From assembly GCA_000004985.1 (NCBI GenBank), contig GG738915.1: 64,000 bases of DNA; one strand, 5' to 3'. The DNA is from Naegleria gruberi (Eukaryota). The notes below the pieces were generated by a model. That model saw only the letters and a program-made list of their open reading frames with translations, did no database searches and had not been told where the DNA came from. This document shows, in pieces, positions 1-64,000 of the stretch. The position numbers and the translations under genes are program-made. How positions within the stretch are numbered: the first letter of the stretch is position 1; each line of letters begins with the position of its first letter.

Positions 1-113
1 GGTTATTGGTGCGATCATAAAAATCGTATGTAGGTGTGCCAGACAGTCCCTGGTTCTCTTAAAGAGGGGATTGCTGTGGGTTAATAAAATTGTTTCTGTG
101 GTCACAATAACAT

Positions 114-2177
114 TTAATTATTATTTGGATGTAGACTGGAATCCAAAAACATACAAGCTACTTCAAATTTAACATCAGTGTATGCACTTGTTTGTTCGCT
201 TTGAACTGTACAATGCAACGTTGCCATGCCAGAAAGGTTGTTAAAGAAATCCTCAGCGCCTATCTCAAATTGTCTTGTACTACTCCTGTACACCCTATCT
301 GTCACCATGTTATCTCTATGTATTAAGAGCTTAATAGGAACATTCTCATGAGTGTCATGGTCCTCAGCAGCTACTTCCAAAGTAAAGGAGCCACCAGTCT
401 GTGGATATATCACTAACGGTTCTGTTGCCCAATTATTGTAATTGTGAGTCACATCCATTGTTCCTGTTGCCACAATGACAAATCTATTCTGGTAGCTCTC
501 ATACTGACATAGTTTTTGTATCGGGAATAATGCATCACCATCTTGTAGATGGAGGTTGCTGGTATTGCAAGAGACCCTTTCATGTATAGCAACATCACCC
601 AGTGAAGTAGTGTTAGCAACTAATGTATTGCTACTTTTTTGCAGAATGTACACCTTAGCACCAGGTAAACAATTTGTTACCAGTACTTCATTAGCCCCTG
701 GTCTAACATATTTTTGCACCTCCGGTAACACACTTATGAATAGGCCATCGTGAGGTAGGTCTAGTATTGTTGCTTCTGTTTCACGATCGGCATTACAACC
801 TGTCTGTTTTACCTTCACTTTTCTCTCGATACCTCTCTGTTTCATGAGTACATGAGAAAGGTGTAGTGTTACATTATCACTATCTACCAATACAGGTAAA
901 TCACAAAGCCCTACAGTATCGTCATCTGAATAGTAAGCTTGCAGAGAGCTAGAGGGATATGCTCCTCTAACGGAAACAAGTTGAGAGCATTCATATAATG
1001 GCTCATAGATTACTAGGGGGCCGACAACACCAGAATTATTGAGATCATGAATTTCGACAGGATCAGCGTATTCACTTTCCTCACCACAAGCTATCTGCTT
1101 GGCAGTCAATCTATCACCTGGTTCGAAAGTTATTCCTTGGAATTCAGGAAGAATTAAAACATCATCACCAGTTTTGCTTGCTATTATCGGAAGACCAATT
1201 TGTACGTATGGATCTCCTCCATTTGGGTTTTTCTTCCACTGTGCAAACTGTACAAAGGCATCTTGTTCAAGATTTCTCAAGAACACCTTACCAATGTCCA
1301 AACACACGCCTGATGGTGCATTAATAATTGGTTTGAGAGGTTTCTCTTGTGGAAGTACCTCTAACTCGAGGGGATCAGAAATCTGCTCACACTCCTCACG
1401 AAACTGCTGCCAAATCTTCAACATAGTTCCCTTCTTCGAATGTGGAATACCACTTGCATGGAATTTTGGACCTGAAGTAATTAAAATTGTATACCACCAG
1501 TTCTTGTTCGTACCACTATAGTTTTCTATACACAATTGTGCTGTAACCCTTGCATTGTTGACATCTAAAGAATCTGTGCATGCATGGACGTCTCCTCCTA
1601 TCTCTAATTTTGGTAACCGACCTCCCCCTGGAATCTTTTCTATCTCAATAGGTGAACTAAACACGCTGGGACTCGTTAATACCCCATTAACAGTCGTGAC
1701 TTGCTGGTAAGCTTCTATTGAGAATGCTGCACTGGGATGATTGGAAACTTCTACATAATCCAATGACCTAACAGCAGGGTTACGTCTGCCAATTTCAGAC
1801 AAGTTTTGACGGATTATTACCTGCGCCCCAGGCTCCATATTATTCAGAATCAACCACTGCATGCAAGTGCTTAGAGGAGAATTAAAGCAAAGAGGTTGAA
1901 GTGTTGTCACTGAACGAACAGTTGCTTCTGCCTCTGGGCTTAAATTTCCATTAACCATTTGAAGCACAATGATAGTTTCTCCAGGAATAAGCACCGTGCC
2001 TTGAGTAAAGGGTACCCATACTATACCATGATTGTCAATGTTATCAACACTACCTATTATAGTTCCATTTCTCATAATGATAACTGAGGCATTTGGTGAG
2101 AGACTTGTAACACAAACATTTGGTGAAATCTCAGTGATTTGGCCGTTAATTAGTGGTGCCTGTGGTTTAACTCCCAT
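114..2177 (-). CDS. hypothetical protein, 687 aa, no recognisable domain
   Basis: Uninterrupted 2064-nt ORF on the minus strand. The ATG at 2175-2177 is preceded, in minus orientation, by an A-rich context. The stop is TAA at 114-116. Codon composition resembles other genes in the window at roughly 43-47% GC. I recognise no family motif. Confidence 0.55.
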   Translation of the reverse strand: MGVKPQAPLINGQITEISPNVCVTSLSPNASVIIMRNGTIIGSVDNIDNHGIVWVPFTQGTVLIPGETIIVLQMVNGNLSPEAEATVRSVTTLQPLCFNSPLSTCMQWLILNNMEPGAQVIIRQNLSEIGRRNPAVRSLDYVEVSNHPSAAFSIEAYQQVTTVNGVLTSPSVFSSPIEIEKIPGGGRLPKLEIGGDVHACTDSLDVNNARVTAQLCIENYSGTNKNWWYTILITSGPKFHASGIPHSKKGTMLKIWQQFREECEQISDPLELEVLPQEKPLKPIINAPSGVCLDIGKVFLRNLEQDAFVQFAQWKKNPNGGDPYVQIGLPIIASKTGDDVLILPEFQGITFEPGDRLTAKQIACGEESEYADPVEIHDLNNSGVVGPLVIYEPLYECSQLVSVRGAYPSSSLQAYYSDDDTVGLCDLPVLVDSDNVTLHLSHVLMKQRGIERKVKVKQTGCNADRETEATILDLPHDGLFISVLPEVQKYVRPGANEVLVTNCLPGAKVYILQKSSNTLVANTTSLGDVAIHERVSCNTSNLHLQDGDALFPIQKLCQYESYQNRFVIVATGTMDVTHNYNNWATEPLVIYPQTGGSFTLEVAAEDHDTHENVPIKLLIHRDNMVTDRVYRSSTRQFEIGAEDFFNNLSGMATLHCTVQSEQTSAYTDVKFEVACMFLDSSLHPNNN

Positions 2178-2810
2178 TATATCTTTTCTACAATTGAAAC
2201 TTCAGTTTTTTTGGTGGATTGGTGGATTGTTTTAGAGATATTTATGTTGACGTTATTTTGCAAAATGTACATTTACTAAACTCAAAACAAATCTAAACCA
2301 GGCAAAACGACATGTATGAAATATGTAAGATGAGTAAATTCCATTTCCAAAGAAAAAATCCATAACTAAAATAGAGCCTGTGATAATAAACTTACTCTTT
2401 TTTGGATTGGTATTTTTCTCTCAAAAAGTTACATGTTCAACTTGGTTCTTGGTTATTACAGCAAATTATTCAGGGGCATTTTCAGCGGTCATACCACCAG
2501 AGCAATTTACTTTTAATTGAGGGATTTATTGAACGAGGAGATGGGAGGATGCTAAATTATTAAAGATGTATTCCATTGACTTGGATATTGCACAAAGTCA
2601 AGGTATTACAGAAGCACAATGGTTACAAACTGCTTTTCAGTTTTAATGTTTAAGTAATTATTCCATAAAGAAAATGAATCCAAATCATTGCCTTACAAAG
2701 GAGCAAGTGGATTATTTATTATCAATGAGTTTTAGGGATTCTCTAAAAAATGAAAAGGCAAAGGAAACCAAACAAAGAAACGGTCACAAAGAACAAACAC
2801 CAAAGAAAGA

Positions 2811-3134
2811 TTGAATTGGAAAACAATTGATTCTAGTTCTCAATTTCTAAACTCCGATTATGAATCACACAATTTATGTGAGGGAAAATATCTTCTCCGA
2901 TTCCCAAATATTTCCTGTGATGATTTTCAGAATATTTGCTCCACCATTTATCAAGAGAATGGAGGTGGATTGAATAGGAGGAAATATAAGGTGATGGCTT
3001 ATCCGGATCGGATGCATTCACTTCCGAGTGGTTGGTATAGACATTTGTGTAGGAAATGTATTGTTTTGACGAATGAGAGTCATTATGATGATGAAGAGTA
3101 TTGTGCTGGAAATGATTTTTCCAATGGATATTAA
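2811..3134 (+). CDS. possible small Cys-containing protein, about 107 aa
   Basis: ORF with GC content above the surrounding intergenic DNA. It has no ATG at its 5' end and begins at TTG. An upstream ATG at 2750 with an A-run context is in another frame, so the exon structure is unresolved. Confidence 0.2.
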   Translation: MNWKTIDSSSQFLNSDYESHNLCEGKYLLRFPNISCDDFQNICSTIYQENGGGLNRRKYKVMAYPDRMHSLPSGWYRHLCRKCIVLTNESHYDDEEYCAGNDFSNGY

Positions 3135-3236
3135 ATTTATGATTTATATTTAAATAAATTATAATATATTTATTTTGTAATAGTTTTAAATAGGTTTAAT
3201 ATTGCTTTTCGGAAATTTGGAAATATTTAAAAAAAA

Positions 3237-4304
3237 ATGGAGCAACTTAAACAAACTCTCACAAAGATTTGGCAAGAGCCTATTCTTGTTGGTCATCAAT
3301 ATTTACCACCCAAAATTTATGATCTCCTATGGAATATTACAGAGGGAATATTAACTGCGCTATTATATCCGATTTGCATCGTAGTGGGAGTTGTCAGCTT
3401 TTTATATTATAATTTGATAAAGAAGGGAGGAAAGGATTTATTCAAATCATCAGAGGAATATAATTATGAAAAGATTTTAATTGTTGGAAGTAGTAGTGGA
3501 ATTGGTAGAAGTTTGGCTCTTGAAATTTCAAGCAAATTCGCCACTAGAAAGAATCAAAAGAGTTTGACCTTGACATTGGTTGGAAGAAATTTGGCTGCTA
3601 ATGAAAAGTTAAAAGAAGAATGTAGTGCTATTATTAAAGAAAGTCATCCTGTTGAAGATTTTGAAATTAATGTTAGACAAGCTGATGTGACAAACGCTGA
3701 GAGAATGAAGGAAATTGTTAATGAAATGGATTATGATTGTATCATTGCTAATGCTGGTGTTACAATCTTTGTCATGATGGGAGATAAGAAACCATCTGAG
3801 TTCACAACATTGGAAAAGATTCAAATGGAATTCAAATGTTGGGAAACTAATCTTACTGGTTGCACTAATACTGCCTTCCCAGCCATTGAAAGATTGATTC
3901 AAGATGCTGACAATGGAAACAAGAAGAGAAGACATGTTATTTTAACATCTTCTGGAACAGCATACTTCCCAGAAATGGGTCTCTATCCAACAGCTAAATC
4001 TGCTCTTATTGGAATTGCTAGAAATCTCAGAGCCAAGTTGGAATCCTCTCCTAAATATTCAAATCTTAGAGTTTCAGTTCTAGTGCCAGGATGGGTCCAT
4101 TCAAGTATGTCAAAGGCTTTCCCAGCTAAGGAAATGCAACTTGGAATGATTTCTTCAGAGTTGGCTGCCAAGTTGACTTGGAGTGGAATTGAACGTGATT
4201 TTGAAATTATTGATATTAGTGGAGTTTGGGGATTGATCATGCGTGTTTTCCTCAAATTCCCATTCAATCTTAGTTCATCACTTGTGGCTTTACTCGATAG
4301 ATAA
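3237..4304 (+). CDS. short-chain dehydrogenase/reductase (SDR) family oxidoreductase with an N-terminal TM helix
   Basis: Carries the Rossmann dinucleotide motif VGSSSGIGRSLA (TGxxxGxG type), the NAG motif IIANAGV, and the catalytic YxxxK motif YPTAKSAL. The ATG follows an aaaaaaaa run. An N-terminal hydrophobic segment, ILTALLYPICIVVGVVSFLYY, is present. Confidence 0.8.
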   Translation: MEQLKQTLTKIWQEPILVGHQYLPPKIYDLLWNITEGILTALLYPICIVVGVVSFLYYNLIKKGGKDLFKSSEEYNYEKILIVGSSSGIGRSLALEISSKFATRKNQKSLTLTLVGRNLAANEKLKEECSAIIKESHPVEDFEINVRQADVTNAERMKEIVNEMDYDCIIANAGVTIFVMMGDKKPSEFTTLEKIQMEFKCWETNLTGCTNTAFPAIERLIQDADNGNKKRRHVILTSSGTAYFPEMGLYPTAKSALIGIARNLRAKLESSPKYSNLRVSVLVPGWVHSSMSKAFPAKEMQLGMISSELAAKLTWSGIERDFEIIDISGVWGLIMRVFLKFPFNLSSSLVALLDR

Positions 4305-4480
4305 ACATCGTATTAAAGTAGCTTTTGTAAGTTTTCTTGATTCATGTTCAACAAATAATTTAACCATTCAACAATACAATTCCTCTTAACATCTCACGTT
4401 TCAGATCTTTAAATAGATATTTGAAACTGCTCACGAACTTTAACAAAAAAAAATATTTAACTTGATAACTTGATCAGAGA

Positions 4481-6592
4481 ATGGTTAAGACTTCAATTGG
4501 AAGAGAAAAACAAAAGGCATCCATTGTTAATATTGCCACAAGAAGATTACTCAAGGATTTGAAGGAAATTAATGAAAATCCACTGCCTGATATTGTGGCA
4601 GCTCCCGTAGATGCAGAGAAAAATCTATTTGAATGGAGAGCCAATTTAAAGGGATTTGGGTCTTATGAAGGAGGAATATTTCACATTAGGCTAACCTTTC
4701 CAACTGACTACCCAATCAAACCACCAACTGTTGAATTGTGTACACCAATTGATCATCCAAATATCATTGGCAAATCAATATGTTTAGACATGTTGGGAGA
4801 TGCATGGTCAACAGCTTACTCTGTGCAATCAATTTTACTCCAATTACAATCCATATTATTGGATGACGAGAGAGTGGATGAGATGGCAACTATTAACCCA
4901 AAGCAATACAAGCAAAAAAAGAAGGAAATAGTTGACGCTTGTAAGTGGGCAGTTGAGCAATCTTTGAGATTTTCAGACCCTTCTGTTGGCCATTTTCCTC
5001 CTGCAAAGCCGTTCCCAAAGTTTCAAACAGCACAGGCAAAAGTTATTGATTTGAATGAGTTTACCAAATCTGAGCTTGTTTGCTATTTCTCCAGAAGTTC
5101 CTATGAGGAAGATGTGCTTGGTTATGGTATCACCTTTACAAAGAATATTAGAACTGGAAGAATTAATTTGATCCAATCAACTCTTGAGTTGTTATCTTTG
5201 AGATCATTTATGAATTATTCCATTAGAAAAACATCGAATGGTGATGAATTTACTCATTGGATGCCTATTTTCGTTGAGCCAAACCATGGTAAAAAGGCAA
5301 TGCACTTGGCTAAACGTTCAATTTCAATGATTTGCACAGGTAATGCAAAGAATTTCAAACCTGAACAAGTTATGGAAGTATTTCCAAAGATTCTGACAAC
5401 TATTTCTGTTGACATTATGACTACACAGAAGAAGCATGGTTCTATCAGAGCATTGAAGATCTATTGTCATTACTATAGAACATTTTTGGAGTTTGTGAAG
5501 GAATATCCAGAATTATTGGTAACAATTAATAATAATGTTAAGAGATTTATTGATTCTGAGGATAACAGACACAAAGACGTGACTCCAAATTTAGGAGAAC
5601 TATTGGCAATCCTTCCATTGAGTGATTACTCTTGGAAGGACATTTCAAGTGCATACATTGAGGAGTCGTTTACTAGAAATGTATTTTGGCTTCTTAATAG
5701 ATATAAAGAATTAGAAATGGAAAATTGCAAAGAATTCGATGACATGGATCGTCTCAAATATTCATTTGAAACAAGTAAGGCCAGTCAGAAATTGTTAATG
5801 TTGAACATATTCATTTTAGAAAACATTGCAAGACCTGAAAGAACTGAAATTGAAGAAATCAGAAATGAGTTTGATAATAGACTTGGTAGATTGAATCCAA
5901 CAGATGAAGATTCCTGTTTAGAAACATTGAAAAAAATTAACTGTGTCAAAAACTACTTGGAATTCTTTGAGTTTGTTGGAATGAGTCAGGTCAAGGAAGA
6001 TCAAATTGTTGAACTATTGAAGCAATCTATCAAGAAGAGTAAGACTAAGGGATACCATGGATCTACTATCTATGTTATGAGTCCTGAAGAGTTCCAAAGA
6101 CACACTAAGAAATTGGACGAATATCTAATTAATGATGGACAAGGAAATTACATACTCGAAACCAATGAAGAGAAGTGGAAAACAGGCTGTATACAAAGAT
6201 GGGGTACGGTTAAATATCCTGACTATTTGGAAAACCTCTCAAATCCTTGGCGAAAACTCTACTTGCAGTACAATTTACAAGACTTGATTTCTTCATTGAA
6301 TGAATCTTGTGATTTCAAGTATCTCCATCATGTTTTGGAACTTTGTGTTGAGATTCCAAGATTGGAAATTGTCATGTTTAATCCAGAAAAGTTGAAGAGC
6401 AAATACTACTTCCTCACGCTTGTATTGACTAAACTTGTGAATTTGGACACCTTAACAATTTCAAGAGGTGAAACTGGTTTGGGAACATCAGGTTTCCGTG
6501 CTCTTATTAAAGGGCTTTCTAATAATCAAGCCAAATTAGAGAATTTGATTTTAGACAGTTGTGATATTACAGCTAGTTGTGTTGAGAATTAA
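4481..6592 (+). CDS. ubiquitin-conjugating enzyme E2 (UBC fold) with a long C-terminal extension ending in RNI-type leucine-rich repeats
   Basis: The N-terminus reads RRLLKDLKEI...FEWRANLKG...YEGGIFHIRLTFPTDYPIKPPTVELCTPIDHPNIIGKSICLDMLGDAWS, which contains the HPN motif and the catalytic Cys of E2 enzymes. The C-terminus, LDTLTISRGETGLGTSGFRALIKGLSNNQAKLENLILDSCDIT, is an RNI-like LRR. It probably continues into the next ORF; see findings. Confidence 0.7.
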   Translation: MVKTSIGREKQKASIVNIATRRLLKDLKEINENPLPDIVAAPVDAEKNLFEWRANLKGFGSYEGGIFHIRLTFPTDYPIKPPTVELCTPIDHPNIIGKSICLDMLGDAWSTAYSVQSILLQLQSILLDDERVDEMATINPKQYKQKKKEIVDACKWAVEQSLRFSDPSVGHFPPAKPFPKFQTAQAKVIDLNEFTKSELVCYFSRSSYEEDVLGYGITFTKNIRTGRINLIQSTLELLSLRSFMNYSIRKTSNGDEFTHWMPIFVEPNHGKKAMHLAKRSISMICTGNAKNFKPEQVMEVFPKILTTISVDIMTTQKKHGSIRALKIYCHYYRTFLEFVKEYPELLVTINNNVKRFIDSEDNRHKDVTPNLGELLAILPLSDYSWKDISSAYIEESFTRNVFWLLNRYKELEMENCKEFDDMDRLKYSFETSKASQKLLMLNIFILENIARPERTEIEEIRNEFDNRLGRLNPTDEDSCLETLKKINCVKNYLEFFEFVGMSQVKEDQIVELLKQSIKKSKTKGYHGSTIYVMSPEEFQRHTKKLDEYLINDGQGNYILETNEEKWKTGCIQRWGTVKYPDYLENLSNPWRKLYLQYNLQDLISSLNESCDFKYLHHVLELCVEIPRLEIVMFNPEKLKSKYYFLTLVLTKLVNLDTLTISRGETGLGTSGFRALIKGLSNNQAKLENLILDSCDITASCVEN

Positions 6593-6618
6593 CAAAAGGA
6601 TCTCTGAGCTCTTGTAAC

Positions 6619-8418
6619 TTGAAACGTATTGCTCTATGTGGAAATCCACTGGGAGATCAAGGAGCCAATTACCTGTCCAAATTCCTAATGAGACATGAAA
6701 ATGTTCCCCATCTACGTGAGTTGGATCTTTCTCGCTGTGGAATTAGACAAAATGGAGCTGAATGTATTGCTGAAGCTTTGCTAGTAAAGAGGGAAATTAC
6801 ATCCTTCAAATTTATTGGAAATCCATCAGAGCAAGGACTGTATACCATATTGAAACACTTGGGATACTCCTCATGTATTGCGGAGATTGATTTCAGTATG
6901 ACTAGTTCTATTGTAGCCAATGGTAATTCTGAAAGTATGGTCAAACTGTTGGATCTTTCCACAACTCTCAAGAAGATTAACTTGTGGAAAGCTAATGGAT
7001 TCCACATTCTCACCCAAGAAGTATTCAACAGAATTGGTAAATCAAAGAGTTTGAAAGATATTGATATGGCCGAAACAAAATTCAAAGATATTTCACTATT
7101 TGCTTTCGCTTTGAAAGATAACTACGTATTGGAAACTTTGAATCTATCAAATAATGATATCAAACTCTCTGAGGTGTATCAATTATATTGTAGATTACTT
7201 TTGTTACACTTTGAGAATGCTAACAAAACGAGAGAATTCTTGGATGGACCTAATGCTGCTGTCCCACCAAAGCTTGTCCATTTACAAAAGCTAACTCTAT
7301 CTAAGAATAATTTAACTAATCTATTACAGTCAAATATCAAAGAGGCAATTAGTATTGGTCAAATAATGAAAATGTGTACAAATTTGAATTATTTGGATTT
7401 ATCGGGATGTAAAATTGACAAAACTCATATGGAAGGAATTGCAGCAGCTTTGGATCCTAAATTCAACCTTCCTCTCAAAACTCTCAAATTGAATAATAAT
7501 GAGATTGGCAAAACAGGTTTGAGACCACTTGCCTCTATAATGAAACTCAATACTACCATTGAAGATTTGGACCTCTCTGGTAATGATTTGGGAGTTACAG
7601 GAAGTGTTTCATTAGCTGAAATCATTACAAATAACTCTTCCATCAAGAAATTGAACATATTCTCATGTTTTGTTCAAATTGAAGGAATTGACATTATTTC
7701 CAAAGCATTACAACAAAACACATCAATCACAGATTTGGATATTGGTTTGAATTCAGCCAAAGAAAGAGGAGCTCTTTCAATTATTGAAATGCTCAAACAA
7801 AATACCACTCTTAAGAGGCTTGGACTCAAATTGAATCATTTAAGTGACAAGACATGTACACAAATTGCCAATATCATTGCTATTGAAAATCCTAAATCCG
7901 CAATTCAATATTTAGCTCTTTCTGGTAATTCTCTTTCAATTTCAACAAGTTCCAATATTTCCATAGTTCTAAACTCTGTAAAGGATAGAGTAATTGAGTT
8001 TGATCTTACCAAATTGGTTGAAGTGAAAGATACAGAAAAACAAAATAGAACTATTTATCTTTCACCACTTCCAAACTCAATTACAATTCAAGATATCAAG
8101 AAATTCTTCTATCAACACAAATGTGGAGCTATATTGAATGTCTACATTCACAAACATAAGACTCCCAATAAGAAGACCAGACTCAACAAGTATGCCTTTG
8201 TAGAGTTTGCTCATCCAGACTCACTTCAATTGGCCATACGTTTGAGATATTCTAATAGACCAGAAAAGAAATCTCCAAATGTTGTAAAGCTTTTGAAGAG
8301 AATTCGTGGAAATGATGGTAAGAAAACTAAAGCAAAATGGTATGAATCCAAGCTCATCATCACCAAATCAGGCAATCAACTTCACAATGAAAGAGCCAAA
8401 AAGAAAATCAAACATTAA
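6619..8418 (+). CDS. RNI-type LRR protein with a C-terminal RRM, probably the 3' part of the same gene as 4481-6592
   Basis: Repeated LRR units of RNI/NLRC type, for example LDLSRCGIRQNGAECIAEAL and LDLSGNDLGVTGSVSLAEII. The C-terminal region, TIYLSPLPNSITIQDIKKFFYQHKCGAILNVYIH...KYAFVEFAHPDSLQLAI, contains an RNP-1-like KYAFVEF motif, so I call it an RRM. The ORF begins at TTG rather than ATG, and the same frame stays open back to 6586. Together these argue for continuity with the upstream ORF. Confidence 0.6.
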   Translation: MKRIALCGNPLGDQGANYLSKFLMRHENVPHLRELDLSRCGIRQNGAECIAEALLVKREITSFKFIGNPSEQGLYTILKHLGYSSCIAEIDFSMTSSIVANGNSESMVKLLDLSTTLKKINLWKANGFHILTQEVFNRIGKSKSLKDIDMAETKFKDISLFAFALKDNYVLETLNLSNNDIKLSEVYQLYCRLLLLHFENANKTREFLDGPNAAVPPKLVHLQKLTLSKNNLTNLLQSNIKEAISIGQIMKMCTNLNYLDLSGCKIDKTHMEGIAAALDPKFNLPLKTLKLNNNEIGKTGLRPLASIMKLNTTIEDLDLSGNDLGVTGSVSLAEIITNNSSIKKLNIFSCFVQIEGIDIISKALQQNTSITDLDIGLNSAKERGALSIIEMLKQNTTLKRLGLKLNHLSDKTCTQIANIIAIENPKSAIQYLALSGNSLSISTSSNISIVLNSVKDRVIEFDLTKLVEVKDTEKQNRTIYLSPLPNSITIQDIKKFFYQHKCGAILNVYIHKHKTPNKKTRLNKYAFVEFAHPDSLQLAIRLRYSNRPEKKSPNVVKLLKRIRGNDGKKTKAKWYESKLIITKSGNQLHNERAKKKIKH

Positions 8419-8732
8419 TCTGTTTTAATCACCAAATTCCCAAATTTCACTAGTAGAATTCTTGACATTGAATCATTTTTTGAATGTATTTTTACTAAGG
8501 TTTTGTGAAATTTATTTTCAATACTTCAGAAAAGGTCGAAATGATAAGGTAAAGATAGTCCTCTAACTAGCTTACTTTAAAATTAGTAAAACTCCTACAC
8601 CCGTCAAAAGTCCTACCCGCTGCATTTAAGGATCCAACAAGTGCGGGCTATTTTAATCATCATTGATGCAACTTGATGTAATATGAGTGGCATCAAGTAT
8701 TTTCAAACAAAACACAACAAAACACATAAAAA

Positions 8733-9737
8733 ATGGCAGGAGGAGGTTCAACCTACAAATCGACAGAACCAATCGGAACTGGTAGAATATTCTTTTATTG
8801 CATTGTTTGGCTGATATTGGTGATTGGTCTATCGTTTATGAATAAAGCAGTATTTAAATGGACAGAATTCAAGTATCCAGTGCTGCTGTCGACTGTACAT
8901 ATGATTATAAATTGGTTGATGGGAAGTTTTGTGTGGGGAAGGATGAATGGAAAGATAAAGGAGGAAGAGGAAAAGAAGGGTCATGATTTGAGACATTTAA
9001 TAATGTACTTCTCATTGTTATTTGTATTGAATATTGCTTTCGGAAATATGAGTGTCAAGGCAGTGAATTTATTGTTGAGTCAAGTTTTCAGATCTTCAAT
9101 GCCAATATTTATAATGATTTGTTCGGTTGTGTTGGGTGTTGGAAGTAGACCTAGTACACGCGTTATTCTCACTGTTTTACCAATTATTATTGGAGTTTAT
9201 TTGACTTGTAAGAAAGATGACAGTAAGGTTAGCTCAAATACTGAAGAAGATTTATTGAATATCAAATCATTGGCTATTTTATTAATTGGAAACATTATGT
9301 GTGCTCTCAAAACTACTCTTACCAATAAGTATCTCAATCAGTACAAGTTCCATCCAATTTATTTATTGAGTAAGCTTTCAATGTGGAGCTCTTTTGGAAT
9401 GTTTGCTTTTGCTGCAGTGACTGGAGAAGTTTCAGACCTTTTCAACAATAATTTACATGTTTTATATAATGTCAAGACAGTTGGATTTGTCATTTCTACA
9501 GGATTTGTTGCATTCCTATTGAACTATTTCAATTTCCTTGCCAATTCCTCTACAAGTCCACTCACAATGGGAATTTGTGGATTGTTACATCAAGTGCTGA
9601 CAGTCTACCTTTCTACCATTGTTTTTGATACATCTTTGAATCAAACTAATGTGATTGGTATTTGTCTTGCAATGATTGGCAGTGCTCTCTATACTTTTGT
9701 AAAGTATTTAGAAGCTCAAAAAGTAAAATCAAACTAA
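8733..9737 (+). CDS. SLC35/triose-phosphate-translocator-like nucleotide-sugar or sugar-phosphate transporter (DMT superfamily)
   Basis: About 334 aa with roughly 9-10 predicted TM helices. The N-terminal motif FMNKAVF..FKYPVLLSTVHM is typical of the TPT/SLC35 family (FP.P..LT..H). The ATG follows aaaaaATG. Confidence 0.55.
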   Translation: MAGGGSTYKSTEPIGTGRIFFYCIVWLILVIGLSFMNKAVFKWTEFKYPVLLSTVHMIINWLMGSFVWGRMNGKIKEEEEKKGHDLRHLIMYFSLLFVLNIAFGNMSVKAVNLLLSQVFRSSMPIFIMICSVVLGVGSRPSTRVILTVLPIIIGVYLTCKKDDSKVSSNTEEDLLNIKSLAILLIGNIMCALKTTLTNKYLNQYKFHPIYLLSKLSMWSSFGMFAFAAVTGEVSDLFNNNLHVLYNVKTVGFVISTGFVAFLLNYFNFLANSSTSPLTMGICGLLHQVLTVYLSTIVFDTSLNQTNVIGICLAMIGSALYTFVKYLEAQKVKSN

Positions 9738-9787
9738 TTTCTAACAACAACTTTCGTATTGAACTTTCCAATAAATTATATTAAAAA

Positions 9788-10858
9788 ATGGCAGAACAAG
9801 TTAGGGTTGAGTTATTCGATTTTTCAACAACACCATCACAGCAAGGCTGGGAATTAAATAAATTTCTGCAAGAAAGGTTTCGTAAGAAGAAACCGACCGG
9901 AGCTTCATTTGCATATTCCACCTTTCGTAAAATTAATACTATTAGCACAAGAAGGTGGAAACGACGATTCATTGCCAACTCGTTTGCAATTTGCAAATCT
10001 TTAAATTGTATTCTCATGCTCTCATCAAACAACACGGTCTATGTTTATTCTCTCAAATCTAAAAGGTATCTGAATCGGTTTCCACTCTTTCCCTTTGGAT
10101 ATAATTTGGGAGGACCTCCACTACATTTTAAAGTGGTAGAACGAGAGCAAGATCCAAATAATCAGGCTCACATTATTGTACTACTTTCGGATAGTTTTAA
10201 TGGTAAATTGGAAATACATAAAATTAATTTGGACACATTGATGAAAGAACGAAGTCGTATGAAGAATAGAAATACCAGGATTTTAGATAGCTATGCTTCT
10301 AATTTGGTGTGGAAAATTGAGAAGAATATACCCAAGACAAATGGAACTGCCACAATGCTATTTGTTCCAAATAGAGAGTTTGAGAATGTTGAAAAGGGTG
10401 ACGCTGCTATATTGATCTATTTCACTAATCAAAAGAATATCCTAGATTGTTTTAGTTACAAGTATGGAAAACAACTGAGTTCTATAACTGTCCCTGATAC
10501 TATAAGTAGCTCAAGTACTGTATTACATTTAGCTGTCAGTGGATCTAATTTAATATTTTACAGGTATAACTCTGCTGATTTTGTGGATCAAAGAATGAAT
10601 GTAATACAGAGTTTGAAAACAAACATTATTTGCATTGGAAGCGCTGTCATCTATGAGCCAAATTCAAATGTGTTTATAACCCAGCAATCATCTAAAATTA
10701 TGGCATTTCAATATCGCGATGATAATCTCAGTGTTGTTGGATCACGCAAGTTGAGAGTAAAAGGTAAAACAATCGATTGGTCAATGATGCATTTCAATGA
10801 TTCCAATGGAGAGCTATTGGTTCTGCATCGTAATGAGAAATTATTAACATTCAAGTAA
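9788..10858 (+). CDS. hypothetical protein, 356 aa
   Basis: Clean ORF with an aaaaaATG context that starts only 50 nt after the stop of the previous gene. I recognise no domain. The sequence character could fit a beta-rich fold. Confidence 0.5.
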   Translation: MAEQVRVELFDFSTTPSQQGWELNKFLQERFRKKKPTGASFAYSTFRKINTISTRRWKRRFIANSFAICKSLNCILMLSSNNTVYVYSLKSKRYLNRFPLFPFGYNLGGPPLHFKVVEREQDPNNQAHIIVLLSDSFNGKLEIHKINLDTLMKERSRMKNRNTRILDSYASNLVWKIEKNIPKTNGTATMLFVPNREFENVEKGDAAILIYFTNQKNILDCFSYKYGKQLSSITVPDTISSSSTVLHLAVSGSNLIFYRYNSADFVDQRMNVIQSLKTNIICIGSAVIYEPNSNVFITQQSSKIMAFQYRDDNLSVVGSRKLRVKGKTIDWSMMHFNDSNGELLVLHRNEKLLTFK

Positions 10859-11400
10859 AATATTTCAAGGTGTCATTTCTTTAAATTGATTGAGTTAATA
10901 GATTAGGATTTCATTAATGTATCAAGGTATGGCACGGTGTTGAAAAACTTTGGTATATTGTTAAACAATGGCAATATTAAGCAGTGTTTGACGAGTTATT
11001 AATTTTGTGATCAGAAATACAAAGGTATCCAACAGTAGTTTGCATTAAATTAGTAAATTTATTAAATTTATGACACAAAAAGTGGAAAAACAGGAATCAT
11101 TTTCCCACATTCCATTCTCCTCATTGGTAGCATAGGTAATGCTTGCTAAAGAGCCACCATCTACACCCTTGGTAGATATTGTAATTCGGAATACATCCAT
11201 ATATAAACCTCCACTCAATTTAAAAACAACTGTTTGCGTCTTTGAGTGGCTTGAAAAATTATATAGATTTCGTTTGAGCAACCTATCACCGAATAACCCT
11301 CAATAGCATCCATTTTTTAACAATCAATGAAGAGTTCTTGAATAATTTTTTTTCACACAATCAAATAATGTAATTGAGGTATTATAAGGTTAAAAAATAT

Positions 11401-13173
11401 TTAGTTGTCGTCTACTGTACTCTCCTTTAACACAGCATCTTCAAAATTTTGGATTTGATGATCAATAAAGTGTTGAAAACGAGAACAGTCACTAACTTTC
11501 CATTCAATTTCATTCCATTTCGAAAGTAATTTAAACATCATGCTGGAGAAAGAGGATAGATCTTTAAGAATTTGAACTTTTTTCAATTTTGGTGGTTTAA
11601 ACTGTTGCAATAACTCAATATCTTTGTACGATGAAAATGTACATTCCAATGCAATTAAATTCTCATAGTTTTTACCCAATTCTTCAAAAAATTCTTTTGG
11701 AAATTCTCCAATTGTACAAATAATACTTAAATATTCCAAATTTCTCAGTACATCCAATTTAATAAAATCCATCAATTGCTCCTTTCCACTGATTACCACT
11801 GATAATCTCCTTAAATGTTTTAAATGTTCAATCTTTTCCAAATTTTGAGAGATATCTGAATTTGTAAACAGCGATTCCAAATTATTCAAACATTCATTAG
11901 AAAACATATTAAAATCTATATCTCCTAGGACTTTGATACGTAAATGCTTCAAATTTTTAACTAAGCTCAAATTACTCAAACTAAATGCCAAATCTTTGGT
12001 CGCATATAAATTAAATACTAATATTTCTAAATTTCTCAATGTATTATTACTGAAAAATTTTTCAGTGTCCTTAAATACTCTCGAAACTATTTTCAATATT
12101 TTCAGATTTGAAAAGTTATATTTCCATACATGATTAAGACAATAACTGGCTTGATCAGTGTCTTGTGAATAATCAATCCTTAAGTATTTTAAATTTAGAA
12201 TCATATCAGTGTCAACAACCTCATCATCTTGCTCACTTGCATCTATCATGTATGCTTTTAAAATTTCTAATGTTTTAATATTATTTAGAAGCATTATTAG
12301 TTGCTTTTCACCATCGAGCTGTATATCCAAAACTGAGAGGAGTTTCAAATTTAAAATCCGAGAAATATTACTAAATAGATCATCAATTCTCAATATTCTA
12401 AGACAGTCAGTATAATTATTGATAATTGGTGATAGTTTTTTCATAATATCATACTCCTCCATTGAAATATCTAAAAGTTTCAAATTATATAAATTTCTGT
12501 CTTTTAATTCTATTTTGTTATAACTAGTTTTAATTTTTATAAATTGTATGGTAGGTTTCTTGAAATGGAATGTGAAAGTTTTATCATTTTCCTCAAATAA
12601 CCTCTTAATGACAAGGTGTTTGATGTTTACACATTTGAGAATTAATTTTAATAGAGAATCGGGTTCATACTGAGAAAGTATTTCCAAATTTTCTATTTGA
12701 ATTAAATCACAGTTAGGTATTAGAGTAGATTTCCTTATCAATAAATTTTTAATAGTATTAATAACATTCCTAAATTGTTTTGAAACTGTCAAGTATTTAA
12801 AAATCTCAAAATCATAATTTAAATATGCAAATATGTTACATAATACATCATCACAAAATAATTCCGAACAGGTTTTGATTTGTTTGGTTTTCAACAGTTT
12901 ATCGTGATCCATATCTTGATCACTAATTTCCTCAAATTTGCGTTTGTTCTTATTTTCATCAGTGCTACTTCCATTTGATTTTAATTTACATAATTCAATT
13001 TCCAATTTTAATTCTTCCTGTCTTGCTTTTGCTTTGGCTTCTTCTTGAGTGAATTGTAATTTCAACTTCCACAATTCAAATATTTGCTCCGAAGAGAGTC
13101 CAAGCCTTTGACATTGTTCAATGAAACCATCAGAGTCCCCACCATCCTTTAACACAGCATTTTGTTGCGGCAT
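11401..13173 (-). CDS. F-box / leucine-rich-repeat protein with an N-terminal coiled coil
   Basis: F-box-like segment LFCDDVLCNIFAYLNYDFEIFKYLTVSKQFRNV. Many LRR-like units follow, such as NLKHLRIKVLGDI and LEYLSIICTIGEF. The ATG at 13171-13173 follows aaaaaATG in minus orientation. Confidence 0.7.
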   Translation of the reverse strand: MPQQNAVLKDGGDSDGFIEQCQRLGLSSEQIFELWKLKLQFTQEEAKAKARQEELKLEIELCKLKSNGSSTDENKNKRKFEEISDQDMDHDKLLKTKQIKTCSELFCDDVLCNIFAYLNYDFEIFKYLTVSKQFRNVINTIKNLLIRKSTLIPNCDLIQIENLEILSQYEPDSLLKLILKCVNIKHLVIKRLFEENDKTFTFHFKKPTIQFIKIKTSYNKIELKDRNLYNLKLLDISMEEYDIMKKLSPIINNYTDCLRILRIDDLFSNISRILNLKLLSVLDIQLDGEKQLIMLLNNIKTLEILKAYMIDASEQDDEVVDTDMILNLKYLRIDYSQDTDQASYCLNHVWKYNFSNLKILKIVSRVFKDTEKFFSNNTLRNLEILVFNLYATKDLAFSLSNLSLVKNLKHLRIKVLGDIDFNMFSNECLNNLESLFTNSDISQNLEKIEHLKHLRRLSVVISGKEQLMDFIKLDVLRNLEYLSIICTIGEFPKEFFEELGKNYENLIALECTFSSYKDIELLQQFKPPKLKKVQILKDLSSFSSMMFKLLSKWNEIEWKVSDCSRFQHFIDHQIQNFEDAVLKESTVDDN

Positions 13174-13549
13174 TTTTTGGTATCTTTACGATACTAAAAA
13201 TTTTCAAGCTTACAGTTTTGCTTGTGGTAAAACATGTTTTACCTGATGAATGTAGTCTCCAATTTTGAAGGATGATAGAATGGAGAGACATTCAAACAGG
13301 TTTCTCTCCGGCTTATTGATAAATATCGAGCAAATGAATTAATTAAGGGTTTTACTAAGGCACTTTATGCTCACTTGTTGTAAATTGGACAAGATTGTGG
13401 AAAATATCAATGATCAATCTCTGAATTGAATGCAACTACCCAGGTTAAAAAATAATATTATTGGGGTAATAAGCTTCCTTCTTAGAAGAATTGGCCCAAT
13501 AACTTTTCCCACCAAAATTAGAGTTTGAAATTGTAATATTTAAAAAAAA

Positions 13550-15531
13550 ATGAAAATAACGCTCGGTTTCAAACCAGGCGTTTTTAATGCTCTTGTTCAA
13601 GTGCCTGATCTTTTCAGTGTTATTCTTCAATATTTGGATTGTTCCTCATTGTTTGCCCTAACGATGGTGAATAAGAAATTATTTGGATTATTTGATGAGA
13701 GTAAAATTGATGAATTGGTTCAATCATCATCGGAAGAGGTGTTGAACGTTGTGACAATTGATCCTAATTTATGGTTGAATTTGGTTTCATACTATGAAGA
13801 AAGGTTGAGAAAATTAAAATTGGAGTTTAATTCTAACGATTTGTAAGTTGGCTTATCAAGTAGTTGAATATTTACTTGTTTTCTAAAAGCTATCGATACT
13901 ATCCAATGAACGTAAATTTTCAAGAATATATTGAGCTTGTGAAGCCAAAAACAACAGAGAAGGAAAATGTAAAAACTAGCAGTATTAGAGAAATACTTGA
14001 AATTATTGTTGACTGTAGGAAAAAATTGAAAAGGTTGTACTCTGATTGTTGGAAACAAAAGAAACCTGAAGAATATGGTGTTGAGTTTTCCAAGAGTGGA
14101 AGATCTAGTTGTAAAACTTGTTTTAAGCCAATTCCATACGGAGTTCTCAGAGGCTATCAGGACAACCACGAAAACTATTACAAAGCTCATGAATGTCACC
14201 ATTTGACTTGCTTTTATAAAATACTATTGACTGAAAATGTACGTGAAGAAGATGTGAAATATGAAGAGGAGAAACAAAAAGCAGCCATTTCCAAGCTTTA
14301 TGAGTTTATAGCAAAGGAGAAAAAATTAATACAGAAATCAAAGTGGCAATGCACCACTTGTGATGGATGTAATGTACTATTGAATGGAGATGCATACATG
14401 TCAGCAGAAAAAGGAAAGATGGATCTATGTGCAAAGTGCTATGTCACTAACGATGAGCTGGTTTCTGGAAAAAGTGAGAAGGGGCCTTTTGTCCCTACCC
14501 CTCCTTTAAAACCTTTCCAAAAATGTAGATATTGTAAGGAACAGATCAAAAGGGTCTTATTTAATTGTCATCAATGTAATATTGGCTTTTGTGGAGAGTG
14601 TTTAAAATCCTTAAGGTGGTTTGATCACAAAAAACACTTTATTAATGTAATTGGAAATGCTCTTGATGATGAAATGAAATGTTTAACTGCTGACTTCAAA
14701 CCTGAAGATGCTAAACCATTACCAGTGAGTGCTTATGAAAGGTTTTCTGTTCTGGATTTGATGGAAGAATTTTTAGGAGAATCTAAAAGGGATGCAGGTC
14801 AACCAACTCCTTCTGAAAGATTCACAGCTACCCCCAACAAGAAAACAGATCTATCAGGGATAAAGTCACAAAAAACTGCAACAATTACAAAACCAAGTAA
14901 TAACGAATCTAACCACTCTTCTAAAACCAACACTCAACCAAAGAAGCCAGAAAGTACAAAACCAACAACCGAAAAACAAGTTCAAAGCAACTTGAAACTC
15001 TCCAAATCGCAACAAGCTAGTTCCAAGACAATCCCTCAGAAGTCTTCTGTTCAACAAACTCTTTCATCAACAACTTCTAAAAAAAGAGTTTTAATTGAAT
15101 TGAGCTCTGATGAAGAATCAGAAGATGAAATCGATCTAAAGAAATTAGAGGCAACTACAGGATCTAATGAGATTCCAAAATTAAAACCTGAAGTAGTTAT
15201 TGCCTCAAAAGTTGAACCAGCCAAGAAGAAATCAAAACAAGAGAAATCCAAGAAGAAAGAAAGCAAGGAAAAAACAAAAAAGAAAAAACCAAAGAAAGAA
15301 GAAAACAGTGATGAAGAGAATGACGAAATCTACCTTGTGGAAAAGCTGTTGGATAGAAAAATAGTGCATGGAAAGCCATACTATCTAGTAAAGTGGGAAG
15401 GTTATCCCAACTCAGATAACTCGTGGGAACCAAACAACAATATTTCACCAGATCTAATTGAAGATTTTGAGGAGGAATTTGAGAAAAACAAGCCACGAGT
15501 AGCAAGCAAGACGAAGAAGAGAAAAATATAG
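13550..15531 (+). CDS. F-box + ZZ-type zinc-finger + C-terminal chromodomain protein, two exons
   Basis: Exon 1 (13550-13842) encodes an F-box, VPDLFSVILQYLDCSSLFALTMVNKKL. A GTAAGT donor sits at 13843-13848 and an AG acceptor at 13888-13889, giving a 47-nt intron that preserves phase. Exon 2 (13890-15531) carries Cys-rich ZZ-like motifs, CTTCDGCNVLLNGDAYMSAEKGKMDLCAKCY and CRYCKEQIKRVLFNCHQCNIGFCGEC, then a Lys-rich acidic/basic tract. The chromodomain is EIYLVEKLLDRKIVHGKPYYLVKWEGYPNSDNSWEPNNNISPDLIEDFEEEF. Confidence 0.65.
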
Positions 15532-15744
15532 AGACACCATATTAAGAATAACACCAGGAACATTACAATTTGGAAGTTAAAACTCAGAAAATTTAACCAT
15601 TACGAAATTAAATTTCAGGAATGCAGTATTACAAAAGAGTAACTTCAAATTATAGATAATGAAATATTTGAAAACACATACTGTAATTGTAACATGCGCA
15701 TCAATCTCGAATGAACCCACCATTATTGACATTTTACAAAAAAA

Positions 15745-16914
15745 ATGATTCTCTCCTTCCTTCATCTAATCACCTGGTTTACTTTTCGCACATTAGTTCT
15801 ACTCTTCTCCATCTATCGTTTCATTATACAACTCTACAGAAAATATTACCATCATAGGGATGAGAAAAATCACCATGATGGAAAAGAAGCATCTAACGAA
15901 ACAATATTATGGAACAAGTTGATGAAGGTTGGACTAAAAATTAATCATACTAGCGTGGCCAAGTTTAGAGAGGCTTCTAGAAAGCAAATACCTGTCTTGT
16001 ATCCTAAATTGGAAGACACTTTGTTTGGCTGTGCAACAAAAGTGGAAAAGATTGAAAAATTGAGAGATTCACATTGGATTACAATGAAAGGTTGTAAAGA
16101 AATGAAAAAAGTCATGCTCTTTATTCATGGAGGTGGCTTCATATCTGGCTCTTCTTTAGGACTTGATCTTCAATCAACAGTCTATGGTATTAAAGATTTC
16201 AATAAGAAACATAAGAATAATGAAAATTTGATTAGCCATGTATTATCTGTTGAATACAGATTGGCAGAGGATCCTAAGTTCTACGAAACCATGGACAAGA
16301 GAACACTTACATCGAATCTCAGTGATCAATTAGAAGACTGCTTTGATTGTTTCAAATATTTAATTGAGGAAAAGAACGTACCAGCTAAGGATATTATAAT
16401 TTCTGGTTTCTCTGCTGGTGCATGTCATTCTGCATTGTTGGTTTTGAAAAAATTGATGAACAGCCAGTCTTGGCCCCTTCATTCGGTTGCACTATTTTCA
16501 GCTCCTTGTGATTTATCAAATGCTGTAATTAAAGCTGACAAGTGGAAGGAAGAAAACGTTTTGATCTTGAATCAGGGACTTGTTAATTTGATTAATAGAT
16601 GTATTCCAATTGAGGAAAAGAAGAATTATTCAATTCTTCAAACAATGTTGGAAATGGAGAAACAAGATGAATCATTTTATAACAAATTACTTCAAACCAA
16701 ATGGGTAATCAACTATAGTAATCACGAAGAGCTAACCCCTGGAAATGAATACTTGTCTCAATTACTAGAATCTAAATCTCATCAAATTAATCCAAGACAA
16801 GTGGCTGTTGTTACAGAAAATCATCAAATGCATTGTTATCCAATTGCACAATATATATTATCTGAAGGAAACCGATCTATGGAAAAGGTATTGTTAGAGG
16901 CAATAAATCTCTAA
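15745..16914 (+). CDS. alpha/beta-hydrolase fold esterase/lipase of the HSL / arylacetamide-deacetylase type
   Basis: HGGGF oxyanion-hole motif in VMLFIHGGGFISGSS. GxSxG nucleophile elbow GFSAGA. The N-terminal region is hydrophobic. The ATG follows aaaaaaaATG. Confidence 0.75.
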   Translation: MILSFLHLITWFTFRTLVLLFSIYRFIIQLYRKYYHHRDEKNHHDGKEASNETILWNKLMKVGLKINHTSVAKFREASRKQIPVLYPKLEDTLFGCATKVEKIEKLRDSHWITMKGCKEMKKVMLFIHGGGFISGSSLGLDLQSTVYGIKDFNKKHKNNENLISHVLSVEYRLAEDPKFYETMDKRTLTSNLSDQLEDCFDCFKYLIEEKNVPAKDIIISGFSAGACHSALLVLKKLMNSQSWPLHSVALFSAPCDLSNAVIKADKWKEENVLILNQGLVNLINRCIPIEEKKNYSILQTMLEMEKQDESFYNKLLQTKWVINYSNHEELTPGNEYLSQLLESKSHQINPRQVAVVTENHQMHCYPIAQYILSEGNRSMEKVLLEAINL

Positions 16915-16997
16915 CTCTTTAGTCCAAAACAACATTATCTCCACAAGATTTTGACATTTACCACATCAAGATTGTAACTAACATTGAAAAAAACAGA

Positions 16998-18202
16998 ATG
17001 GTGGGATTGAATGGAACGAATACAACTATTGTAGCCGAAACATCTAGGGAAGAGTTTGGACCATTTCAGTACATGATTTTCGGGGTCAATATTCCCTTTC
17101 TGATAATATATTCAATTCTATTTAGTGCTACCTTGATTAGTTTGATATTTAGTGTAAAGAAACAAGATAAGACGAAACGGAAAACCTTCTACATCCTTAT
17201 ACTTGTTCTGTCCTTGCTGTTTGCAGTCATTTTGAATTTACTTACAAGAATTGGTTCCGAACTTTGCTATTTCGAAACTGATCCGGATAGACTTGAACGA
17301 ATATATGGACTGGTAAAGGCTATTGACAGAACCATGATAGGATTTACAATGTCTATGGAACTTTTATTAATTGATTACATGTCTTTTCTATTGTAAGTAC
17401 TTAGAATACTTTCCATTTTATGATGATTAGTTTGGAAACAACTTGGAAAGTGAGCCATTTCATCTAAGCATTTCAAAATTGCTAAGTTTATAACTTTTGG
17501 ATTGGCTTTGGTTGTTTTGATTTGTTTAATGTTTCTTCTGAGTGGATTTTTAGTATTAGGAGGTTTCTTTTACGTTTATGGAAATCTTGGGATATTGAAT
17601 ACGATACTGACTTGTCTATTTACTGCCTCTGCTATATTGGTAGGGGTTGCTTCCAGTATGCTCCTGATAAACACTCATGTAGGTTTCTAATTATTTAAAA
17701 TTTGAACAAAATCAATTAGTATTGTGGGAAATTAATGCTGAAAACACTTGTTAATGGAAGAAAACAAGCCATGACACTTTCCTCATCTCCACCACAATTG
17801 AAAGAAAGTTATGATTTGAAAACAAGAGCCCTCAAGAAAGTGTGGAGTATCATTATTGTAGTTACACTAACTTCTGTTTTTCAGATTATTGGATTTATTT
17901 TCACTCCATTATCAATGGTGGATCATTTTATGATGAGTGGATTTCATATATGTTACAATATATCAATAATGGTCCTTGTAGTTCTGTATTTATATTTATA
18001 TGGACCTGTGAAGGAATTTCAACAATTATTCGAAAAGAGAGATTCAAAAGATTTGACAACCATTGTGACTGCATTCGATTCAACAGGATCTGAACGGATT
18101 CAGAAAGGATTAACCTTATCACATGTTTCGCCTGTGTCTCCTACCGATAGTGAAATAACCTCCAGGCAGGAATTGTTTCAGATAACAAATTCTAGGATAT
18201 AA
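16998..18202 (+). CDS. seven-transmembrane receptor-like (GPCR-like) protein, three exons
   Basis: Exon 1 is 16998-17392, with GTAAGT at 17393. Exon 2 is 17543-17678, with acceptor tttcttctgAG at 17541-42 and donor GTAGGT at 17679. Exon 3 is 17720-18202, with acceptor at 17718-19. Phases are consistent. The joined protein has seven hydrophobic helices, a charged third intracellular loop (KLMLKTLVNGRKQAMTLSSSPPQLKESYDLKTRALKK), and an S/T-rich C-terminal tail. Confidence 0.55.
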
Positions 18203-19004
18203 CAAAATACTTTATTAAGACATGCTGAATAACTTTAAATCTGAATTATTATTAATATTAATATTCAATTCATTATGTTGCATAACAGTACTTTGCAACA
18301 TTATGATGGAAACTTAAGTTGGAGCAGATTACAATAGTGGAATGATAAGACAAGATATCGTACTCAATACGTAAAGCTTCATAAATTAGAAAGGTGAAAA
18401 TAGACTTCAATTCTTCCACTATCCTTCTAATTATCCAATCACGACTTGAAAAAATCAAAAAAATGAAAACACTCATCAAGGTACGATTTTTTCTTTTTCA
18501 AAATGATGATTAAATATTATCTTTATGTCGGAATGGAAAATTCAAACTCTTATTTTCATAATTTTAATGTATTTAATATATTGATAGATTAAATATTTTC
18601 CTCCTGTCATTGTTGTCTTGACAGCAATTTCTCTCCTATTTTGTATAGTTTTGAGCTTGTTAACAGCACCAGATAGTGTTTCTAAACATTTGCCTGCCCT
18701 GAGTGAAACAGGAATATTTCCTCCGACAAAATATATTTTCACAGCATCCCTTGTGATACCATCCATATGTTTAATAGTTGGAGCAATTTTGCAATTTATT
18801 ACAACAAAGGAAAAATTAACCTCATTGGATCATCAACGACACACTTTAAATTATTGTAATGGATGTTTTAGAATGGGATGGTTGAGTATTGCATCCTGTA
18901 TTTTTGCTTTGATTTCAGGATTTTGTTTACTTGGACTTGGAATTGTGCCAATTATGGGAGGAGAAGTTATTGATGATAGTTTACTTTCGAATTCTACTAC
19001 CTCT
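17534..19004. repeat. segmental duplication, copy A (7TM gene exons 2-3, the intergenic spacer, and most of the DRAM-like gene)
   Basis: Near-identical to 33700-35285, which lies at an offset of 16166-16281 nt. There are a few SNPs, including one amino-acid change from K to Q at the start of exon 3. An indel of about 107 nt lies in the spacer between the genes, and an indel of about 12 nt lies in intron 1 of the DRAM-like gene. Confidence 0.85.
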
Positions 19005-19649
19005 ACTACTGTATCTTTTATAACTAGTTCTACTAGTCAACAGTCAGCAGAATCAATTGAAATTCTTCCATATACCATCATTCACTTGATATTTACATTC
19101 TTCTTCATGTCAACTGTGTTTATTCACATGGTACTCAATACCATTTTCAATGTAGTAAGTGCAATTATAGTAATTATTTATTAAGCGGAATGCATCACCA
19201 ATTCATTTAATATCCAGTTATATGATAAGAAAATTTCTCCAAAAAAGAAAATTCTCAATCCTTGGGTTATTGTAAAAATTGTCAGTTCATGCTCATTCTT
19301 GGTTGTGGGGCCAATCTTTAGTTTTATTATGGGAATTTTAGTTACAGTCACATGTTCTCAAACTGAGGTTATTAACAAGACTTGTCCACTCATGAATTTA
19401 TTCCAATTATTCCTTGGAGCTCTATCTCAATACAGTATTGTTGCCTCAATTTTAGTTTTCATGCTCACTTACATGTATGATTTCAAAGATGCATCCATCA
19501 GTATTAATGCTGAAGATCCAAGAAATGATATTCAAGAGAGGTTATCAGGACTTTCCTTAGAAAAGGATTTTGAATTGGAAGAGGACGATCTTGGAGCAGG
19601 AGACACCAACAGATTACACACTCTTGAGGATGAAGACGAATTTAATTAA
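18463..19649 (+). CDS. Frag1/DRAM/Sfk1-family-like six-TM membrane protein with an acidic C-terminal tail, three exons
   Basis: A tiny first exon, ATG AAA ACA CTC ATC AAG (18463-18480), is followed by GTACGA. Exon 2 is 18588-19154, with acceptor gatAG at 18586-87 and donor GTAAGT at 19155. Exon 3 is 19218-19649, with acceptor atccAG at 19216-17. The N-terminal motif HLPALSETGIFPPTKYIF resembles the DRAM/Frag1 signature (P.ISDTG..PP...IF). About six TM helices are predicted. The C-terminus is EEDDLGAGDTNRLHTLEDEDEFN. Confidence 0.5.
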
Positions 19650-20312
19650 GCAATTAATCATTCCATTAAAACGACAAGGAATTATGAAACTGGTTCATTA
19701 ACATTTTTGGCAACTGAGAAGACATTATTGGCCACCATAATAATTGTAATCCTTTGTCATTTTAATGAAATTGATGACCAATAGTATGTTTCTATCTTGT
19801 TACTTACTAAATTTCCTTGTTTCTTGTCAATACCTTTCAAATAAAGAACGCAAACGTACAGATCTCATACTTCCAATTCGTTGTAACGTTCATCAGGTGA
19901 AGTGATGAACAAGAACAACAACAAAATAATCGTTGCAATTACAATTTCAAAAAACAATCCTACACAACTCAACTGAAACCAATTCCTTTTTGATAATTTT
20001 ATTATTATCACAACAACATTAGATTCAGTAGTTTTTGAAGATAATACCTATCCTAAGGAATAGCATCATTCGTTTGAGCGCACAAAACTTCAACCAGTCC
20101 ATCACTTCTTGTCCGTCTCACCAATATCTTACTCACCACCTTATCACACAAAATATCGTACTCGACAATACAATAATAACATCCGCACAATAGCAGCGGC
20201 TGTTCTTTAGGTGTATATTAAAATATTCTTCCTTCATCATTTCTAACGGCCTGATTAACAACAAAACAACATACGAGACAAGTACATCAAGCAAAATTTA
20301 TTTTAAAAAAAA

Positions 20313-22265
20313 ATGACGAGTCATCAAACAGGGCAGAGTTCGTCTTTTACGGTTCAGGCGGGCGGCTCATCCTCTTCTTCGACAGTAGTTCCTCCTTCGT
20401 CTTCATCATCATCGGGTAGTGCTGCTGATAGTAACAATAACAATTTGAAGGCAACTAGTGAAAATCATAAAAATGATGATGCCAAATCAACAACAAGTAC
20501 AAATAGTAGTTTACATCAACAACAACAACAACACAGCGAATTAAACATCTCTGGAAATAATTTAAATGTTTTGGTTACACCTGTAGCATTGGATGGAAAG
20601 TCTGAGCCATTATCTCCTACAGCACACAGAAGAGCAACATCAATTTCATCAAATGGATATCCAGCAAATACACCAGCAACACCTGTCCATCCACAATTTA
20701 CTTCTCATCCTGAAGATGATAATGATTCTGATAATGGAAAATTAAAAGGAAAAAAGAACAAGAAGAAAAAGTGGCATGTCAATGCTATGGGTGAAATTGT
20801 TTACAAGGAACACAATTCATATAATTTAATGCGTCAAATCCAAATGGGTATTAGATCTGCAATCAGTGAAATAACACCTAAAAAACAAAAAGATGTACTA
20901 TTACTTAAGGATTTTACTAATATTAACAAAATGCCGTTTCCAGAAAAGGGATCAACAAGAACACCTCCACACGAATTCCCATTCTTTGATTTTTATGATT
21001 ACTCACCATTTCCTTTTAGACATTTGAGAGAACGTTTTGGTATTGATGCTTCCAATTATCTTGTTTGTTTATGTCATGAACTGTCTCTCTCAATTCTTGG
21101 CACTCCTGGTAAGAGTGGTGCTCTCTTCTTTTTCTCTGCTGACATGCAATACATGTTAAAGACTGTAACAAAAAAGGAATCAAAATTCTTGAGAAAAATT
21201 TTGCCAGATTACTATAACCATGTTATGGCCAATCCAAACACTCTCATTACTCGTTTTTATGGAATGTATAGTATAAAACCTCGAGGAGGTAAAAATGTAA
21301 GATTTATTGTCATGAACAATGTGTTTGACACAACAATGTATGTTTCTGAGAGATACGATTTAAAGGGTTCAACTGTTGGACGAGAAGCATCAGAGAAAGA
21401 AAAAAAGAGAGAAACACCAATTTATAAGGATTTAGATTTTTTGAGGAGAAGTAGCAAGTTAAAAGTTGGACCTCAAATGAAGAATCTCATTATGAATCAA
21501 CTTCAAGTTGATGCTACATGGTTGGAAAAGATGAAGATCATGGACTATAGTTTACTAGTTGGTGTTCACAGATTGGATCCTGAATTGGATGCAGAAGTAT
21601 TGAAAGAAGCTCAAAATTGTAATATCAAATTGTCAGATTCTGACATTCCTTCGGAAGCTTTTACTACTGTATTTAATCATGGCTCAAGTGTGGCTTCAAG
21701 TTCAATGACTTCTACATCATACTTAAACGGAACCGATCAGGGAACAGGCGCTTCATCTTCTTTAAATACTACAAATCCAATTTCAGATCATCATGACCAA
21801 GTTGTAAATAGTACAGATATTGCCATTGAGGTTAGTGATGAATCTCATCCAACATTGAATGGTTCATCAAGCACCAAAACCATAGAAAATACACCATCAA
21901 CACATCATCCAACAAGTATGTCAACTACTACACAGGACAGCAGAAAGAGTAGTGAAAGCACCTCCTCATTCTTTGGAAGATTTATGAATCACAGACTGAG
22001 TGTTTCTTTGAAAAAACACTACAGAGGTCCACGTGCCTCTCTATTCCAACAATTCCATGGTGGTACACTGTCACTTCCTTTAGAGGATGGTAGCCGTGAA
22101 ATTTACTACTTTGGTATTATTGATTTGTTACAAAAATGGAATAACAAGAAACAAATAGAAAATATTTTCAAGGGCCTTGTAGCTGACAGAAACCAAATTT
22201 CTGCAGTCTCACCAAAGAATTATGCAATGAGATTTGTAAAATTCTTGGGAGATGGTTTACAATAA
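20313..22265 (+). CDS. phosphatidylinositol phosphate kinase (PIP4K/PIP5K family)
   Basis: The PIPK catalytic core reads GKSGALFFFSADMQYMLKTVTKKESKFLRKILPDYYNHV...TLITRFYGMY...RFIVMNNVF...YDLKGSTVGREA...MDYSLLVGVH...EIYYFGIIDLLQKW. The N-terminus is low-complexity and S/N/Q-rich. The ATG follows aaaaaaaaATG, and about 500 nt of C-rich leader lies upstream. Confidence 0.85.
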   Translation: MTSHQTGQSSSFTVQAGGSSSSSTVVPPSSSSSSGSAADSNNNNLKATSENHKNDDAKSTTSTNSSLHQQQQQHSELNISGNNLNVLVTPVALDGKSEPLSPTAHRRATSISSNGYPANTPATPVHPQFTSHPEDDNDSDNGKLKGKKNKKKKWHVNAMGEIVYKEHNSYNLMRQIQMGIRSAISEITPKKQKDVLLLKDFTNINKMPFPEKGSTRTPPHEFPFFDFYDYSPFPFRHLRERFGIDASNYLVCLCHELSLSILGTPGKSGALFFFSADMQYMLKTVTKKESKFLRKILPDYYNHVMANPNTLITRFYGMYSIKPRGGKNVRFIVMNNVFDTTMYVSERYDLKGSTVGREASEKEKKRETPIYKDLDFLRRSSKLKVGPQMKNLIMNQLQVDATWLEKMKIMDYSLLVGVHRLDPELDAEVLKEAQNCNIKLSDSDIPSEAFTTVFNHGSSVASSSMTSTSYLNGTDQGTGASSSLNTTNPISDHHDQVVNSTDIAIEVSDESHPTLNGSSSTKTIENTPSTHHPTSMSTTTQDSRKSSESTSSFFGRFMNHRLSVSLKKHYRGPRASLFQQFHGGTLSLPLEDGSREIYYFGIIDLLQKWNNKKQIENIFKGLVADRNQISAVSPKNYAMRFVKFLGDGLQ

Positions 22266-22325
22266 TAAATTAATTTATTTTGAATTTCTTACAAATTGTT
22301 TATCTCATTCCTAAATGAAGTTGTT

Positions 22326-24083
22326 CTATTGTACAAGGCATTTACTACCGCTTGGTGTTGGCTTCTTTCCCAAGATATTCATCTTTGTAAATGGAGTCCT
22401 GGTTGTTGGACAACTTGCAATTAAAATATCACCATTTCCATCTCCTCCAATTAAAGCTTCATCATCCATTTCCAAACTCATTACTCCACTTGTAGGAATA
22501 AAGTTTACAACTTTCCAAGGACAGTTCTTAGTATCATTTCCAACCATCACTCCAGATTTGATAAATTTATCAATTTGTGGTGCTTCAGCAAGTTTTGAAC
22601 CATTCAATGATTGAGCAAATTCATCTGTTGTCATAACGACAACTCCAAGCTTGGATCCAACCACAATCTTTTGACCATCAAATTGTAATCCTCTAATAGC
22701 TCCCAATCTGAAAACATCCATATCATATAATATAGAAGGATCTGGATTTTCCTCTTTTGATGAAGAAGATGAAGAAACTTTTCTATAGTCAATAATTTGA
22801 ATAAATCCTCTATCAGATCCAGCTAGGAATAGATATTTTCCTGCCGATGGATCAAAGCATGAAGCATTGACTTCATAGAGATATGCATCAGTAAATACCT
22901 CTCCCACAACATTGGAAGATCTTGTATCGAAAATCTTGATATACTTATCTGCAGAGGCAGTAAGAAAGAGATCTGAATATCTTCCAGATGGATTACAATC
23001 GACATCATAGATTGCACTCTTGTGAGTGGAAACACCATTCTTATCACAAATCAAAGTTTTCACTTCTTTCATAGTGGAAGCATCGAATATTTTGGCCACA
23101 CCATCAGCTCCACCAGTTACAAAGCTACTTTCATTAATAATTCTCAAATTCCATATACCATTCTTGTGATTGTGGGGAACACGTCCGATATTCTTCATAA
23201 TTTCCCCATCCTCAGCCTCTGGATCATAGGAACCATAATTCAATATATTGGAAAATCCTCCAGTCACTAGAAAGTTTGGAATTCTATGTTGTTGAGTATC
23301 AATGCACCACAGCAAACTTCTCTCTTCATAAGTTTCCTTCCATTCATATTTATATTCTACATTGCTTACATATTGAGTTTCATCATCAAATGCAGCTTTT
23401 CCATTCACTTCAATATCATAAAAATTAACACTGTGAGAACAGGTCATTAAATGAATCTTGTTATGATCACTGGTCGATCTTAGGAATGTCAGATAATTAA
23501 TTCCAACACCAGGATCTGGTAATTCAGGTTTCTTCTCACAAGAAGCAAATGTCTTTTTATGATTGATAAAGAAATCATTTTCCATTTGATTTTCCTCTCC
23601 TTCTCTATATCCTCTAAATTTATACCATCCCTTATAGAGTGTCAAATGTTCATATTTGAAAATTTCATAGAGTGAATGCGCATTTGTATTCTCAAAAACT
23701 CGACGTCTTACTATACTTTTTTGTGAGGGAGGAATTTCAAGGTGGGTTTTTTCATCATTTGTTGAAGATGAATTATTTTCATTTCTAATAAATTGTTTCC
23801 ACAATGCATCATTCCTCGATGTATACAAAAAGGTTGAATTTACCAATGAAATATTTAAAATAATTTCCCTATATTCAAGGAATGAAAATATGAGAATTAA
23901 AACATCTTCGGGAACATCAGTTACATGATCCAATGAAGAATCACCCAATTTAAATGGTCCTATTTCATCTACATTATTAGTAGAAACTACTCTTTCCGAA
24001 ACATCATTTAAAACATTTTCATTTGGTTGATCATCAACATCTTCATCAACATGAGAGGATGAACCTGTTGGTTGTTGAAGCAT
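22326..24083 (-). CDS. F-box / WD40-repeat protein
   Basis: F-box segment VPEDVLILIFSFLEYREIILNISLVNSTFLYTSRNDALWKQFI. A beta-propeller region with WD-like repeats follows, including GGADGVAKIFD and FLTASADKYIKIFD. The stop is TAG at 22326-22328, about 60 nt from the stop of the convergent PIP5K gene. Confidence 0.75.
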   Translation of the reverse strand: MLQQPTGSSSHVDEDVDDQPNENVLNDVSERVVSTNNVDEIGPFKLGDSSLDHVTDVPEDVLILIFSFLEYREIILNISLVNSTFLYTSRNDALWKQFIRNENNSSSTNDEKTHLEIPPSQKSIVRRRVFENTNAHSLYEIFKYEHLTLYKGWYKFRGYREGEENQMENDFFINHKKTFASCEKKPELPDPGVGINYLTFLRSTSDHNKIHLMTCSHSVNFYDIEVNGKAAFDDETQYVSNVEYKYEWKETYEERSLLWCIDTQQHRIPNFLVTGGFSNILNYGSYDPEAEDGEIMKNIGRVPHNHKNGIWNLRIINESSFVTGGADGVAKIFDASTMKEVKTLICDKNGVSTHKSAIYDVDCNPSGRYSDLFLTASADKYIKIFDTRSSNVVGEVFTDAYLYEVNASCFDPSAGKYLFLAGSDRGFIQIIDYRKVSSSSSSKEENPDPSILYDMDVFRLGAIRGLQFDGQKIVVGSKLGVVVMTTDEFAQSLNGSKLAEAPQIDKFIKSGVMVGNDTKNCPWKVVNFIPTSGVMSLEMDDEALIGGDGNGDILIASCPTTRTPFTKMNILGKKPTPSGSKCLVQ

Positions 24084-24156
24084 TTTTTTTCTACTATTAA
24101 AACAACACTACGAGAAAGAACATTGAACAAGCAAGTTGGTAAGAGATGTTTTCGTA

Positions 24157-24175
24157 TGACGTACTCAGGACGTCA
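24157..24175. promoter_or_regulatory. palindromic TGACGT-N7-ACGTCA element about 75 nt upstream of the F-box/WD40 gene start
   Basis: The sequence tgacgtactcaggacgtca is GC-rich, sits in an AT-rich spacer, and contains two inverted CRE-like half sites. Confidence 0.2.
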
Positions 24176-24602
24176 GCAGAACATTGTAAGTGAGGGAATT
24201 TTTCAAATTCATTCATCATTCTAAAGCAATTCACAGAAGAGTGTTACAAGTTTCTCAATTACAAATTCAAACAACCATTTCTTGGAAATGTTCCCTTCTT
24301 TTTCGTCATTTACAAGGGAAACTCAAGAACATTTCTGTCAGAATAATCTGCTGGTATGCAATGTGGCAACTGGTTTCTGCCATCTCCCAATCAAATAGTA
24401 AACAAGACATGAGAATATTAAAATCCCGACCACCTAAACCTGTTGAATATCTTCTATCTCTTCTTTTTGGGGTTGCCGTCAAGAAAACCGGTTATGCTCT
24501 GACCAATCTGAAAGCCAAGCTGATTGTATATTGGATAGTGGTGCGGCTTAAAGATGAAAGTAAGGCAACAGACATAAATGATTACATTGTCTTTCACAAT
24601 TG

Positions 24603-25415
24603 TTATAATTTATTTCTCGAATTAATGAATTGTTTCTTTTTGAGTTCGTAACAATCCATCCAACTATTGAAGAAAATATTAATTTCGTCATCAGTGTAAT
24701 TTTCAGATGGATGGCACGAAGACAAAGGAGAGGAAGGAGAAGAAAGGGAATCGAATTGGGAGGTTATGGAGCAAGTTGTTGTGGAGGAGTATGGTGTAAT
24801 TGTCGAACTAGTTAATGGAATGACTGGTGTGGAAACTTCAGAAGAAGTTTGAACAATATTAGAATTAGAACGGTGTCTAGTGTTTTGAGTCGTACGGGAA
24901 TCAACAGTAGCAACAGATGACGGCTCTTCTGAATCGCTTTGAGAGAATTCATCACAACTAGCACTTATTTCAGAGGAACTCTTTGGAGTAATAGGCATAC
25001 CAGAGATTTCTGTGGTAATATCATTCAAATTGCTGGTGCATGGAGTAATGATGATTGGTGAGTAAATTGAATCTTGTGATTGAAGATTGAAAGAGGAGCA
25101 AACTGGAGTTAAAACAAGAGGAAAGTCTTCCAAGTGACGACGTTTGGATTTTTGAGTTTCCTCCAATCTGTTGGATGGTCGTTTTGTGGACTTGTTTTCC
25201 CTCTTCCTCATTGAATACTCCTTACCATTCTTACACACAGTTAGGATGAGAGAAGGTTTTGGACTCGAATTACTCTGCAGACAGGACTGCAGAGTTTTGG
25301 TAGTTGATGATTTTTCAGTTTCTTCACAACTGATGAGTGAAGAACATGAAACTTTACATTGTTGTTGAACATCAATAACATTCTGTTCAACTTGGCATAA
25401 TCTTGCATGAGCCAT
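24603..25415 (-). CDS. Ser/Thr-rich low-complexity hypothetical protein
   Basis: ORF with an ATG at 25413-25415 (minus) preceded by aaaaaaacaacaATG. The product is rich in S, T and P runs. The start is only 20 nt from an assembly gap, so the 5' end is uncertain. Confidence 0.45.
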   Translation of the reverse strand: MAHARLCQVEQNVIDVQQQCKVSCSSLISCEETEKSSTTKTLQSCLQSNSSPKPSLILTVCKNGKEYSMRKRENKSTKRPSNRLEETQKSKRRHLEDFPLVLTPVCSSFNLQSQDSIYSPIIITPCTSNLNDITTEISGMPITPKSSSEISASCDEFSQSDSEEPSSVATVDSRTTQNTRHRSNSNIVQTSSEVSTPVIPLTSSTITPYSSTTTCSITSQFDSLSSPSSPLSSCHPSENYTDDEINIFFNSWMDCYELKKKQFINSRNKL

Positions 25416-25434
25416 TGTTGTTTTTTTCAATGGG

Positions 25435-25588
25435 NNNNNNNNNNNNNNNNNNNNNNNNNNNNNNNNNNNNNNNNNNNNNNNNNNNNNNNNNNNNNNNNNN
25501 NNNNNNNNNNNNNNNNNNNNNNNNNNNNNNNNNNNNNNNNNNNNNNNNNNNNNNNNNNNNNNNNNNNNNNNNNNNNNNNNNNNNNNNN
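25435..25588. other. assembly gap (154 N)
   Basis: Run of N characters. Confidence 0.99.
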
Positions 25589-25936
25589 TAATGTATATGT
25601 TGACTTTGGATATTTCTTTTCATACTCAACAAGTACTTTATAGAGTAATGAAAAAGCAACTCTAGCTGGATAATCACTATCTGTAACAATAACAGCACTT
25701 AATTGACTATCCACTCTTGTTTGTACATAACAAGTGTATTCATCCTTGACAATTTGTTGTCTTGTTCCTGGAGGATTTTTATCCGATAATAATCTAGTAA
25801 TAAATACAACATATTCACGAACAGTACCACGTTGAAAGAATCCGAATGAAGATAATTCATCATAGCCGGCCAAAATAACTGATTTGCTATTTGCTGTTGT
25901 TGGCTTGTAGAGAACGTGAATGGCCAATAATTTCAT
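25589..25936 (-). CDS. YKT6: YKT6-type longin-domain SNARE (synaptobrevin homolog), 5' part only; the 3' end is lost in the N gap
   Basis: The N-terminal 116 aa, MKLLAIHVLYKPTTANSKSVILAGYDELSSFGFFQRGTVREYVVFITRLLSDKNPPGTRQQIVKDEYTCYVQTRVDSQLSAVIVTDSDYPARVAFSLLYKVLVEY, align by eye with the YKT6 longin domain (MKL..L.VLYK...L..A.D.SSF.FFQR..V.EF..F.......R......V....Y.CHV..R.D.L..VVI.D.EYP.RVAF.LL.KVL.E). The ATG at 25934-25936 (minus) follows an A-run. The expected C-terminal SNARE motif and CAAX box fall in the gap at 25435-25588. Confidence 0.8.
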
Positions 25937-26287
25937 TTTTTATTATTAGAGTTTTAAATTAATTGAATACCGACAGCATCATCATGCTACAACAATACAT
26001 ATTCTAAGTTTATGTTTGCCTCAAATGGAAAGAACATGTCTTTCCAATTAATATCTTTCTTCATCATCATCATGATTATCAATATGAATTAATCTCAAAT
26101 AATAATATATATTTCAATTTCACCCTTAACAAAGAATTCATACTCAAAGCTCCACATAATAATATTAATATTCTCAATACCTCACATTAATCTCTAATGT
26201 GAATGCAACTTTCATGTTTGCATCTCATCTCAATCCAAAAAAATCACTGACGATAAACTATTCAGGAATTTCTAAATCAAAAAAAAG

Positions 26288-26366
26288 GCCTCACTTCCCG
26301 TACGAGGCTTTATTAGCTGACTTGTTAAAGTACGAACCAAAGTAACCTCTCCACACTAACTTTATA
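26288..26366. repeat. left copy of an imperfect inverted repeat of about 75 bp (candidate terminal inverted repeat)
   Basis: Contains CCCGTACGAGGCTTT, TAAAGTACG, AAAGTAACCTC and CTAACTTTA. The reverse complement of the first, second and fourth blocks occurs in the same order at 31693-31760. The 11-nt core AAAGTAACCTC is in the same orientation in both copies. Confidence 0.5.
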
Positions 26367-26684
26367 GTTTAGTTGAACAAGTACGCTGTGATGATCATCT
26401 ATTTATGTATTGGCAATTTGAAAAACCATTCTTGTCAATCTCAATATGTATTATTCAATCAAAAATCCAAAAATGAGTATTGGCATTTGAATTTTACAAA
26501 TATGTGATTCCGTAAATTGATAAATACACTTTATTATACAAATAACAGTTTACAAAGAGAATATTCTTCAGTCGTGTGATTCACAACTTGAAAAAAATAT
26601 CGGCACACATCTTACCATCATCATTGTGTCTTGGTCGCGACCACACAGAACAAACAGAGGATTGTGATGATCACAATAATATAC

Positions 26685-26800
26685 AGTACTAATAATGATA
26701 ATAATAATAGTGATAAAATAGATAATAATAATATGCTGAATAATAGTGATAAAATAGATAATAATAATTAATAATAATAATAATAATAATATACAGTGAA
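26685..26800. repeat. AT-rich minisatellite: a unit of about 38 nt (AATAATAGTGATAAAATAGATAATAATAAT) repeated twice, flanked by (AAT)n
   Basis: Direct tandem duplication visible at about 26701-26732 and 26739-26770, followed by the run aataataataataataat. Confidence 0.6.
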
Positions 26801-26855
26801 TAATATATAGTAGTAGTCAGTTGGTAATTAATAATATCCAAGAACAGTGATCCTG

Positions 26856-28517
26856 TTATTTAAGCAGCGGAATGATATCAAATTCATCATCAGCAGTTCC
26901 AACTTGTTGAACATCTCTCTTTTGATTGTCTCTGAAATTTTCCCATTGATCATCTGTCTTGACAACTTTAAAACAGTAATGGTCGAGAATATGTTCAAAA
27001 TCTTCTTTCCACGCATTCTTAACTCTGGTTATGTTGAATTGTTTACAAATGAATCGTATTGCAACTCCAGGTTGCCTGGTTTTGGCTAGGAATCCCATTT
27101 GTTCGGAAGTGAAAAGAACTCTTCTTCCTGCCAATCTAATTTCAGCTGGTTGAGATATTATTTTGTACTCTTTCTTGACCTTATCTACATAATTTGTAAA
27201 AAGCTTGTAGAAAAGCTTGTGAATTTTCTTTTCAGCCTTCAATTCTACCTGTAATTGCTTAATTTCTGCATCCTTCTCTGCTAGTTGCTGCAAAAGATAA
27301 CTATTAACAAACATTGGTTGACTATTGAACATTGGTTGGTTAAATGATTGGCTAGTTTCAGGATTATTCATCAAGCCAAGGAAACTAACTTGATTTTCAT
27401 CAACAAATGAACTACCACTAATGTTATCACCGACAGTAATACTACTACTACTACTACTACTACTACTGCTACTGCCAGCACTACCAGCACTACCAGCACT
27501 ACCAGTACTGCCAACACTACCAGTAGAAAAAATTGGTTGCTCTCTATTATTGGTCTGTTGTGAAATCAAAGGTTGAGGACAAGTAACATCTTTTGGAGTT
27601 GTGGAATTATTCAACATTGATGGATTCACATTGGATGATGATGAACTTAAATGAGGAACTATGGAAGTGGTAACCTTATTTTCAAATATGACACTATTGT
27701 CAACTTCATCACTTTCATTTTGAAACTTGTTTTGGAATTGAGTAAAGGTCATTCTATTGGTGGCTGCCTCATAATTAACACTCATGCAGGACAGGTTCCA
27801 ATCTTCTATTTGATTGGGAAGCAATTCATCACTGTAGTACTTGTTACAATCTGGTACCAGTGATGTAATTACCACTCTAACTTTGCCAGATTCATCACAC
27901 CCAGTCATAGTGTAGCCATTAGCAATATGAACGAGTTGTTTATCCAATTCTATACCCAAACATACATTGGTACCAAAGGAAGGGGTTGAAGTGAGCTGAT
28001 TTCTTGTCATTAAGTTTGCTTTGACAAAGGAGTCCTTATCCAAAAAGCTTTTCAATTCATCCTTATGACTGAGGATTGTACTCTTGTGTTCTAGAATGGT
28101 GGTTAACAGAGCTGTCTTGTTGCCAGAGTATGACAAACTAGTAGAGCTGTATTTACTACATGATATGATGAAAGCCTTCAAAAAGTCACTTTTAAATTTC
28201 AATTCTTCCAACAATTTAACAGTACAATTAGTGTGCTCTAGATTTGCAATTAATTTGGTGAAGGATTGATTATCACTTGCTTTCAGACCATCTTTCCATG
28301 GTAATGGTTTAGCCTTTTTTAAAGGTTGTACAACTTGAATTTGTTGATCAACAGTGGATGATGATGTAATAGTTTGTGATGTTTGTGTAGGAGGATGGAA
28401 TTGAAATTGTTGAGATGATGATATTGTGGCAGGTGTAGGAAGGCTAGCCTTTCTCTTCTTACCTCTCTTTGTTTTAGTTTGGTTCGGATCGAACTGAACG
28501 AAATGCAGTGAAGACAT
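26856..28517 (-). CDS. hypothetical nuclear protein, 553 aa, S-rich, with a possible CENP-B/psq-type helix-turn-helix near the C-terminus
   Basis: ATG at 28515-28517 (minus) after aaaaaATG. N-terminal basic NLS-like KRGKKRK. Poly-S and GS repeat tract SAGSAGSAGSSSSSSSSSS. The C-terminal segment RRVLFTSEQMGFLAKTRQPGVAIRFICKQFNITRVKNAWKEDF resembles the psq/CENP-B N-terminal HTH (R..LT.E......G..I...FNI......KN). It is divergently arranged with the transposase-like gene. Confidence 0.5.
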   Translation of the reverse strand: MSSLHFVQFDPNQTKTKRGKKRKASLPTPATISSSQQFQFHPPTQTSQTITSSSTVDQQIQVVQPLKKAKPLPWKDGLKASDNQSFTKLIANLEHTNCTVKLLEELKFKSDFLKAFIISCSKYSSTSLSYSGNKTALLTTILEHKSTILSHKDELKSFLDKDSFVKANLMTRNQLTSTPSFGTNVCLGIELDKQLVHIANGYTMTGCDESGKVRVVITSLVPDCNKYYSDELLPNQIEDWNLSCMSVNYEAATNRMTFTQFQNKFQNESDEVDNSVIFENKVTTSIVPHLSSSSSNVNPSMLNNSTTPKDVTCPQPLISQQTNNREQPIFSTGSVGSTGSAGSAGSAGSSSSSSSSSSSITVGDNISGSSFVDENQVSFLGLMNNPETSQSFNQPMFNSQPMFVNSYLLQQLAEKDAEIKQLQVELKAEKKIHKLFYKLFTNYVDKVKKEYKIISQPAEIRLAGRRVLFTSEQMGFLAKTRQPGVAIRFICKQFNITRVKNAWKEDFEHILDHYCFKVVKTDDQWENFRDNQKRDVQQVGTADDEFDIIPLLK

Positions 28518-28564
28518 TTTTTAAAAAAAACACCAACTCCACAACAAGTGACACTTTCACCATA

Positions 28565-31037
28565 ATGAAAGAGAAGAGCAATCATTCTAAGGCTTGGTCT
28601 GAATCAACTTCATACAACGTTTACAAGAGGAGTAGTACGAATAAGCAACAACAGCCGAATCGTGATGGCCCCAACCATATGAATATTTCTTCTTTTAATA
28701 TCATCAATGGAGAGTGCAATGCTCAACCCTGCAGATTGTTTGATAGGCATCAAGAACAGATTACCAAAGACTATCTTCCAACTTTCATTAGGGATCTGAA
28801 TGCTTATATGCAAGCAAACTCTATCAATTACCAACTCAATTGTCCTCAACAACAACAACAACAGCCTCAACAGCCTCAACAACAACAACCATCATTACCT
28901 CAACAAATACCCATTCATCCAATAGATAATTCATCACTACCTGCTTCTCCATCATCATCACCAGCATCAACACCATCATCATCAATATCAAATGGAGAAT
29001 TAGGAGGACTGGACATTATGCATGACGATGAATTATTAGATAATCTTGATTTCATGGAAGTTTGGAGAGAGAATTCACTGAAAACACTAAGAAAGCAACT
29101 AACAAAGAAAAAGGATTGCTCTATTGGCAATAATAACCAGCTATCCGATCTATTGTTCGATTTATTATCATTCTATACCGATTCCAACATTTCAAAGGTT
29201 AACATGAGACGAATAGTTGATCTCTTTAACAAGTACTCGGCGATTGGAAAAAAGATTCCAACCCTAGATACTCTCATCAGTAGAATTCACAATGTCAACA
29301 ATGAGTATGAAAAGGTGTTTTATTGTTCAAAGCATTTGACAATTATTAAAGGTGAAACTCTGAAGGCTTGTTCCTGCGAGCAGTGTAGTGTTGAGGGTGT
29401 ATTGAACAAGGAGAATATTCAACACTTTTGGACTAAAAGTATTGCCTCGTGCATATCGAATATGGTTGATAGGGTAGGCTTGAGAAGATTCCAATCACAC
29501 CTATCTGCAGCTACTGATACGAACATTCCTACAGTGGGCCAGAAACATTTCATTAAGGACTGTGTTGATGGGGTCGAGTATAAGAGAATTACAGACAAGT
29601 GGGTCATTCGAGATGATCCCAACACTATTTGCCTCACCATTAGTGCTGGCACTGATGGTGGCTCTGTCAACAAGTCCAACTCTAAATCCATCAATCCTCT
29701 CTTCTTTTGGATAAATGAGATTGGATTGAAACACAGATTTTCCTATCCATTGACTTCATTGGCAGCATATGCAAACCACAAAATACCCTATCAAATACTC
29801 TTGTCCAAATTTATAGATGAACTCAATGAATTGGACAAGGGTTTGACTATTGTTACCAAGGGAGGATGTAAATTCTTTCTAAAAGTAAGTTGATTGTGTG
29901 ATTCATTGGACAACAAGCCAATTATTATTATTATATACATGTGAAACAAATAATTGGATTTGTTACTAGGTTCGCCTCTTTCAAATGATTGTCGATTTGG
30001 TTGCTGCAAAAGATCTCTTGCAAATCAATGGTCACTCGGGCCTGTGTGGTTGTAGATGGTGTCTACATACAGGAGAAAAGAAGGGAGAAAACACTGGTGT
30101 ATTGTATTGTGTAGGAAATTCGAGTTGTAATAGTGGAGTCAATAGAGTTTGGAATAACATGATGCCACAGTTTTGCAAGTTGCAAAAAAATGAGATTTCT
30201 TCCTTCGATGGTGTGATTGGCATTTCAATTCTCCTCAAGCTCAGCTATTTTAGATGGACTACTCAGGTAGCCTGTGATATTTTGCACAATCTTTTAGAGG
30301 GTCTTTGTAAAAAGATTTTGAAGAATATTTGTTCATTGTACAAGACTTTAATTCCCAGCATTGATGGTAAGTATTGTGGTGAAGGAAAAATATGAACTCA
30401 ACCCCTTGGTGTTTAACAATTGAAAGAACGCATCAAACTTATTGAAACTCCATCCATGTATCACAGAGAGATTCGTTCCTTGAATGAGGCTGCAAAGTTC
30501 AAAGCTATTGAATACTACATGTTGTTTGCCTATTGTAAGGATGTTTTCAAGAATATTATTTCTGAAAACCACTTTAACATTTTAAAAAGTGTCGAAACTT
30601 TTATAGGACTCATCATGAATCCTAGTGAGAAGAGTGAGCAAGCCAAGGCAAGTCTATTGCAAATGGCATTCAACTTGCTGCGAAGTGTGGAAATTGAATT
30701 TGGTGAGGAGGATATTACAATGGCCTCTCATACTGTTCTTCACTTTCCATTGTAAGTACTCTACTAGTTATTCAGAATGCAACAATTTCATATAATATTG
30801 ATTGTTTTAAAACAAGATCGATATGGAATTTGGGCCCTCTCTATACCAAACTCTACGTTCATGTTGGAGGATTTGATGGGCTCTCTTACTTCCTCCATCT
30901 ATGGAGGAAAGGCCAACATGGATCATAAGGCTTTGGAGAATTGGTCCATTCATCAAATGACCAGTTTGAAAAGGGTGAGACAATTCACACTTCCAATACG
31001 AACATGGTTTGTATCTTTTTTTTTCAAAGGTTGCTGA
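28565..31037 (+). CDS. Tnp2-family (CACTA/En-Spm/KDZ-like) transposase-like protein, at least four exons
   Basis: Exon A is 28565-29884, with poly-Q and S-rich N-terminal tracts, then ...ICLTISAGTDGGSVNKS..PLFFWINEIGLKHRFSYPLTSLAAYANHKIPYQ. GTAAGT lies at 29885. Exon B is 29970-30366, with acceptor ttgttactAG: VRLFQMIVDLVAAKDLLQINGHSGLCGCRWCLHTGEK. The GHSG..GC..C motif is characteristic of the Tnp2 family. GTAAGT lies at 30367. Exon C is 30427-30751: ...ASHTVLHFPL. GTAAGT lies at 30752. Exon D is 30776-31037: DRYGIWALSIPNSTFMLEDLMGSL, which is DUF4218-like. Every ORF break coincides with a GTAAGT donor and an in-phase AG acceptor. The 3' end is uncertain. Confidence 0.55.
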
Positions 31038-31141
31038 CACTCATAATGTTTAGATATTGTTAAATTTTCCAAGGGTATTTTTCAAATTGTTAAACGGTAA
31101 GTAGTTTCATGTCATGATAATGATTAATGATTGTATCACTA

Positions 31142-31251
31142 TCACCACCACCACCACCACCACCACCACATGAATATATTATTATCAATAATTCGTCGTC
31201 TCATCATCAACATCATCATCTCATCATCATCTCATCAACATCATCATCATC
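31142..31251. repeat. compound microsatellite: (CCA)n of about 9 units followed by an imperfect (CAT)n
   Basis: The sequence tcaccaccaccaccaccaccaccaccacat ... catcatcaacatcatcatctcatcatcatctcatcaacatcatcatcatca is directly visible. Confidence 0.75.
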
Positions 31252-31419
31252 AAATAGACAAAAGGAAGGAGGATGGAAATTATTAAACTTGTTGGATAAT
31301 TCAATCATGATTCAGGATCATCTTTCCACTATTGATGCCATTCCTTGCTTTGCTGTTACTGGTGGTTCTTCTAGTGGTTCTCCTCAATACCTTCCTGTAC
31401 ACAGAAATGACATGTTTCT

Positions 31420-31523
31420 ATTGTAATGTGTTGAATAATAAATTTAATGAAATATTTATTGTAATATTATATTTAATTATTACATTGTAATGACAATTGA
31501 ATATTTATTGAAAACATTGTAAT
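31420..31523. repeat. cluster of four ATTGTAAT octamers, at 31420, 31458, 31484 and 31516, with a recurring TATTTATTG
   Basis: Read directly from the sequence. Spacings are 26-38 nt. The cluster lies about 170-340 nt inside the right inverted repeat. Confidence 0.4.
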
Positions 31524-31692
31524 AACATTCCAAGTTGAATCCACTTTAATCTTTACATTTTGGGTTTTATTCAAGTCCAAATTGGTCAATTGAAAAAGTA
31601 TAATAGGCAATGATTAATTGGGATTCAGAATCGATAGAGTGTACAATAAGCTTACTTTTCAAAGAACGCAAGCGACCTCTCTTCCTGTACTC

Positions 31693-31760
31693 GTTAAAGT
31701 TAGGGTGAAAGTAACCTCCCAACGTACTTTCAAAAAAGCCTCGTACGGGTTCCTTCACCA
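31693..31760. repeat. right copy of the imperfect inverted repeat of about 75 bp
   Basis: The blocks TAAAGTTAG, AAAGTAACCTC, CGTACTTT and AAAGCCTCGTACGGG equal the reverse complement of the left copy's arms, with the core re-inverted. Confidence 0.5.
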
Positions 31761-31956
31761 TCAAACCACATACAGAGAAAATTTACAGTAATTTTTAAGG
31801 ATATTAGGTTGAACCATTCTTGATCGGGCACTTCTTAAGGAAACTCTGAGAGTATATCATTGTGAATTATTGAAGATTGTTTAAATTATTAACTACATCC
31901 CGAAGAAGGAGTGTAGAAATTGTATCATATTGTATAGATAGCTAAACATAAGAAGG

Positions 31957-33649
31957 ATGAGGAATTTTCGACAATACAAATCATCGACTGTACAGGTATC
32001 TCCACGAAATGGTGGGTACGTTCATCATCCTCATCCTCCATCAACAGTGAAACATTCAGCTGCTGATGGAATGAATGCATCTCCCAACAAGGGAGAGAAA
32101 AAGACATTTTCTGAAACAATGAGTGACAACTCTTCACAGCCCAACACTAGTGCTGTTGAACCATTGTGGCTGTATGGATATGCATACTTTTCATTGGATA
32201 AAACTATATGGGGATTGTTATTGGATTTGGAGAAAAAGTTTGATGCTGGTCAAATTGACAAGATTCAATCACTTCCTTCACCTTCATCCTCTCTTAATAG
32301 TGGTACTTTCACTTTTCAACCTCCAAAACCAAGTGTGAGGATAAAACAATTGAAACCAACAAATATTGAGCTTCTGAATCAATCATTTATGGATTATTCT
32401 AATGCCAACTTTAAAGAGTGTTTGAAGAATATTCAAATTTTGATAGAACGAAAGATTTCCATGTTTACCGACACAACAGAGGACAGATATGAACTGAATT
32501 TATCTTTATCTCTATTTTCAATTATCATTCTGAATTATTCAACTGTTTTGTCAACTCAATACCAGAGCTTTCACAACAGCATGGAACTATTGAAAGTTGG
32601 AGAAATGATGCTGAAACACTTCAAGAGCGACCAATTGAAAGATTATTTCACATCTCTATTCAGCAGTGCCATGTGTAATTATTACAAAAAAAGAAAAAAA
32701 TATAACATGATGTACAAATATTCCAAACAAGCCTATGAAATGTACAGTCAAACAGGAACAAGCATTTATGCTCAATATATTTTGCAAACGTATGCCACTA
32801 GTTGTCTCTTTCGCAAGAAGTATGAGGAAGCAATTGAGTGCTTTGAAAATAACATTTTTTTGTACAAAAACCAAATTCCAAGCACTTCTGTACAAACAAG
32901 CTTGCTAGATTATTTCAATAGAATTTTGACATTCATTTGCGACAATGAGTATTTCATAATTATTAATAAGTGCTTTAATACCTTCAATTATGGTGTGGCA
33001 CTATTTGAGACGAAACAGATGGTTCCTAGTCGATACTACCTCTTTCAAGCTATTGATATAATGAATCACCACCTCAGTTCCCACCACGATATAATTATAG
33101 AGAAACGATGGCTCAAGTCCATGATTAAGGTGTATAGAATTGTGACCTCTATTTGTGAAAACCAACCATACAATGATTGCAACATTTCCATGCATGCAAT
33201 TTTTAATAAGGGAAAACCAATGGTGGATCCACTCGAGCCAGCATTTAAAAACGAAAGGTACTATATTACCACACTGAACAAGGCAATACACTATGTCATT
33301 CTAGAAAATGAAAGACAAGAAGTTATGGCAAGAGCAGAGATTGACGCCGAGGAATATAGGAGAGTGAAGAAACTGGTTAGCATACTCCCCCTTTTGAAAG
33401 TGGATCCATATTTTGGTAAAATTATGAGCATTGAAAAATCAGTTAAGGAGAAGAAACAAACCATTCCACAGGCCATGTCCTTTGCTAAGAAAGCACTCAA
33501 ATCTTCGAAAATATTTCTCACTCCTCTAAAAAGACCTGAAGAAACAACATTGGATGAAAGTAATAATATCCTCAATAATTCATTTCTACTCGATGATTAT
33601 GGATATATTTCAAAGACACCTTCAGAATCACCAAGATCTGCTATCATTA
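31957..33649 (+). CDS. hypothetical protein, possibly alpha-helical and TPR-like; 3' end lost in gap
   Basis: Long ORF starting at the ATG at 31957 and running into the N gap at 33650. The N-terminal region is low-complexity, and the remainder is helical with some repeat character. I recognise no firm domain. Confidence 0.5.
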
Positions 33650-33699
33650 NNNNNNNNNNNNNNNNNNNNNNNNNNNNNNNNNNNNNNNNNNNNNNNNNN
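33650..33699. other. assembly gap (50 N), adjacent to the segmental duplication boundary
   Basis: Run of N characters. Confidence 0.99.
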
Positions 33700-33708
33700 T
33701 CTTCTGAG

Positions 33709-34368
33709 TGGATTTTTAGTATTAGGAGGTTTCTTTTACGTTTATGGAAATCTTGGTATATTGAATACCATACTGACTTGTCTATTTACTGCCTCTGCTA
33801 TATTGGTAGGAGTTGCTTCCAGTATGCTCCTGATAAACACTCATGTAGGTTTCTAATTATTTAAAATTTGAACAAAATCAATTAGTATTGTGGGAAATTA
33901 ATGCTGCAAACACTTGTTAATGGAAGAAAACAAGCCATGACACTTTCCTCATCTCCACCACAATTGAAAGAAAGTTATGATTTGAAAACAAGAGCCCTCA
34001 AGAAAGTGTGGAGTATCATTATTGTAGTTACACTAACTTCTGTTTTTCAGATTATTGGATTTATTTTCACTCCATTATCAATGGTGGATCATTTTATGAT
34101 GAGTGGATTTCATATATGTTACAATATATCAATAATGGTCCTTGTAGTTCTGTATTTATATTTATATGGACCTGTGAAGGAATTTCAACAATTATTCGAA
34201 AAGAGAGATTCAAAAGATTTGACAACCATTGTGACTGCATTCGATTCAACAGGATCTGAACGGATTCAGAAAGGATTAACCTTATCACATGTTTCGCCTG
34301 TGTCTCCTACCGATAGTGAAATAACCTCCAGACAGGAATTGTTTCAGATAAAAAATTCTAGGATTTAA
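33709..34368 (+). CDS. second copy of the 7TM receptor-like gene, exons 2-3 only (33709-33844 and 33886-34368); exon 1 is absent or in the gap
   Basis: Reading frame and splice sites are conserved with copy A. ORF 33901-34368 differs from 17735-18202 by two substitutions. The 5' exon cannot be seen. Confidence 0.45.
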
Positions 34369-34735
34369 CAAAATACTTTATTAAGACATGTTGAATAACT
34401 TTAAATCTGAATTATTACTAATATTAATATTCAATTCATTATGTTGCATAACAGTACTTTGCAACATTATGATGGAAACTTAAGTTGGAGCAGATTACAA
34501 CAGTGGAATGATAAGACAAGATATCGTACTCAATTGATTTCTTACTAATTACACTAATTGGTAATTATGCTTGATTCCAGTTCTACAGTATTGTATGGAT
34601 TCAAAGATTGTAAAGTTTCATTTCTATTTACTAGTATCAAACAATTAGAAAGTTGAAAATAGACTTTCAATTCTTCCACTATCCTTCTAATTATCCTTTG
34701 AATCACGACTGAAAAAATCAAAAAAATGAAAACAC

Positions 34736-35285
34736 TCATCAAGGTACGATTTTTTCTTGTTCAAAATGATGATTAAATATTATCTTTGTGTCGGAATGGA
34801 AAATTCAACTCTTATTTTCATAATTTTAATGTATTATCATGTATTTAATATATTGATAGATTAAATATTTTCCTCCTGTCATTGTTGTCTTGACAGCAAT
34901 TTCTCTCCTATTTTGTATAGTTTTGAGCTTGTTAACAGCACCAGATAGTGTTTCTAAACATTTGCCTGCCCTGAGTGAAACAGGAATATTTCCTCCTACA
35001 AAATATATTTTCACAGCATCCCTTGTGATACCATCCATATGTTTAATAGTTGGAGCAATTTTGCAATTTATTACAACAAAGGAAAAATTAACCTCATTGG
35101 ATCATCAACGACACACTTTAAATTATTGTAATGGATGTTTTAGAATGGGATGGTTGAGTATTGCATCCTGTATTTTTGCTTTGATTTCAGGATTTTGTTT
35201 ACTTGGACTTGGAATTGTGCCAATTATGGGAGGAGAAGTTATTGATGATAGTTTACTTTCGAATTCTACTACCTCTACTACTGTA
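34736..35285 (+). CDS. second copy of the Frag1/DRAM-like gene, partial: exon 1 at 34736-34753 and exon 2 from 34869, running into the gap
   Basis: The same MKTLIK mini-exon, GTACGA donor and gatAG acceptor as copy A are present. The intron carries an insertion of about 12 nt, and the coding sequence is nearly identical. Confidence 0.4.
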
Positions 35286-38200
35286 NNNNNNNNNNNNNNN
35301 NNNNNNNNNNNNNNNNNNNNNNNNNNNNNNNNNNNNNNNNNNNNNNNNNNNNNNNNNNNNNNNNNNNNNNNNNNNNNNNNNNNNNNNNNNNNNNNNNNNN
35401 NNNNNNNNNNNNNNNNNNNNNNNNNNNNNNNNNNNNNNNNNNNNNNNNNNNNNNNNNNNNNNNNNNNNNNNNNNNNNNNNNNNNNNNNNNNNNNNNNNNN
35501 NNNNNNNNNNNNNNNNNNNNNNNNNNNNNNNNNNNNNNNNNNNNNNNNNNNNNNNNNNNNNNNNNNNNNNNNNNNNNNNNNNNNNNNNNNNNNNNNNNNN
35601 NNNNNNNNNNNNNNNNNNNNNNNNNNNNNNNNNNNNNNNNNNNNNNNNNNNNNNNNNNNNNNNNNNNNNNNNNNNNNNNNNNNNNNNNNNNNNNNNNNNN
35701 NNNNNNNNNNNNNNNNNNNNNNNNNNNNNNNNNNNNNNNNNNNNNNNNNNNNNNNNNNNNNNNNNNNNNNNNNNNNNNNNNNNNNNNNNNNNNNNNNNNN
35801 NNNNNNNNNNNNNNNNNNNNNNNNNNNNNNNNNNNNNNNNNNNNNNNNNNNNNNNNNNNNNNNNNNNNNNNNNNNNNNNNNNNNNNNNNNNNNNNNNNNN
35901 NNNNNNNNNNNNNNNNNNNNNNNNNNNNNNNNNNNNNNNNNNNNNNNNNNNNNNNNNNNNNNNNNNNNNNNNNNNNNNNNNNNNNNNNNNNNNNNNNNNN
36001 NNNNNNNNNNNNNNNNNNNNNNNNNNNNNNNNNNNNNNNNNNNNNNNNNNNNNNNNNNNNNNNNNNNNNNNNNNNNNNNNNNNNNNNNNNNNNNNNNNNN
36101 NNNNNNNNNNNNNNNNNNNNNNNNNNNNNNNNNNNNNNNNNNNNNNNNNNNNNNNNNNNNNNNNNNNNNNNNNNNNNNNNNNNNNNNNNNNNNNNNNNNN
36201 NNNNNNNNNNNNNNNNNNNNNNNNNNNNNNNNNNNNNNNNNNNNNNNNNNNNNNNNNNNNNNNNNNNNNNNNNNNNNNNNNNNNNNNNNNNNNNNNNNNN
36301 NNNNNNNNNNNNNNNNNNNNNNNNNNNNNNNNNNNNNNNNNNNNNNNNNNNNNNNNNNNNNNNNNNNNNNNNNNNNNNNNNNNNNNNNNNNNNNNNNNNN
36401 NNNNNNNNNNNNNNNNNNNNNNNNNNNNNNNNNNNNNNNNNNNNNNNNNNNNNNNNNNNNNNNNNNNNNNNNNNNNNNNNNNNNNNNNNNNNNNNNNNNN
36501 NNNNNNNNNNNNNNNNNNNNNNNNNNNNNNNNNNNNNNNNNNNNNNNNNNNNNNNNNNNNNNNNNNNNNNNNNNNNNNNNNNNNNNNNNNNNNNNNNNNN
36601 NNNNNNNNNNNNNNNNNNNNNNNNNNNNNNNNNNNNNNNNNNNNNNNNNNNNNNNNNNNNNNNNNNNNNNNNNNNNNNNNNNNNNNNNNNNNNNNNNNNN
36701 NNNNNNNNNNNNNNNNNNNNNNNNNNNNNNNNNNNNNNNNNNNNNNNNNNNNNNNNNNNNNNNNNNNNNNNNNNNNNNNNNNNNNNNNNNNNNNNNNNNN
36801 NNNNNNNNNNNNNNNNNNNNNNNNNNNNNNNNNNNNNNNNNNNNNNNNNNNNNNNNNNNNNNNNNNNNNNNNNNNNNNNNNNNNNNNNNNNNNNNNNNNN
36901 NNNNNNNNNNNNNNNNNNNNNNNNNNNNNNNNNNNNNNNNNNNNNNNNNNNNNNNNNNNNNNNNNNNNNNNNNNNNNNNNNNNNNNNNNNNNNNNNNNNN
37001 NNNNNNNNNNNNNNNNNNNNNNNNNNNNNNNNNNNNNNNNNNNNNNNNNNNNNNNNNNNNNNNNNNNNNNNNNNNNNNNNNNNNNNNNNNNNNNNNNNNN
37101 NNNNNNNNNNNNNNNNNNNNNNNNNNNNNNNNNNNNNNNNNNNNNNNNNNNNNNNNNNNNNNNNNNNNNNNNNNNNNNNNNNNNNNNNNNNNNNNNNNNN
37201 NNNNNNNNNNNNNNNNNNNNNNNNNNNNNNNNNNNNNNNNNNNNNNNNNNNNNNNNNNNNNNNNNNNNNNNNNNNNNNNNNNNNNNNNNNNNNNNNNNNN
37301 NNNNNNNNNNNNNNNNNNNNNNNNNNNNNNNNNNNNNNNNNNNNNNNNNNNNNNNNNNNNNNNNNNNNNNNNNNNNNNNNNNNNNNNNNNNNNNNNNNNN
37401 NNNNNNNNNNNNNNNNNNNNNNNNNNNNNNNNNNNNNNNNNNNNNNNNNNNNNNNNNNNNNNNNNNNNNNNNNNNNNNNNNNNNNNNNNNNNNNNNNNNN
37501 NNNNNNNNNNNNNNNNNNNNNNNNNNNNNNNNNNNNNNNNNNNNNNNNNNNNNNNNNNNNNNNNNNNNNNNNNNNNNNNNNNNNNNNNNNNNNNNNNNNN
37601 NNNNNNNNNNNNNNNNNNNNNNNNNNNNNNNNNNNNNNNNNNNNNNNNNNNNNNNNNNNNNNNNNNNNNNNNNNNNNNNNNNNNNNNNNNNNNNNNNNNN
37701 NNNNNNNNNNNNNNNNNNNNNNNNNNNNNNNNNNNNNNNNNNNNNNNNNNNNNNNNNNNNNNNNNNNNNNNNNNNNNNNNNNNNNNNNNNNNNNNNNNNN
37801 NNNNNNNNNNNNNNNNNNNNNNNNNNNNNNNNNNNNNNNNNNNNNNNNNNNNNNNNNNNNNNNNNNNNNNNNNNNNNNNNNNNNNNNNNNNNNNNNNNNN
37901 NNNNNNNNNNNNNNNNNNNNNNNNNNNNNNNNNNNNNNNNNNNNNNNNNNNNNNNNNNNNNNNNNNNNNNNNNNNNNNNNNNNNNNNNNNNNNNNNNNNN
38001 NNNNNNNNNNNNNNNNNNNNNNNNNNNNNNNNNNNNNNNNNNNNNNNNNNNNNNNNNNNNNNNNNNNNNNNNNNNNNNNNNNNNNNNNNNNNNNNNNNNN
38101 NNNNNNNNNNNNNNNNNNNNNNNNNNNNNNNNNNNNNNNNNNNNNNNNNNNNNNNNNNNNNNNNNNNNNNNNNNNNNNNNNNNNNNNNNNNNNNNNNNNN

Positions 38201-41200
38201 NNNNNNNNNNNNNNNNNNNNNNNNNNNNNNNNNNNNNNNNNNNNNNNNNNNNNNNNNNNNNNNNNNNNNNNNNNNNNNNNNNNNNNNNNNNNNNNNNNNN
38301 NNNNNNNNNNNNNNNNNNNNNNNNNNNNNNNNNNNNNNNNNNNNNNNNNNNNNNNNNNNNNNNNNNNNNNNNNNNNNNNNNNNNNNNNNNNNNNNNNNNN
38401 NNNNNNNNNNNNNNNNNNNNNNNNNNNNNNNNNNNNNNNNNNNNNNNNNNNNNNNNNNNNNNNNNNNNNNNNNNNNNNNNNNNNNNNNNNNNNNNNNNNN
38501 NNNNNNNNNNNNNNNNNNNNNNNNNNNNNNNNNNNNNNNNNNNNNNNNNNNNNNNNNNNNNNNNNNNNNNNNNNNNNNNNNNNNNNNNNNNNNNNNNNNN
38601 NNNNNNNNNNNNNNNNNNNNNNNNNNNNNNNNNNNNNNNNNNNNNNNNNNNNNNNNNNNNNNNNNNNNNNNNNNNNNNNNNNNNNNNNNNNNNNNNNNNN
38701 NNNNNNNNNNNNNNNNNNNNNNNNNNNNNNNNNNNNNNNNNNNNNNNNNNNNNNNNNNNNNNNNNNNNNNNNNNNNNNNNNNNNNNNNNNNNNNNNNNNN
38801 NNNNNNNNNNNNNNNNNNNNNNNNNNNNNNNNNNNNNNNNNNNNNNNNNNNNNNNNNNNNNNNNNNNNNNNNNNNNNNNNNNNNNNNNNNNNNNNNNNNN
38901 NNNNNNNNNNNNNNNNNNNNNNNNNNNNNNNNNNNNNNNNNNNNNNNNNNNNNNNNNNNNNNNNNNNNNNNNNNNNNNNNNNNNNNNNNNNNNNNNNNNN
39001 NNNNNNNNNNNNNNNNNNNNNNNNNNNNNNNNNNNNNNNNNNNNNNNNNNNNNNNNNNNNNNNNNNNNNNNNNNNNNNNNNNNNNNNNNNNNNNNNNNNN
39101 NNNNNNNNNNNNNNNNNNNNNNNNNNNNNNNNNNNNNNNNNNNNNNNNNNNNNNNNNNNNNNNNNNNNNNNNNNNNNNNNNNNNNNNNNNNNNNNNNNNN
39201 NNNNNNNNNNNNNNNNNNNNNNNNNNNNNNNNNNNNNNNNNNNNNNNNNNNNNNNNNNNNNNNNNNNNNNNNNNNNNNNNNNNNNNNNNNNNNNNNNNNN
39301 NNNNNNNNNNNNNNNNNNNNNNNNNNNNNNNNNNNNNNNNNNNNNNNNNNNNNNNNNNNNNNNNNNNNNNNNNNNNNNNNNNNNNNNNNNNNNNNNNNNN
39401 NNNNNNNNNNNNNNNNNNNNNNNNNNNNNNNNNNNNNNNNNNNNNNNNNNNNNNNNNNNNNNNNNNNNNNNNNNNNNNNNNNNNNNNNNNNNNNNNNNNN
39501 NNNNNNNNNNNNNNNNNNNNNNNNNNNNNNNNNNNNNNNNNNNNNNNNNNNNNNNNNNNNNNNNNNNNNNNNNNNNNNNNNNNNNNNNNNNNNNNNNNNN
39601 NNNNNNNNNNNNNNNNNNNNNNNNNNNNNNNNNNNNNNNNNNNNNNNNNNNNNNNNNNNNNNNNNNNNNNNNNNNNNNNNNNNNNNNNNNNNNNNNNNNN
39701 NNNNNNNNNNNNNNNNNNNNNNNNNNNNNNNNNNNNNNNNNNNNNNNNNNNNNNNNNNNNNNNNNNNNNNNNNNNNNNNNNNNNNNNNNNNNNNNNNNNN
39801 NNNNNNNNNNNNNNNNNNNNNNNNNNNNNNNNNNNNNNNNNNNNNNNNNNNNNNNNNNNNNNNNNNNNNNNNNNNNNNNNNNNNNNNNNNNNNNNNNNNN
39901 NNNNNNNNNNNNNNNNNNNNNNNNNNNNNNNNNNNNNNNNNNNNNNNNNNNNNNNNNNNNNNNNNNNNNNNNNNNNNNNNNNNNNNNNNNNNNNNNNNNN
40001 NNNNNNNNNNNNNNNNNNNNNNNNNNNNNNNNNNNNNNNNNNNNNNNNNNNNNNNNNNNNNNNNNNNNNNNNNNNNNNNNNNNNNNNNNNNNNNNNNNNN
40101 NNNNNNNNNNNNNNNNNNNNNNNNNNNNNNNNNNNNNNNNNNNNNNNNNNNNNNNNNNNNNNNNNNNNNNNNNNNNNNNNNNNNNNNNNNNNNNNNNNNN
40201 NNNNNNNNNNNNNNNNNNNNNNNNNNNNNNNNNNNNNNNNNNNNNNNNNNNNNNNNNNNNNNNNNNNNNNNNNNNNNNNNNNNNNNNNNNNNNNNNNNNN
40301 NNNNNNNNNNNNNNNNNNNNNNNNNNNNNNNNNNNNNNNNNNNNNNNNNNNNNNNNNNNNNNNNNNNNNNNNNNNNNNNNNNNNNNNNNNNNNNNNNNNN
40401 NNNNNNNNNNNNNNNNNNNNNNNNNNNNNNNNNNNNNNNNNNNNNNNNNNNNNNNNNNNNNNNNNNNNNNNNNNNNNNNNNNNNNNNNNNNNNNNNNNNN
40501 NNNNNNNNNNNNNNNNNNNNNNNNNNNNNNNNNNNNNNNNNNNNNNNNNNNNNNNNNNNNNNNNNNNNNNNNNNNNNNNNNNNNNNNNNNNNNNNNNNNN
40601 NNNNNNNNNNNNNNNNNNNNNNNNNNNNNNNNNNNNNNNNNNNNNNNNNNNNNNNNNNNNNNNNNNNNNNNNNNNNNNNNNNNNNNNNNNNNNNNNNNNN
40701 NNNNNNNNNNNNNNNNNNNNNNNNNNNNNNNNNNNNNNNNNNNNNNNNNNNNNNNNNNNNNNNNNNNNNNNNNNNNNNNNNNNNNNNNNNNNNNNNNNNN
40801 NNNNNNNNNNNNNNNNNNNNNNNNNNNNNNNNNNNNNNNNNNNNNNNNNNNNNNNNNNNNNNNNNNNNNNNNNNNNNNNNNNNNNNNNNNNNNNNNNNNN
40901 NNNNNNNNNNNNNNNNNNNNNNNNNNNNNNNNNNNNNNNNNNNNNNNNNNNNNNNNNNNNNNNNNNNNNNNNNNNNNNNNNNNNNNNNNNNNNNNNNNNN
41001 NNNNNNNNNNNNNNNNNNNNNNNNNNNNNNNNNNNNNNNNNNNNNNNNNNNNNNNNNNNNNNNNNNNNNNNNNNNNNNNNNNNNNNNNNNNNNNNNNNNN
41101 NNNNNNNNNNNNNNNNNNNNNNNNNNNNNNNNNNNNNNNNNNNNNNNNNNNNNNNNNNNNNNNNNNNNNNNNNNNNNNNNNNNNNNNNNNNNNNNNNNNN

Positions 41201-44200
41201 NNNNNNNNNNNNNNNNNNNNNNNNNNNNNNNNNNNNNNNNNNNNNNNNNNNNNNNNNNNNNNNNNNNNNNNNNNNNNNNNNNNNNNNNNNNNNNNNNNNN
41301 NNNNNNNNNNNNNNNNNNNNNNNNNNNNNNNNNNNNNNNNNNNNNNNNNNNNNNNNNNNNNNNNNNNNNNNNNNNNNNNNNNNNNNNNNNNNNNNNNNNN
41401 NNNNNNNNNNNNNNNNNNNNNNNNNNNNNNNNNNNNNNNNNNNNNNNNNNNNNNNNNNNNNNNNNNNNNNNNNNNNNNNNNNNNNNNNNNNNNNNNNNNN
41501 NNNNNNNNNNNNNNNNNNNNNNNNNNNNNNNNNNNNNNNNNNNNNNNNNNNNNNNNNNNNNNNNNNNNNNNNNNNNNNNNNNNNNNNNNNNNNNNNNNNN
41601 NNNNNNNNNNNNNNNNNNNNNNNNNNNNNNNNNNNNNNNNNNNNNNNNNNNNNNNNNNNNNNNNNNNNNNNNNNNNNNNNNNNNNNNNNNNNNNNNNNNN
41701 NNNNNNNNNNNNNNNNNNNNNNNNNNNNNNNNNNNNNNNNNNNNNNNNNNNNNNNNNNNNNNNNNNNNNNNNNNNNNNNNNNNNNNNNNNNNNNNNNNNN
41801 NNNNNNNNNNNNNNNNNNNNNNNNNNNNNNNNNNNNNNNNNNNNNNNNNNNNNNNNNNNNNNNNNNNNNNNNNNNNNNNNNNNNNNNNNNNNNNNNNNNN
41901 NNNNNNNNNNNNNNNNNNNNNNNNNNNNNNNNNNNNNNNNNNNNNNNNNNNNNNNNNNNNNNNNNNNNNNNNNNNNNNNNNNNNNNNNNNNNNNNNNNNN
42001 NNNNNNNNNNNNNNNNNNNNNNNNNNNNNNNNNNNNNNNNNNNNNNNNNNNNNNNNNNNNNNNNNNNNNNNNNNNNNNNNNNNNNNNNNNNNNNNNNNNN
42101 NNNNNNNNNNNNNNNNNNNNNNNNNNNNNNNNNNNNNNNNNNNNNNNNNNNNNNNNNNNNNNNNNNNNNNNNNNNNNNNNNNNNNNNNNNNNNNNNNNNN
42201 NNNNNNNNNNNNNNNNNNNNNNNNNNNNNNNNNNNNNNNNNNNNNNNNNNNNNNNNNNNNNNNNNNNNNNNNNNNNNNNNNNNNNNNNNNNNNNNNNNNN
42301 NNNNNNNNNNNNNNNNNNNNNNNNNNNNNNNNNNNNNNNNNNNNNNNNNNNNNNNNNNNNNNNNNNNNNNNNNNNNNNNNNNNNNNNNNNNNNNNNNNNN
42401 NNNNNNNNNNNNNNNNNNNNNNNNNNNNNNNNNNNNNNNNNNNNNNNNNNNNNNNNNNNNNNNNNNNNNNNNNNNNNNNNNNNNNNNNNNNNNNNNNNNN
42501 NNNNNNNNNNNNNNNNNNNNNNNNNNNNNNNNNNNNNNNNNNNNNNNNNNNNNNNNNNNNNNNNNNNNNNNNNNNNNNNNNNNNNNNNNNNNNNNNNNNN
42601 NNNNNNNNNNNNNNNNNNNNNNNNNNNNNNNNNNNNNNNNNNNNNNNNNNNNNNNNNNNNNNNNNNNNNNNNNNNNNNNNNNNNNNNNNNNNNNNNNNNN
42701 NNNNNNNNNNNNNNNNNNNNNNNNNNNNNNNNNNNNNNNNNNNNNNNNNNNNNNNNNNNNNNNNNNNNNNNNNNNNNNNNNNNNNNNNNNNNNNNNNNNN
42801 NNNNNNNNNNNNNNNNNNNNNNNNNNNNNNNNNNNNNNNNNNNNNNNNNNNNNNNNNNNNNNNNNNNNNNNNNNNNNNNNNNNNNNNNNNNNNNNNNNNN
42901 NNNNNNNNNNNNNNNNNNNNNNNNNNNNNNNNNNNNNNNNNNNNNNNNNNNNNNNNNNNNNNNNNNNNNNNNNNNNNNNNNNNNNNNNNNNNNNNNNNNN
43001 NNNNNNNNNNNNNNNNNNNNNNNNNNNNNNNNNNNNNNNNNNNNNNNNNNNNNNNNNNNNNNNNNNNNNNNNNNNNNNNNNNNNNNNNNNNNNNNNNNNN
43101 NNNNNNNNNNNNNNNNNNNNNNNNNNNNNNNNNNNNNNNNNNNNNNNNNNNNNNNNNNNNNNNNNNNNNNNNNNNNNNNNNNNNNNNNNNNNNNNNNNNN
43201 NNNNNNNNNNNNNNNNNNNNNNNNNNNNNNNNNNNNNNNNNNNNNNNNNNNNNNNNNNNNNNNNNNNNNNNNNNNNNNNNNNNNNNNNNNNNNNNNNNNN
43301 NNNNNNNNNNNNNNNNNNNNNNNNNNNNNNNNNNNNNNNNNNNNNNNNNNNNNNNNNNNNNNNNNNNNNNNNNNNNNNNNNNNNNNNNNNNNNNNNNNNN
43401 NNNNNNNNNNNNNNNNNNNNNNNNNNNNNNNNNNNNNNNNNNNNNNNNNNNNNNNNNNNNNNNNNNNNNNNNNNNNNNNNNNNNNNNNNNNNNNNNNNNN
43501 NNNNNNNNNNNNNNNNNNNNNNNNNNNNNNNNNNNNNNNNNNNNNNNNNNNNNNNNNNNNNNNNNNNNNNNNNNNNNNNNNNNNNNNNNNNNNNNNNNNN
43601 NNNNNNNNNNNNNNNNNNNNNNNNNNNNNNNNNNNNNNNNNNNNNNNNNNNNNNNNNNNNNNNNNNNNNNNNNNNNNNNNNNNNNNNNNNNNNNNNNNNN
43701 NNNNNNNNNNNNNNNNNNNNNNNNNNNNNNNNNNNNNNNNNNNNNNNNNNNNNNNNNNNNNNNNNNNNNNNNNNNNNNNNNNNNNNNNNNNNNNNNNNNN
43801 NNNNNNNNNNNNNNNNNNNNNNNNNNNNNNNNNNNNNNNNNNNNNNNNNNNNNNNNNNNNNNNNNNNNNNNNNNNNNNNNNNNNNNNNNNNNNNNNNNNN
43901 NNNNNNNNNNNNNNNNNNNNNNNNNNNNNNNNNNNNNNNNNNNNNNNNNNNNNNNNNNNNNNNNNNNNNNNNNNNNNNNNNNNNNNNNNNNNNNNNNNNN
44001 NNNNNNNNNNNNNNNNNNNNNNNNNNNNNNNNNNNNNNNNNNNNNNNNNNNNNNNNNNNNNNNNNNNNNNNNNNNNNNNNNNNNNNNNNNNNNNNNNNNN
44101 NNNNNNNNNNNNNNNNNNNNNNNNNNNNNNNNNNNNNNNNNNNNNNNNNNNNNNNNNNNNNNNNNNNNNNNNNNNNNNNNNNNNNNNNNNNNNNNNNNNN

Positions 44201-47200
44201 NNNNNNNNNNNNNNNNNNNNNNNNNNNNNNNNNNNNNNNNNNNNNNNNNNNNNNNNNNNNNNNNNNNNNNNNNNNNNNNNNNNNNNNNNNNNNNNNNNNN
44301 NNNNNNNNNNNNNNNNNNNNNNNNNNNNNNNNNNNNNNNNNNNNNNNNNNNNNNNNNNNNNNNNNNNNNNNNNNNNNNNNNNNNNNNNNNNNNNNNNNNN
44401 NNNNNNNNNNNNNNNNNNNNNNNNNNNNNNNNNNNNNNNNNNNNNNNNNNNNNNNNNNNNNNNNNNNNNNNNNNNNNNNNNNNNNNNNNNNNNNNNNNNN
44501 NNNNNNNNNNNNNNNNNNNNNNNNNNNNNNNNNNNNNNNNNNNNNNNNNNNNNNNNNNNNNNNNNNNNNNNNNNNNNNNNNNNNNNNNNNNNNNNNNNNN
44601 NNNNNNNNNNNNNNNNNNNNNNNNNNNNNNNNNNNNNNNNNNNNNNNNNNNNNNNNNNNNNNNNNNNNNNNNNNNNNNNNNNNNNNNNNNNNNNNNNNNN
44701 NNNNNNNNNNNNNNNNNNNNNNNNNNNNNNNNNNNNNNNNNNNNNNNNNNNNNNNNNNNNNNNNNNNNNNNNNNNNNNNNNNNNNNNNNNNNNNNNNNNN
44801 NNNNNNNNNNNNNNNNNNNNNNNNNNNNNNNNNNNNNNNNNNNNNNNNNNNNNNNNNNNNNNNNNNNNNNNNNNNNNNNNNNNNNNNNNNNNNNNNNNNN
44901 NNNNNNNNNNNNNNNNNNNNNNNNNNNNNNNNNNNNNNNNNNNNNNNNNNNNNNNNNNNNNNNNNNNNNNNNNNNNNNNNNNNNNNNNNNNNNNNNNNNN
45001 NNNNNNNNNNNNNNNNNNNNNNNNNNNNNNNNNNNNNNNNNNNNNNNNNNNNNNNNNNNNNNNNNNNNNNNNNNNNNNNNNNNNNNNNNNNNNNNNNNNN
45101 NNNNNNNNNNNNNNNNNNNNNNNNNNNNNNNNNNNNNNNNNNNNNNNNNNNNNNNNNNNNNNNNNNNNNNNNNNNNNNNNNNNNNNNNNNNNNNNNNNNN
45201 NNNNNNNNNNNNNNNNNNNNNNNNNNNNNNNNNNNNNNNNNNNNNNNNNNNNNNNNNNNNNNNNNNNNNNNNNNNNNNNNNNNNNNNNNNNNNNNNNNNN
45301 NNNNNNNNNNNNNNNNNNNNNNNNNNNNNNNNNNNNNNNNNNNNNNNNNNNNNNNNNNNNNNNNNNNNNNNNNNNNNNNNNNNNNNNNNNNNNNNNNNNN
45401 NNNNNNNNNNNNNNNNNNNNNNNNNNNNNNNNNNNNNNNNNNNNNNNNNNNNNNNNNNNNNNNNNNNNNNNNNNNNNNNNNNNNNNNNNNNNNNNNNNNN
45501 NNNNNNNNNNNNNNNNNNNNNNNNNNNNNNNNNNNNNNNNNNNNNNNNNNNNNNNNNNNNNNNNNNNNNNNNNNNNNNNNNNNNNNNNNNNNNNNNNNNN
45601 NNNNNNNNNNNNNNNNNNNNNNNNNNNNNNNNNNNNNNNNNNNNNNNNNNNNNNNNNNNNNNNNNNNNNNNNNNNNNNNNNNNNNNNNNNNNNNNNNNNN
45701 NNNNNNNNNNNNNNNNNNNNNNNNNNNNNNNNNNNNNNNNNNNNNNNNNNNNNNNNNNNNNNNNNNNNNNNNNNNNNNNNNNNNNNNNNNNNNNNNNNNN
45801 NNNNNNNNNNNNNNNNNNNNNNNNNNNNNNNNNNNNNNNNNNNNNNNNNNNNNNNNNNNNNNNNNNNNNNNNNNNNNNNNNNNNNNNNNNNNNNNNNNNN
45901 NNNNNNNNNNNNNNNNNNNNNNNNNNNNNNNNNNNNNNNNNNNNNNNNNNNNNNNNNNNNNNNNNNNNNNNNNNNNNNNNNNNNNNNNNNNNNNNNNNNN
46001 NNNNNNNNNNNNNNNNNNNNNNNNNNNNNNNNNNNNNNNNNNNNNNNNNNNNNNNNNNNNNNNNNNNNNNNNNNNNNNNNNNNNNNNNNNNNNNNNNNNN
46101 NNNNNNNNNNNNNNNNNNNNNNNNNNNNNNNNNNNNNNNNNNNNNNNNNNNNNNNNNNNNNNNNNNNNNNNNNNNNNNNNNNNNNNNNNNNNNNNNNNNN
46201 NNNNNNNNNNNNNNNNNNNNNNNNNNNNNNNNNNNNNNNNNNNNNNNNNNNNNNNNNNNNNNNNNNNNNNNNNNNNNNNNNNNNNNNNNNNNNNNNNNNN
46301 NNNNNNNNNNNNNNNNNNNNNNNNNNNNNNNNNNNNNNNNNNNNNNNNNNNNNNNNNNNNNNNNNNNNNNNNNNNNNNNNNNNNNNNNNNNNNNNNNNNN
46401 NNNNNNNNNNNNNNNNNNNNNNNNNNNNNNNNNNNNNNNNNNNNNNNNNNNNNNNNNNNNNNNNNNNNNNNNNNNNNNNNNNNNNNNNNNNNNNNNNNNN
46501 NNNNNNNNNNNNNNNNNNNNNNNNNNNNNNNNNNNNNNNNNNNNNNNNNNNNNNNNNNNNNNNNNNNNNNNNNNNNNNNNNNNNNNNNNNNNNNNNNNNN
46601 NNNNNNNNNNNNNNNNNNNNNNNNNNNNNNNNNNNNNNNNNNNNNNNNNNNNNNNNNNNNNNNNNNNNNNNNNNNNNNNNNNNNNNNNNNNNNNNNNNNN
46701 NNNNNNNNNNNNNNNNNNNNNNNNNNNNNNNNNNNNNNNNNNNNNNNNNNNNNNNNNNNNNNNNNNNNNNNNNNNNNNNNNNNNNNNNNNNNNNNNNNNN
46801 NNNNNNNNNNNNNNNNNNNNNNNNNNNNNNNNNNNNNNNNNNNNNNNNNNNNNNNNNNNNNNNNNNNNNNNNNNNNNNNNNNNNNNNNNNNNNNNNNNNN
46901 NNNNNNNNNNNNNNNNNNNNNNNNNNNNNNNNNNNNNNNNNNNNNNNNNNNNNNNNNNNNNNNNNNNNNNNNNNNNNNNNNNNNNNNNNNNNNNNNNNNN
47001 NNNNNNNNNNNNNNNNNNNNNNNNNNNNNNNNNNNNNNNNNNNNNNNNNNNNNNNNNNNNNNNNNNNNNNNNNNNNNNNNNNNNNNNNNNNNNNNNNNNN
47101 NNNNNNNNNNNNNNNNNNNNNNNNNNNNNNNNNNNNNNNNNNNNNNNNNNNNNNNNNNNNNNNNNNNNNNNNNNNNNNNNNNNNNNNNNNNNNNNNNNNN

Positions 47201-50200
47201 NNNNNNNNNNNNNNNNNNNNNNNNNNNNNNNNNNNNNNNNNNNNNNNNNNNNNNNNNNNNNNNNNNNNNNNNNNNNNNNNNNNNNNNNNNNNNNNNNNNN
47301 NNNNNNNNNNNNNNNNNNNNNNNNNNNNNNNNNNNNNNNNNNNNNNNNNNNNNNNNNNNNNNNNNNNNNNNNNNNNNNNNNNNNNNNNNNNNNNNNNNNN
47401 NNNNNNNNNNNNNNNNNNNNNNNNNNNNNNNNNNNNNNNNNNNNNNNNNNNNNNNNNNNNNNNNNNNNNNNNNNNNNNNNNNNNNNNNNNNNNNNNNNNN
47501 NNNNNNNNNNNNNNNNNNNNNNNNNNNNNNNNNNNNNNNNNNNNNNNNNNNNNNNNNNNNNNNNNNNNNNNNNNNNNNNNNNNNNNNNNNNNNNNNNNNN
47601 NNNNNNNNNNNNNNNNNNNNNNNNNNNNNNNNNNNNNNNNNNNNNNNNNNNNNNNNNNNNNNNNNNNNNNNNNNNNNNNNNNNNNNNNNNNNNNNNNNNN
47701 NNNNNNNNNNNNNNNNNNNNNNNNNNNNNNNNNNNNNNNNNNNNNNNNNNNNNNNNNNNNNNNNNNNNNNNNNNNNNNNNNNNNNNNNNNNNNNNNNNNN
47801 NNNNNNNNNNNNNNNNNNNNNNNNNNNNNNNNNNNNNNNNNNNNNNNNNNNNNNNNNNNNNNNNNNNNNNNNNNNNNNNNNNNNNNNNNNNNNNNNNNNN
47901 NNNNNNNNNNNNNNNNNNNNNNNNNNNNNNNNNNNNNNNNNNNNNNNNNNNNNNNNNNNNNNNNNNNNNNNNNNNNNNNNNNNNNNNNNNNNNNNNNNNN
48001 NNNNNNNNNNNNNNNNNNNNNNNNNNNNNNNNNNNNNNNNNNNNNNNNNNNNNNNNNNNNNNNNNNNNNNNNNNNNNNNNNNNNNNNNNNNNNNNNNNNN
48101 NNNNNNNNNNNNNNNNNNNNNNNNNNNNNNNNNNNNNNNNNNNNNNNNNNNNNNNNNNNNNNNNNNNNNNNNNNNNNNNNNNNNNNNNNNNNNNNNNNNN
48201 NNNNNNNNNNNNNNNNNNNNNNNNNNNNNNNNNNNNNNNNNNNNNNNNNNNNNNNNNNNNNNNNNNNNNNNNNNNNNNNNNNNNNNNNNNNNNNNNNNNN
48301 NNNNNNNNNNNNNNNNNNNNNNNNNNNNNNNNNNNNNNNNNNNNNNNNNNNNNNNNNNNNNNNNNNNNNNNNNNNNNNNNNNNNNNNNNNNNNNNNNNNN
48401 NNNNNNNNNNNNNNNNNNNNNNNNNNNNNNNNNNNNNNNNNNNNNNNNNNNNNNNNNNNNNNNNNNNNNNNNNNNNNNNNNNNNNNNNNNNNNNNNNNNN
48501 NNNNNNNNNNNNNNNNNNNNNNNNNNNNNNNNNNNNNNNNNNNNNNNNNNNNNNNNNNNNNNNNNNNNNNNNNNNNNNNNNNNNNNNNNNNNNNNNNNNN
48601 NNNNNNNNNNNNNNNNNNNNNNNNNNNNNNNNNNNNNNNNNNNNNNNNNNNNNNNNNNNNNNNNNNNNNNNNNNNNNNNNNNNNNNNNNNNNNNNNNNNN
48701 NNNNNNNNNNNNNNNNNNNNNNNNNNNNNNNNNNNNNNNNNNNNNNNNNNNNNNNNNNNNNNNNNNNNNNNNNNNNNNNNNNNNNNNNNNNNNNNNNNNN
48801 NNNNNNNNNNNNNNNNNNNNNNNNNNNNNNNNNNNNNNNNNNNNNNNNNNNNNNNNNNNNNNNNNNNNNNNNNNNNNNNNNNNNNNNNNNNNNNNNNNNN
48901 NNNNNNNNNNNNNNNNNNNNNNNNNNNNNNNNNNNNNNNNNNNNNNNNNNNNNNNNNNNNNNNNNNNNNNNNNNNNNNNNNNNNNNNNNNNNNNNNNNNN
49001 NNNNNNNNNNNNNNNNNNNNNNNNNNNNNNNNNNNNNNNNNNNNNNNNNNNNNNNNNNNNNNNNNNNNNNNNNNNNNNNNNNNNNNNNNNNNNNNNNNNN
49101 NNNNNNNNNNNNNNNNNNNNNNNNNNNNNNNNNNNNNNNNNNNNNNNNNNNNNNNNNNNNNNNNNNNNNNNNNNNNNNNNNNNNNNNNNNNNNNNNNNNN
49201 NNNNNNNNNNNNNNNNNNNNNNNNNNNNNNNNNNNNNNNNNNNNNNNNNNNNNNNNNNNNNNNNNNNNNNNNNNNNNNNNNNNNNNNNNNNNNNNNNNNN
49301 NNNNNNNNNNNNNNNNNNNNNNNNNNNNNNNNNNNNNNNNNNNNNNNNNNNNNNNNNNNNNNNNNNNNNNNNNNNNNNNNNNNNNNNNNNNNNNNNNNNN
49401 NNNNNNNNNNNNNNNNNNNNNNNNNNNNNNNNNNNNNNNNNNNNNNNNNNNNNNNNNNNNNNNNNNNNNNNNNNNNNNNNNNNNNNNNNNNNNNNNNNNN
49501 NNNNNNNNNNNNNNNNNNNNNNNNNNNNNNNNNNNNNNNNNNNNNNNNNNNNNNNNNNNNNNNNNNNNNNNNNNNNNNNNNNNNNNNNNNNNNNNNNNNN
49601 NNNNNNNNNNNNNNNNNNNNNNNNNNNNNNNNNNNNNNNNNNNNNNNNNNNNNNNNNNNNNNNNNNNNNNNNNNNNNNNNNNNNNNNNNNNNNNNNNNNN
49701 NNNNNNNNNNNNNNNNNNNNNNNNNNNNNNNNNNNNNNNNNNNNNNNNNNNNNNNNNNNNNNNNNNNNNNNNNNNNNNNNNNNNNNNNNNNNNNNNNNNN
49801 NNNNNNNNNNNNNNNNNNNNNNNNNNNNNNNNNNNNNNNNNNNNNNNNNNNNNNNNNNNNNNNNNNNNNNNNNNNNNNNNNNNNNNNNNNNNNNNNNNNN
49901 NNNNNNNNNNNNNNNNNNNNNNNNNNNNNNNNNNNNNNNNNNNNNNNNNNNNNNNNNNNNNNNNNNNNNNNNNNNNNNNNNNNNNNNNNNNNNNNNNNNN
50001 NNNNNNNNNNNNNNNNNNNNNNNNNNNNNNNNNNNNNNNNNNNNNNNNNNNNNNNNNNNNNNNNNNNNNNNNNNNNNNNNNNNNNNNNNNNNNNNNNNNN
50101 NNNNNNNNNNNNNNNNNNNNNNNNNNNNNNNNNNNNNNNNNNNNNNNNNNNNNNNNNNNNNNNNNNNNNNNNNNNNNNNNNNNNNNNNNNNNNNNNNNNN

Positions 50201-53200
50201 NNNNNNNNNNNNNNNNNNNNNNNNNNNNNNNNNNNNNNNNNNNNNNNNNNNNNNNNNNNNNNNNNNNNNNNNNNNNNNNNNNNNNNNNNNNNNNNNNNNN
50301 NNNNNNNNNNNNNNNNNNNNNNNNNNNNNNNNNNNNNNNNNNNNNNNNNNNNNNNNNNNNNNNNNNNNNNNNNNNNNNNNNNNNNNNNNNNNNNNNNNNN
50401 NNNNNNNNNNNNNNNNNNNNNNNNNNNNNNNNNNNNNNNNNNNNNNNNNNNNNNNNNNNNNNNNNNNNNNNNNNNNNNNNNNNNNNNNNNNNNNNNNNNN
50501 NNNNNNNNNNNNNNNNNNNNNNNNNNNNNNNNNNNNNNNNNNNNNNNNNNNNNNNNNNNNNNNNNNNNNNNNNNNNNNNNNNNNNNNNNNNNNNNNNNNN
50601 NNNNNNNNNNNNNNNNNNNNNNNNNNNNNNNNNNNNNNNNNNNNNNNNNNNNNNNNNNNNNNNNNNNNNNNNNNNNNNNNNNNNNNNNNNNNNNNNNNNN
50701 NNNNNNNNNNNNNNNNNNNNNNNNNNNNNNNNNNNNNNNNNNNNNNNNNNNNNNNNNNNNNNNNNNNNNNNNNNNNNNNNNNNNNNNNNNNNNNNNNNNN
50801 NNNNNNNNNNNNNNNNNNNNNNNNNNNNNNNNNNNNNNNNNNNNNNNNNNNNNNNNNNNNNNNNNNNNNNNNNNNNNNNNNNNNNNNNNNNNNNNNNNNN
50901 NNNNNNNNNNNNNNNNNNNNNNNNNNNNNNNNNNNNNNNNNNNNNNNNNNNNNNNNNNNNNNNNNNNNNNNNNNNNNNNNNNNNNNNNNNNNNNNNNNNN
51001 NNNNNNNNNNNNNNNNNNNNNNNNNNNNNNNNNNNNNNNNNNNNNNNNNNNNNNNNNNNNNNNNNNNNNNNNNNNNNNNNNNNNNNNNNNNNNNNNNNNN
51101 NNNNNNNNNNNNNNNNNNNNNNNNNNNNNNNNNNNNNNNNNNNNNNNNNNNNNNNNNNNNNNNNNNNNNNNNNNNNNNNNNNNNNNNNNNNNNNNNNNNN
51201 NNNNNNNNNNNNNNNNNNNNNNNNNNNNNNNNNNNNNNNNNNNNNNNNNNNNNNNNNNNNNNNNNNNNNNNNNNNNNNNNNNNNNNNNNNNNNNNNNNNN
51301 NNNNNNNNNNNNNNNNNNNNNNNNNNNNNNNNNNNNNNNNNNNNNNNNNNNNNNNNNNNNNNNNNNNNNNNNNNNNNNNNNNNNNNNNNNNNNNNNNNNN
51401 NNNNNNNNNNNNNNNNNNNNNNNNNNNNNNNNNNNNNNNNNNNNNNNNNNNNNNNNNNNNNNNNNNNNNNNNNNNNNNNNNNNNNNNNNNNNNNNNNNNN
51501 NNNNNNNNNNNNNNNNNNNNNNNNNNNNNNNNNNNNNNNNNNNNNNNNNNNNNNNNNNNNNNNNNNNNNNNNNNNNNNNNNNNNNNNNNNNNNNNNNNNN
51601 NNNNNNNNNNNNNNNNNNNNNNNNNNNNNNNNNNNNNNNNNNNNNNNNNNNNNNNNNNNNNNNNNNNNNNNNNNNNNNNNNNNNNNNNNNNNNNNNNNNN
51701 NNNNNNNNNNNNNNNNNNNNNNNNNNNNNNNNNNNNNNNNNNNNNNNNNNNNNNNNNNNNNNNNNNNNNNNNNNNNNNNNNNNNNNNNNNNNNNNNNNNN
51801 NNNNNNNNNNNNNNNNNNNNNNNNNNNNNNNNNNNNNNNNNNNNNNNNNNNNNNNNNNNNNNNNNNNNNNNNNNNNNNNNNNNNNNNNNNNNNNNNNNNN
51901 NNNNNNNNNNNNNNNNNNNNNNNNNNNNNNNNNNNNNNNNNNNNNNNNNNNNNNNNNNNNNNNNNNNNNNNNNNNNNNNNNNNNNNNNNNNNNNNNNNNN
52001 NNNNNNNNNNNNNNNNNNNNNNNNNNNNNNNNNNNNNNNNNNNNNNNNNNNNNNNNNNNNNNNNNNNNNNNNNNNNNNNNNNNNNNNNNNNNNNNNNNNN
52101 NNNNNNNNNNNNNNNNNNNNNNNNNNNNNNNNNNNNNNNNNNNNNNNNNNNNNNNNNNNNNNNNNNNNNNNNNNNNNNNNNNNNNNNNNNNNNNNNNNNN
52201 NNNNNNNNNNNNNNNNNNNNNNNNNNNNNNNNNNNNNNNNNNNNNNNNNNNNNNNNNNNNNNNNNNNNNNNNNNNNNNNNNNNNNNNNNNNNNNNNNNNN
52301 NNNNNNNNNNNNNNNNNNNNNNNNNNNNNNNNNNNNNNNNNNNNNNNNNNNNNNNNNNNNNNNNNNNNNNNNNNNNNNNNNNNNNNNNNNNNNNNNNNNN
52401 NNNNNNNNNNNNNNNNNNNNNNNNNNNNNNNNNNNNNNNNNNNNNNNNNNNNNNNNNNNNNNNNNNNNNNNNNNNNNNNNNNNNNNNNNNNNNNNNNNNN
52501 NNNNNNNNNNNNNNNNNNNNNNNNNNNNNNNNNNNNNNNNNNNNNNNNNNNNNNNNNNNNNNNNNNNNNNNNNNNNNNNNNNNNNNNNNNNNNNNNNNNN
52601 NNNNNNNNNNNNNNNNNNNNNNNNNNNNNNNNNNNNNNNNNNNNNNNNNNNNNNNNNNNNNNNNNNNNNNNNNNNNNNNNNNNNNNNNNNNNNNNNNNNN
52701 NNNNNNNNNNNNNNNNNNNNNNNNNNNNNNNNNNNNNNNNNNNNNNNNNNNNNNNNNNNNNNNNNNNNNNNNNNNNNNNNNNNNNNNNNNNNNNNNNNNN
52801 NNNNNNNNNNNNNNNNNNNNNNNNNNNNNNNNNNNNNNNNNNNNNNNNNNNNNNNNNNNNNNNNNNNNNNNNNNNNNNNNNNNNNNNNNNNNNNNNNNNN
52901 NNNNNNNNNNNNNNNNNNNNNNNNNNNNNNNNNNNNNNNNNNNNNNNNNNNNNNNNNNNNNNNNNNNNNNNNNNNNNNNNNNNNNNNNNNNNNNNNNNNN
53001 NNNNNNNNNNNNNNNNNNNNNNNNNNNNNNNNNNNNNNNNNNNNNNNNNNNNNNNNNNNNNNNNNNNNNNNNNNNNNNNNNNNNNNNNNNNNNNNNNNNN
53101 NNNNNNNNNNNNNNNNNNNNNNNNNNNNNNNNNNNNNNNNNNNNNNNNNNNNNNNNNNNNNNNNNNNNNNNNNNNNNNNNNNNNNNNNNNNNNNNNNNNN

Positions 53201-56200
53201 NNNNNNNNNNNNNNNNNNNNNNNNNNNNNNNNNNNNNNNNNNNNNNNNNNNNNNNNNNNNNNNNNNNNNNNNNNNNNNNNNNNNNNNNNNNNNNNNNNNN
53301 NNNNNNNNNNNNNNNNNNNNNNNNNNNNNNNNNNNNNNNNNNNNNNNNNNNNNNNNNNNNNNNNNNNNNNNNNNNNNNNNNNNNNNNNNNNNNNNNNNNN
53401 NNNNNNNNNNNNNNNNNNNNNNNNNNNNNNNNNNNNNNNNNNNNNNNNNNNNNNNNNNNNNNNNNNNNNNNNNNNNNNNNNNNNNNNNNNNNNNNNNNNN
53501 NNNNNNNNNNNNNNNNNNNNNNNNNNNNNNNNNNNNNNNNNNNNNNNNNNNNNNNNNNNNNNNNNNNNNNNNNNNNNNNNNNNNNNNNNNNNNNNNNNNN
53601 NNNNNNNNNNNNNNNNNNNNNNNNNNNNNNNNNNNNNNNNNNNNNNNNNNNNNNNNNNNNNNNNNNNNNNNNNNNNNNNNNNNNNNNNNNNNNNNNNNNN
53701 NNNNNNNNNNNNNNNNNNNNNNNNNNNNNNNNNNNNNNNNNNNNNNNNNNNNNNNNNNNNNNNNNNNNNNNNNNNNNNNNNNNNNNNNNNNNNNNNNNNN
53801 NNNNNNNNNNNNNNNNNNNNNNNNNNNNNNNNNNNNNNNNNNNNNNNNNNNNNNNNNNNNNNNNNNNNNNNNNNNNNNNNNNNNNNNNNNNNNNNNNNNN
53901 NNNNNNNNNNNNNNNNNNNNNNNNNNNNNNNNNNNNNNNNNNNNNNNNNNNNNNNNNNNNNNNNNNNNNNNNNNNNNNNNNNNNNNNNNNNNNNNNNNNN
54001 NNNNNNNNNNNNNNNNNNNNNNNNNNNNNNNNNNNNNNNNNNNNNNNNNNNNNNNNNNNNNNNNNNNNNNNNNNNNNNNNNNNNNNNNNNNNNNNNNNNN
54101 NNNNNNNNNNNNNNNNNNNNNNNNNNNNNNNNNNNNNNNNNNNNNNNNNNNNNNNNNNNNNNNNNNNNNNNNNNNNNNNNNNNNNNNNNNNNNNNNNNNN
54201 NNNNNNNNNNNNNNNNNNNNNNNNNNNNNNNNNNNNNNNNNNNNNNNNNNNNNNNNNNNNNNNNNNNNNNNNNNNNNNNNNNNNNNNNNNNNNNNNNNNN
54301 NNNNNNNNNNNNNNNNNNNNNNNNNNNNNNNNNNNNNNNNNNNNNNNNNNNNNNNNNNNNNNNNNNNNNNNNNNNNNNNNNNNNNNNNNNNNNNNNNNNN
54401 NNNNNNNNNNNNNNNNNNNNNNNNNNNNNNNNNNNNNNNNNNNNNNNNNNNNNNNNNNNNNNNNNNNNNNNNNNNNNNNNNNNNNNNNNNNNNNNNNNNN
54501 NNNNNNNNNNNNNNNNNNNNNNNNNNNNNNNNNNNNNNNNNNNNNNNNNNNNNNNNNNNNNNNNNNNNNNNNNNNNNNNNNNNNNNNNNNNNNNNNNNNN
54601 NNNNNNNNNNNNNNNNNNNNNNNNNNNNNNNNNNNNNNNNNNNNNNNNNNNNNNNNNNNNNNNNNNNNNNNNNNNNNNNNNNNNNNNNNNNNNNNNNNNN
54701 NNNNNNNNNNNNNNNNNNNNNNNNNNNNNNNNNNNNNNNNNNNNNNNNNNNNNNNNNNNNNNNNNNNNNNNNNNNNNNNNNNNNNNNNNNNNNNNNNNNN
54801 NNNNNNNNNNNNNNNNNNNNNNNNNNNNNNNNNNNNNNNNNNNNNNNNNNNNNNNNNNNNNNNNNNNNNNNNNNNNNNNNNNNNNNNNNNNNNNNNNNNN
54901 NNNNNNNNNNNNNNNNNNNNNNNNNNNNNNNNNNNNNNNNNNNNNNNNNNNNNNNNNNNNNNNNNNNNNNNNNNNNNNNNNNNNNNNNNNNNNNNNNNNN
55001 NNNNNNNNNNNNNNNNNNNNNNNNNNNNNNNNNNNNNNNNNNNNNNNNNNNNNNNNNNNNNNNNNNNNNNNNNNNNNNNNNNNNNNNNNNNNNNNNNNNN
55101 NNNNNNNNNNNNNNNNNNNNNNNNNNNNNNNNNNNNNNNNNNNNNNNNNNNNNNNNNNNNNNNNNNNNNNNNNNNNNNNNNNNNNNNNNNNNNNNNNNNN
55201 NNNNNNNNNNNNNNNNNNNNNNNNNNNNNNNNNNNNNNNNNNNNNNNNNNNNNNNNNNNNNNNNNNNNNNNNNNNNNNNNNNNNNNNNNNNNNNNNNNNN
55301 NNNNNNNNNNNNNNNNNNNNNNNNNNNNNNNNNNNNNNNNNNNNNNNNNNNNNNNNNNNNNNNNNNNNNNNNNNNNNNNNNNNNNNNNNNNNNNNNNNNN
55401 NNNNNNNNNNNNNNNNNNNNNNNNNNNNNNNNNNNNNNNNNNNNNNNNNNNNNNNNNNNNNNNNNNNNNNNNNNNNNNNNNNNNNNNNNNNNNNNNNNNN
55501 NNNNNNNNNNNNNNNNNNNNNNNNNNNNNNNNNNNNNNNNNNNNNNNNNNNNNNNNNNNNNNNNNNNNNNNNNNNNNNNNNNNNNNNNNNNNNNNNNNNN
55601 NNNNNNNNNNNNNNNNNNNNNNNNNNNNNNNNNNNNNNNNNNNNNNNNNNNNNNNNNNNNNNNNNNNNNNNNNNNNNNNNNNNNNNNNNNNNNNNNNNNN
55701 NNNNNNNNNNNNNNNNNNNNNNNNNNNNNNNNNNNNNNNNNNNNNNNNNNNNNNNNNNNNNNNNNNNNNNNNNNNNNNNNNNNNNNNNNNNNNNNNNNNN
55801 NNNNNNNNNNNNNNNNNNNNNNNNNNNNNNNNNNNNNNNNNNNNNNNNNNNNNNNNNNNNNNNNNNNNNNNNNNNNNNNNNNNNNNNNNNNNNNNNNNNN
55901 NNNNNNNNNNNNNNNNNNNNNNNNNNNNNNNNNNNNNNNNNNNNNNNNNNNNNNNNNNNNNNNNNNNNNNNNNNNNNNNNNNNNNNNNNNNNNNNNNNNN
56001 NNNNNNNNNNNNNNNNNNNNNNNNNNNNNNNNNNNNNNNNNNNNNNNNNNNNNNNNNNNNNNNNNNNNNNNNNNNNNNNNNNNNNNNNNNNNNNNNNNNN
56101 NNNNNNNNNNNNNNNNNNNNNNNNNNNNNNNNNNNNNNNNNNNNNNNNNNNNNNNNNNNNNNNNNNNNNNNNNNNNNNNNNNNNNNNNNNNNNNNNNNNN

Positions 56201-59200
56201 NNNNNNNNNNNNNNNNNNNNNNNNNNNNNNNNNNNNNNNNNNNNNNNNNNNNNNNNNNNNNNNNNNNNNNNNNNNNNNNNNNNNNNNNNNNNNNNNNNNN
56301 NNNNNNNNNNNNNNNNNNNNNNNNNNNNNNNNNNNNNNNNNNNNNNNNNNNNNNNNNNNNNNNNNNNNNNNNNNNNNNNNNNNNNNNNNNNNNNNNNNNN
56401 NNNNNNNNNNNNNNNNNNNNNNNNNNNNNNNNNNNNNNNNNNNNNNNNNNNNNNNNNNNNNNNNNNNNNNNNNNNNNNNNNNNNNNNNNNNNNNNNNNNN
56501 NNNNNNNNNNNNNNNNNNNNNNNNNNNNNNNNNNNNNNNNNNNNNNNNNNNNNNNNNNNNNNNNNNNNNNNNNNNNNNNNNNNNNNNNNNNNNNNNNNNN
56601 NNNNNNNNNNNNNNNNNNNNNNNNNNNNNNNNNNNNNNNNNNNNNNNNNNNNNNNNNNNNNNNNNNNNNNNNNNNNNNNNNNNNNNNNNNNNNNNNNNNN
56701 NNNNNNNNNNNNNNNNNNNNNNNNNNNNNNNNNNNNNNNNNNNNNNNNNNNNNNNNNNNNNNNNNNNNNNNNNNNNNNNNNNNNNNNNNNNNNNNNNNNN
56801 NNNNNNNNNNNNNNNNNNNNNNNNNNNNNNNNNNNNNNNNNNNNNNNNNNNNNNNNNNNNNNNNNNNNNNNNNNNNNNNNNNNNNNNNNNNNNNNNNNNN
56901 NNNNNNNNNNNNNNNNNNNNNNNNNNNNNNNNNNNNNNNNNNNNNNNNNNNNNNNNNNNNNNNNNNNNNNNNNNNNNNNNNNNNNNNNNNNNNNNNNNNN
57001 NNNNNNNNNNNNNNNNNNNNNNNNNNNNNNNNNNNNNNNNNNNNNNNNNNNNNNNNNNNNNNNNNNNNNNNNNNNNNNNNNNNNNNNNNNNNNNNNNNNN
57101 NNNNNNNNNNNNNNNNNNNNNNNNNNNNNNNNNNNNNNNNNNNNNNNNNNNNNNNNNNNNNNNNNNNNNNNNNNNNNNNNNNNNNNNNNNNNNNNNNNNN
57201 NNNNNNNNNNNNNNNNNNNNNNNNNNNNNNNNNNNNNNNNNNNNNNNNNNNNNNNNNNNNNNNNNNNNNNNNNNNNNNNNNNNNNNNNNNNNNNNNNNNN
57301 NNNNNNNNNNNNNNNNNNNNNNNNNNNNNNNNNNNNNNNNNNNNNNNNNNNNNNNNNNNNNNNNNNNNNNNNNNNNNNNNNNNNNNNNNNNNNNNNNNNN
57401 NNNNNNNNNNNNNNNNNNNNNNNNNNNNNNNNNNNNNNNNNNNNNNNNNNNNNNNNNNNNNNNNNNNNNNNNNNNNNNNNNNNNNNNNNNNNNNNNNNNN
57501 NNNNNNNNNNNNNNNNNNNNNNNNNNNNNNNNNNNNNNNNNNNNNNNNNNNNNNNNNNNNNNNNNNNNNNNNNNNNNNNNNNNNNNNNNNNNNNNNNNNN
57601 NNNNNNNNNNNNNNNNNNNNNNNNNNNNNNNNNNNNNNNNNNNNNNNNNNNNNNNNNNNNNNNNNNNNNNNNNNNNNNNNNNNNNNNNNNNNNNNNNNNN
57701 NNNNNNNNNNNNNNNNNNNNNNNNNNNNNNNNNNNNNNNNNNNNNNNNNNNNNNNNNNNNNNNNNNNNNNNNNNNNNNNNNNNNNNNNNNNNNNNNNNNN
57801 NNNNNNNNNNNNNNNNNNNNNNNNNNNNNNNNNNNNNNNNNNNNNNNNNNNNNNNNNNNNNNNNNNNNNNNNNNNNNNNNNNNNNNNNNNNNNNNNNNNN
57901 NNNNNNNNNNNNNNNNNNNNNNNNNNNNNNNNNNNNNNNNNNNNNNNNNNNNNNNNNNNNNNNNNNNNNNNNNNNNNNNNNNNNNNNNNNNNNNNNNNNN
58001 NNNNNNNNNNNNNNNNNNNNNNNNNNNNNNNNNNNNNNNNNNNNNNNNNNNNNNNNNNNNNNNNNNNNNNNNNNNNNNNNNNNNNNNNNNNNNNNNNNNN
58101 NNNNNNNNNNNNNNNNNNNNNNNNNNNNNNNNNNNNNNNNNNNNNNNNNNNNNNNNNNNNNNNNNNNNNNNNNNNNNNNNNNNNNNNNNNNNNNNNNNNN
58201 NNNNNNNNNNNNNNNNNNNNNNNNNNNNNNNNNNNNNNNNNNNNNNNNNNNNNNNNNNNNNNNNNNNNNNNNNNNNNNNNNNNNNNNNNNNNNNNNNNNN
58301 NNNNNNNNNNNNNNNNNNNNNNNNNNNNNNNNNNNNNNNNNNNNNNNNNNNNNNNNNNNNNNNNNNNNNNNNNNNNNNNNNNNNNNNNNNNNNNNNNNNN
58401 NNNNNNNNNNNNNNNNNNNNNNNNNNNNNNNNNNNNNNNNNNNNNNNNNNNNNNNNNNNNNNNNNNNNNNNNNNNNNNNNNNNNNNNNNNNNNNNNNNNN
58501 NNNNNNNNNNNNNNNNNNNNNNNNNNNNNNNNNNNNNNNNNNNNNNNNNNNNNNNNNNNNNNNNNNNNNNNNNNNNNNNNNNNNNNNNNNNNNNNNNNNN
58601 NNNNNNNNNNNNNNNNNNNNNNNNNNNNNNNNNNNNNNNNNNNNNNNNNNNNNNNNNNNNNNNNNNNNNNNNNNNNNNNNNNNNNNNNNNNNNNNNNNNN
58701 NNNNNNNNNNNNNNNNNNNNNNNNNNNNNNNNNNNNNNNNNNNNNNNNNNNNNNNNNNNNNNNNNNNNNNNNNNNNNNNNNNNNNNNNNNNNNNNNNNNN
58801 NNNNNNNNNNNNNNNNNNNNNNNNNNNNNNNNNNNNNNNNNNNNNNNNNNNNNNNNNNNNNNNNNNNNNNNNNNNNNNNNNNNNNNNNNNNNNNNNNNNN
58901 NNNNNNNNNNNNNNNNNNNNNNNNNNNNNNNNNNNNNNNNNNNNNNNNNNNNNNNNNNNNNNNNNNNNNNNNNNNNNNNNNNNNNNNNNNNNNNNNNNNN
59001 NNNNNNNNNNNNNNNNNNNNNNNNNNNNNNNNNNNNNNNNNNNNNNNNNNNNNNNNNNNNNNNNNNNNNNNNNNNNNNNNNNNNNNNNNNNNNNNNNNNN
59101 NNNNNNNNNNNNNNNNNNNNNNNNNNNNNNNNNNNNNNNNNNNNNNNNNNNNNNNNNNNNNNNNNNNNNNNNNNNNNNNNNNNNNNNNNNNNNNNNNNNN

Positions 59201-62200
59201 NNNNNNNNNNNNNNNNNNNNNNNNNNNNNNNNNNNNNNNNNNNNNNNNNNNNNNNNNNNNNNNNNNNNNNNNNNNNNNNNNNNNNNNNNNNNNNNNNNNN
59301 NNNNNNNNNNNNNNNNNNNNNNNNNNNNNNNNNNNNNNNNNNNNNNNNNNNNNNNNNNNNNNNNNNNNNNNNNNNNNNNNNNNNNNNNNNNNNNNNNNNN
59401 NNNNNNNNNNNNNNNNNNNNNNNNNNNNNNNNNNNNNNNNNNNNNNNNNNNNNNNNNNNNNNNNNNNNNNNNNNNNNNNNNNNNNNNNNNNNNNNNNNNN
59501 NNNNNNNNNNNNNNNNNNNNNNNNNNNNNNNNNNNNNNNNNNNNNNNNNNNNNNNNNNNNNNNNNNNNNNNNNNNNNNNNNNNNNNNNNNNNNNNNNNNN
59601 NNNNNNNNNNNNNNNNNNNNNNNNNNNNNNNNNNNNNNNNNNNNNNNNNNNNNNNNNNNNNNNNNNNNNNNNNNNNNNNNNNNNNNNNNNNNNNNNNNNN
59701 NNNNNNNNNNNNNNNNNNNNNNNNNNNNNNNNNNNNNNNNNNNNNNNNNNNNNNNNNNNNNNNNNNNNNNNNNNNNNNNNNNNNNNNNNNNNNNNNNNNN
59801 NNNNNNNNNNNNNNNNNNNNNNNNNNNNNNNNNNNNNNNNNNNNNNNNNNNNNNNNNNNNNNNNNNNNNNNNNNNNNNNNNNNNNNNNNNNNNNNNNNNN
59901 NNNNNNNNNNNNNNNNNNNNNNNNNNNNNNNNNNNNNNNNNNNNNNNNNNNNNNNNNNNNNNNNNNNNNNNNNNNNNNNNNNNNNNNNNNNNNNNNNNNN
60001 NNNNNNNNNNNNNNNNNNNNNNNNNNNNNNNNNNNNNNNNNNNNNNNNNNNNNNNNNNNNNNNNNNNNNNNNNNNNNNNNNNNNNNNNNNNNNNNNNNNN
60101 NNNNNNNNNNNNNNNNNNNNNNNNNNNNNNNNNNNNNNNNNNNNNNNNNNNNNNNNNNNNNNNNNNNNNNNNNNNNNNNNNNNNNNNNNNNNNNNNNNNN
60201 NNNNNNNNNNNNNNNNNNNNNNNNNNNNNNNNNNNNNNNNNNNNNNNNNNNNNNNNNNNNNNNNNNNNNNNNNNNNNNNNNNNNNNNNNNNNNNNNNNNN
60301 NNNNNNNNNNNNNNNNNNNNNNNNNNNNNNNNNNNNNNNNNNNNNNNNNNNNNNNNNNNNNNNNNNNNNNNNNNNNNNNNNNNNNNNNNNNNNNNNNNNN
60401 NNNNNNNNNNNNNNNNNNNNNNNNNNNNNNNNNNNNNNNNNNNNNNNNNNNNNNNNNNNNNNNNNNNNNNNNNNNNNNNNNNNNNNNNNNNNNNNNNNNN
60501 NNNNNNNNNNNNNNNNNNNNNNNNNNNNNNNNNNNNNNNNNNNNNNNNNNNNNNNNNNNNNNNNNNNNNNNNNNNNNNNNNNNNNNNNNNNNNNNNNNNN
60601 NNNNNNNNNNNNNNNNNNNNNNNNNNNNNNNNNNNNNNNNNNNNNNNNNNNNNNNNNNNNNNNNNNNNNNNNNNNNNNNNNNNNNNNNNNNNNNNNNNNN
60701 NNNNNNNNNNNNNNNNNNNNNNNNNNNNNNNNNNNNNNNNNNNNNNNNNNNNNNNNNNNNNNNNNNNNNNNNNNNNNNNNNNNNNNNNNNNNNNNNNNNN
60801 NNNNNNNNNNNNNNNNNNNNNNNNNNNNNNNNNNNNNNNNNNNNNNNNNNNNNNNNNNNNNNNNNNNNNNNNNNNNNNNNNNNNNNNNNNNNNNNNNNNN
60901 NNNNNNNNNNNNNNNNNNNNNNNNNNNNNNNNNNNNNNNNNNNNNNNNNNNNNNNNNNNNNNNNNNNNNNNNNNNNNNNNNNNNNNNNNNNNNNNNNNNN
61001 NNNNNNNNNNNNNNNNNNNNNNNNNNNNNNNNNNNNNNNNNNNNNNNNNNNNNNNNNNNNNNNNNNNNNNNNNNNNNNNNNNNNNNNNNNNNNNNNNNNN
61101 NNNNNNNNNNNNNNNNNNNNNNNNNNNNNNNNNNNNNNNNNNNNNNNNNNNNNNNNNNNNNNNNNNNNNNNNNNNNNNNNNNNNNNNNNNNNNNNNNNNN
61201 NNNNNNNNNNNNNNNNNNNNNNNNNNNNNNNNNNNNNNNNNNNNNNNNNNNNNNNNNNNNNNNNNNNNNNNNNNNNNNNNNNNNNNNNNNNNNNNNNNNN
61301 NNNNNNNNNNNNNNNNNNNNNNNNNNNNNNNNNNNNNNNNNNNNNNNNNNNNNNNNNNNNNNNNNNNNNNNNNNNNNNNNNNNNNNNNNNNNNNNNNNNN
61401 NNNNNNNNNNNNNNNNNNNNNNNNNNNNNNNNNNNNNNNNNNNNNNNNNNNNNNNNNNNNNNNNNNNNNNNNNNNNNNNNNNNNNNNNNNNNNNNNNNNN
61501 NNNNNNNNNNNNNNNNNNNNNNNNNNNNNNNNNNNNNNNNNNNNNNNNNNNNNNNNNNNNNNNNNNNNNNNNNNNNNNNNNNNNNNNNNNNNNNNNNNNN
61601 NNNNNNNNNNNNNNNNNNNNNNNNNNNNNNNNNNNNNNNNNNNNNNNNNNNNNNNNNNNNNNNNNNNNNNNNNNNNNNNNNNNNNNNNNNNNNNNNNNNN
61701 NNNNNNNNNNNNNNNNNNNNNNNNNNNNNNNNNNNNNNNNNNNNNNNNNNNNNNNNNNNNNNNNNNNNNNNNNNNNNNNNNNNNNNNNNNNNNNNNNNNN
61801 NNNNNNNNNNNNNNNNNNNNNNNNNNNNNNNNNNNNNNNNNNNNNNNNNNNNNNNNNNNNNNNNNNNNNNNNNNNNNNNNNNNNNNNNNNNNNNNNNNNN
61901 NNNNNNNNNNNNNNNNNNNNNNNNNNNNNNNNNNNNNNNNNNNNNNNNNNNNNNNNNNNNNNNNNNNNNNNNNNNNNNNNNNNNNNNNNNNNNNNNNNNN
62001 NNNNNNNNNNNNNNNNNNNNNNNNNNNNNNNNNNNNNNNNNNNNNNNNNNNNNNNNNNNNNNNNNNNNNNNNNNNNNNNNNNNNNNNNNNNNNNNNNNNN
62101 NNNNNNNNNNNNNNNNNNNNNNNNNNNNNNNNNNNNNNNNNNNNNNNNNNNNNNNNNNNNNNNNNNNNNNNNNNNNNNNNNNNNNNNNNNNNNNNNNNNN

Positions 62201-64000
62201 NNNNNNNNNNNNNNNNNNNNNNNNNNNNNNNNNNNNNNNNNNNNNNNNNNNNNNNNNNNNNNNNNNNNNNNNNNNNNNNNNNNNNNNNNNNNNNNNNNNN
62301 NNNNNNNNNNNNNNNNNNNNNNNNNNNNNNNNNNNNNNNNNNNNNNNNNNNNNNNNNNNNNNNNNNNNNNNNNNNNNNNNNNNNNNNNNNNNNNNNNNNN
62401 NNNNNNNNNNNNNNNNNNNNNNNNNNNNNNNNNNNNNNNNNNNNNNNNNNNNNNNNNNNNNNNNNNNNNNNNNNNNNNNNNNNNNNNNNNNNNNNNNNNN
62501 NNNNNNNNNNNNNNNNNNNNNNNNNNNNNNNNNNNNNNNNNNNNNNNNNNNNNNNNNNNNNNNNNNNNNNNNNNNNNNNNNNNNNNNNNNNNNNNNNNNN
62601 NNNNNNNNNNNNNNNNNNNNNNNNNNNNNNNNNNNNNNNNNNNNNNNNNNNNNNNNNNNNNNNNNNNNNNNNNNNNNNNNNNNNNNNNNNNNNNNNNNNN
62701 NNNNNNNNNNNNNNNNNNNNNNNNNNNNNNNNNNNNNNNNNNNNNNNNNNNNNNNNNNNNNNNNNNNNNNNNNNNNNNNNNNNNNNNNNNNNNNNNNNNN
62801 NNNNNNNNNNNNNNNNNNNNNNNNNNNNNNNNNNNNNNNNNNNNNNNNNNNNNNNNNNNNNNNNNNNNNNNNNNNNNNNNNNNNNNNNNNNNNNNNNNNN
62901 NNNNNNNNNNNNNNNNNNNNNNNNNNNNNNNNNNNNNNNNNNNNNNNNNNNNNNNNNNNNNNNNNNNNNNNNNNNNNNNNNNNNNNNNNNNNNNNNNNNN
63001 NNNNNNNNNNNNNNNNNNNNNNNNNNNNNNNNNNNNNNNNNNNNNNNNNNNNNNNNNNNNNNNNNNNNNNNNNNNNNNNNNNNNNNNNNNNNNNNNNNNN
63101 NNNNNNNNNNNNNNNNNNNNNNNNNNNNNNNNNNNNNNNNNNNNNNNNNNNNNNNNNNNNNNNNNNNNNNNNNNNNNNNNNNNNNNNNNNNNNNNNNNNN
63201 NNNNNNNNNNNNNNNNNNNNNNNNNNNNNNNNNNNNNNNNNNNNNNNNNNNNNNNNNNNNNNNNNNNNNNNNNNNNNNNNNNNNNNNNNNNNNNNNNNNN
63301 NNNNNNNNNNNNNNNNNNNNNNNNNNNNNNNNNNNNNNNNNNNNNNNNNNNNNNNNNNNNNNNNNNNNNNNNNNNNNNNNNNNNNNNNNNNNNNNNNNNN
63401 NNNNNNNNNNNNNNNNNNNNNNNNNNNNNNNNNNNNNNNNNNNNNNNNNNNNNNNNNNNNNNNNNNNNNNNNNNNNNNNNNNNNNNNNNNNNNNNNNNNN
63501 NNNNNNNNNNNNNNNNNNNNNNNNNNNNNNNNNNNNNNNNNNNNNNNNNNNNNNNNNNNNNNNNNNNNNNNNNNNNNNNNNNNNNNNNNNNNNNNNNNNN
63601 NNNNNNNNNNNNNNNNNNNNNNNNNNNNNNNNNNNNNNNNNNNNNNNNNNNNNNNNNNNNNNNNNNNNNNNNNNNNNNNNNNNNNNNNNNNNNNNNNNNN
63701 NNNNNNNNNNNNNNNNNNNNNNNNNNNNNNNNNNNNNNNNNNNNNNNNNNNNNNNNNNNNNNNNNNNNNNNNNNNNNNNNNNNNNNNNNNNNNNNNNNNN
63801 NNNNNNNNNNNNNNNNNNNNNNNNNNNNNNNNNNNNNNNNNNNNNNNNNNNNNNNNNNNNNNNNNNNNNNNNNNNNNNNNNNNNNNNNNNNNNNNNNNNN
63901 NNNNNNNNNNNNNNNNNNNNNNNNNNNNNNNNNNNNNNNNNNNNNNNNNNNNNNNNNNNNNNNNNNNNNNNNNNNNNNNNNNNNNNNNNNNNNNNNNNNN
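35286..64000. other. assembly gap (28,715 N); no sequence information
   Basis: Continuous run of N characters. Confidence 0.99.

What the first reader, a model, noticed from the sequence alone, without database searches (positions are those of the whole stretch)
6572..6621. The E2 (UBC)-LRR ORF and the LRR-RRM ORF are probably one gene joined by a 23-nt GT-AG mini-intron or a 1-nt frameshift
The upstream ORF ends in the middle of an RNI-type LRR, at ...LENLILDSCDITASCVEN followed by a stop. The downstream ORF has no ATG; the ORF track starts it at TTG. It continues the same repeat type immediately, as LKRIALCGNPLGDQGANYL. The downstream frame stays open back to 6586. Removing positions 6576-6598 (gttgtgttgagaattaacaaaag, a GT...AG intron) joins the two in phase, giving ...DITARSLSSCNLKRIALCGNP.... 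This is a plausible LRR unit. A ubiquitin E2 fused to RNI-LRRs and an RRM is an unusual architecture.
Basis: partly seen in the sequence, partly recalled or inferred. Interest (0 to 1): 0.5.

Follow-up and report, generated by a model that had tools for sequence, protein, structure and literature searches.

The report
One gene broken by a missing base
The two reading frames are a single intronless gene for a large ubiquitin-enzyme/LRR/RNA-binding protein that looks split only because one G is missing at position 6586/6587 in this sequence; there is no 23-base mini-intron.

Summary
ORF A (4481-6592) stops inside an RNI-type LRR. ORF B (6619-8418) has no ATG, stays open back to 6586 and continues the repeat.

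They are one gene, but the favoured 23-nt GT-AG intron is wrong.

- A 99%-identical metagenome contig (L001) reads GAGGAA where the window reads GAGAA. It has one continuous ORF across the junction.
- Naegleria fowleri and Willaertia orthologues map residues 732/733 and 737/738 onto DNA that abuts at 6586 in two frames.
- The proposed intron encodes the conserved motif ELTKG. Removing it cuts a 28-residue LRR unit to 20.
- Its donor is GTTGTG, whereas the ORF breaks examined elsewhere in the window carry GTAAGT.
- The N. fowleri orthologue has no intron at this site.

Whether the missing G is a consensus error (my lean) or a very recent real frameshift allele needs the reads.

The UBC-LRR-RRM architecture is conserved as single proteins of about 1300 aa across Heterolobosea and in more distant unidentified relatives. 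A side result: the unannotated middle region is predicted to fold like the human UBR4 hemiRING-UZI E3 module. The protein may therefore be a natural E2-E3 fusion.

The parts
4481..6586 (+). First part of the single CDS (codons 1-702, ATG 4481 to GAG 6584-6586), read in ORF A's frame.
   Evidence: ORF list. tblastn places N. fowleri P0001 residues 3-732 on 4478-6586 in frame 2. The N-terminus is colinear with orthologues, so the gene has no 5' intron here.
6584..6589 (+). Site of the frameshift. The window reads GAGAAT; the near-identical allele L001 reads GAGGAAT. One G is missing between 6586 and 6587, which brings TAA (6590-6592) into frame.
   Evidence: Direct comparison of the sequences and base-by-base alignment (window 6586 '-' against L001 169 'G'). 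It is the only indel inside coding sequence among about 12 indel events between the two haplotypes.
6576..6598 (+). The proposed 23-nt 'mini-intron'. It is not an intron; it is coding sequence for S-C-V-E (upstream frame) and E-L-T-K-G (downstream frame).
   Evidence: ELTKG is conserved in P0001-P0006 and P0008-P0009 (ELTKS, ELTTT and ELTNG in three others), and the intron model leaves an 8-residue gap in the alignment. The donor is GTTGTG, against GTAAGT at the ORF breaks examined elsewhere in the window.
6587..8418 (+). Second part of the same CDS (codons 703-1312 after the G is restored; stop TAA at 8416-8418), read in ORF B's frame.
   Evidence: N. fowleri residues 733-1294 map to 6586-8259 in frame 1. 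L001 carries one continuous 666-codon ORF across the junction to the same stop. Substitutions against L001 in this part are 7 synonymous to 2 non-synonymous.
4544..4930 (+). UBC (E2) catalytic domain, residues 22-150, with HPN and the catalytic Cys101 in ICLDML.
   Evidence: Pfam UQ_con, E 6e-27, 94 bits against a cutoff of 27. The best PDB sequence match is the N. fowleri E2 5v0r, E 5e-26. C101-L-D-M-L is invariant in 25 sequences.
5048..6070 (+). Middle region (about residues 190-530) with no Pfam match, predicted to fold like the UBR4 hemiRING-UZI E3 module. Boundaries are approximate.
6443..7992 (+). RNI-type leucine-rich repeat region (corrected residues about 655-1171). The frameshift falls inside the second unit, LENLILDSCDITASCVEELTKGSLSSCN (28 residues).
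   Evidence: Pfam LRR_6, LRR_1 and LRR_4. The repeat register of the corrected protein shows modal 28-residue units.
8053..8241 (+). C-terminal RRM (corrected residues 1192-1254), with an RNP2-like IYLSPLP and an RNP1-like KYAFVEFA.
   Evidence: Pfam RRM_1, E 9e-8, 32 bits against a cutoff of 20.7. It is conserved in all 19 aligned homologues.

Best explanation
Positions 4481-8418 are one intronless gene for a protein of about 1312 aa. Its parts are a UBC E2 domain, a UBR4-like helical module, RNI-type LRRs and an RRM.

In this sequence record a single G is missing from GAGGAA at 6584-6588. That shifts the frame, brings TAA at 6590 into frame, and makes the gene look like two ORFs.

I judge the missing base most likely to be a base-calling or consensus error in a draft scaffold. 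In that case the organism makes the full-length protein by ordinary translation, with no splicing or recoding at this site.

Shown: the single-gene status, the exact position of the 1-nt deletion, and the absence of an intron. Inferred: that the deletion is an artefact rather than a real allele.
For: 1. An independent metagenome contig, L001 (ENA ERZ929261), is 98.96% identical over window 6419-10753. It has the extra G and one continuous ORF across the junction, reading ...DITASCVEELTKGSLSSCNLKRIAL....

2. tblastn places N. fowleri residues 3-732 on 4478-6586 and residues 733-1294 on 6586-8259. Willaertia switches frame at 737/738. The residues are consecutive and the DNA segments overlap by 1 nt.

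3. After correction the LRR unit is 28 residues, the modal length in this protein.

4. Orthologues are single proteins of 1242-1383 aa. In the N. fowleri gene, residues 60-1349 lie on one exon. Its only introns, 153 nt (GTAAGT) and 73 nt (GTATGT), are in the first 60 codons.

5. For an artefact or a very recent event: ORF B is completely open. Its substitutions against L001 are 7 synonymous to 2 non-synonymous, and 11 to 2 over all compared parts of the gene. Every other indel between the two haplotypes is intergenic. The record is a draft scaffold with N gaps.
Against: No reads are available, so an error cannot be told apart from a real, very recent frameshift.

The deleted base sits in a run of only two G's, which is not a classic long-homopolymer error site.

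The other long ORFs in the window, more than ten, are intact, so the assembly is not generally riddled with indels.

The window and L001 are clearly different haplotypes or strains, about 1% diverged. A real difference at this base is therefore possible.
Confidence: 0.58

Rival explanations
1. The 1-nt deletion is real. This strain or haplotype carries a very recent frameshift allele. It truncates the protein after the E2 and UBR4-like parts and leaves the LRR-RRM part untranslated, as a null or hypomorphic allele that may be heterozygous.
For: The window and the metagenome contigs differ by about 1% substitutions and many intergenic indels, so they are distinct haplotypes in which a real difference at this base is possible. 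The site is only a GG dinucleotide. The other genes in the window look intact.
Against: The downstream 1.8 kb has no stop codon or other damage. It shows 7 synonymous to 2 non-synonymous changes, so any inactivation must be extremely recent. The gene is conserved as one protein across Heterolobosea. Every other indel between the haplotypes avoids coding sequence.
Confidence: 0.36
2. A 23-nt GT-AG spliceosomal mini-intron (6576-6598) is removed from the mRNA and joins the two ORFs.
For: GT at 6576 and AG at 6598 exist, and removing the stretch restores the frame. One other ORF break in the window could be a 24-nt intron (30752-30775), but that one has a GTAAGT donor and is unverified.
Against: The stretch encodes SCVE and ELTKG, which align without a gap to SIQELTKG in Naegleria, Willaertia and others. 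The intron model deletes 8 conserved residues and shortens the LRR unit from 28 to 20 residues. A 99%-identical allele reads straight through in frame. Orthologue residues are consecutive across 6586. The donor GTTGTG does not match the GTAAGT found at the five ORF breaks examined, and 7 of the 10 plus-strand GTAAGT sites sit at ORF ends. Fourteen other GT..AG pairs restore the frame equally well. The N. fowleri orthologue has no intron here.
Confidence: 0.02
3. Programmed -1 ribosomal frameshifting, or another recoding event, at GAG AAT TAA yields the full-length protein from the sequence as it stands.
For: The frames overlap by a few bases, and a -1 shift at AAT/TTA would give the correct downstream frame. 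This follows from the sequence alone.
Against: There is no X_XXY_YYZ slippery heptamer at 6583-6592. The 111 nt downstream fold no better than shuffled sequence (z = -0.32). The near-identical allele and all orthologues need no frameshift.
Confidence: 0.01
4. There are two independent genes: an E2 protein ending at 6592 and a separate LRR-RRM protein that starts near 6619 or at a downstream ATG.
For: This is how a naive ORF caller reads the window.
Against: ORF B has no ATG until codon 24. It starts in the middle of a repeat, and only 26 nt separate the two ORFs. All homologues that cover both halves are single polypeptides. The allele L001 is continuous.
Confidence: 0.02

Closest known systems
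Naegleria fowleri hypothetical protein FDP41_004051 (UniRef 'UBC core domain-containing protein', P0001, 1349 aa). Other orthologues: Willaertia magna ABK040_016060 and ABK040_004011, and Acrasis kona AKO1_010097.
   Same: The order of parts is the same: UBC, conserved middle region, RNI-type LRRs, RRM. Identity is 45-55% over 96-98% of the corrected protein. The sequences are colinear across the junction (SIQELTKGRLVSSNLKRIAL against SCVEELTKGSLSSCNLKRIAL). The catalytic HPN...C-L-D-M-L motif and the RNP1 motif KYAFVEFAH are conserved.
   Different: The window copy has the 1-nt deletion. It lacks the two 5' introns of the N. fowleri gene. Its loop after LDML is 8-15 residues shorter, and it has a small C-terminal insertion. 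At only about 55% identity it comes from a different, unidentified genus.
Human UBR4 E3 module, hemiRING plus UZI subdomain, residues 4831-5183 (PDB 8B5W and 8BTL; PMC10873205).
   Different: Sequence identity is only 11-12%. Neither Pfam nor a sequence profile detects the relationship. The UBR4 zinc ligands (CxxC...HxxC) are not evident. Distant family members have CxxCxH...C(F/Y)H, but the window protein and other heteroloboseans have lost the first two Cys. Here the module is fused in cis to an E2, whereas UBR4 recruits UBE2A/B in trans. E3 activity has not been tested.
E2/E3 hybrid enzymes UBE2O and BIRC6.
   Different: The domain order and the partner domains differ. Neither protein has the UBR4-like module, the RNI-type LRRs or the RRM seen here (established knowledge).
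Assembly frameshift or indel that splits a gene into two adjacent ORFs (a generic annotation artefact).
   Same: Two adjacent ORFs lie in different frames and overlap by a few bases. The second lacks an ATG. The orthologue alignment switches frame with no residue lost.
   Different: None; this is the category the junction falls into.

Membership tests
Spliceosomal GT-AG intron (mini-intron) | GT...AG boundaries whose removal restores the reading frame | tested here: met
   6576-6598 satisfies this, but so do 14 other GT..AG pairs nearby. The feature does not discriminate.
Spliceosomal GT-AG intron (mini-intron) | Donor site matches the genome's own consensus | tested here: not met
   The donor is GTTGTG. 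The ORF breaks at 13843, 17393, 19155, 30367 and 30752 all carry GTAAGT, and so do 24186 and 29885. The N. fowleri orthologue's introns start GTAAGT and GTATGT.
Spliceosomal GT-AG intron (mini-intron) | The removed sequence is non-coding: homologous proteins have no residues aligned to it | tested here: not met
   The stretch encodes SCVE and ELTKG, which align to conserved SIQELTKG. The intron model produces an 8-residue gap.
Spliceosomal GT-AG intron (mini-intron) | Alleles or orthologues also carry an interruption at this position | tested here: not met
   L001 is continuous in frame. In N. fowleri, residues 60-1349 lie on one exon.
Spliceosomal GT-AG intron (mini-intron) | Spliced junction observed in transcripts | not testable with these tools
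   No RNA data exist for this organism.
Single-base frameshift (indel) within one gene | Consecutive orthologue residues map to abutting DNA in two frames | tested here: met
   P0001 residues 732/733 and P0003 residues 737/738 switch from frame 2 to frame 1 at 6586.
Single-base frameshift (indel) within one gene | A near-identical sequence differs by one base at the site and is open through it | tested here: met
   L001 reads GAGGAAT where the window reads GAGAAT.
Single-base frameshift (indel) within one gene | The indel is an artefact of sequencing rather than a real allele | not testable with these tools
   This needs the raw reads or resequencing. The junction pattern was not found in the JGI metagenome, IMG/VR or GTDB collections.
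Programmed ribosomal frameshift | Slippery heptamer, downstream stimulatory structure, and conservation in relatives | tested here: not met
   There is no X_XXY_YYZ motif. The downstream fold has z = -0.32. Relatives need no shift.
Ubiquitin-conjugating enzyme (UBC/E2) superfamily | UBC fold with the HPN motif and the catalytic cysteine | tested here: met
   [not shown]
RNI-like leucine-rich repeat proteins | Tandem units of 28-29 residues matching LRR_6 | tested here: met
   LRR_6 gives E 1e-17. Units of 28 residues appear after correction.
RRM (RNA recognition motif) | RRM_1 match above the gathering score, with RNP1 and RNP2 motifs | tested here: met
   RRM_1 scores 32.3 bits against a cutoff of 20.7. 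KYAFVEFA and IYLSPLP are conserved. RNA binding was not tested.
UBR4-type hemiRING-UZI E3 module | Overall fold: a beta-sheet element followed by an 11-helix UZI bundle | tested here: met
   [not shown]
UBR4-type hemiRING-UZI E3 module | C2HC zinc site of the hemiRING (Cys4838, Cys4841, His4887, Cys4890 in UBR4; PMC10873205) | tested here: inconclusive
   Distant homologues carry CxxCxH...C(F/Y)H. The window protein has D and V in place of the two Cys, and keeps only H171 and C201. No residue-level structural alignment was available.
UBR4-type hemiRING-UZI E3 module | Detectable sequence homology | tested here: not met
   No Pfam hit to a UBR4 family was found in any of 25 members. A profile search of PDB sequences does not recover 8btl or 8b5w.
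UBR4-type hemiRING-UZI E3 module | E2 binding and ubiquitin-transfer activity | not testable with these tools
   This needs biochemistry.

The most novel reading that the evidence does not exclude
The gene encodes a natural single-chain E2-E3 fusion. An active UBC domain is joined in cis to a UBR4-type (hemiRING-)UZI E3 module, followed by an LRR substrate-binding arm and an RRM. Such a protein could be a self-contained ubiquitin ligase directed at RNA-bound or RNP targets.

A smaller novel reading is that the frameshift is a real allele that naturally uncouples the E2-E3 half from the LRR-RRM half.
Probability: 0.4. Interest if true: 0.55.

Novelty: new member of a known kind. Interest (0 to 1): 0.25.

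Why it matters
For annotation, the two ORFs should be merged into one 1312-codon gene, with the base at 6586/6587 flagged as a probable consensus error. No mini-intron should be inferred for this genome from this site. It is a useful warning: a GT..AG pair that restores the frame is nearly always available by chance.

For biology, the junction itself is ordinary. The protein family is uncharacterised, and it appears to join an E2 to the recently defined UBR4 E3 module, LRRs and an RRM. If that is confirmed, it would give ubiquitin researchers a compact natural E2-E3 fusion. It would also be evidence that the hemiRING-UZI module is older and more widespread than the UBR proteins.

Tried and rejected
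- **Frameshifted product on record:** an exact look-up of the 703-aa ORF A product found nothing. No independent assembly carrying the frameshifted form could be found.
- **Junction scans:** I scanned for the junction in either variant. JGI metagenomes, IMG/VR and GTDB genomes all gave 0 hits. The source of the window and any third copy remain unknown.
- **Metagenome project:** a literature search for PRJEB11402 returned 0 papers.
- **Family in the literature:** searches for this protein family and for hemiRING in amoebae found nothing relevant.
- **Naegleria intron lengths:** a search gave only general papers. I used the orthologue's own introns instead.
- **Middle region by sequence:** a Pfam scan of all 25 family members and a sequence profile against the PDB did not identify it. 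The profile gave only weak DRC5/TCTE1 and FBXW matches for residues about 555-645.
- **Foldseek with the full ORF A model:** the top of the list was all E2 hits, so I built a model of the middle region alone.
- **afdb50:** this fold library was unavailable.
- **Programmed frameshift:** considered and rejected.
- **Ciliate-type tiny introns or an alternative genetic code:** considered at the outset and dropped once the orthologues placed the organism in Heterolobosea with the standard code.
Full report
**Setting**

The window holds 35,285 bases of real sequence, about 33% G+C, with two internal N gaps. The rest is N padding. It is gene-dense eukaryotic DNA. The neighbours of the finding include a short-chain dehydrogenase and a triose-phosphate-transporter-family protein.

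**Checking the observation**

- ORF A (4481-6592, 703 aa) ends ...LENLILDSCDITASCVEN followed by TAA.
- ORF B is listed from TTG 6619 to 8418 (599 aa) and begins LKRIALCGNPLGDQGANYL.
- ORF B's frame is open back to 6586, where TGA at 6583-6585 closes it.
- Deleting 6576-6598 joins the two frames.
- Pfam finds UQ_con in ORF A, and LRR_6 plus RRM_1 in ORF B.

The GT..AG pair carries no weight on its own. Fifteen different GT..AG pairs around the junction restore an open frame.

**One gene or two**

I searched with the joined protein. It returned single proteins of 1242-1383 aa that cover 90-98% of the query. They come from Naegleria fowleri (55% identity), Willaertia magna (two paralogues) and Acrasis kona, plus unnamed metagenome and transcriptome sequences. 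More distant relatives of about 1400 aa reach 28-32% identity. The organism is therefore a heterolobosean-like amoeba, and the architecture is conserved as one polypeptide.

**Intron or frameshift**

Five independent lines agree.

1. *A near-identical allele.* The neighbouring 334-aa gene product is also encoded on an ENA metagenome contig, L001 (ERZ929261, 4340 bp). That contig is 98.96% identical to window 6419-10753. L001 reads gtgttgagGaattaac where the window reads gtgttgagaattaac. It carries one continuous 666-codon ORF across the junction...DITASCVEELTKGSLSSCNLKRIAL....

2. *Orthologue mapping.* tblastn places N. fowleri residues 3-732 on 4478-6586 in frame 2, and residues 733-1294 on 6586-8259 in frame 1. 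Willaertia switches at residues 737/738. The residues are consecutive and the DNA segments overlap by one base. This is the signature of a 1-nt deletion, and it leaves no room for an intron.

3. *Conserved residues inside the proposed intron.* In the alignment, the corrected SCVEELTKGSLSSCNLKRIAL matches SIQELTKGRLVSSNLKRIAL without a gap. The 23-nt stretch encodes the conserved ELTKG, and the intron model leaves an 8-residue gap.

4. *Repeat length.* After correction the repeat unit is 28 residues, the modal length in this protein. The intron model gives 20.

5. *Splice signals.* The ORF breaks elsewhere in the window have GTAAGT exactly at the break, at 13843, 17393, 19155, 30367 and 30752. 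Seven of the ten plus-strand GTAAGT sites sit at ORF ends. The candidate donor here is GTTGTG. The N. fowleri orthologue has only two introns, 153 nt (GTAAGT) and 73 nt (GTATGT), both within the first 60 codons. Splicing them out reproduces P0001 exactly, and there is no intron at the homologous site.

Programmed frameshifting is not supported either. There is no slippery heptamer. The downstream RNA folds no better than shuffled sequence (z = -0.32). Relatives need no shift.

**Artefact or real allele**

The window and the metagenome contigs (L001, L002, L003) differ by about 1% substitutions and about 12 indel events. Every indel except this one lies in intergenic DNA.

Within the gene, 11 of 13 substitutions are synonymous. 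Downstream of the frameshift the count is 7 of 9. ORF B has no other damage.

The downstream half has therefore been under purifying selection until essentially now. That fits either a consensus error in a draft scaffold or a very recent frameshift allele. I lean to error, roughly 60:40, but only the reads can decide. No other copy of the junction was found in the JGI, IMG/VR or GTDB collections. The truncated product is not on record.

**What the gene encodes**

The E2 domain is canonical. It has HPN and the catalytic Cys101 in ICLDML, and Cys101 is invariant across 25 sequences. The RRM has good RNP motifs, and these are conserved even in distant members where Pfam misses the domain.

A second, independent model of the middle region alone (pLDDT 83.7) gave only two significant Foldseek hits in the PDB. 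Both are the UBR4 E3 module: 8b5w at E 5e-6 and 8btl_A at E 1.5e-5.

Sequence methods do not see this relationship. The zinc ligands are uncertain. Distant members have CxxCxH...C(F/Y)H, while the heterolobosean members, including this one, have lost the first two cysteines.

The most likely reading is an E2 fused in cis to a UBR4-like E3 module, with an LRR arm and an RRM. No activity has been tested.

**Verdict**

The claim of one gene is correct, the mini-intron is refuted, and the 1-nt frameshift is shown and located exactly. As a finding about gene structure it is ordinary. The protein family behind it is uncharacterised and moderately interesting.

Noticed in passing
[not shown]
   Followed up: partly
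alignment A2, start of the middle region (window residues 164-203; nt about 4970-5090): Distant family members (P0011-P0014, P0023) carry CxxCxH...C(F/Y)H, a possible zinc site. The window protein and other heteroloboseans have lost the first two Cys and keep only the invariant H171 and C201.
   Followed up: partly
window 33700-35285 versus 17534-19013: The scaffold tail, which starts right after the N gap at 33650-33699, duplicates an internal segment at 97-99% identity, including a 155-aa ORF. It is either a real segmental duplication or a scaffolding artefact.
   Followed up: partly
window 13843, 17393, 19155, 24186, 29885, 30367, 30752 (+ strand): ORF breaks elsewhere in the window coincide with GTAAGT donors, with the ORF's TAA stop lying inside GTAAGT. 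Plausible introns are 47-63 nt long. The acceptors were not verified with homologues.
   Followed up: partly
window 30752-30775: GTAAGTACTCTACTAGTTATTCAG is a possible 24-nt intron. It has a consensus donor and a CAG acceptor, and removing it joins two ORF pieces in frame. If real, very short introns do exist in this genome. It is unverified, and the gene has no Pfam match.
   Followed up: no
L001, L002, L003 (ENA ERZ929261 and Logan ERR1078381) versus window 3155-4820 and 6419-10753: Metagenome contigs about 99% identical to the window show that a second haplotype or strain of the same unidentified heterolobosean-like amoeba exists in a public metagenome. The substitutions checked inside the E2-LRR-RRM gene are mostly synonymous (11 of 13), and all indels but one are intergenic.
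   Followed up: yes
window 35286-64000, 25435-25588 and 33650-33699: Only 35,285 bases are real sequence and the rest of the window is N padding. Two internal N gaps interrupt genes on both strands (25387-25936, minus strand; 31957-33864, plus strand).
   Followed up: yes
window 6140-6420 (protein residues about 555-645): The segment just before the LRRs has weak profile matches to the N-terminal region of DRC5/TCTE1 (nexin-dynein regulatory complex LRR proteins, E 3e-4) and of FBXW proteins. This hints at a DRC5-like LRR cap.
   Followed up: no
window 13550-15531, 20313-22265, 22326-24083 (-), 11401-13173 (-): Neighbouring genes include a two-exon protein with a PARP-type zinc finger and a chromodomain, a PIP5K, an F-box/WD40 protein and an F-box protein rich in L and I. 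This is ordinary eukaryotic content consistent with an amoeba genome.
   Followed up: no

What the first reader, a model, noticed from the sequence alone, without database searches (positions are those of the whole stretch)
17534..19004. Diverged segmental duplication of a 7TM-receptor + DRAM-like gene cassette, 16 kb apart, with the second copy flanked by gaps
About 1.5 kb is repeated at 33700-35285. There are scattered SNPs, a 107-nt indel in the spacer, and a 12-nt indel inside an intron. Collapsed-read artefacts would be identical, so these differences argue for a real paralogous duplication. Copy B begins exactly at the intron 1 acceptor of the 7TM gene, right after a 50-N gap. It follows an unrelated gene (31957-33649) that runs into that gap. 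Either exon 1 of copy B is hidden in the gap, or copy B is a 5'-truncated gene fragment fused near another gene.
Basis: seen in the sequence. Interest (0 to 1): 0.5.

Follow-up and report, generated by a model that had tools for sequence, protein, structure and literature searches.

The report
Near-identical 1.5-kb repeat, probably unmerged allele
A 1.6-kb island of sequence in the draft Naegleria gruberi genome repeats, with about 1% difference, a stretch 16 kb upstream; the differences are real biological variation, but the island is joined to nothing by sequence, so it is more likely the cell's second allele left unmerged by the assembler than a true gene duplication.

Summary
The repeat is real. 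Window 33700-35285 (copy B, 1,586 bp) matches 17534-19013 (copy A) with 18 substitutions and 7 indels. The window comes from a 260-kb scaffold of Naegleria gruberi NEG-M.

Copy B is a complete small contig. It lies between a 50-N gap and a 28.7-kb run of N, so no sequenced junction ties it to a second locus.

B does not begin at an intron acceptor. It starts 47 nt inside exon 3 of a 4-exon 7TM gene and stops in the middle of exon 2 of a Frag1/DRAM-family gene.

The differences are not consensus errors. Six of 8 coding changes are synonymous (P=0.003), and every indel is non-coding. That pattern fits two alleles as well as two paralogues.

The gene that runs into the 50-N gap has a twin on another scaffold, identical at 561 of 564 residues and 168 codons longer. 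The join in front of B is therefore unreliable.

Best reading (about 0.55): B is the alternative haplotype of A, kept apart by an indel cluster and dropped into the nearest large gap. Main rival (about 0.33): a real tandem duplication of about 16-17 kb whose junction lies in the gap. Read depth or PCR would decide. Interest is low.

The parts
17534..19013 (+). Copy A of the repeat. It lies inside a long contig, with unique sequence on both sides.
   Evidence: BLASTN and MAFFT against 33700-35285
33700..35285 (+). Copy B: a complete 1,586-bp contig between two N runs. It differs from A by 18 SNPs and 7 indels.
16998..18202 (+). 7TM gene, copy A. Exons are 16998-17392, 17431-17449 (a 19-nt micro-exon), 17487-17678 and 17720-18202, giving 362 aa. 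Introns are 38, 37 and 41 nt.
   Evidence: The splice model gives one open frame. There are 6 strong and 1 weak hydrophobic segments. A full-length alignment to heterolobosean homologues covers the micro-exon motif FLETT. Contig L005 from another strain carries a 2-nt indel only in intron 2.
18463..19649 (+). Frag1/DRAM/Sfk1-family gene, copy A. Exons are 18463-18480, 18588-19154 and 19218-19649, giving 338 aa.
   Evidence: Pfam PF10277 scores 55 bits against a cut-off of 30.3. The protein is 51% identical end to end to N. lovaniensis P0001.
33700..34368 (+). Copy B of the 3' part of the 7TM gene: the last 145 nt of exon 3 (33700-33844), intron 3, and exon 4 (33886-34368). The frame is intact, with 2 amino-acid changes (K210Q, T358K).
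34535..34642 (+). A 108-nt segment in the intergenic spacer of B, replacing 15 nt of A (18369-18383). It is the largest difference and lies near the middle of contig B.
34726..35285 (+). Copy B of the 5' part of the DRAM-like gene: exon 1 (34726-34743), intron 1 (116 nt, against 107 nt in A), and the first 426 nt of exon 2. Its 148 encoded residues are identical to A.
33650..33699 (.). The 50-N gap joining contig B to the preceding contig. Both flanks are mid-exon in unrelated genes.
31957..33649 (+). The first 564 codons of an IQ-motif protein gene, open at the contig end. A twin on a 469-kb scaffold (EFC44793, 732 aa) is identical at 561 of 564 residues.
35286..64000 (.). A run of 28,715 N reaching the end of the window. 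It is either a large captured gap or padding beyond the end of the scaffold.
   Evidence: scaffold length 260,018 bp

Best explanation
Copy B is probably not a second locus. It is probably the other allele (alternative haplotype) of the 7TM/DRAM-like region at 17534-19013 in heterozygous diploid Naegleria gruberi NEG-M.

Proposed mechanism. Reads from the second haplotype that cross the cluster of non-coding indels (108 versus 15 nt, then 4, 10 and several 1-nt indels) could not be overlapped with contig A, so they formed their own 1.6-kb contig. That contig reaches no more than about one Sanger read length to either side of the indel cluster. Second-haplotype reads outside the cluster differ only by sparse SNPs and were merged into A. 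The scaffolder knew from mate pairs that the small contig belongs to this scaffold and in this orientation. With no room at its true position, it placed the contig at the left edge of the nearest large gap with a minimal 50-N spacer.

What is shown: the repeat; its limits coinciding with contig ends; the biological nature of the differences; the unreliability of the neighbouring join.

What is inferred: allelic status and the scaffolding history.
For: 1. B is an entire contig bounded by N on both sides. No base of sequence joins it to unique DNA, and the 200 nt before the gap resemble nothing upstream of A.

2. B is roughly centred on the indel cluster. It extends 835 nt to the left of the 108-nt segment and 447-643 nt to the right. 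It starts 57 nt before its first SNP and ends 288 nt after its last. These limits look set by reads and variants, not by gene structure. Both ends are mid-exon.

3. The differences carry the mark of purifying selection on both sequences. Six of 8 coding changes are synonymous (P=0.003 against random change). SNP density is 0.75% in coding and 2.5% in non-coding DNA (P=0.014). All 7 indels are non-coding and both reading frames are intact. With L005 as outgroup, the A and B lineages carry 2 and 3 derived changes respectively, so B shows no acceleration.

4. The A-B distance (6/659) is half the distance of either copy to an independent N. gruberi-like strain (12-13/659). This is within-population divergence.

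5. The contig before the gap ends mid-exon, 43 nt after its last known difference from a twin gene on another scaffold (561/564 identical, 168 codons longer). This end of the scaffold therefore already holds one unmerged near-identical arm. The non-synonymous divergence of that pair (3/~1300 sites) equals that of A/B (2/~820 sites), as expected if both pairs are alleles. Eight other proteins of the window have no twin at 90% identity or more.

6. Naegleria is described as a mainly heterozygous diploid, and heterozygosity is reported for N. gruberi (PMC9928731).

7. Copy A sits in a long contig among unique genes. A DRAM orthologue lies near adh_short and TPT-transporter genes in N. lovaniensis as well.
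Against: A scaffolder normally needs consistent mate pairs to place a contig. Mates of an allele of A should point to 17.5-19 kb, not 16 kb further right. The placement directly after 33649, in the same orientation, is exactly what the junction of a tandem duplication would look like.

I could not check the assembler's gap conventions. That 50 N is a floor value is an assumption.

The A/B non-coding divergence (2.5% plus dense indels) is high for alleles if genome-wide heterozygosity is well below 1%. I could not retrieve the published figure.

No read data, and neither the 469-kb scaffold nor the rest of this scaffold, could be examined.
Confidence: 0.55

Rival explanations
1. There is a real tandem segmental duplication with a unit of about 16.2-17.5 kb, running from roughly 17.0-17.5 kb to 33.65-34.3 kb of the window. 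The end of copy 1 (inside or just after the IQ gene) is joined to the start of copy 2 (inside or just before the 7TM gene) within the gap. B is the only part of copy 2 that differed enough to assemble separately. The rest of copy 2 collapsed onto copy 1 or lies in the long N run. The complete IQ gene on the 469-kb scaffold is the end of copy 2. The duplication could be heterozygous or recent, for example from unequal exchange between homologues.
For: The layout 33649 | gap | 17534-equivalent on the same strand is the expected junction of a tandem duplication, with offset 16,166 nt. One event would explain several things at once: B; the IQ twin on another scaffold with the same non-synonymous divergence; the failure to join the two scaffolds; and at least 28.7 kb of unassembled sequence after B. 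The scaffolder's placement presumably rests on mate pairs. The other gap in the window is demonstrably underestimated, so the 50-N gap could hide the 1.2 kb or more needed for both boundary genes to be complete.
Against: No junction is sequenced. PIP5K, EFC37750 and EFC37752 lie inside the proposed unit but have no twin at 90% identity or more in the protein set. About 12 kb would then have to be collapsed, even though the indel density seen in A/B non-coding DNA should have split other intergenic stretches too.

If the gap really is about 50 nt, copy 1 of the IQ gene and copy 2 of the 7TM gene are truncated. Yet both show strong constraint: 3 amino-acid changes in 564 residues, a 5:2 ratio of synonymous to non-synonymous changes in the 7TM part, and no rate excess on the B lineage. 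An old duplication with dead fragments is therefore unlikely.
Confidence: 0.33
2. There is a real dispersed duplication: a fragment of 1.6 kb or more of the 7TM/DRAM cassette was copied to another place in the genome, here or on another scaffold, and only loosely or wrongly attached to this scaffold. Alternatively, the link came from chimeric clones.
For: B is a distinct biological sequence. The contig has no sequenced neighbours, so any location is formally possible.
Against: It needs an extra event and also a mis-scaffolding. Identity continues undiminished to both ends of B, so no duplication boundary is visible. Both partial genes remain intact and constrained.
Confidence: 0.07
3. The two copies come from one locus and one haplotype, and the differences are consensus or sequencing errors. 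This is the refutation case the reader named.
For: Three of the seven indels are single bases, which can be read errors.
Against: Six of 8 coding differences are synonymous (P=0.003). Indels of 108, 10 and 4 nt are not read errors. B-type bases at 17645 and 17741 recur in an independent metagenome contig.
Confidence: 0.02

Closest known systems
False segmental duplications from unmerged haplotypes in whole-genome shotgun assemblies. From my own knowledge, this artefact class was described by Kelley and Salzberg, Genome Biology 2010; I did not retrieve the paper here.
   Same: A small contig bounded by gaps, in the same scaffold and orientation as a near-identical copy a short distance away. 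The differences are SNPs plus indels. The organism is heterozygous.
   Different: The copies are 16 kb apart rather than directly flanking one gap. The read-depth and mate-pair signatures that define the artefact could not be examined.
Recent tandem segmental duplication collapsed in a draft assembly
   Same: The end of the unit joins the start of the unit on the same strand. A scaffold break and a large unassembled stretch follow. A near-identical copy of the boundary gene sits on the neighbouring scaffold.
   Different: There is no sequenced junction. Interior genes have no second copy in the gene set. The partial boundary genes show no sign of decay.
Frag1/DRAM/Sfk1 family (Pfam PF10277), which includes damage-regulated autophagy modulator and CWH43/PGAP2-like proteins
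   Same: The downstream gene of the cassette scores above the Pfam cut-off, has six hydrophobic segments, and has clear orthologues in N. lovaniensis, N. fowleri and Willaertia.
   Different: Assignment is at family level only. Nothing shows that it is a DRAM orthologue rather than a CWH43/Frag1-like member, and no function was tested.
G-protein-coupled receptors (7TM receptors)
   Same: The upstream gene has an N-terminus with N-glycosylation sites, seven hydrophobic segments, a long third loop and a Ser/Thr-rich tail. An AlphaFold model of a homologue retrieves only GPCRs as its top 50 PDB matches.
   Different: There is no Pfam or PDB sequence match. The fold matches are weak (E of 4e-3 or worse, TM-score 0.3-0.5). 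The family is confined to Heterolobosea.

Membership tests
Genuine segmental (paralogous) duplication | Each copy is joined by sequence to its own unique flanking DNA, so at least one duplication boundary is visible. | tested here: not met
   Copy B is bounded by N runs on both sides. Identity to A runs to both contig ends. The 200 nt before the gap do not resemble the DNA upstream of A.
Genuine segmental (paralogous) duplication | The copies are distinct biological sequences, not error variants of one sequence. | tested here: met
   Six of 8 coding changes are synonymous (P=0.003). All indels are non-coding. B-type states are shared with an independent strain. Alleles meet this criterion equally.
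Genuine segmental (paralogous) duplication | Read depth is full on each copy, or doubled where the copies are collapsed. | not testable with these tools
   No read data and no other NEG-M assembly are reachable. The N. gruberi genome is not in the contig index.
Unmerged haplotype contig (false duplication) | A small contig bounded by gaps, in the same scaffold and orientation as its near-identical counterpart. | tested here: met
   A 1,586-bp contig lies between a 50-N run and a 28,715-N run, 16.2 kb from A on the same strand.
Unmerged haplotype contig (false duplication) | The organism is heterozygous and the divergence is in the allelic range. | tested here: inconclusive
   Heterozygous diploidy is stated in PMC9928731. 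The A-B distance of 0.9% is half the distance to another strain at 1.8-2.0%. The published NEG-M heterozygosity figure could not be retrieved.
Unmerged haplotype contig (false duplication) | About half the read depth on each copy, and mate pairs compatible with placing B on top of A. | not testable with these tools
   No reads are available.
Frag1/DRAM/Sfk1 family (PF10277) | A Pfam match above the gathering score. | tested here: met
   55.0 bits against a cut-off of 30.3 for the spliced 338-aa protein; 37.9 bits for exon 2 alone.
Frag1/DRAM/Sfk1 family (PF10277) | A multi-pass membrane protein with about six transmembrane segments. | tested here: met
   Six hydrophobic segments by Kyte-Doolittle analysis. 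End-to-end alignment to an orthologue carrying PF10277.
G-protein-coupled receptor | Seven transmembrane helices with an extracellular N-terminus. | tested here: met
   Six strong and one weaker hydrophobic segments, with NGT and NTT sites at the N-terminus. The AlphaFold model of homologue P0027 (pLDDT 79) has seven long membrane-length helices.
G-protein-coupled receptor | Sequence membership of a known GPCR family. | tested here: not met
   No Pfam family at E up to 10 for the protein or up to 0.1 for 8 family members. No PDB sequence hit below E=0.37. One UniRef name for an N. fowleri homologue cites a 'GPCR family 1 profile'.
G-protein-coupled receptor | GPCR fold. | tested here: inconclusive
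   All top 50 Foldseek PDB matches are GPCRs, but E-values are 4e-3 or worse, TM-scores 0.24-0.51 and rmsd 8-15 A. The model is of a 29%-identical homologue, not of this protein.

The most novel reading that the evidence does not exclude
NEG-M carries a real, recent tandem duplication of about 16-17 kb, perhaps heterozygous. It would span the DRAM-like gene, a PIP5K, two F-box/WD genes, a Ykt6-like SNARE gene and others. Its junction would lie in the 50-N gap, and its second copy would be mostly collapsed in the public assembly. About ten genes would then be under-counted, and this scaffold would abut the 469-kb scaffold.
Probability: 0.33. Interest if true: 0.3.

Novelty: not a real feature. 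Interest (0 to 1): 0.15.

Why it matters
The finding matters mainly for the quality of the assembly. If B is an allele, the public N. gruberi reference holds a false duplication here, and this scaffold and a 469-kb scaffold have redundant ends.

If B is a real copy, about 16 kb of the genome is collapsed and the copy number of about ten genes is wrong.

In either case, two apparently real genes are missing from the public protein set: a heterolobosean-specific 7TM protein and a Frag1/DRAM-family protein. No new biological mechanism is implied.

Tried and rejected
1. Exact-protein look-ups of copy-specific ORFs (155 aa from A and from B) in public assemblies found nothing. N. gruberi scaffolds are not in the contig index. 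The 469-kb scaffold and the rest of this scaffold therefore could not be read.

2. Two scans of JGI metagenome contigs with 26-mers from the 7TM and DRAM exons found nothing.

3. The N. gruberi genome paper and a review of it are not held, so the published heterozygosity and the assembler's gap rules could not be checked.

4. The word-indexed protein search found no homologue of the 7TM protein. This was a false negative: the exhaustive search with exon 4 found 25 homologues.

I used exon 4 and a homologue instead.

6. I suspected a transposase in 28.5-31.0 kb as a cause of mis-scaffolding. Pfam gave no support, so I dropped the idea.

7. I found no telomere repeats and no overlap between the flanks of either gap.

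8. It puts all three exon SNPs at non-synonymous positions and gives a non-membrane peptide.

Full report
**Origin of the window.** Eight long ORFs of the window are exact matches to annotated proteins of Naegleria gruberi strain NEG-M (EFC37705, 37707, 37708, 37710, 37748-37750 and 37752). All lie on one scaffold of 260,018 bp. The window has 35,285 real bases at 34% G+C and three N runs: 25435-25588 (154 N), 33650-33699 (50 N) and 35286-64000 (28,715 N).

The last run is either padding or a large captured gap. A 260-kb scaffold needs no padding for a 64-kb window, and the implied offset of 224,733 is not a round number. I therefore lean towards a real gap, but I cannot tell.

**The observation.** The repeat is real. 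Window 33700-35285 (copy B) aligns to 17534-19013 (copy A) on the same strand, 16.2 kb away.
- The first block is 835 bp at 98.8% identity with no indel.
- Then 15 nt in A are replaced by 108 nt in B.
- The second block is about 640 bp at 96.7% identity with small indels.
- In total there are 18 substitutions and 7 indels.
- Nothing else in the window is repeated.

B is the whole of a 1,586-bp contig. Its limits are the two N runs.

**The genes.** I built splice models for copy A.

The upstream gene has four exons (16998-17392, 17431-17449, 17487-17678 and 17720-18202) and three very short introns of 38, 37 and 41 nt. It encodes 362 residues.
- It has six strong and one weaker hydrophobic segment, N-terminal glycosylation sites and a Ser/Thr-rich tail.
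- The word-indexed search found no homologue. An exhaustive HMMER search with exon 4 found 25.
- Named members come from N. fowleri, N. lovaniensis, Willaertia magna and N. gruberi itself.
- A full-length alignment supports the model, including the 19-nt micro-exon (FLETT motif).
- The family has no Pfam or PDB sequence match.
- An AlphaFold model of a 29%-identical member (pLDDT 79) retrieves only GPCRs among its top 50 PDB matches. The matches are weak, with E-values of 4e-3 or worse and TM-scores of 0.24-0.51.
- '7TM, GPCR-like' is therefore fair. 'Receptor' is unproven.

The downstream gene (18463-18480, 18588-19154 and 19218-19649; 338 aa) belongs to the Frag1/DRAM/Sfk1 family. It scores 55 bits against a cut-off of 30.3. 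It aligns end to end at 51% identity with its N. lovaniensis orthologue.

Neither gene has a NEG-M protein in the collections.

**Where B starts and stops.** B starts at the equivalent of 17534, which is 47 nt inside exon 3, in the fourth membrane segment. It stops at the equivalent of 19013, in the middle of exon 2 of the DRAM-like gene.

- In the frame supported by the family alignment all three are synonymous.
- A contig from another strain (L005) is continuous from exon 1 to exon 4 and has its only indel in intron 2.

**Are the differences real?** Yes.
- Eight of the 18 substitutions fall in 1,072 coding nt and ten fall in 408 non-coding nt (Fisher P=0.014).
- Six of the eight coding changes are synonymous, where 23% would be expected from random change (binomial P=0.003).
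- All seven indels are non-coding.
- Both partial reading frames in B are intact, and the 148 DRAM residues are identical.
- L005, a 972-bp contig from an ENA metagenome assembly, carries the B-type base at 17645 and 17741 and the A-type base at 17603, 18166 and 18186.

The 'consensus error' explanation is excluded. The pattern says that both sequences evolved as working genes. It does not say whether they are alleles or paralogues.

**The join in front of B.** The gene at 31957-33649 runs open into the 50-N gap after 564 codons.
- It has a twin, EFC44793 (NAEGRDRAFT_48889, 732 aa with C-terminal IQ motifs), on a different scaffold of 469,335 bp.
- The twin is identical at 561 of 564 residues and continues for 168 more codons.
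- The N. lovaniensis orthologue has no intron there.
- Both flanks of the 50-N gap are therefore mid-exon in unrelated genes, and 50 nt cannot hold the missing 504 nt.
- The contig ends 43 nt after its last known difference from the twin.
- Eight other proteins of the window, three of them between A and B, have no twin at 90% identity or more.

Gap sizes in this scaffold are poor estimates. The 154-N gap interrupts a Ykt6-like SNARE gene that lacks 94 codons, and it also borders the open 5' end of the next ORF.

**Synteny.**
- In N. lovaniensis the DRAM orthologue lies next to a TPT-type transporter and near an adh_short gene. Both of those are also in the left part of this window.
- The Ykt6-like and IQ genes are neighbours on another N. 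lovaniensis contig.
- Window 25.6-33.6 kb is therefore a coherent block, and the window's IQ copy is in its expected context.
- The simplest reading of the IQ twin is that this scaffold and the 469-kb scaffold overlap, with the two versions kept apart by their differences.

**Two models fit.**

Model 1: B is the second allele of A.
- Reads crossing the indel cluster could not merge with A and formed a contig reaching about one read length to each side (835 nt to the left, 447-643 nt to the right).
- Other second-haplotype reads merged into A.
- The scaffolder then parked the small contig at the edge of the nearest large gap.
- Naegleria is described as a heterozygous diploid (PMC9928731).
- The A-B distance (6/659) is half the distance to another strain (12-13/659).
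- The non-synonymous divergence of A/B (2 per ~820 sites) equals that of the IQ pair (3 per ~1300 sites).

Model 2: a real tandem duplication of about 16-17 kb.
- The order 33649 | gap | 17534-equivalent on the same strand is the expected junction.
- One event would also explain the IQ twin and the unassembled stretch after B.

Against model 2:
- No junction is sequenced.
- Interior genes have no second copy in the gene set.
- If the gap is short, the two truncated boundary genes should have decayed. They show strong constraint and no rate excess on the B lineage.

Against model 1:
- Mate pairs of an allele of A should not place it 16 kb away.
- I could not verify that 50 N is a floor value.

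**Verdict.** I put model 1 at about 0.55, the tandem duplication at about 0.33, other real or chimeric placements at about 0.07, and sequencing error at about 0.02.

The finding is an assembly-level ambiguity of a familiar kind. Read depth or two PCRs would settle it. Interest is low whichever way it resolves.

Noticed in passing
window 31957-33649: The first 564 codons of an IQ-motif protein gene end at a contig end. A twin identical at 561 of 564 residues and complete at 732 aa (EFC44793, NAEGRDRAFT_48889) lies on a different NEG-M scaffold of 469,335 bp. The two scaffolds probably overlap, or the region is duplicated.
   Followed up: partly
window 25435-25588 and flanks (24603-25936, - strand): The 154-N gap interrupts a Ykt6-like longin SNARE gene. 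Only residues 1-122 of 216 are present, at 25595-25936. The next - strand ORF (24603-25430) is open at the gap edge. The gap must therefore be well over 285 nt, so gap sizes in this scaffold are underestimates.
   Followed up: yes
window 16998-19649: The 7TM gene and the Frag1/DRAM-family gene have no N. gruberi protein in the public collections. Accession order leaves room for only one + strand gene model (EFC37709) between 10858 and 20313, although four genes lie there: a chromodomain/zf-PARP gene, an alpha/beta hydrolase gene, the 7TM gene and the DRAM-like gene.
   Followed up: partly
window 17393-17719: The 7TM gene has three very short introns (38, 37 and 41 nt) and a 19-nt micro-exon (17431-17449). 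The micro-exon encodes part of a motif (FLETT) that is conserved in the heterolobosean family.
   Followed up: yes
L005:1-972 (ENA ERZ929261 / ERR1078381); also L001 and L002: A sample labelled as a metagenome contains contigs of an N. gruberi-like strain. They are 99.3-99.4% identical to window 3155-4820 and 98.2% identical to the 7TM gene. L005 loses all similarity just before the 7TM stop codon, so the 3' end and spacer vary structurally between strains.
   Followed up: partly
window 28508-31037: A chain of + strand ORFs in shifting frames (461, 136, 111 and 86 aa), rich in Cys and His, with no Pfam match. N. lovaniensis has a PAP2_C gene at the corresponding place between the Ykt6-like and IQ genes. 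It could be a multi-exon lineage-specific gene or a decayed mobile-element gene.
   Followed up: partly
window 1-33649 compared with L003 and L004: Genes that lie on two different N. lovaniensis contigs are interleaved in this N. gruberi window. The order is adh_short, TPT, hydrolase, DRAM, Ykt6, IQ. The TPT-to-DRAM interval is about 90 nt in N. lovaniensis and 8.7 kb with five genes here.
   Followed up: no
window 35286-64000: The 28,715-N run reaches the end of the window. Because the scaffold is 260 kb long, this may be a real captured gap of 28.7 kb or more rather than padding. Unassembled sequence of that size at Sanger coverage would itself suggest collapsed or redundantly assembled DNA.
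   Followed up: no
tool behaviour: The word-indexed protein search returned no hit for the 362-aa 7TM protein. A protein 97% identical over 153 residues (P0016) and 24 more distant homologues exist and were found by the exhaustive search.
   Followed up: yes

What the first reader, a model, noticed from the sequence alone, without database searches (positions are those of the whole stretch)
26288..26366. Inverted repeat pair whose 11-nt core is re-inverted between copies
The left copy reads CCCGTACGAGGCTTT...TAAAGTACG-AACC-AAAGTAACCTC-TCCACAC-TAACTTTA. The right copy, at 31693-31760, is its reverse complement block for block, with the 15-mer, 8-mer and 9-mer blocks exact. The exception is the core AAAGTAACCTC, which is in the same orientation in both copies. 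This means the core is flipped relative to its flanking arms. The arms TAAAGT...ACTTTA form a 6-bp stem around the core, so this looks like a hairpin whose loop orientation differs between the two ends. An arrangement this specific is unlikely to arise by chance in a 35-kb window.
Basis: seen in the sequence. Interest (0 to 1): 0.5.

Follow-up and report, generated by a model that had tools for sequence, protein, structure and literature searches.

The report
Ends of a Naegleria DNA transposon
The two inverted copies are the terminal inverted repeats and repeat-rich sub-ends of a 5.45-kb cut-and-paste DNA transposon in Naegleria gruberi that carries its own RAG1-like transposase; this is an ordinary kind of element, though the family appears undescribed in what I could search.

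Summary
CCCGTACGAGGCTTT occurs exactly twice in the 35,285 real bases, in inverted orientation (26297-26311 and 31735-31749). The 8-mer, the 9-mer and the same-orientation 11-mer are all present as described.

The pair marks the termini of a 5,453-bp element (26297-31749). It encloses two divergent genes: a 553-aa ORF and a multi-exon transposase of about 760 aa.

Four related elements have the same architecture and the same kind of terminus (four CCCGT..., one YCCGAG...). Three are metagenome contigs and one is from N. fowleri. Remote relatives of the transposase carry Pfam Transposase_21 (tnp2), and its predicted fold matches RAG1. It therefore belongs to the CACTA/Mirage/Chapaev(-Transib) clade.

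The hairpin reading fails: the ends fold no better than shuffled sequence. Only the outer 18 nt is a true inverted repeat. The next ~48 nt is a quasi-palindromic, GTAC-rich module that aligns better as a direct repeat (p~0.001) than as an inverted one (p~0.03). That is why the core looks "re-inverted".

The best reading is subterminal protein-binding motifs of mixed orientation, as in other elements of this clade. Target-site duplication is unresolved. Interest is low to moderate: a new member of a known kind.

The parts
26297..31749 (+). Whole element: a 5,453-bp autonomous DNA transposon. It is inserted between a divergently oriented longin-SNARE-like gene (start at 25936, - strand) and a TPR-like gene (start at 31957, + strand).
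   Evidence: It is bounded by the 18-nt inverted repeat. The same two-gene module is bounded by the same kind of terminus in L001, L040 and L041; L039 shows the left end only. The flanks outside the repeats are unrelated to each other.
26297..26314 (+). Left terminal inverted repeat, CCCGTACGAGGCTTTATT.
   Evidence: It is 17/18 complementary to 31732-31749 (I17), and the first 15 nt are exact. The first 10 nt, CCCGTACGAG, are identical in L001 (both ends) and L039.
31732..31749 (-). Right terminal inverted repeat; on the - strand it reads CCCGTACGAGGCTTTTTT.
26317..26363 (+). Left subterminal module, quasi-palindromic and GTAC/AAAGTA-rich. It contains TAAAGTACG, the core AAAGTAACCTC (26339-26349) and CTAACTTTA.
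   Evidence: The direct-orientation alignment to 31685-31730 scores 30, p~0.001. GTAC occurs 3 times in the first 100 nt of this end, against 2.4 per kb in the window.
31685..31730 (+). Right subterminal module, in the same absolute orientation as the left one. It contains TAAAGTTAG, the core AAAGTAACCTC (31708-31718) and CGTACTTTC.
   Evidence: GTAC occurs 4 times in the last 110 nt of the element.
26295..26296 (.). Flanking TT, a candidate 2-bp target-site duplication; its partner is at 31750-31751.
   Evidence: Read. The evidence is only suggestive. L040 has TA/TA, but L001 has AA/CA and L041 has TT/TA.
31750..31751 (.). Flanking TT, the partner of 26295-26296.
26856..28517 (-). Second element gene: a 553-aa protein of unknown function with no Pfam domain, identical to N. 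gruberi 'predicted protein' P0005.
   Evidence: The gene in the same position in L001 is homologous (E=1e-12), and so is the L002 fragment (E=6e-5). A gene in the same position and orientation is present in L039, L040, L041 and L042, but in L041 it shows no detectable similarity.
28565..31053 (+). Transposase gene, about 760 aa, with at least 4 introns. Exon 1 is 28565-29887. Intron 1 is 29888-29969 (GTAAGT...TAG). Further exons lie at about 29970-30365, about 30426-30752, about 30825-30990 and 30991-31050, with the stop codon at 31051-31053.
   Evidence: tblastn of the N. gruberi models P0001 and P0002 gives 100% identity in exons. The splice site is read and the stop. Conserved D...D...C-x2-C...H residues are.

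Best explanation
The two copies are the left and right ends of one autonomous cut-and-paste DNA transposon of Naegleria gruberi, spanning 26297-31749.

Shown:
- An 18-nt terminal inverted repeat beginning 5'-CCCGTACGAG bounds two divergent genes.
- One of these genes encodes a DDE-type transposase of the CACTA/EnSpm-Mirage-Chapaev(-Transib) clade with a RAG1-like predicted fold.
- The same gene pair, bounded by the same kind of terminus, recurs in independent elements from other Naegleria-like genomes.

Inferred:
- The transposase binds the CCCG... termini, pairs the two ends, excises the element and reinserts it.
- The ~50-100 nt inside each terminus carries several short motifs built around the palindromic tetramer GTAC (AAAGTACG, AAAGTAAC, GAGTAC, and CCCGTACG itself). 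These serve as subterminal binding sites for the transposase N-terminus and/or the second protein.
- Because these motifs are short, near-palindromic and usable in either orientation, the two ends are not mirror images. The 11-mer 'core' is one such site, and it (with its ~48-nt surrounding module) lies in the same absolute orientation at both ends.

The arrangement is therefore end asymmetry of a transposon, not a hairpin switch. Whether the module reached this orientation by a past small inversion of a quasi-palindromic segment cannot be decided from two ends.
For: - The 15-mer occurs twice, inverted, and nowhere else in the window.
- Inside the pair lie ORF 26856-28517 (-) and the transposase gene 28565-31053 (+).
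- L001, whose transposase is 54% identical, has a perfect 20-nt inverted repeat CCCGTACGAGAGTTTTTTTA at 867-886 and 5948-5967 around the same gene pair.
- L039 has the left end CCCGTACGAGC.
- The N. fowleri locus L040 has [T/C]CCGAGCACTCGAAATT at 8239-8255 and 13098-13114.
- The more distant L041 has CCCGTGCAAC[T/C]TGTTTTCA at 575 and 7963. In L041, 20 of 23 GTTTTCA heptamers lie in the two ends, in both orientations.
- The family profile finds 1473 relatives. Relatives at E of about 1e-16 to 1e-23 pass the Pfam Transposase_21 threshold, and some also pass DUF1258; DUF4218 appears only below threshold.
- D, D, C-x2-C and H are invariant across 18 sequences.
- The AlphaFold model (pLDDT 79, pTM 0.80) matches RAG1 core chains at E down to 3e-9 with probability 1.00, matches BbRAGL, and matches HzTransib weakly.
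- GTAC is enriched about 12- to 15-fold in both ends.
- Exons of a second N. gruberi model (P0002) are identical to the window where aligned, while one search reports 96% over the spliced regions. This may reflect a second copy.
Against: - Pfam does not hit the window's own transposase directly. Membership rests on a transitive profile search and on predicted structure.
- The termini are CCCG...CGGG, not the CAC...GTG typical of EnSpm.
- Target-site duplication is not established. Flanking dinucleotides match in 2 of 4 complete elements, and the flanks are AT-rich, so chance agreement is likely.
- No second copy of the DNA from the same genome could be retrieved. Mobility, the consensus ends and the binding role of the subterminal motifs are therefore all inferred.
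- The direct-orientation module is not seen in L001 or L040, so it is not a family-wide requirement.
Confidence: 0.88

Rival explanations
1. Hairpin or cruciform whose loop flips. In this view TAAAGT/ACTTTA forms a stem, and the 11-nt core is a loop that has been inverted between the two ends, either as a functional switch or by stem-mediated inversion.
For: The exact 11-mer is in the same orientation while the neighbouring 8-mer and 9-mer are inverted. At the left end a further short inverted repeat, ACTTGTT/AACAAGT, brackets the module (26320-26326 and 26376-26382). This could have mediated a past inversion of the whole module.
Against: The folds are no better than shuffles, and the proposed stem is not in the minimum-energy structures. 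The 4-7 nt on either side of the core inside the 'loop' are not reverse complements of each other. The same-orientation similarity extends outside the stem. There is no counterpart in L001 or L040. As a one-off historical inversion of the module this remains possible and is compatible with the main explanation. As a working hairpin switch it is unlikely.
Confidence: 0.07
2. The pair is not a mobile element. It would instead be a pair of shared regulatory or splice-related motifs (GTACG...CTAAC...AG resembles intron signals) belonging to the flanking or internal genes, or a local inverted duplication.
For: The strings GTACGA/GTACGT, CTAAC and TAG/CAG occur in intron-like order on the strand reading inward from each end. 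Both copies lie in intergenic DNA close to gene starts.
Against: The same terminus bounds the same gene pair in different genomic contexts in four other loci. The enclosed gene is a transposase by profile and by fold. No ORF continues across these putative introns. Real introns of the element gene use GTAAGT...TAG.
Confidence: 0.02
3. The two repeats belong to two different insertions, such as two solo ends or MITEs of the family, and only by accident flank the genes.
For: Only one copy of each end is seen in the window, and the target-site duplication is not decisive.
Against: The length and gene order match L001 (5.1 kb between its repeats) and L040 (4.9 kb). The 15 terminal nt are identical. 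No additional ends are found in the window; the only near match, at 24889, lies inside coding sequence.
Confidence: 0.03

Closest known systems
En/Spm (CACTA) transposons of plants, and the wider EnSpm/CMC superfamily into which Repbase merged Mirage and Chapaev (PMC4455052)
   Same: The transposase is homologous to the tnp2/Transposase_21 family through profile search. It has the C-x2-C motif after the second catalytic D (the motif is described for the clade in PMC12730594). The TIRs are short. The subterminal regions are filled with short motifs in both orientations (window; L041). A second element-encoded protein is present. From established knowledge, En/Spm TnpA binds 12-bp subterminal motifs that occur in direct and inverted orientation.
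   Different: The termini are CCCG...CGGG rather than CAC(TA)...GTG. The 3-bp TSD of EnSpm is not seen (PMC12730594 gives the CAC..GTG terminus and the 3-bp TSD). The second protein has no detectable similarity to anything outside this family. Pfam does not recognise the window protein directly.
Mirage-type elements; the C. elegans DUF1258 proteins are, from my memory, Mirage transposases
   Same: Remote relatives of the window transposase hit PF06869 DUF1258 together with Transposase_21. A 2-bp flanking repeat, as recalled for Mirage, would fit the window (TT/TT) and L040 (TA/TA).
   Different: The 2-bp TSD fails in L001 and L041. The link between DUF1258 and Mirage comes from memory and was not tested here.
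RAG1 / Transib / ProtoRAG (BbRAGL) recombinases
   Same: The predicted fold of the catalytic region matches 42 RAG1-type chains (E from 1e-5 down to 3e-9, TM about 0.45-0.55), BbRAGL among them, and matches HzTransib weakly. The two ends are unequal in the spacing between the terminal repeat and the next conserved block (15 nt against 4 nt). This superficially recalls 12/23 asymmetry.
   Different: There is no sequence-level hit to any PDB chain. The ends have no CACAGTG-like heptamer and no RAG2-like partner. The match to Transib itself is weak (E=6e-3). The resemblance is at clade level (CMCT, PMC12730594), not family membership.
Hairpin-associated small inversions, i.e. loop flip between short inverted repeats as described in plastid non-coding DNA (from established knowledge)
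   Same: A short segment lies in opposite relative orientation and is bracketed by short inverted repeats.
   Different: No stable hairpin is predicted. The bracketed segment is not a clean reverse complement. The context is a transposon end.

Membership tests
CMC / EnSpm superfamily (CACTA-Mirage-Chapaev), CMCT clade | Transposase recognised directly by Pfam Transposase_21 (PF02992). | tested here: not met
   No Pfam family matches the window exons, P0002 or P0003 at E<0.1.
CMC / EnSpm superfamily (CACTA-Mirage-Chapaev), CMCT clade | Transposase homologous to tnp2-type transposases when tested by profile (transitive homology). | tested here: met
   The profile of the family hits P0016, P0020, P0021 and P0036 at E from 1e-16 to 1e-22 over about 350 positions. 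These four pass the PF02992 gathering score in the same region. P0013, P0015 and P0023 give sub-threshold PF02992 hits.
CMC / EnSpm superfamily (CACTA-Mirage-Chapaev), CMCT clade | [quoted passage not shown] | tested here: inconclusive
   D65, D150, C169-x2-C172 and H247 (P0002 numbering) are invariant in 18 sequences. Only a single H (DILHNLLEG) is present, so H(3-4)H is not seen. The catalytic E is probably the one in the KAxE motif, but it is not pinned down.
CMC / EnSpm superfamily (CACTA-Mirage-Chapaev), CMCT clade | RAG1/Transib-like catalytic fold. | tested here: met
   The model has pLDDT 79.1 and pTM 0.80. Foldseek matches RAG1 at E=3e-9 with probability 1.00, BbRAGL at 2e-8 and HzTransib at 6e-3.
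CMC / EnSpm superfamily (CACTA-Mirage-Chapaev), CMCT clade | Termini 5'-CAC...GTG-3'. | tested here: not met
   The termini are CCCGTACGAG (window, L001, L039), CCCGTGCAAC (L041) and YCCGAGCACT (L040).
CMC / EnSpm superfamily (CACTA-Mirage-Chapaev), CMCT clade | Target-site duplication of 2-3 bp. | tested here: inconclusive
   The flanking dinucleotides are TT/TT in the window, TA/TA in L040, AA/CA in L001 and TT/TA in L041. No 3-bp match is seen in any. The flanks are AT-rich, so chance agreement is high.
CMC / EnSpm superfamily (CACTA-Mirage-Chapaev), CMCT clade | Subterminal short repeats in both orientations. | tested here: met
   In L041, 20 of 23 GTTTTCA heptamers lie in the ends, on both strands. 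The window shows GTAC/AAAGTA motifs enriched at both ends in mixed orientation.
MITE (miniature inverted-repeat element) | Short (under about 800 bp), non-coding, with TIRs close together. | tested here: not met
   The repeats are 5,417 nt apart and enclose two intact genes.
Hairpin or cruciform with an invertible loop | A stem that is thermodynamically favoured over shuffled sequence, and a loop that is an exact reverse complement between copies. | tested here: not met
   The z-scores are +0.55, -0.25, +1.03 and -0.89, and the proposed stem is absent from the minimum-energy structures. Only the 11-mer is flipped; its immediate flanks are not.
KDZ (Kyakuja-Dileera-Zisupton) transposons | Transposase homologous to KDZ-type Pfam families. 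| tested here: not met
   Among 18 family members and relatives scanned, the only transposon-associated Pfam hits were Transposase_21, DUF1258 and DUF4218.

The most novel reading that the evidence does not exclude
The unequal ends may be functional. The spacer from the TIR to the first subterminal block is 15 nt at the left end and 4 nt at the right, a difference of about one helical turn. The ~48-nt module also lies in the same absolute orientation at both ends. A RAG1-fold transposase in a deep-branching protist might require one end of each type for synapsis, which would be a 12/23-like pairing rule outside the Transib/RAG lineage.
Probability: 0.08. Interest if true: 0.6.

Novelty: new member of a known kind. 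Interest (0 to 1): 0.27.

Why it matters
It explains the odd repeat as the ends of a transposon. It corrects a public gene model: N. gruberi 'predicted protein' P0001 fuses transposase exon 1 to the unrelated downstream host gene, across the right terminal repeat. It also documents a Pfam-invisible branch of the CACTA/Mirage/Chapaev-Transib clade in Naegleria, including the pathogen N. fowleri, with unusual CCCG termini and a conserved second gene. The value lies mainly in genome annotation and in surveys of RAG1-like transposases. It does not change any general principle.

Tried and rejected
- Rfam (gathering thresholds) and ARAGORN on the whole window found nothing. I had first considered a snoRNA, a Pol III gene or a tRNA-like element because of a TGATGA box and a T-run.
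- I considered and rejected an intron reading (GTACG...CTAAC...AG). See the rival explanations.
- Pfam on all element ORFs found no transposase domain.
- A PDB sequence search with the family profile and with ORF-A gave only noise.
- The look-up of encoding contigs for the N. gruberi proteins P0001 and P0002 and for the window ORF-A found nothing on record. No second N. gruberi DNA copy was obtainable.
- The homologue search with ORF-A returned only itself.
- The third word-indexed protein search, using the alignment, was swamped by low-complexity words and returned only the query.
- The metagenome protein-pattern scan found no relative.
- The metagenome DNA scan with CCCGTACGAGRSTTTWTT gave 36 single hits. 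None had a partner repeat or a transposase, and many lay in moderate- to high-GC contigs. The best, L017, aligned only through AT-rich low complexity.
- The near match CCCGTACGAC at 24889-24898 lies inside a coding ORF and was dismissed as chance.
- A helical-phasing pattern in block offsets between the ends (11, 13 and 25 nt in the window) was not consistent enough to claim.

Full report
**Source and setting**

The window holds 35,285 real bases; the rest is N padding, and there are two internal gaps. GC content is about 33%. Proteins encoded here are identical to 'predicted proteins' of Naegleria gruberi, so this is eukaryotic DNA with introns. Rfam and tRNA scans of the window are empty.

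**Check of the observation**

- CCCGTACGAGGCTTT is at 26297-26311 (+) and 31735-31749 (-).
- AAAGTACG is at 26327-26334 (+) and 31723-31730 (-).
- CTAACTTTA is at 26356-26364 (+) and 31695-31703 (-).
- AAAGTAACCTC is at 26339-26349 and 31708-31718, both on the + strand.

The 15-mer has no third hit even with three mismatches allowed. Shuffles expect 0.11 hits. The repeat finder extends the pair to 18 nt at 17/18 complementarity (I17).

The outer repeat is therefore real and non-random.
- The inverted blocks need an 11-nt indel to line up.
- Once the 18-nt repeat is removed, the next 100 nt of the two ends align only weakly in the inverted sense (score 21; 52 of 2000 dinucleotide shuffles do as well).
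- They align clearly in the direct sense (48 columns, 26317-26363 against 31685-31730, score 30; 1 of 2000 shuffles).

The module is quasi-palindromic (TAAAGT...ACTTTA, GTAAC/GTTAC). This is why short blocks can be read in either sense.

**What the repeats enclose**

Between the repeats lie two divergent genes.
- The first is a 553-aa ORF on the - strand (26856-28517). It is identical to N. gruberi protein P0005.
- The second is a multi-exon gene on the + strand (28565-31053). Its exons match N. gruberi models P0001 and P0002 at 100%. Its first intron is a canonical GTAAGT...TAG and its stop follows ...ADTHNV.
- P0001 is a chimeric model. It joins exon 1 of this gene to the unrelated downstream gene at 31990-33630, skipping across the right repeat.

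**Related elements**

The protein family is small but recurs with the same architecture.

| Locus | Source | Terminus | Notes |
|---|---|---|---|
| L001 | ENA metagenome contig, 6.9 kb | Perfect 20-nt inverted repeat CCCGTACGAGAGTTTTTTTA at 867-886 and 5948-5967 | 548-aa gene on - strand and a 54%-identical transposase on + strand |
| L039 | ENA metagenome contig | Left end CCCGTACGAGC at position 88 | Contig stops before the right end |
| L040 | N. fowleri ATCC 30894 (GCA_008403515; identity from PMC8040595) | [T/C]CCGAGCACTCGAAATT at 8239-8255 and 13098-13114 | Repeats enclose 4.9 kb and the same gene pair |
| L041 | JGI metagenome contig, more distant member | CCCGTGCAAC[T/C]TGTTTTCA at 575 and 7963 | 20 of 23 GTTTTCA heptamers lie in the two ends, in both orientations |

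In every case the flanks outside CCCG are unrelated to each other, so the terminus lies at CCCG. The second gene is homologous between the window and L001 (E=1e-12) and between the window and L002 (E=6e-5). It is not detectably homologous in L041.

**Classification of the transposase**

- Pfam does not see the window protein, and no PDB sequence matches it.
- A profile of four family members, searched against 1.84 billion representatives, finds 1473 relatives at E<=1e-3 and 199 at E<=1e-10.
- Relatives at E of about 1e-16 to 1e-23 pass the Pfam threshold for Transposase_21 (tnp2). Some also pass DUF1258. Sub-threshold DUF4218 hits appear as well. No KDZ-type family appears.
- An 18-sequence alignment keeps two aspartates, C-x2-C and a histidine invariant. 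This fits the motif set described for the EnSpm/Mirage/Chapaev/Transib/RAG1 clade (PMC12730594), although H(3-4)H is not evident.
- An AlphaFold model of the catalytic region (pLDDT 79, pTM 0.80) matches RAG1 core chains (best E=3e-9, probability 1.00), amphioxus RAG-like protein, and Helicoverpa Transib more weakly.

The element therefore belongs to the CMC(T) clade by homology and by fold. It departs from canonical EnSpm in its termini: CCCG rather than CAC.

**Target-site duplication**

The dinucleotides flanking the ends are TT/TT in the window, TA/TA in L040, AA/CA in L001 and TT/TA in L041. No 3-bp agreement is seen anywhere. Because the flanks are AT-rich, two agreements out of four is not convincing. 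I leave the TSD open.

**The 're-inverted core'**

Folding either end as single-stranded DNA gives energies no better than shuffles (z = +0.55, -0.25, +1.03, -0.89). The proposed TAAAGT/ACTTTA stem is not used in those folds.

The bases flanking the core inside the supposed loop are not reverse complements of each other. The same-sense similarity runs beyond the supposed stem.

Both ends are rich in short motifs centred on GTAC:
- The left end has CCCGTACG, AAAGTACG and CAAGTACG.
- The right end has CCCGTACG, AAAGTACG, CGAGTACA and TTGTACAC.
- That is 3 in 100 nt and 4 in 110 nt, against 2.4 per kb in the window.
- AAAGTAAC and AAAGTTAG variants are also present.

Such arrays of short, orientation-free subterminal motifs are the norm in this clade, and L041 is a striking example from the same family. 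I read the core as one of these sites. I read the ~48-nt module as a subterminal block that sits in the same absolute orientation at both ends, which makes the ends unequal.

A past inversion of the module is possible and cannot be excluded. It could have occurred between the short inverted repeats ACTTGTT/AACAAGT at 26320-26326 and 26376-26382. L001 and L040 do not show a direct-sense module, so it is a feature of this element rather than of the family.

**Mechanism: shown and inferred**

Shown: the terminal inverted repeats, the enclosed transposase of the CMC(T) clade, the conserved architecture and terminus across genomes, and the motif enrichment at the ends.

Inferred: the transposase recognises the CCCG termini and excises and reinserts the element. 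The GTAC-type motifs are binding sites for the transposase and/or the second protein, by analogy with En/Spm TnpA (from established knowledge). The end asymmetry may matter for synapsis.

**Limits**

No second DNA copy from N. gruberi could be fetched. Both metagenome scans were unproductive. Copy number, consensus ends, empty sites and TSD therefore remain to be determined from the full genome. I could not query Repbase or Dfam. The full-text literature searches found no description of such a Naegleria family.

**Verdict**

The feature is the pair of ends of an autonomous DNA transposon. It is a new member of a known kind, with non-canonical termini and a RAG1-like transposase that current domain libraries miss.

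Noticed in passing
window 28565-29887 joined to 31990-33630: The public N. gruberi protein model P0001 (1030 aa) is chimeric. Its first 442 residues are transposase exon 1, and the rest is the unrelated downstream host gene. The model splices across the transposon's right end.
   Followed up: partly
window 17534-19013 and 33700-35285: A ~1.5-kb segment is duplicated in direct orientation at 97-99% identity. The second copy starts right after the N gap at 33650-33699 and runs to the end of the scaffold. It may be a segmental duplication or an assembly or haplotype artefact.
   Followed up: partly
window 24889-24898 (-): CCCGTACGAC is a one-mismatch match to the 10-nt terminus. It lies inside the coding ORF 24603-25430 (-) and has no partner, so it is probably chance.
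   Followed up: partly
window 26280-26311: The host flank GCCTC (26288-26292) is complementary to GAGGC (26304-26308) inside the left terminal repeat. The pair is preceded by a run of seven A and followed by TTT, giving a terminator-like hairpin that spans the insertion junction. Some bacterial metagenome hits to the TIR pattern had similar terminator-like contexts. This is probably coincidence.
   Followed up: no
window 31419-31524: There are four direct copies of (T)ATTGTAAT(A/G), spaced about 30-40 nt apart, lying 230-330 nt inside the right end. No equivalent array exists at the left end, which instead repeats TGTGATGATCA (26387 and 26663) and GTATTGGCA (26407 and 26477).
   Followed up: no
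L041 575-800 and 7749-7963: A distant family member from a very AT-rich metagenome contig has dense arrays of the heptamer GTTTTCA/TGAAAAC in both ends (20 of 23 copies in the locus). This is a clear case of subterminal repeats in the family.
   Followed up: partly
L040 8292-8310 and 12891-12909: The N. fowleri element has a second 19-nt inverted pair (TCGAATTCAGTCAGAAAAA, 95% complementary). It lies 55 nt from the left end but 207 nt from the right end, so this element also has strongly unequal ends.
   Followed up: no
window 31127-31160: A run of G/C encodes poly-Pro on one strand and poly-Gly on the other. It lies just downstream of the transposase stop, inside the element's right non-coding region.
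   Followed up: no
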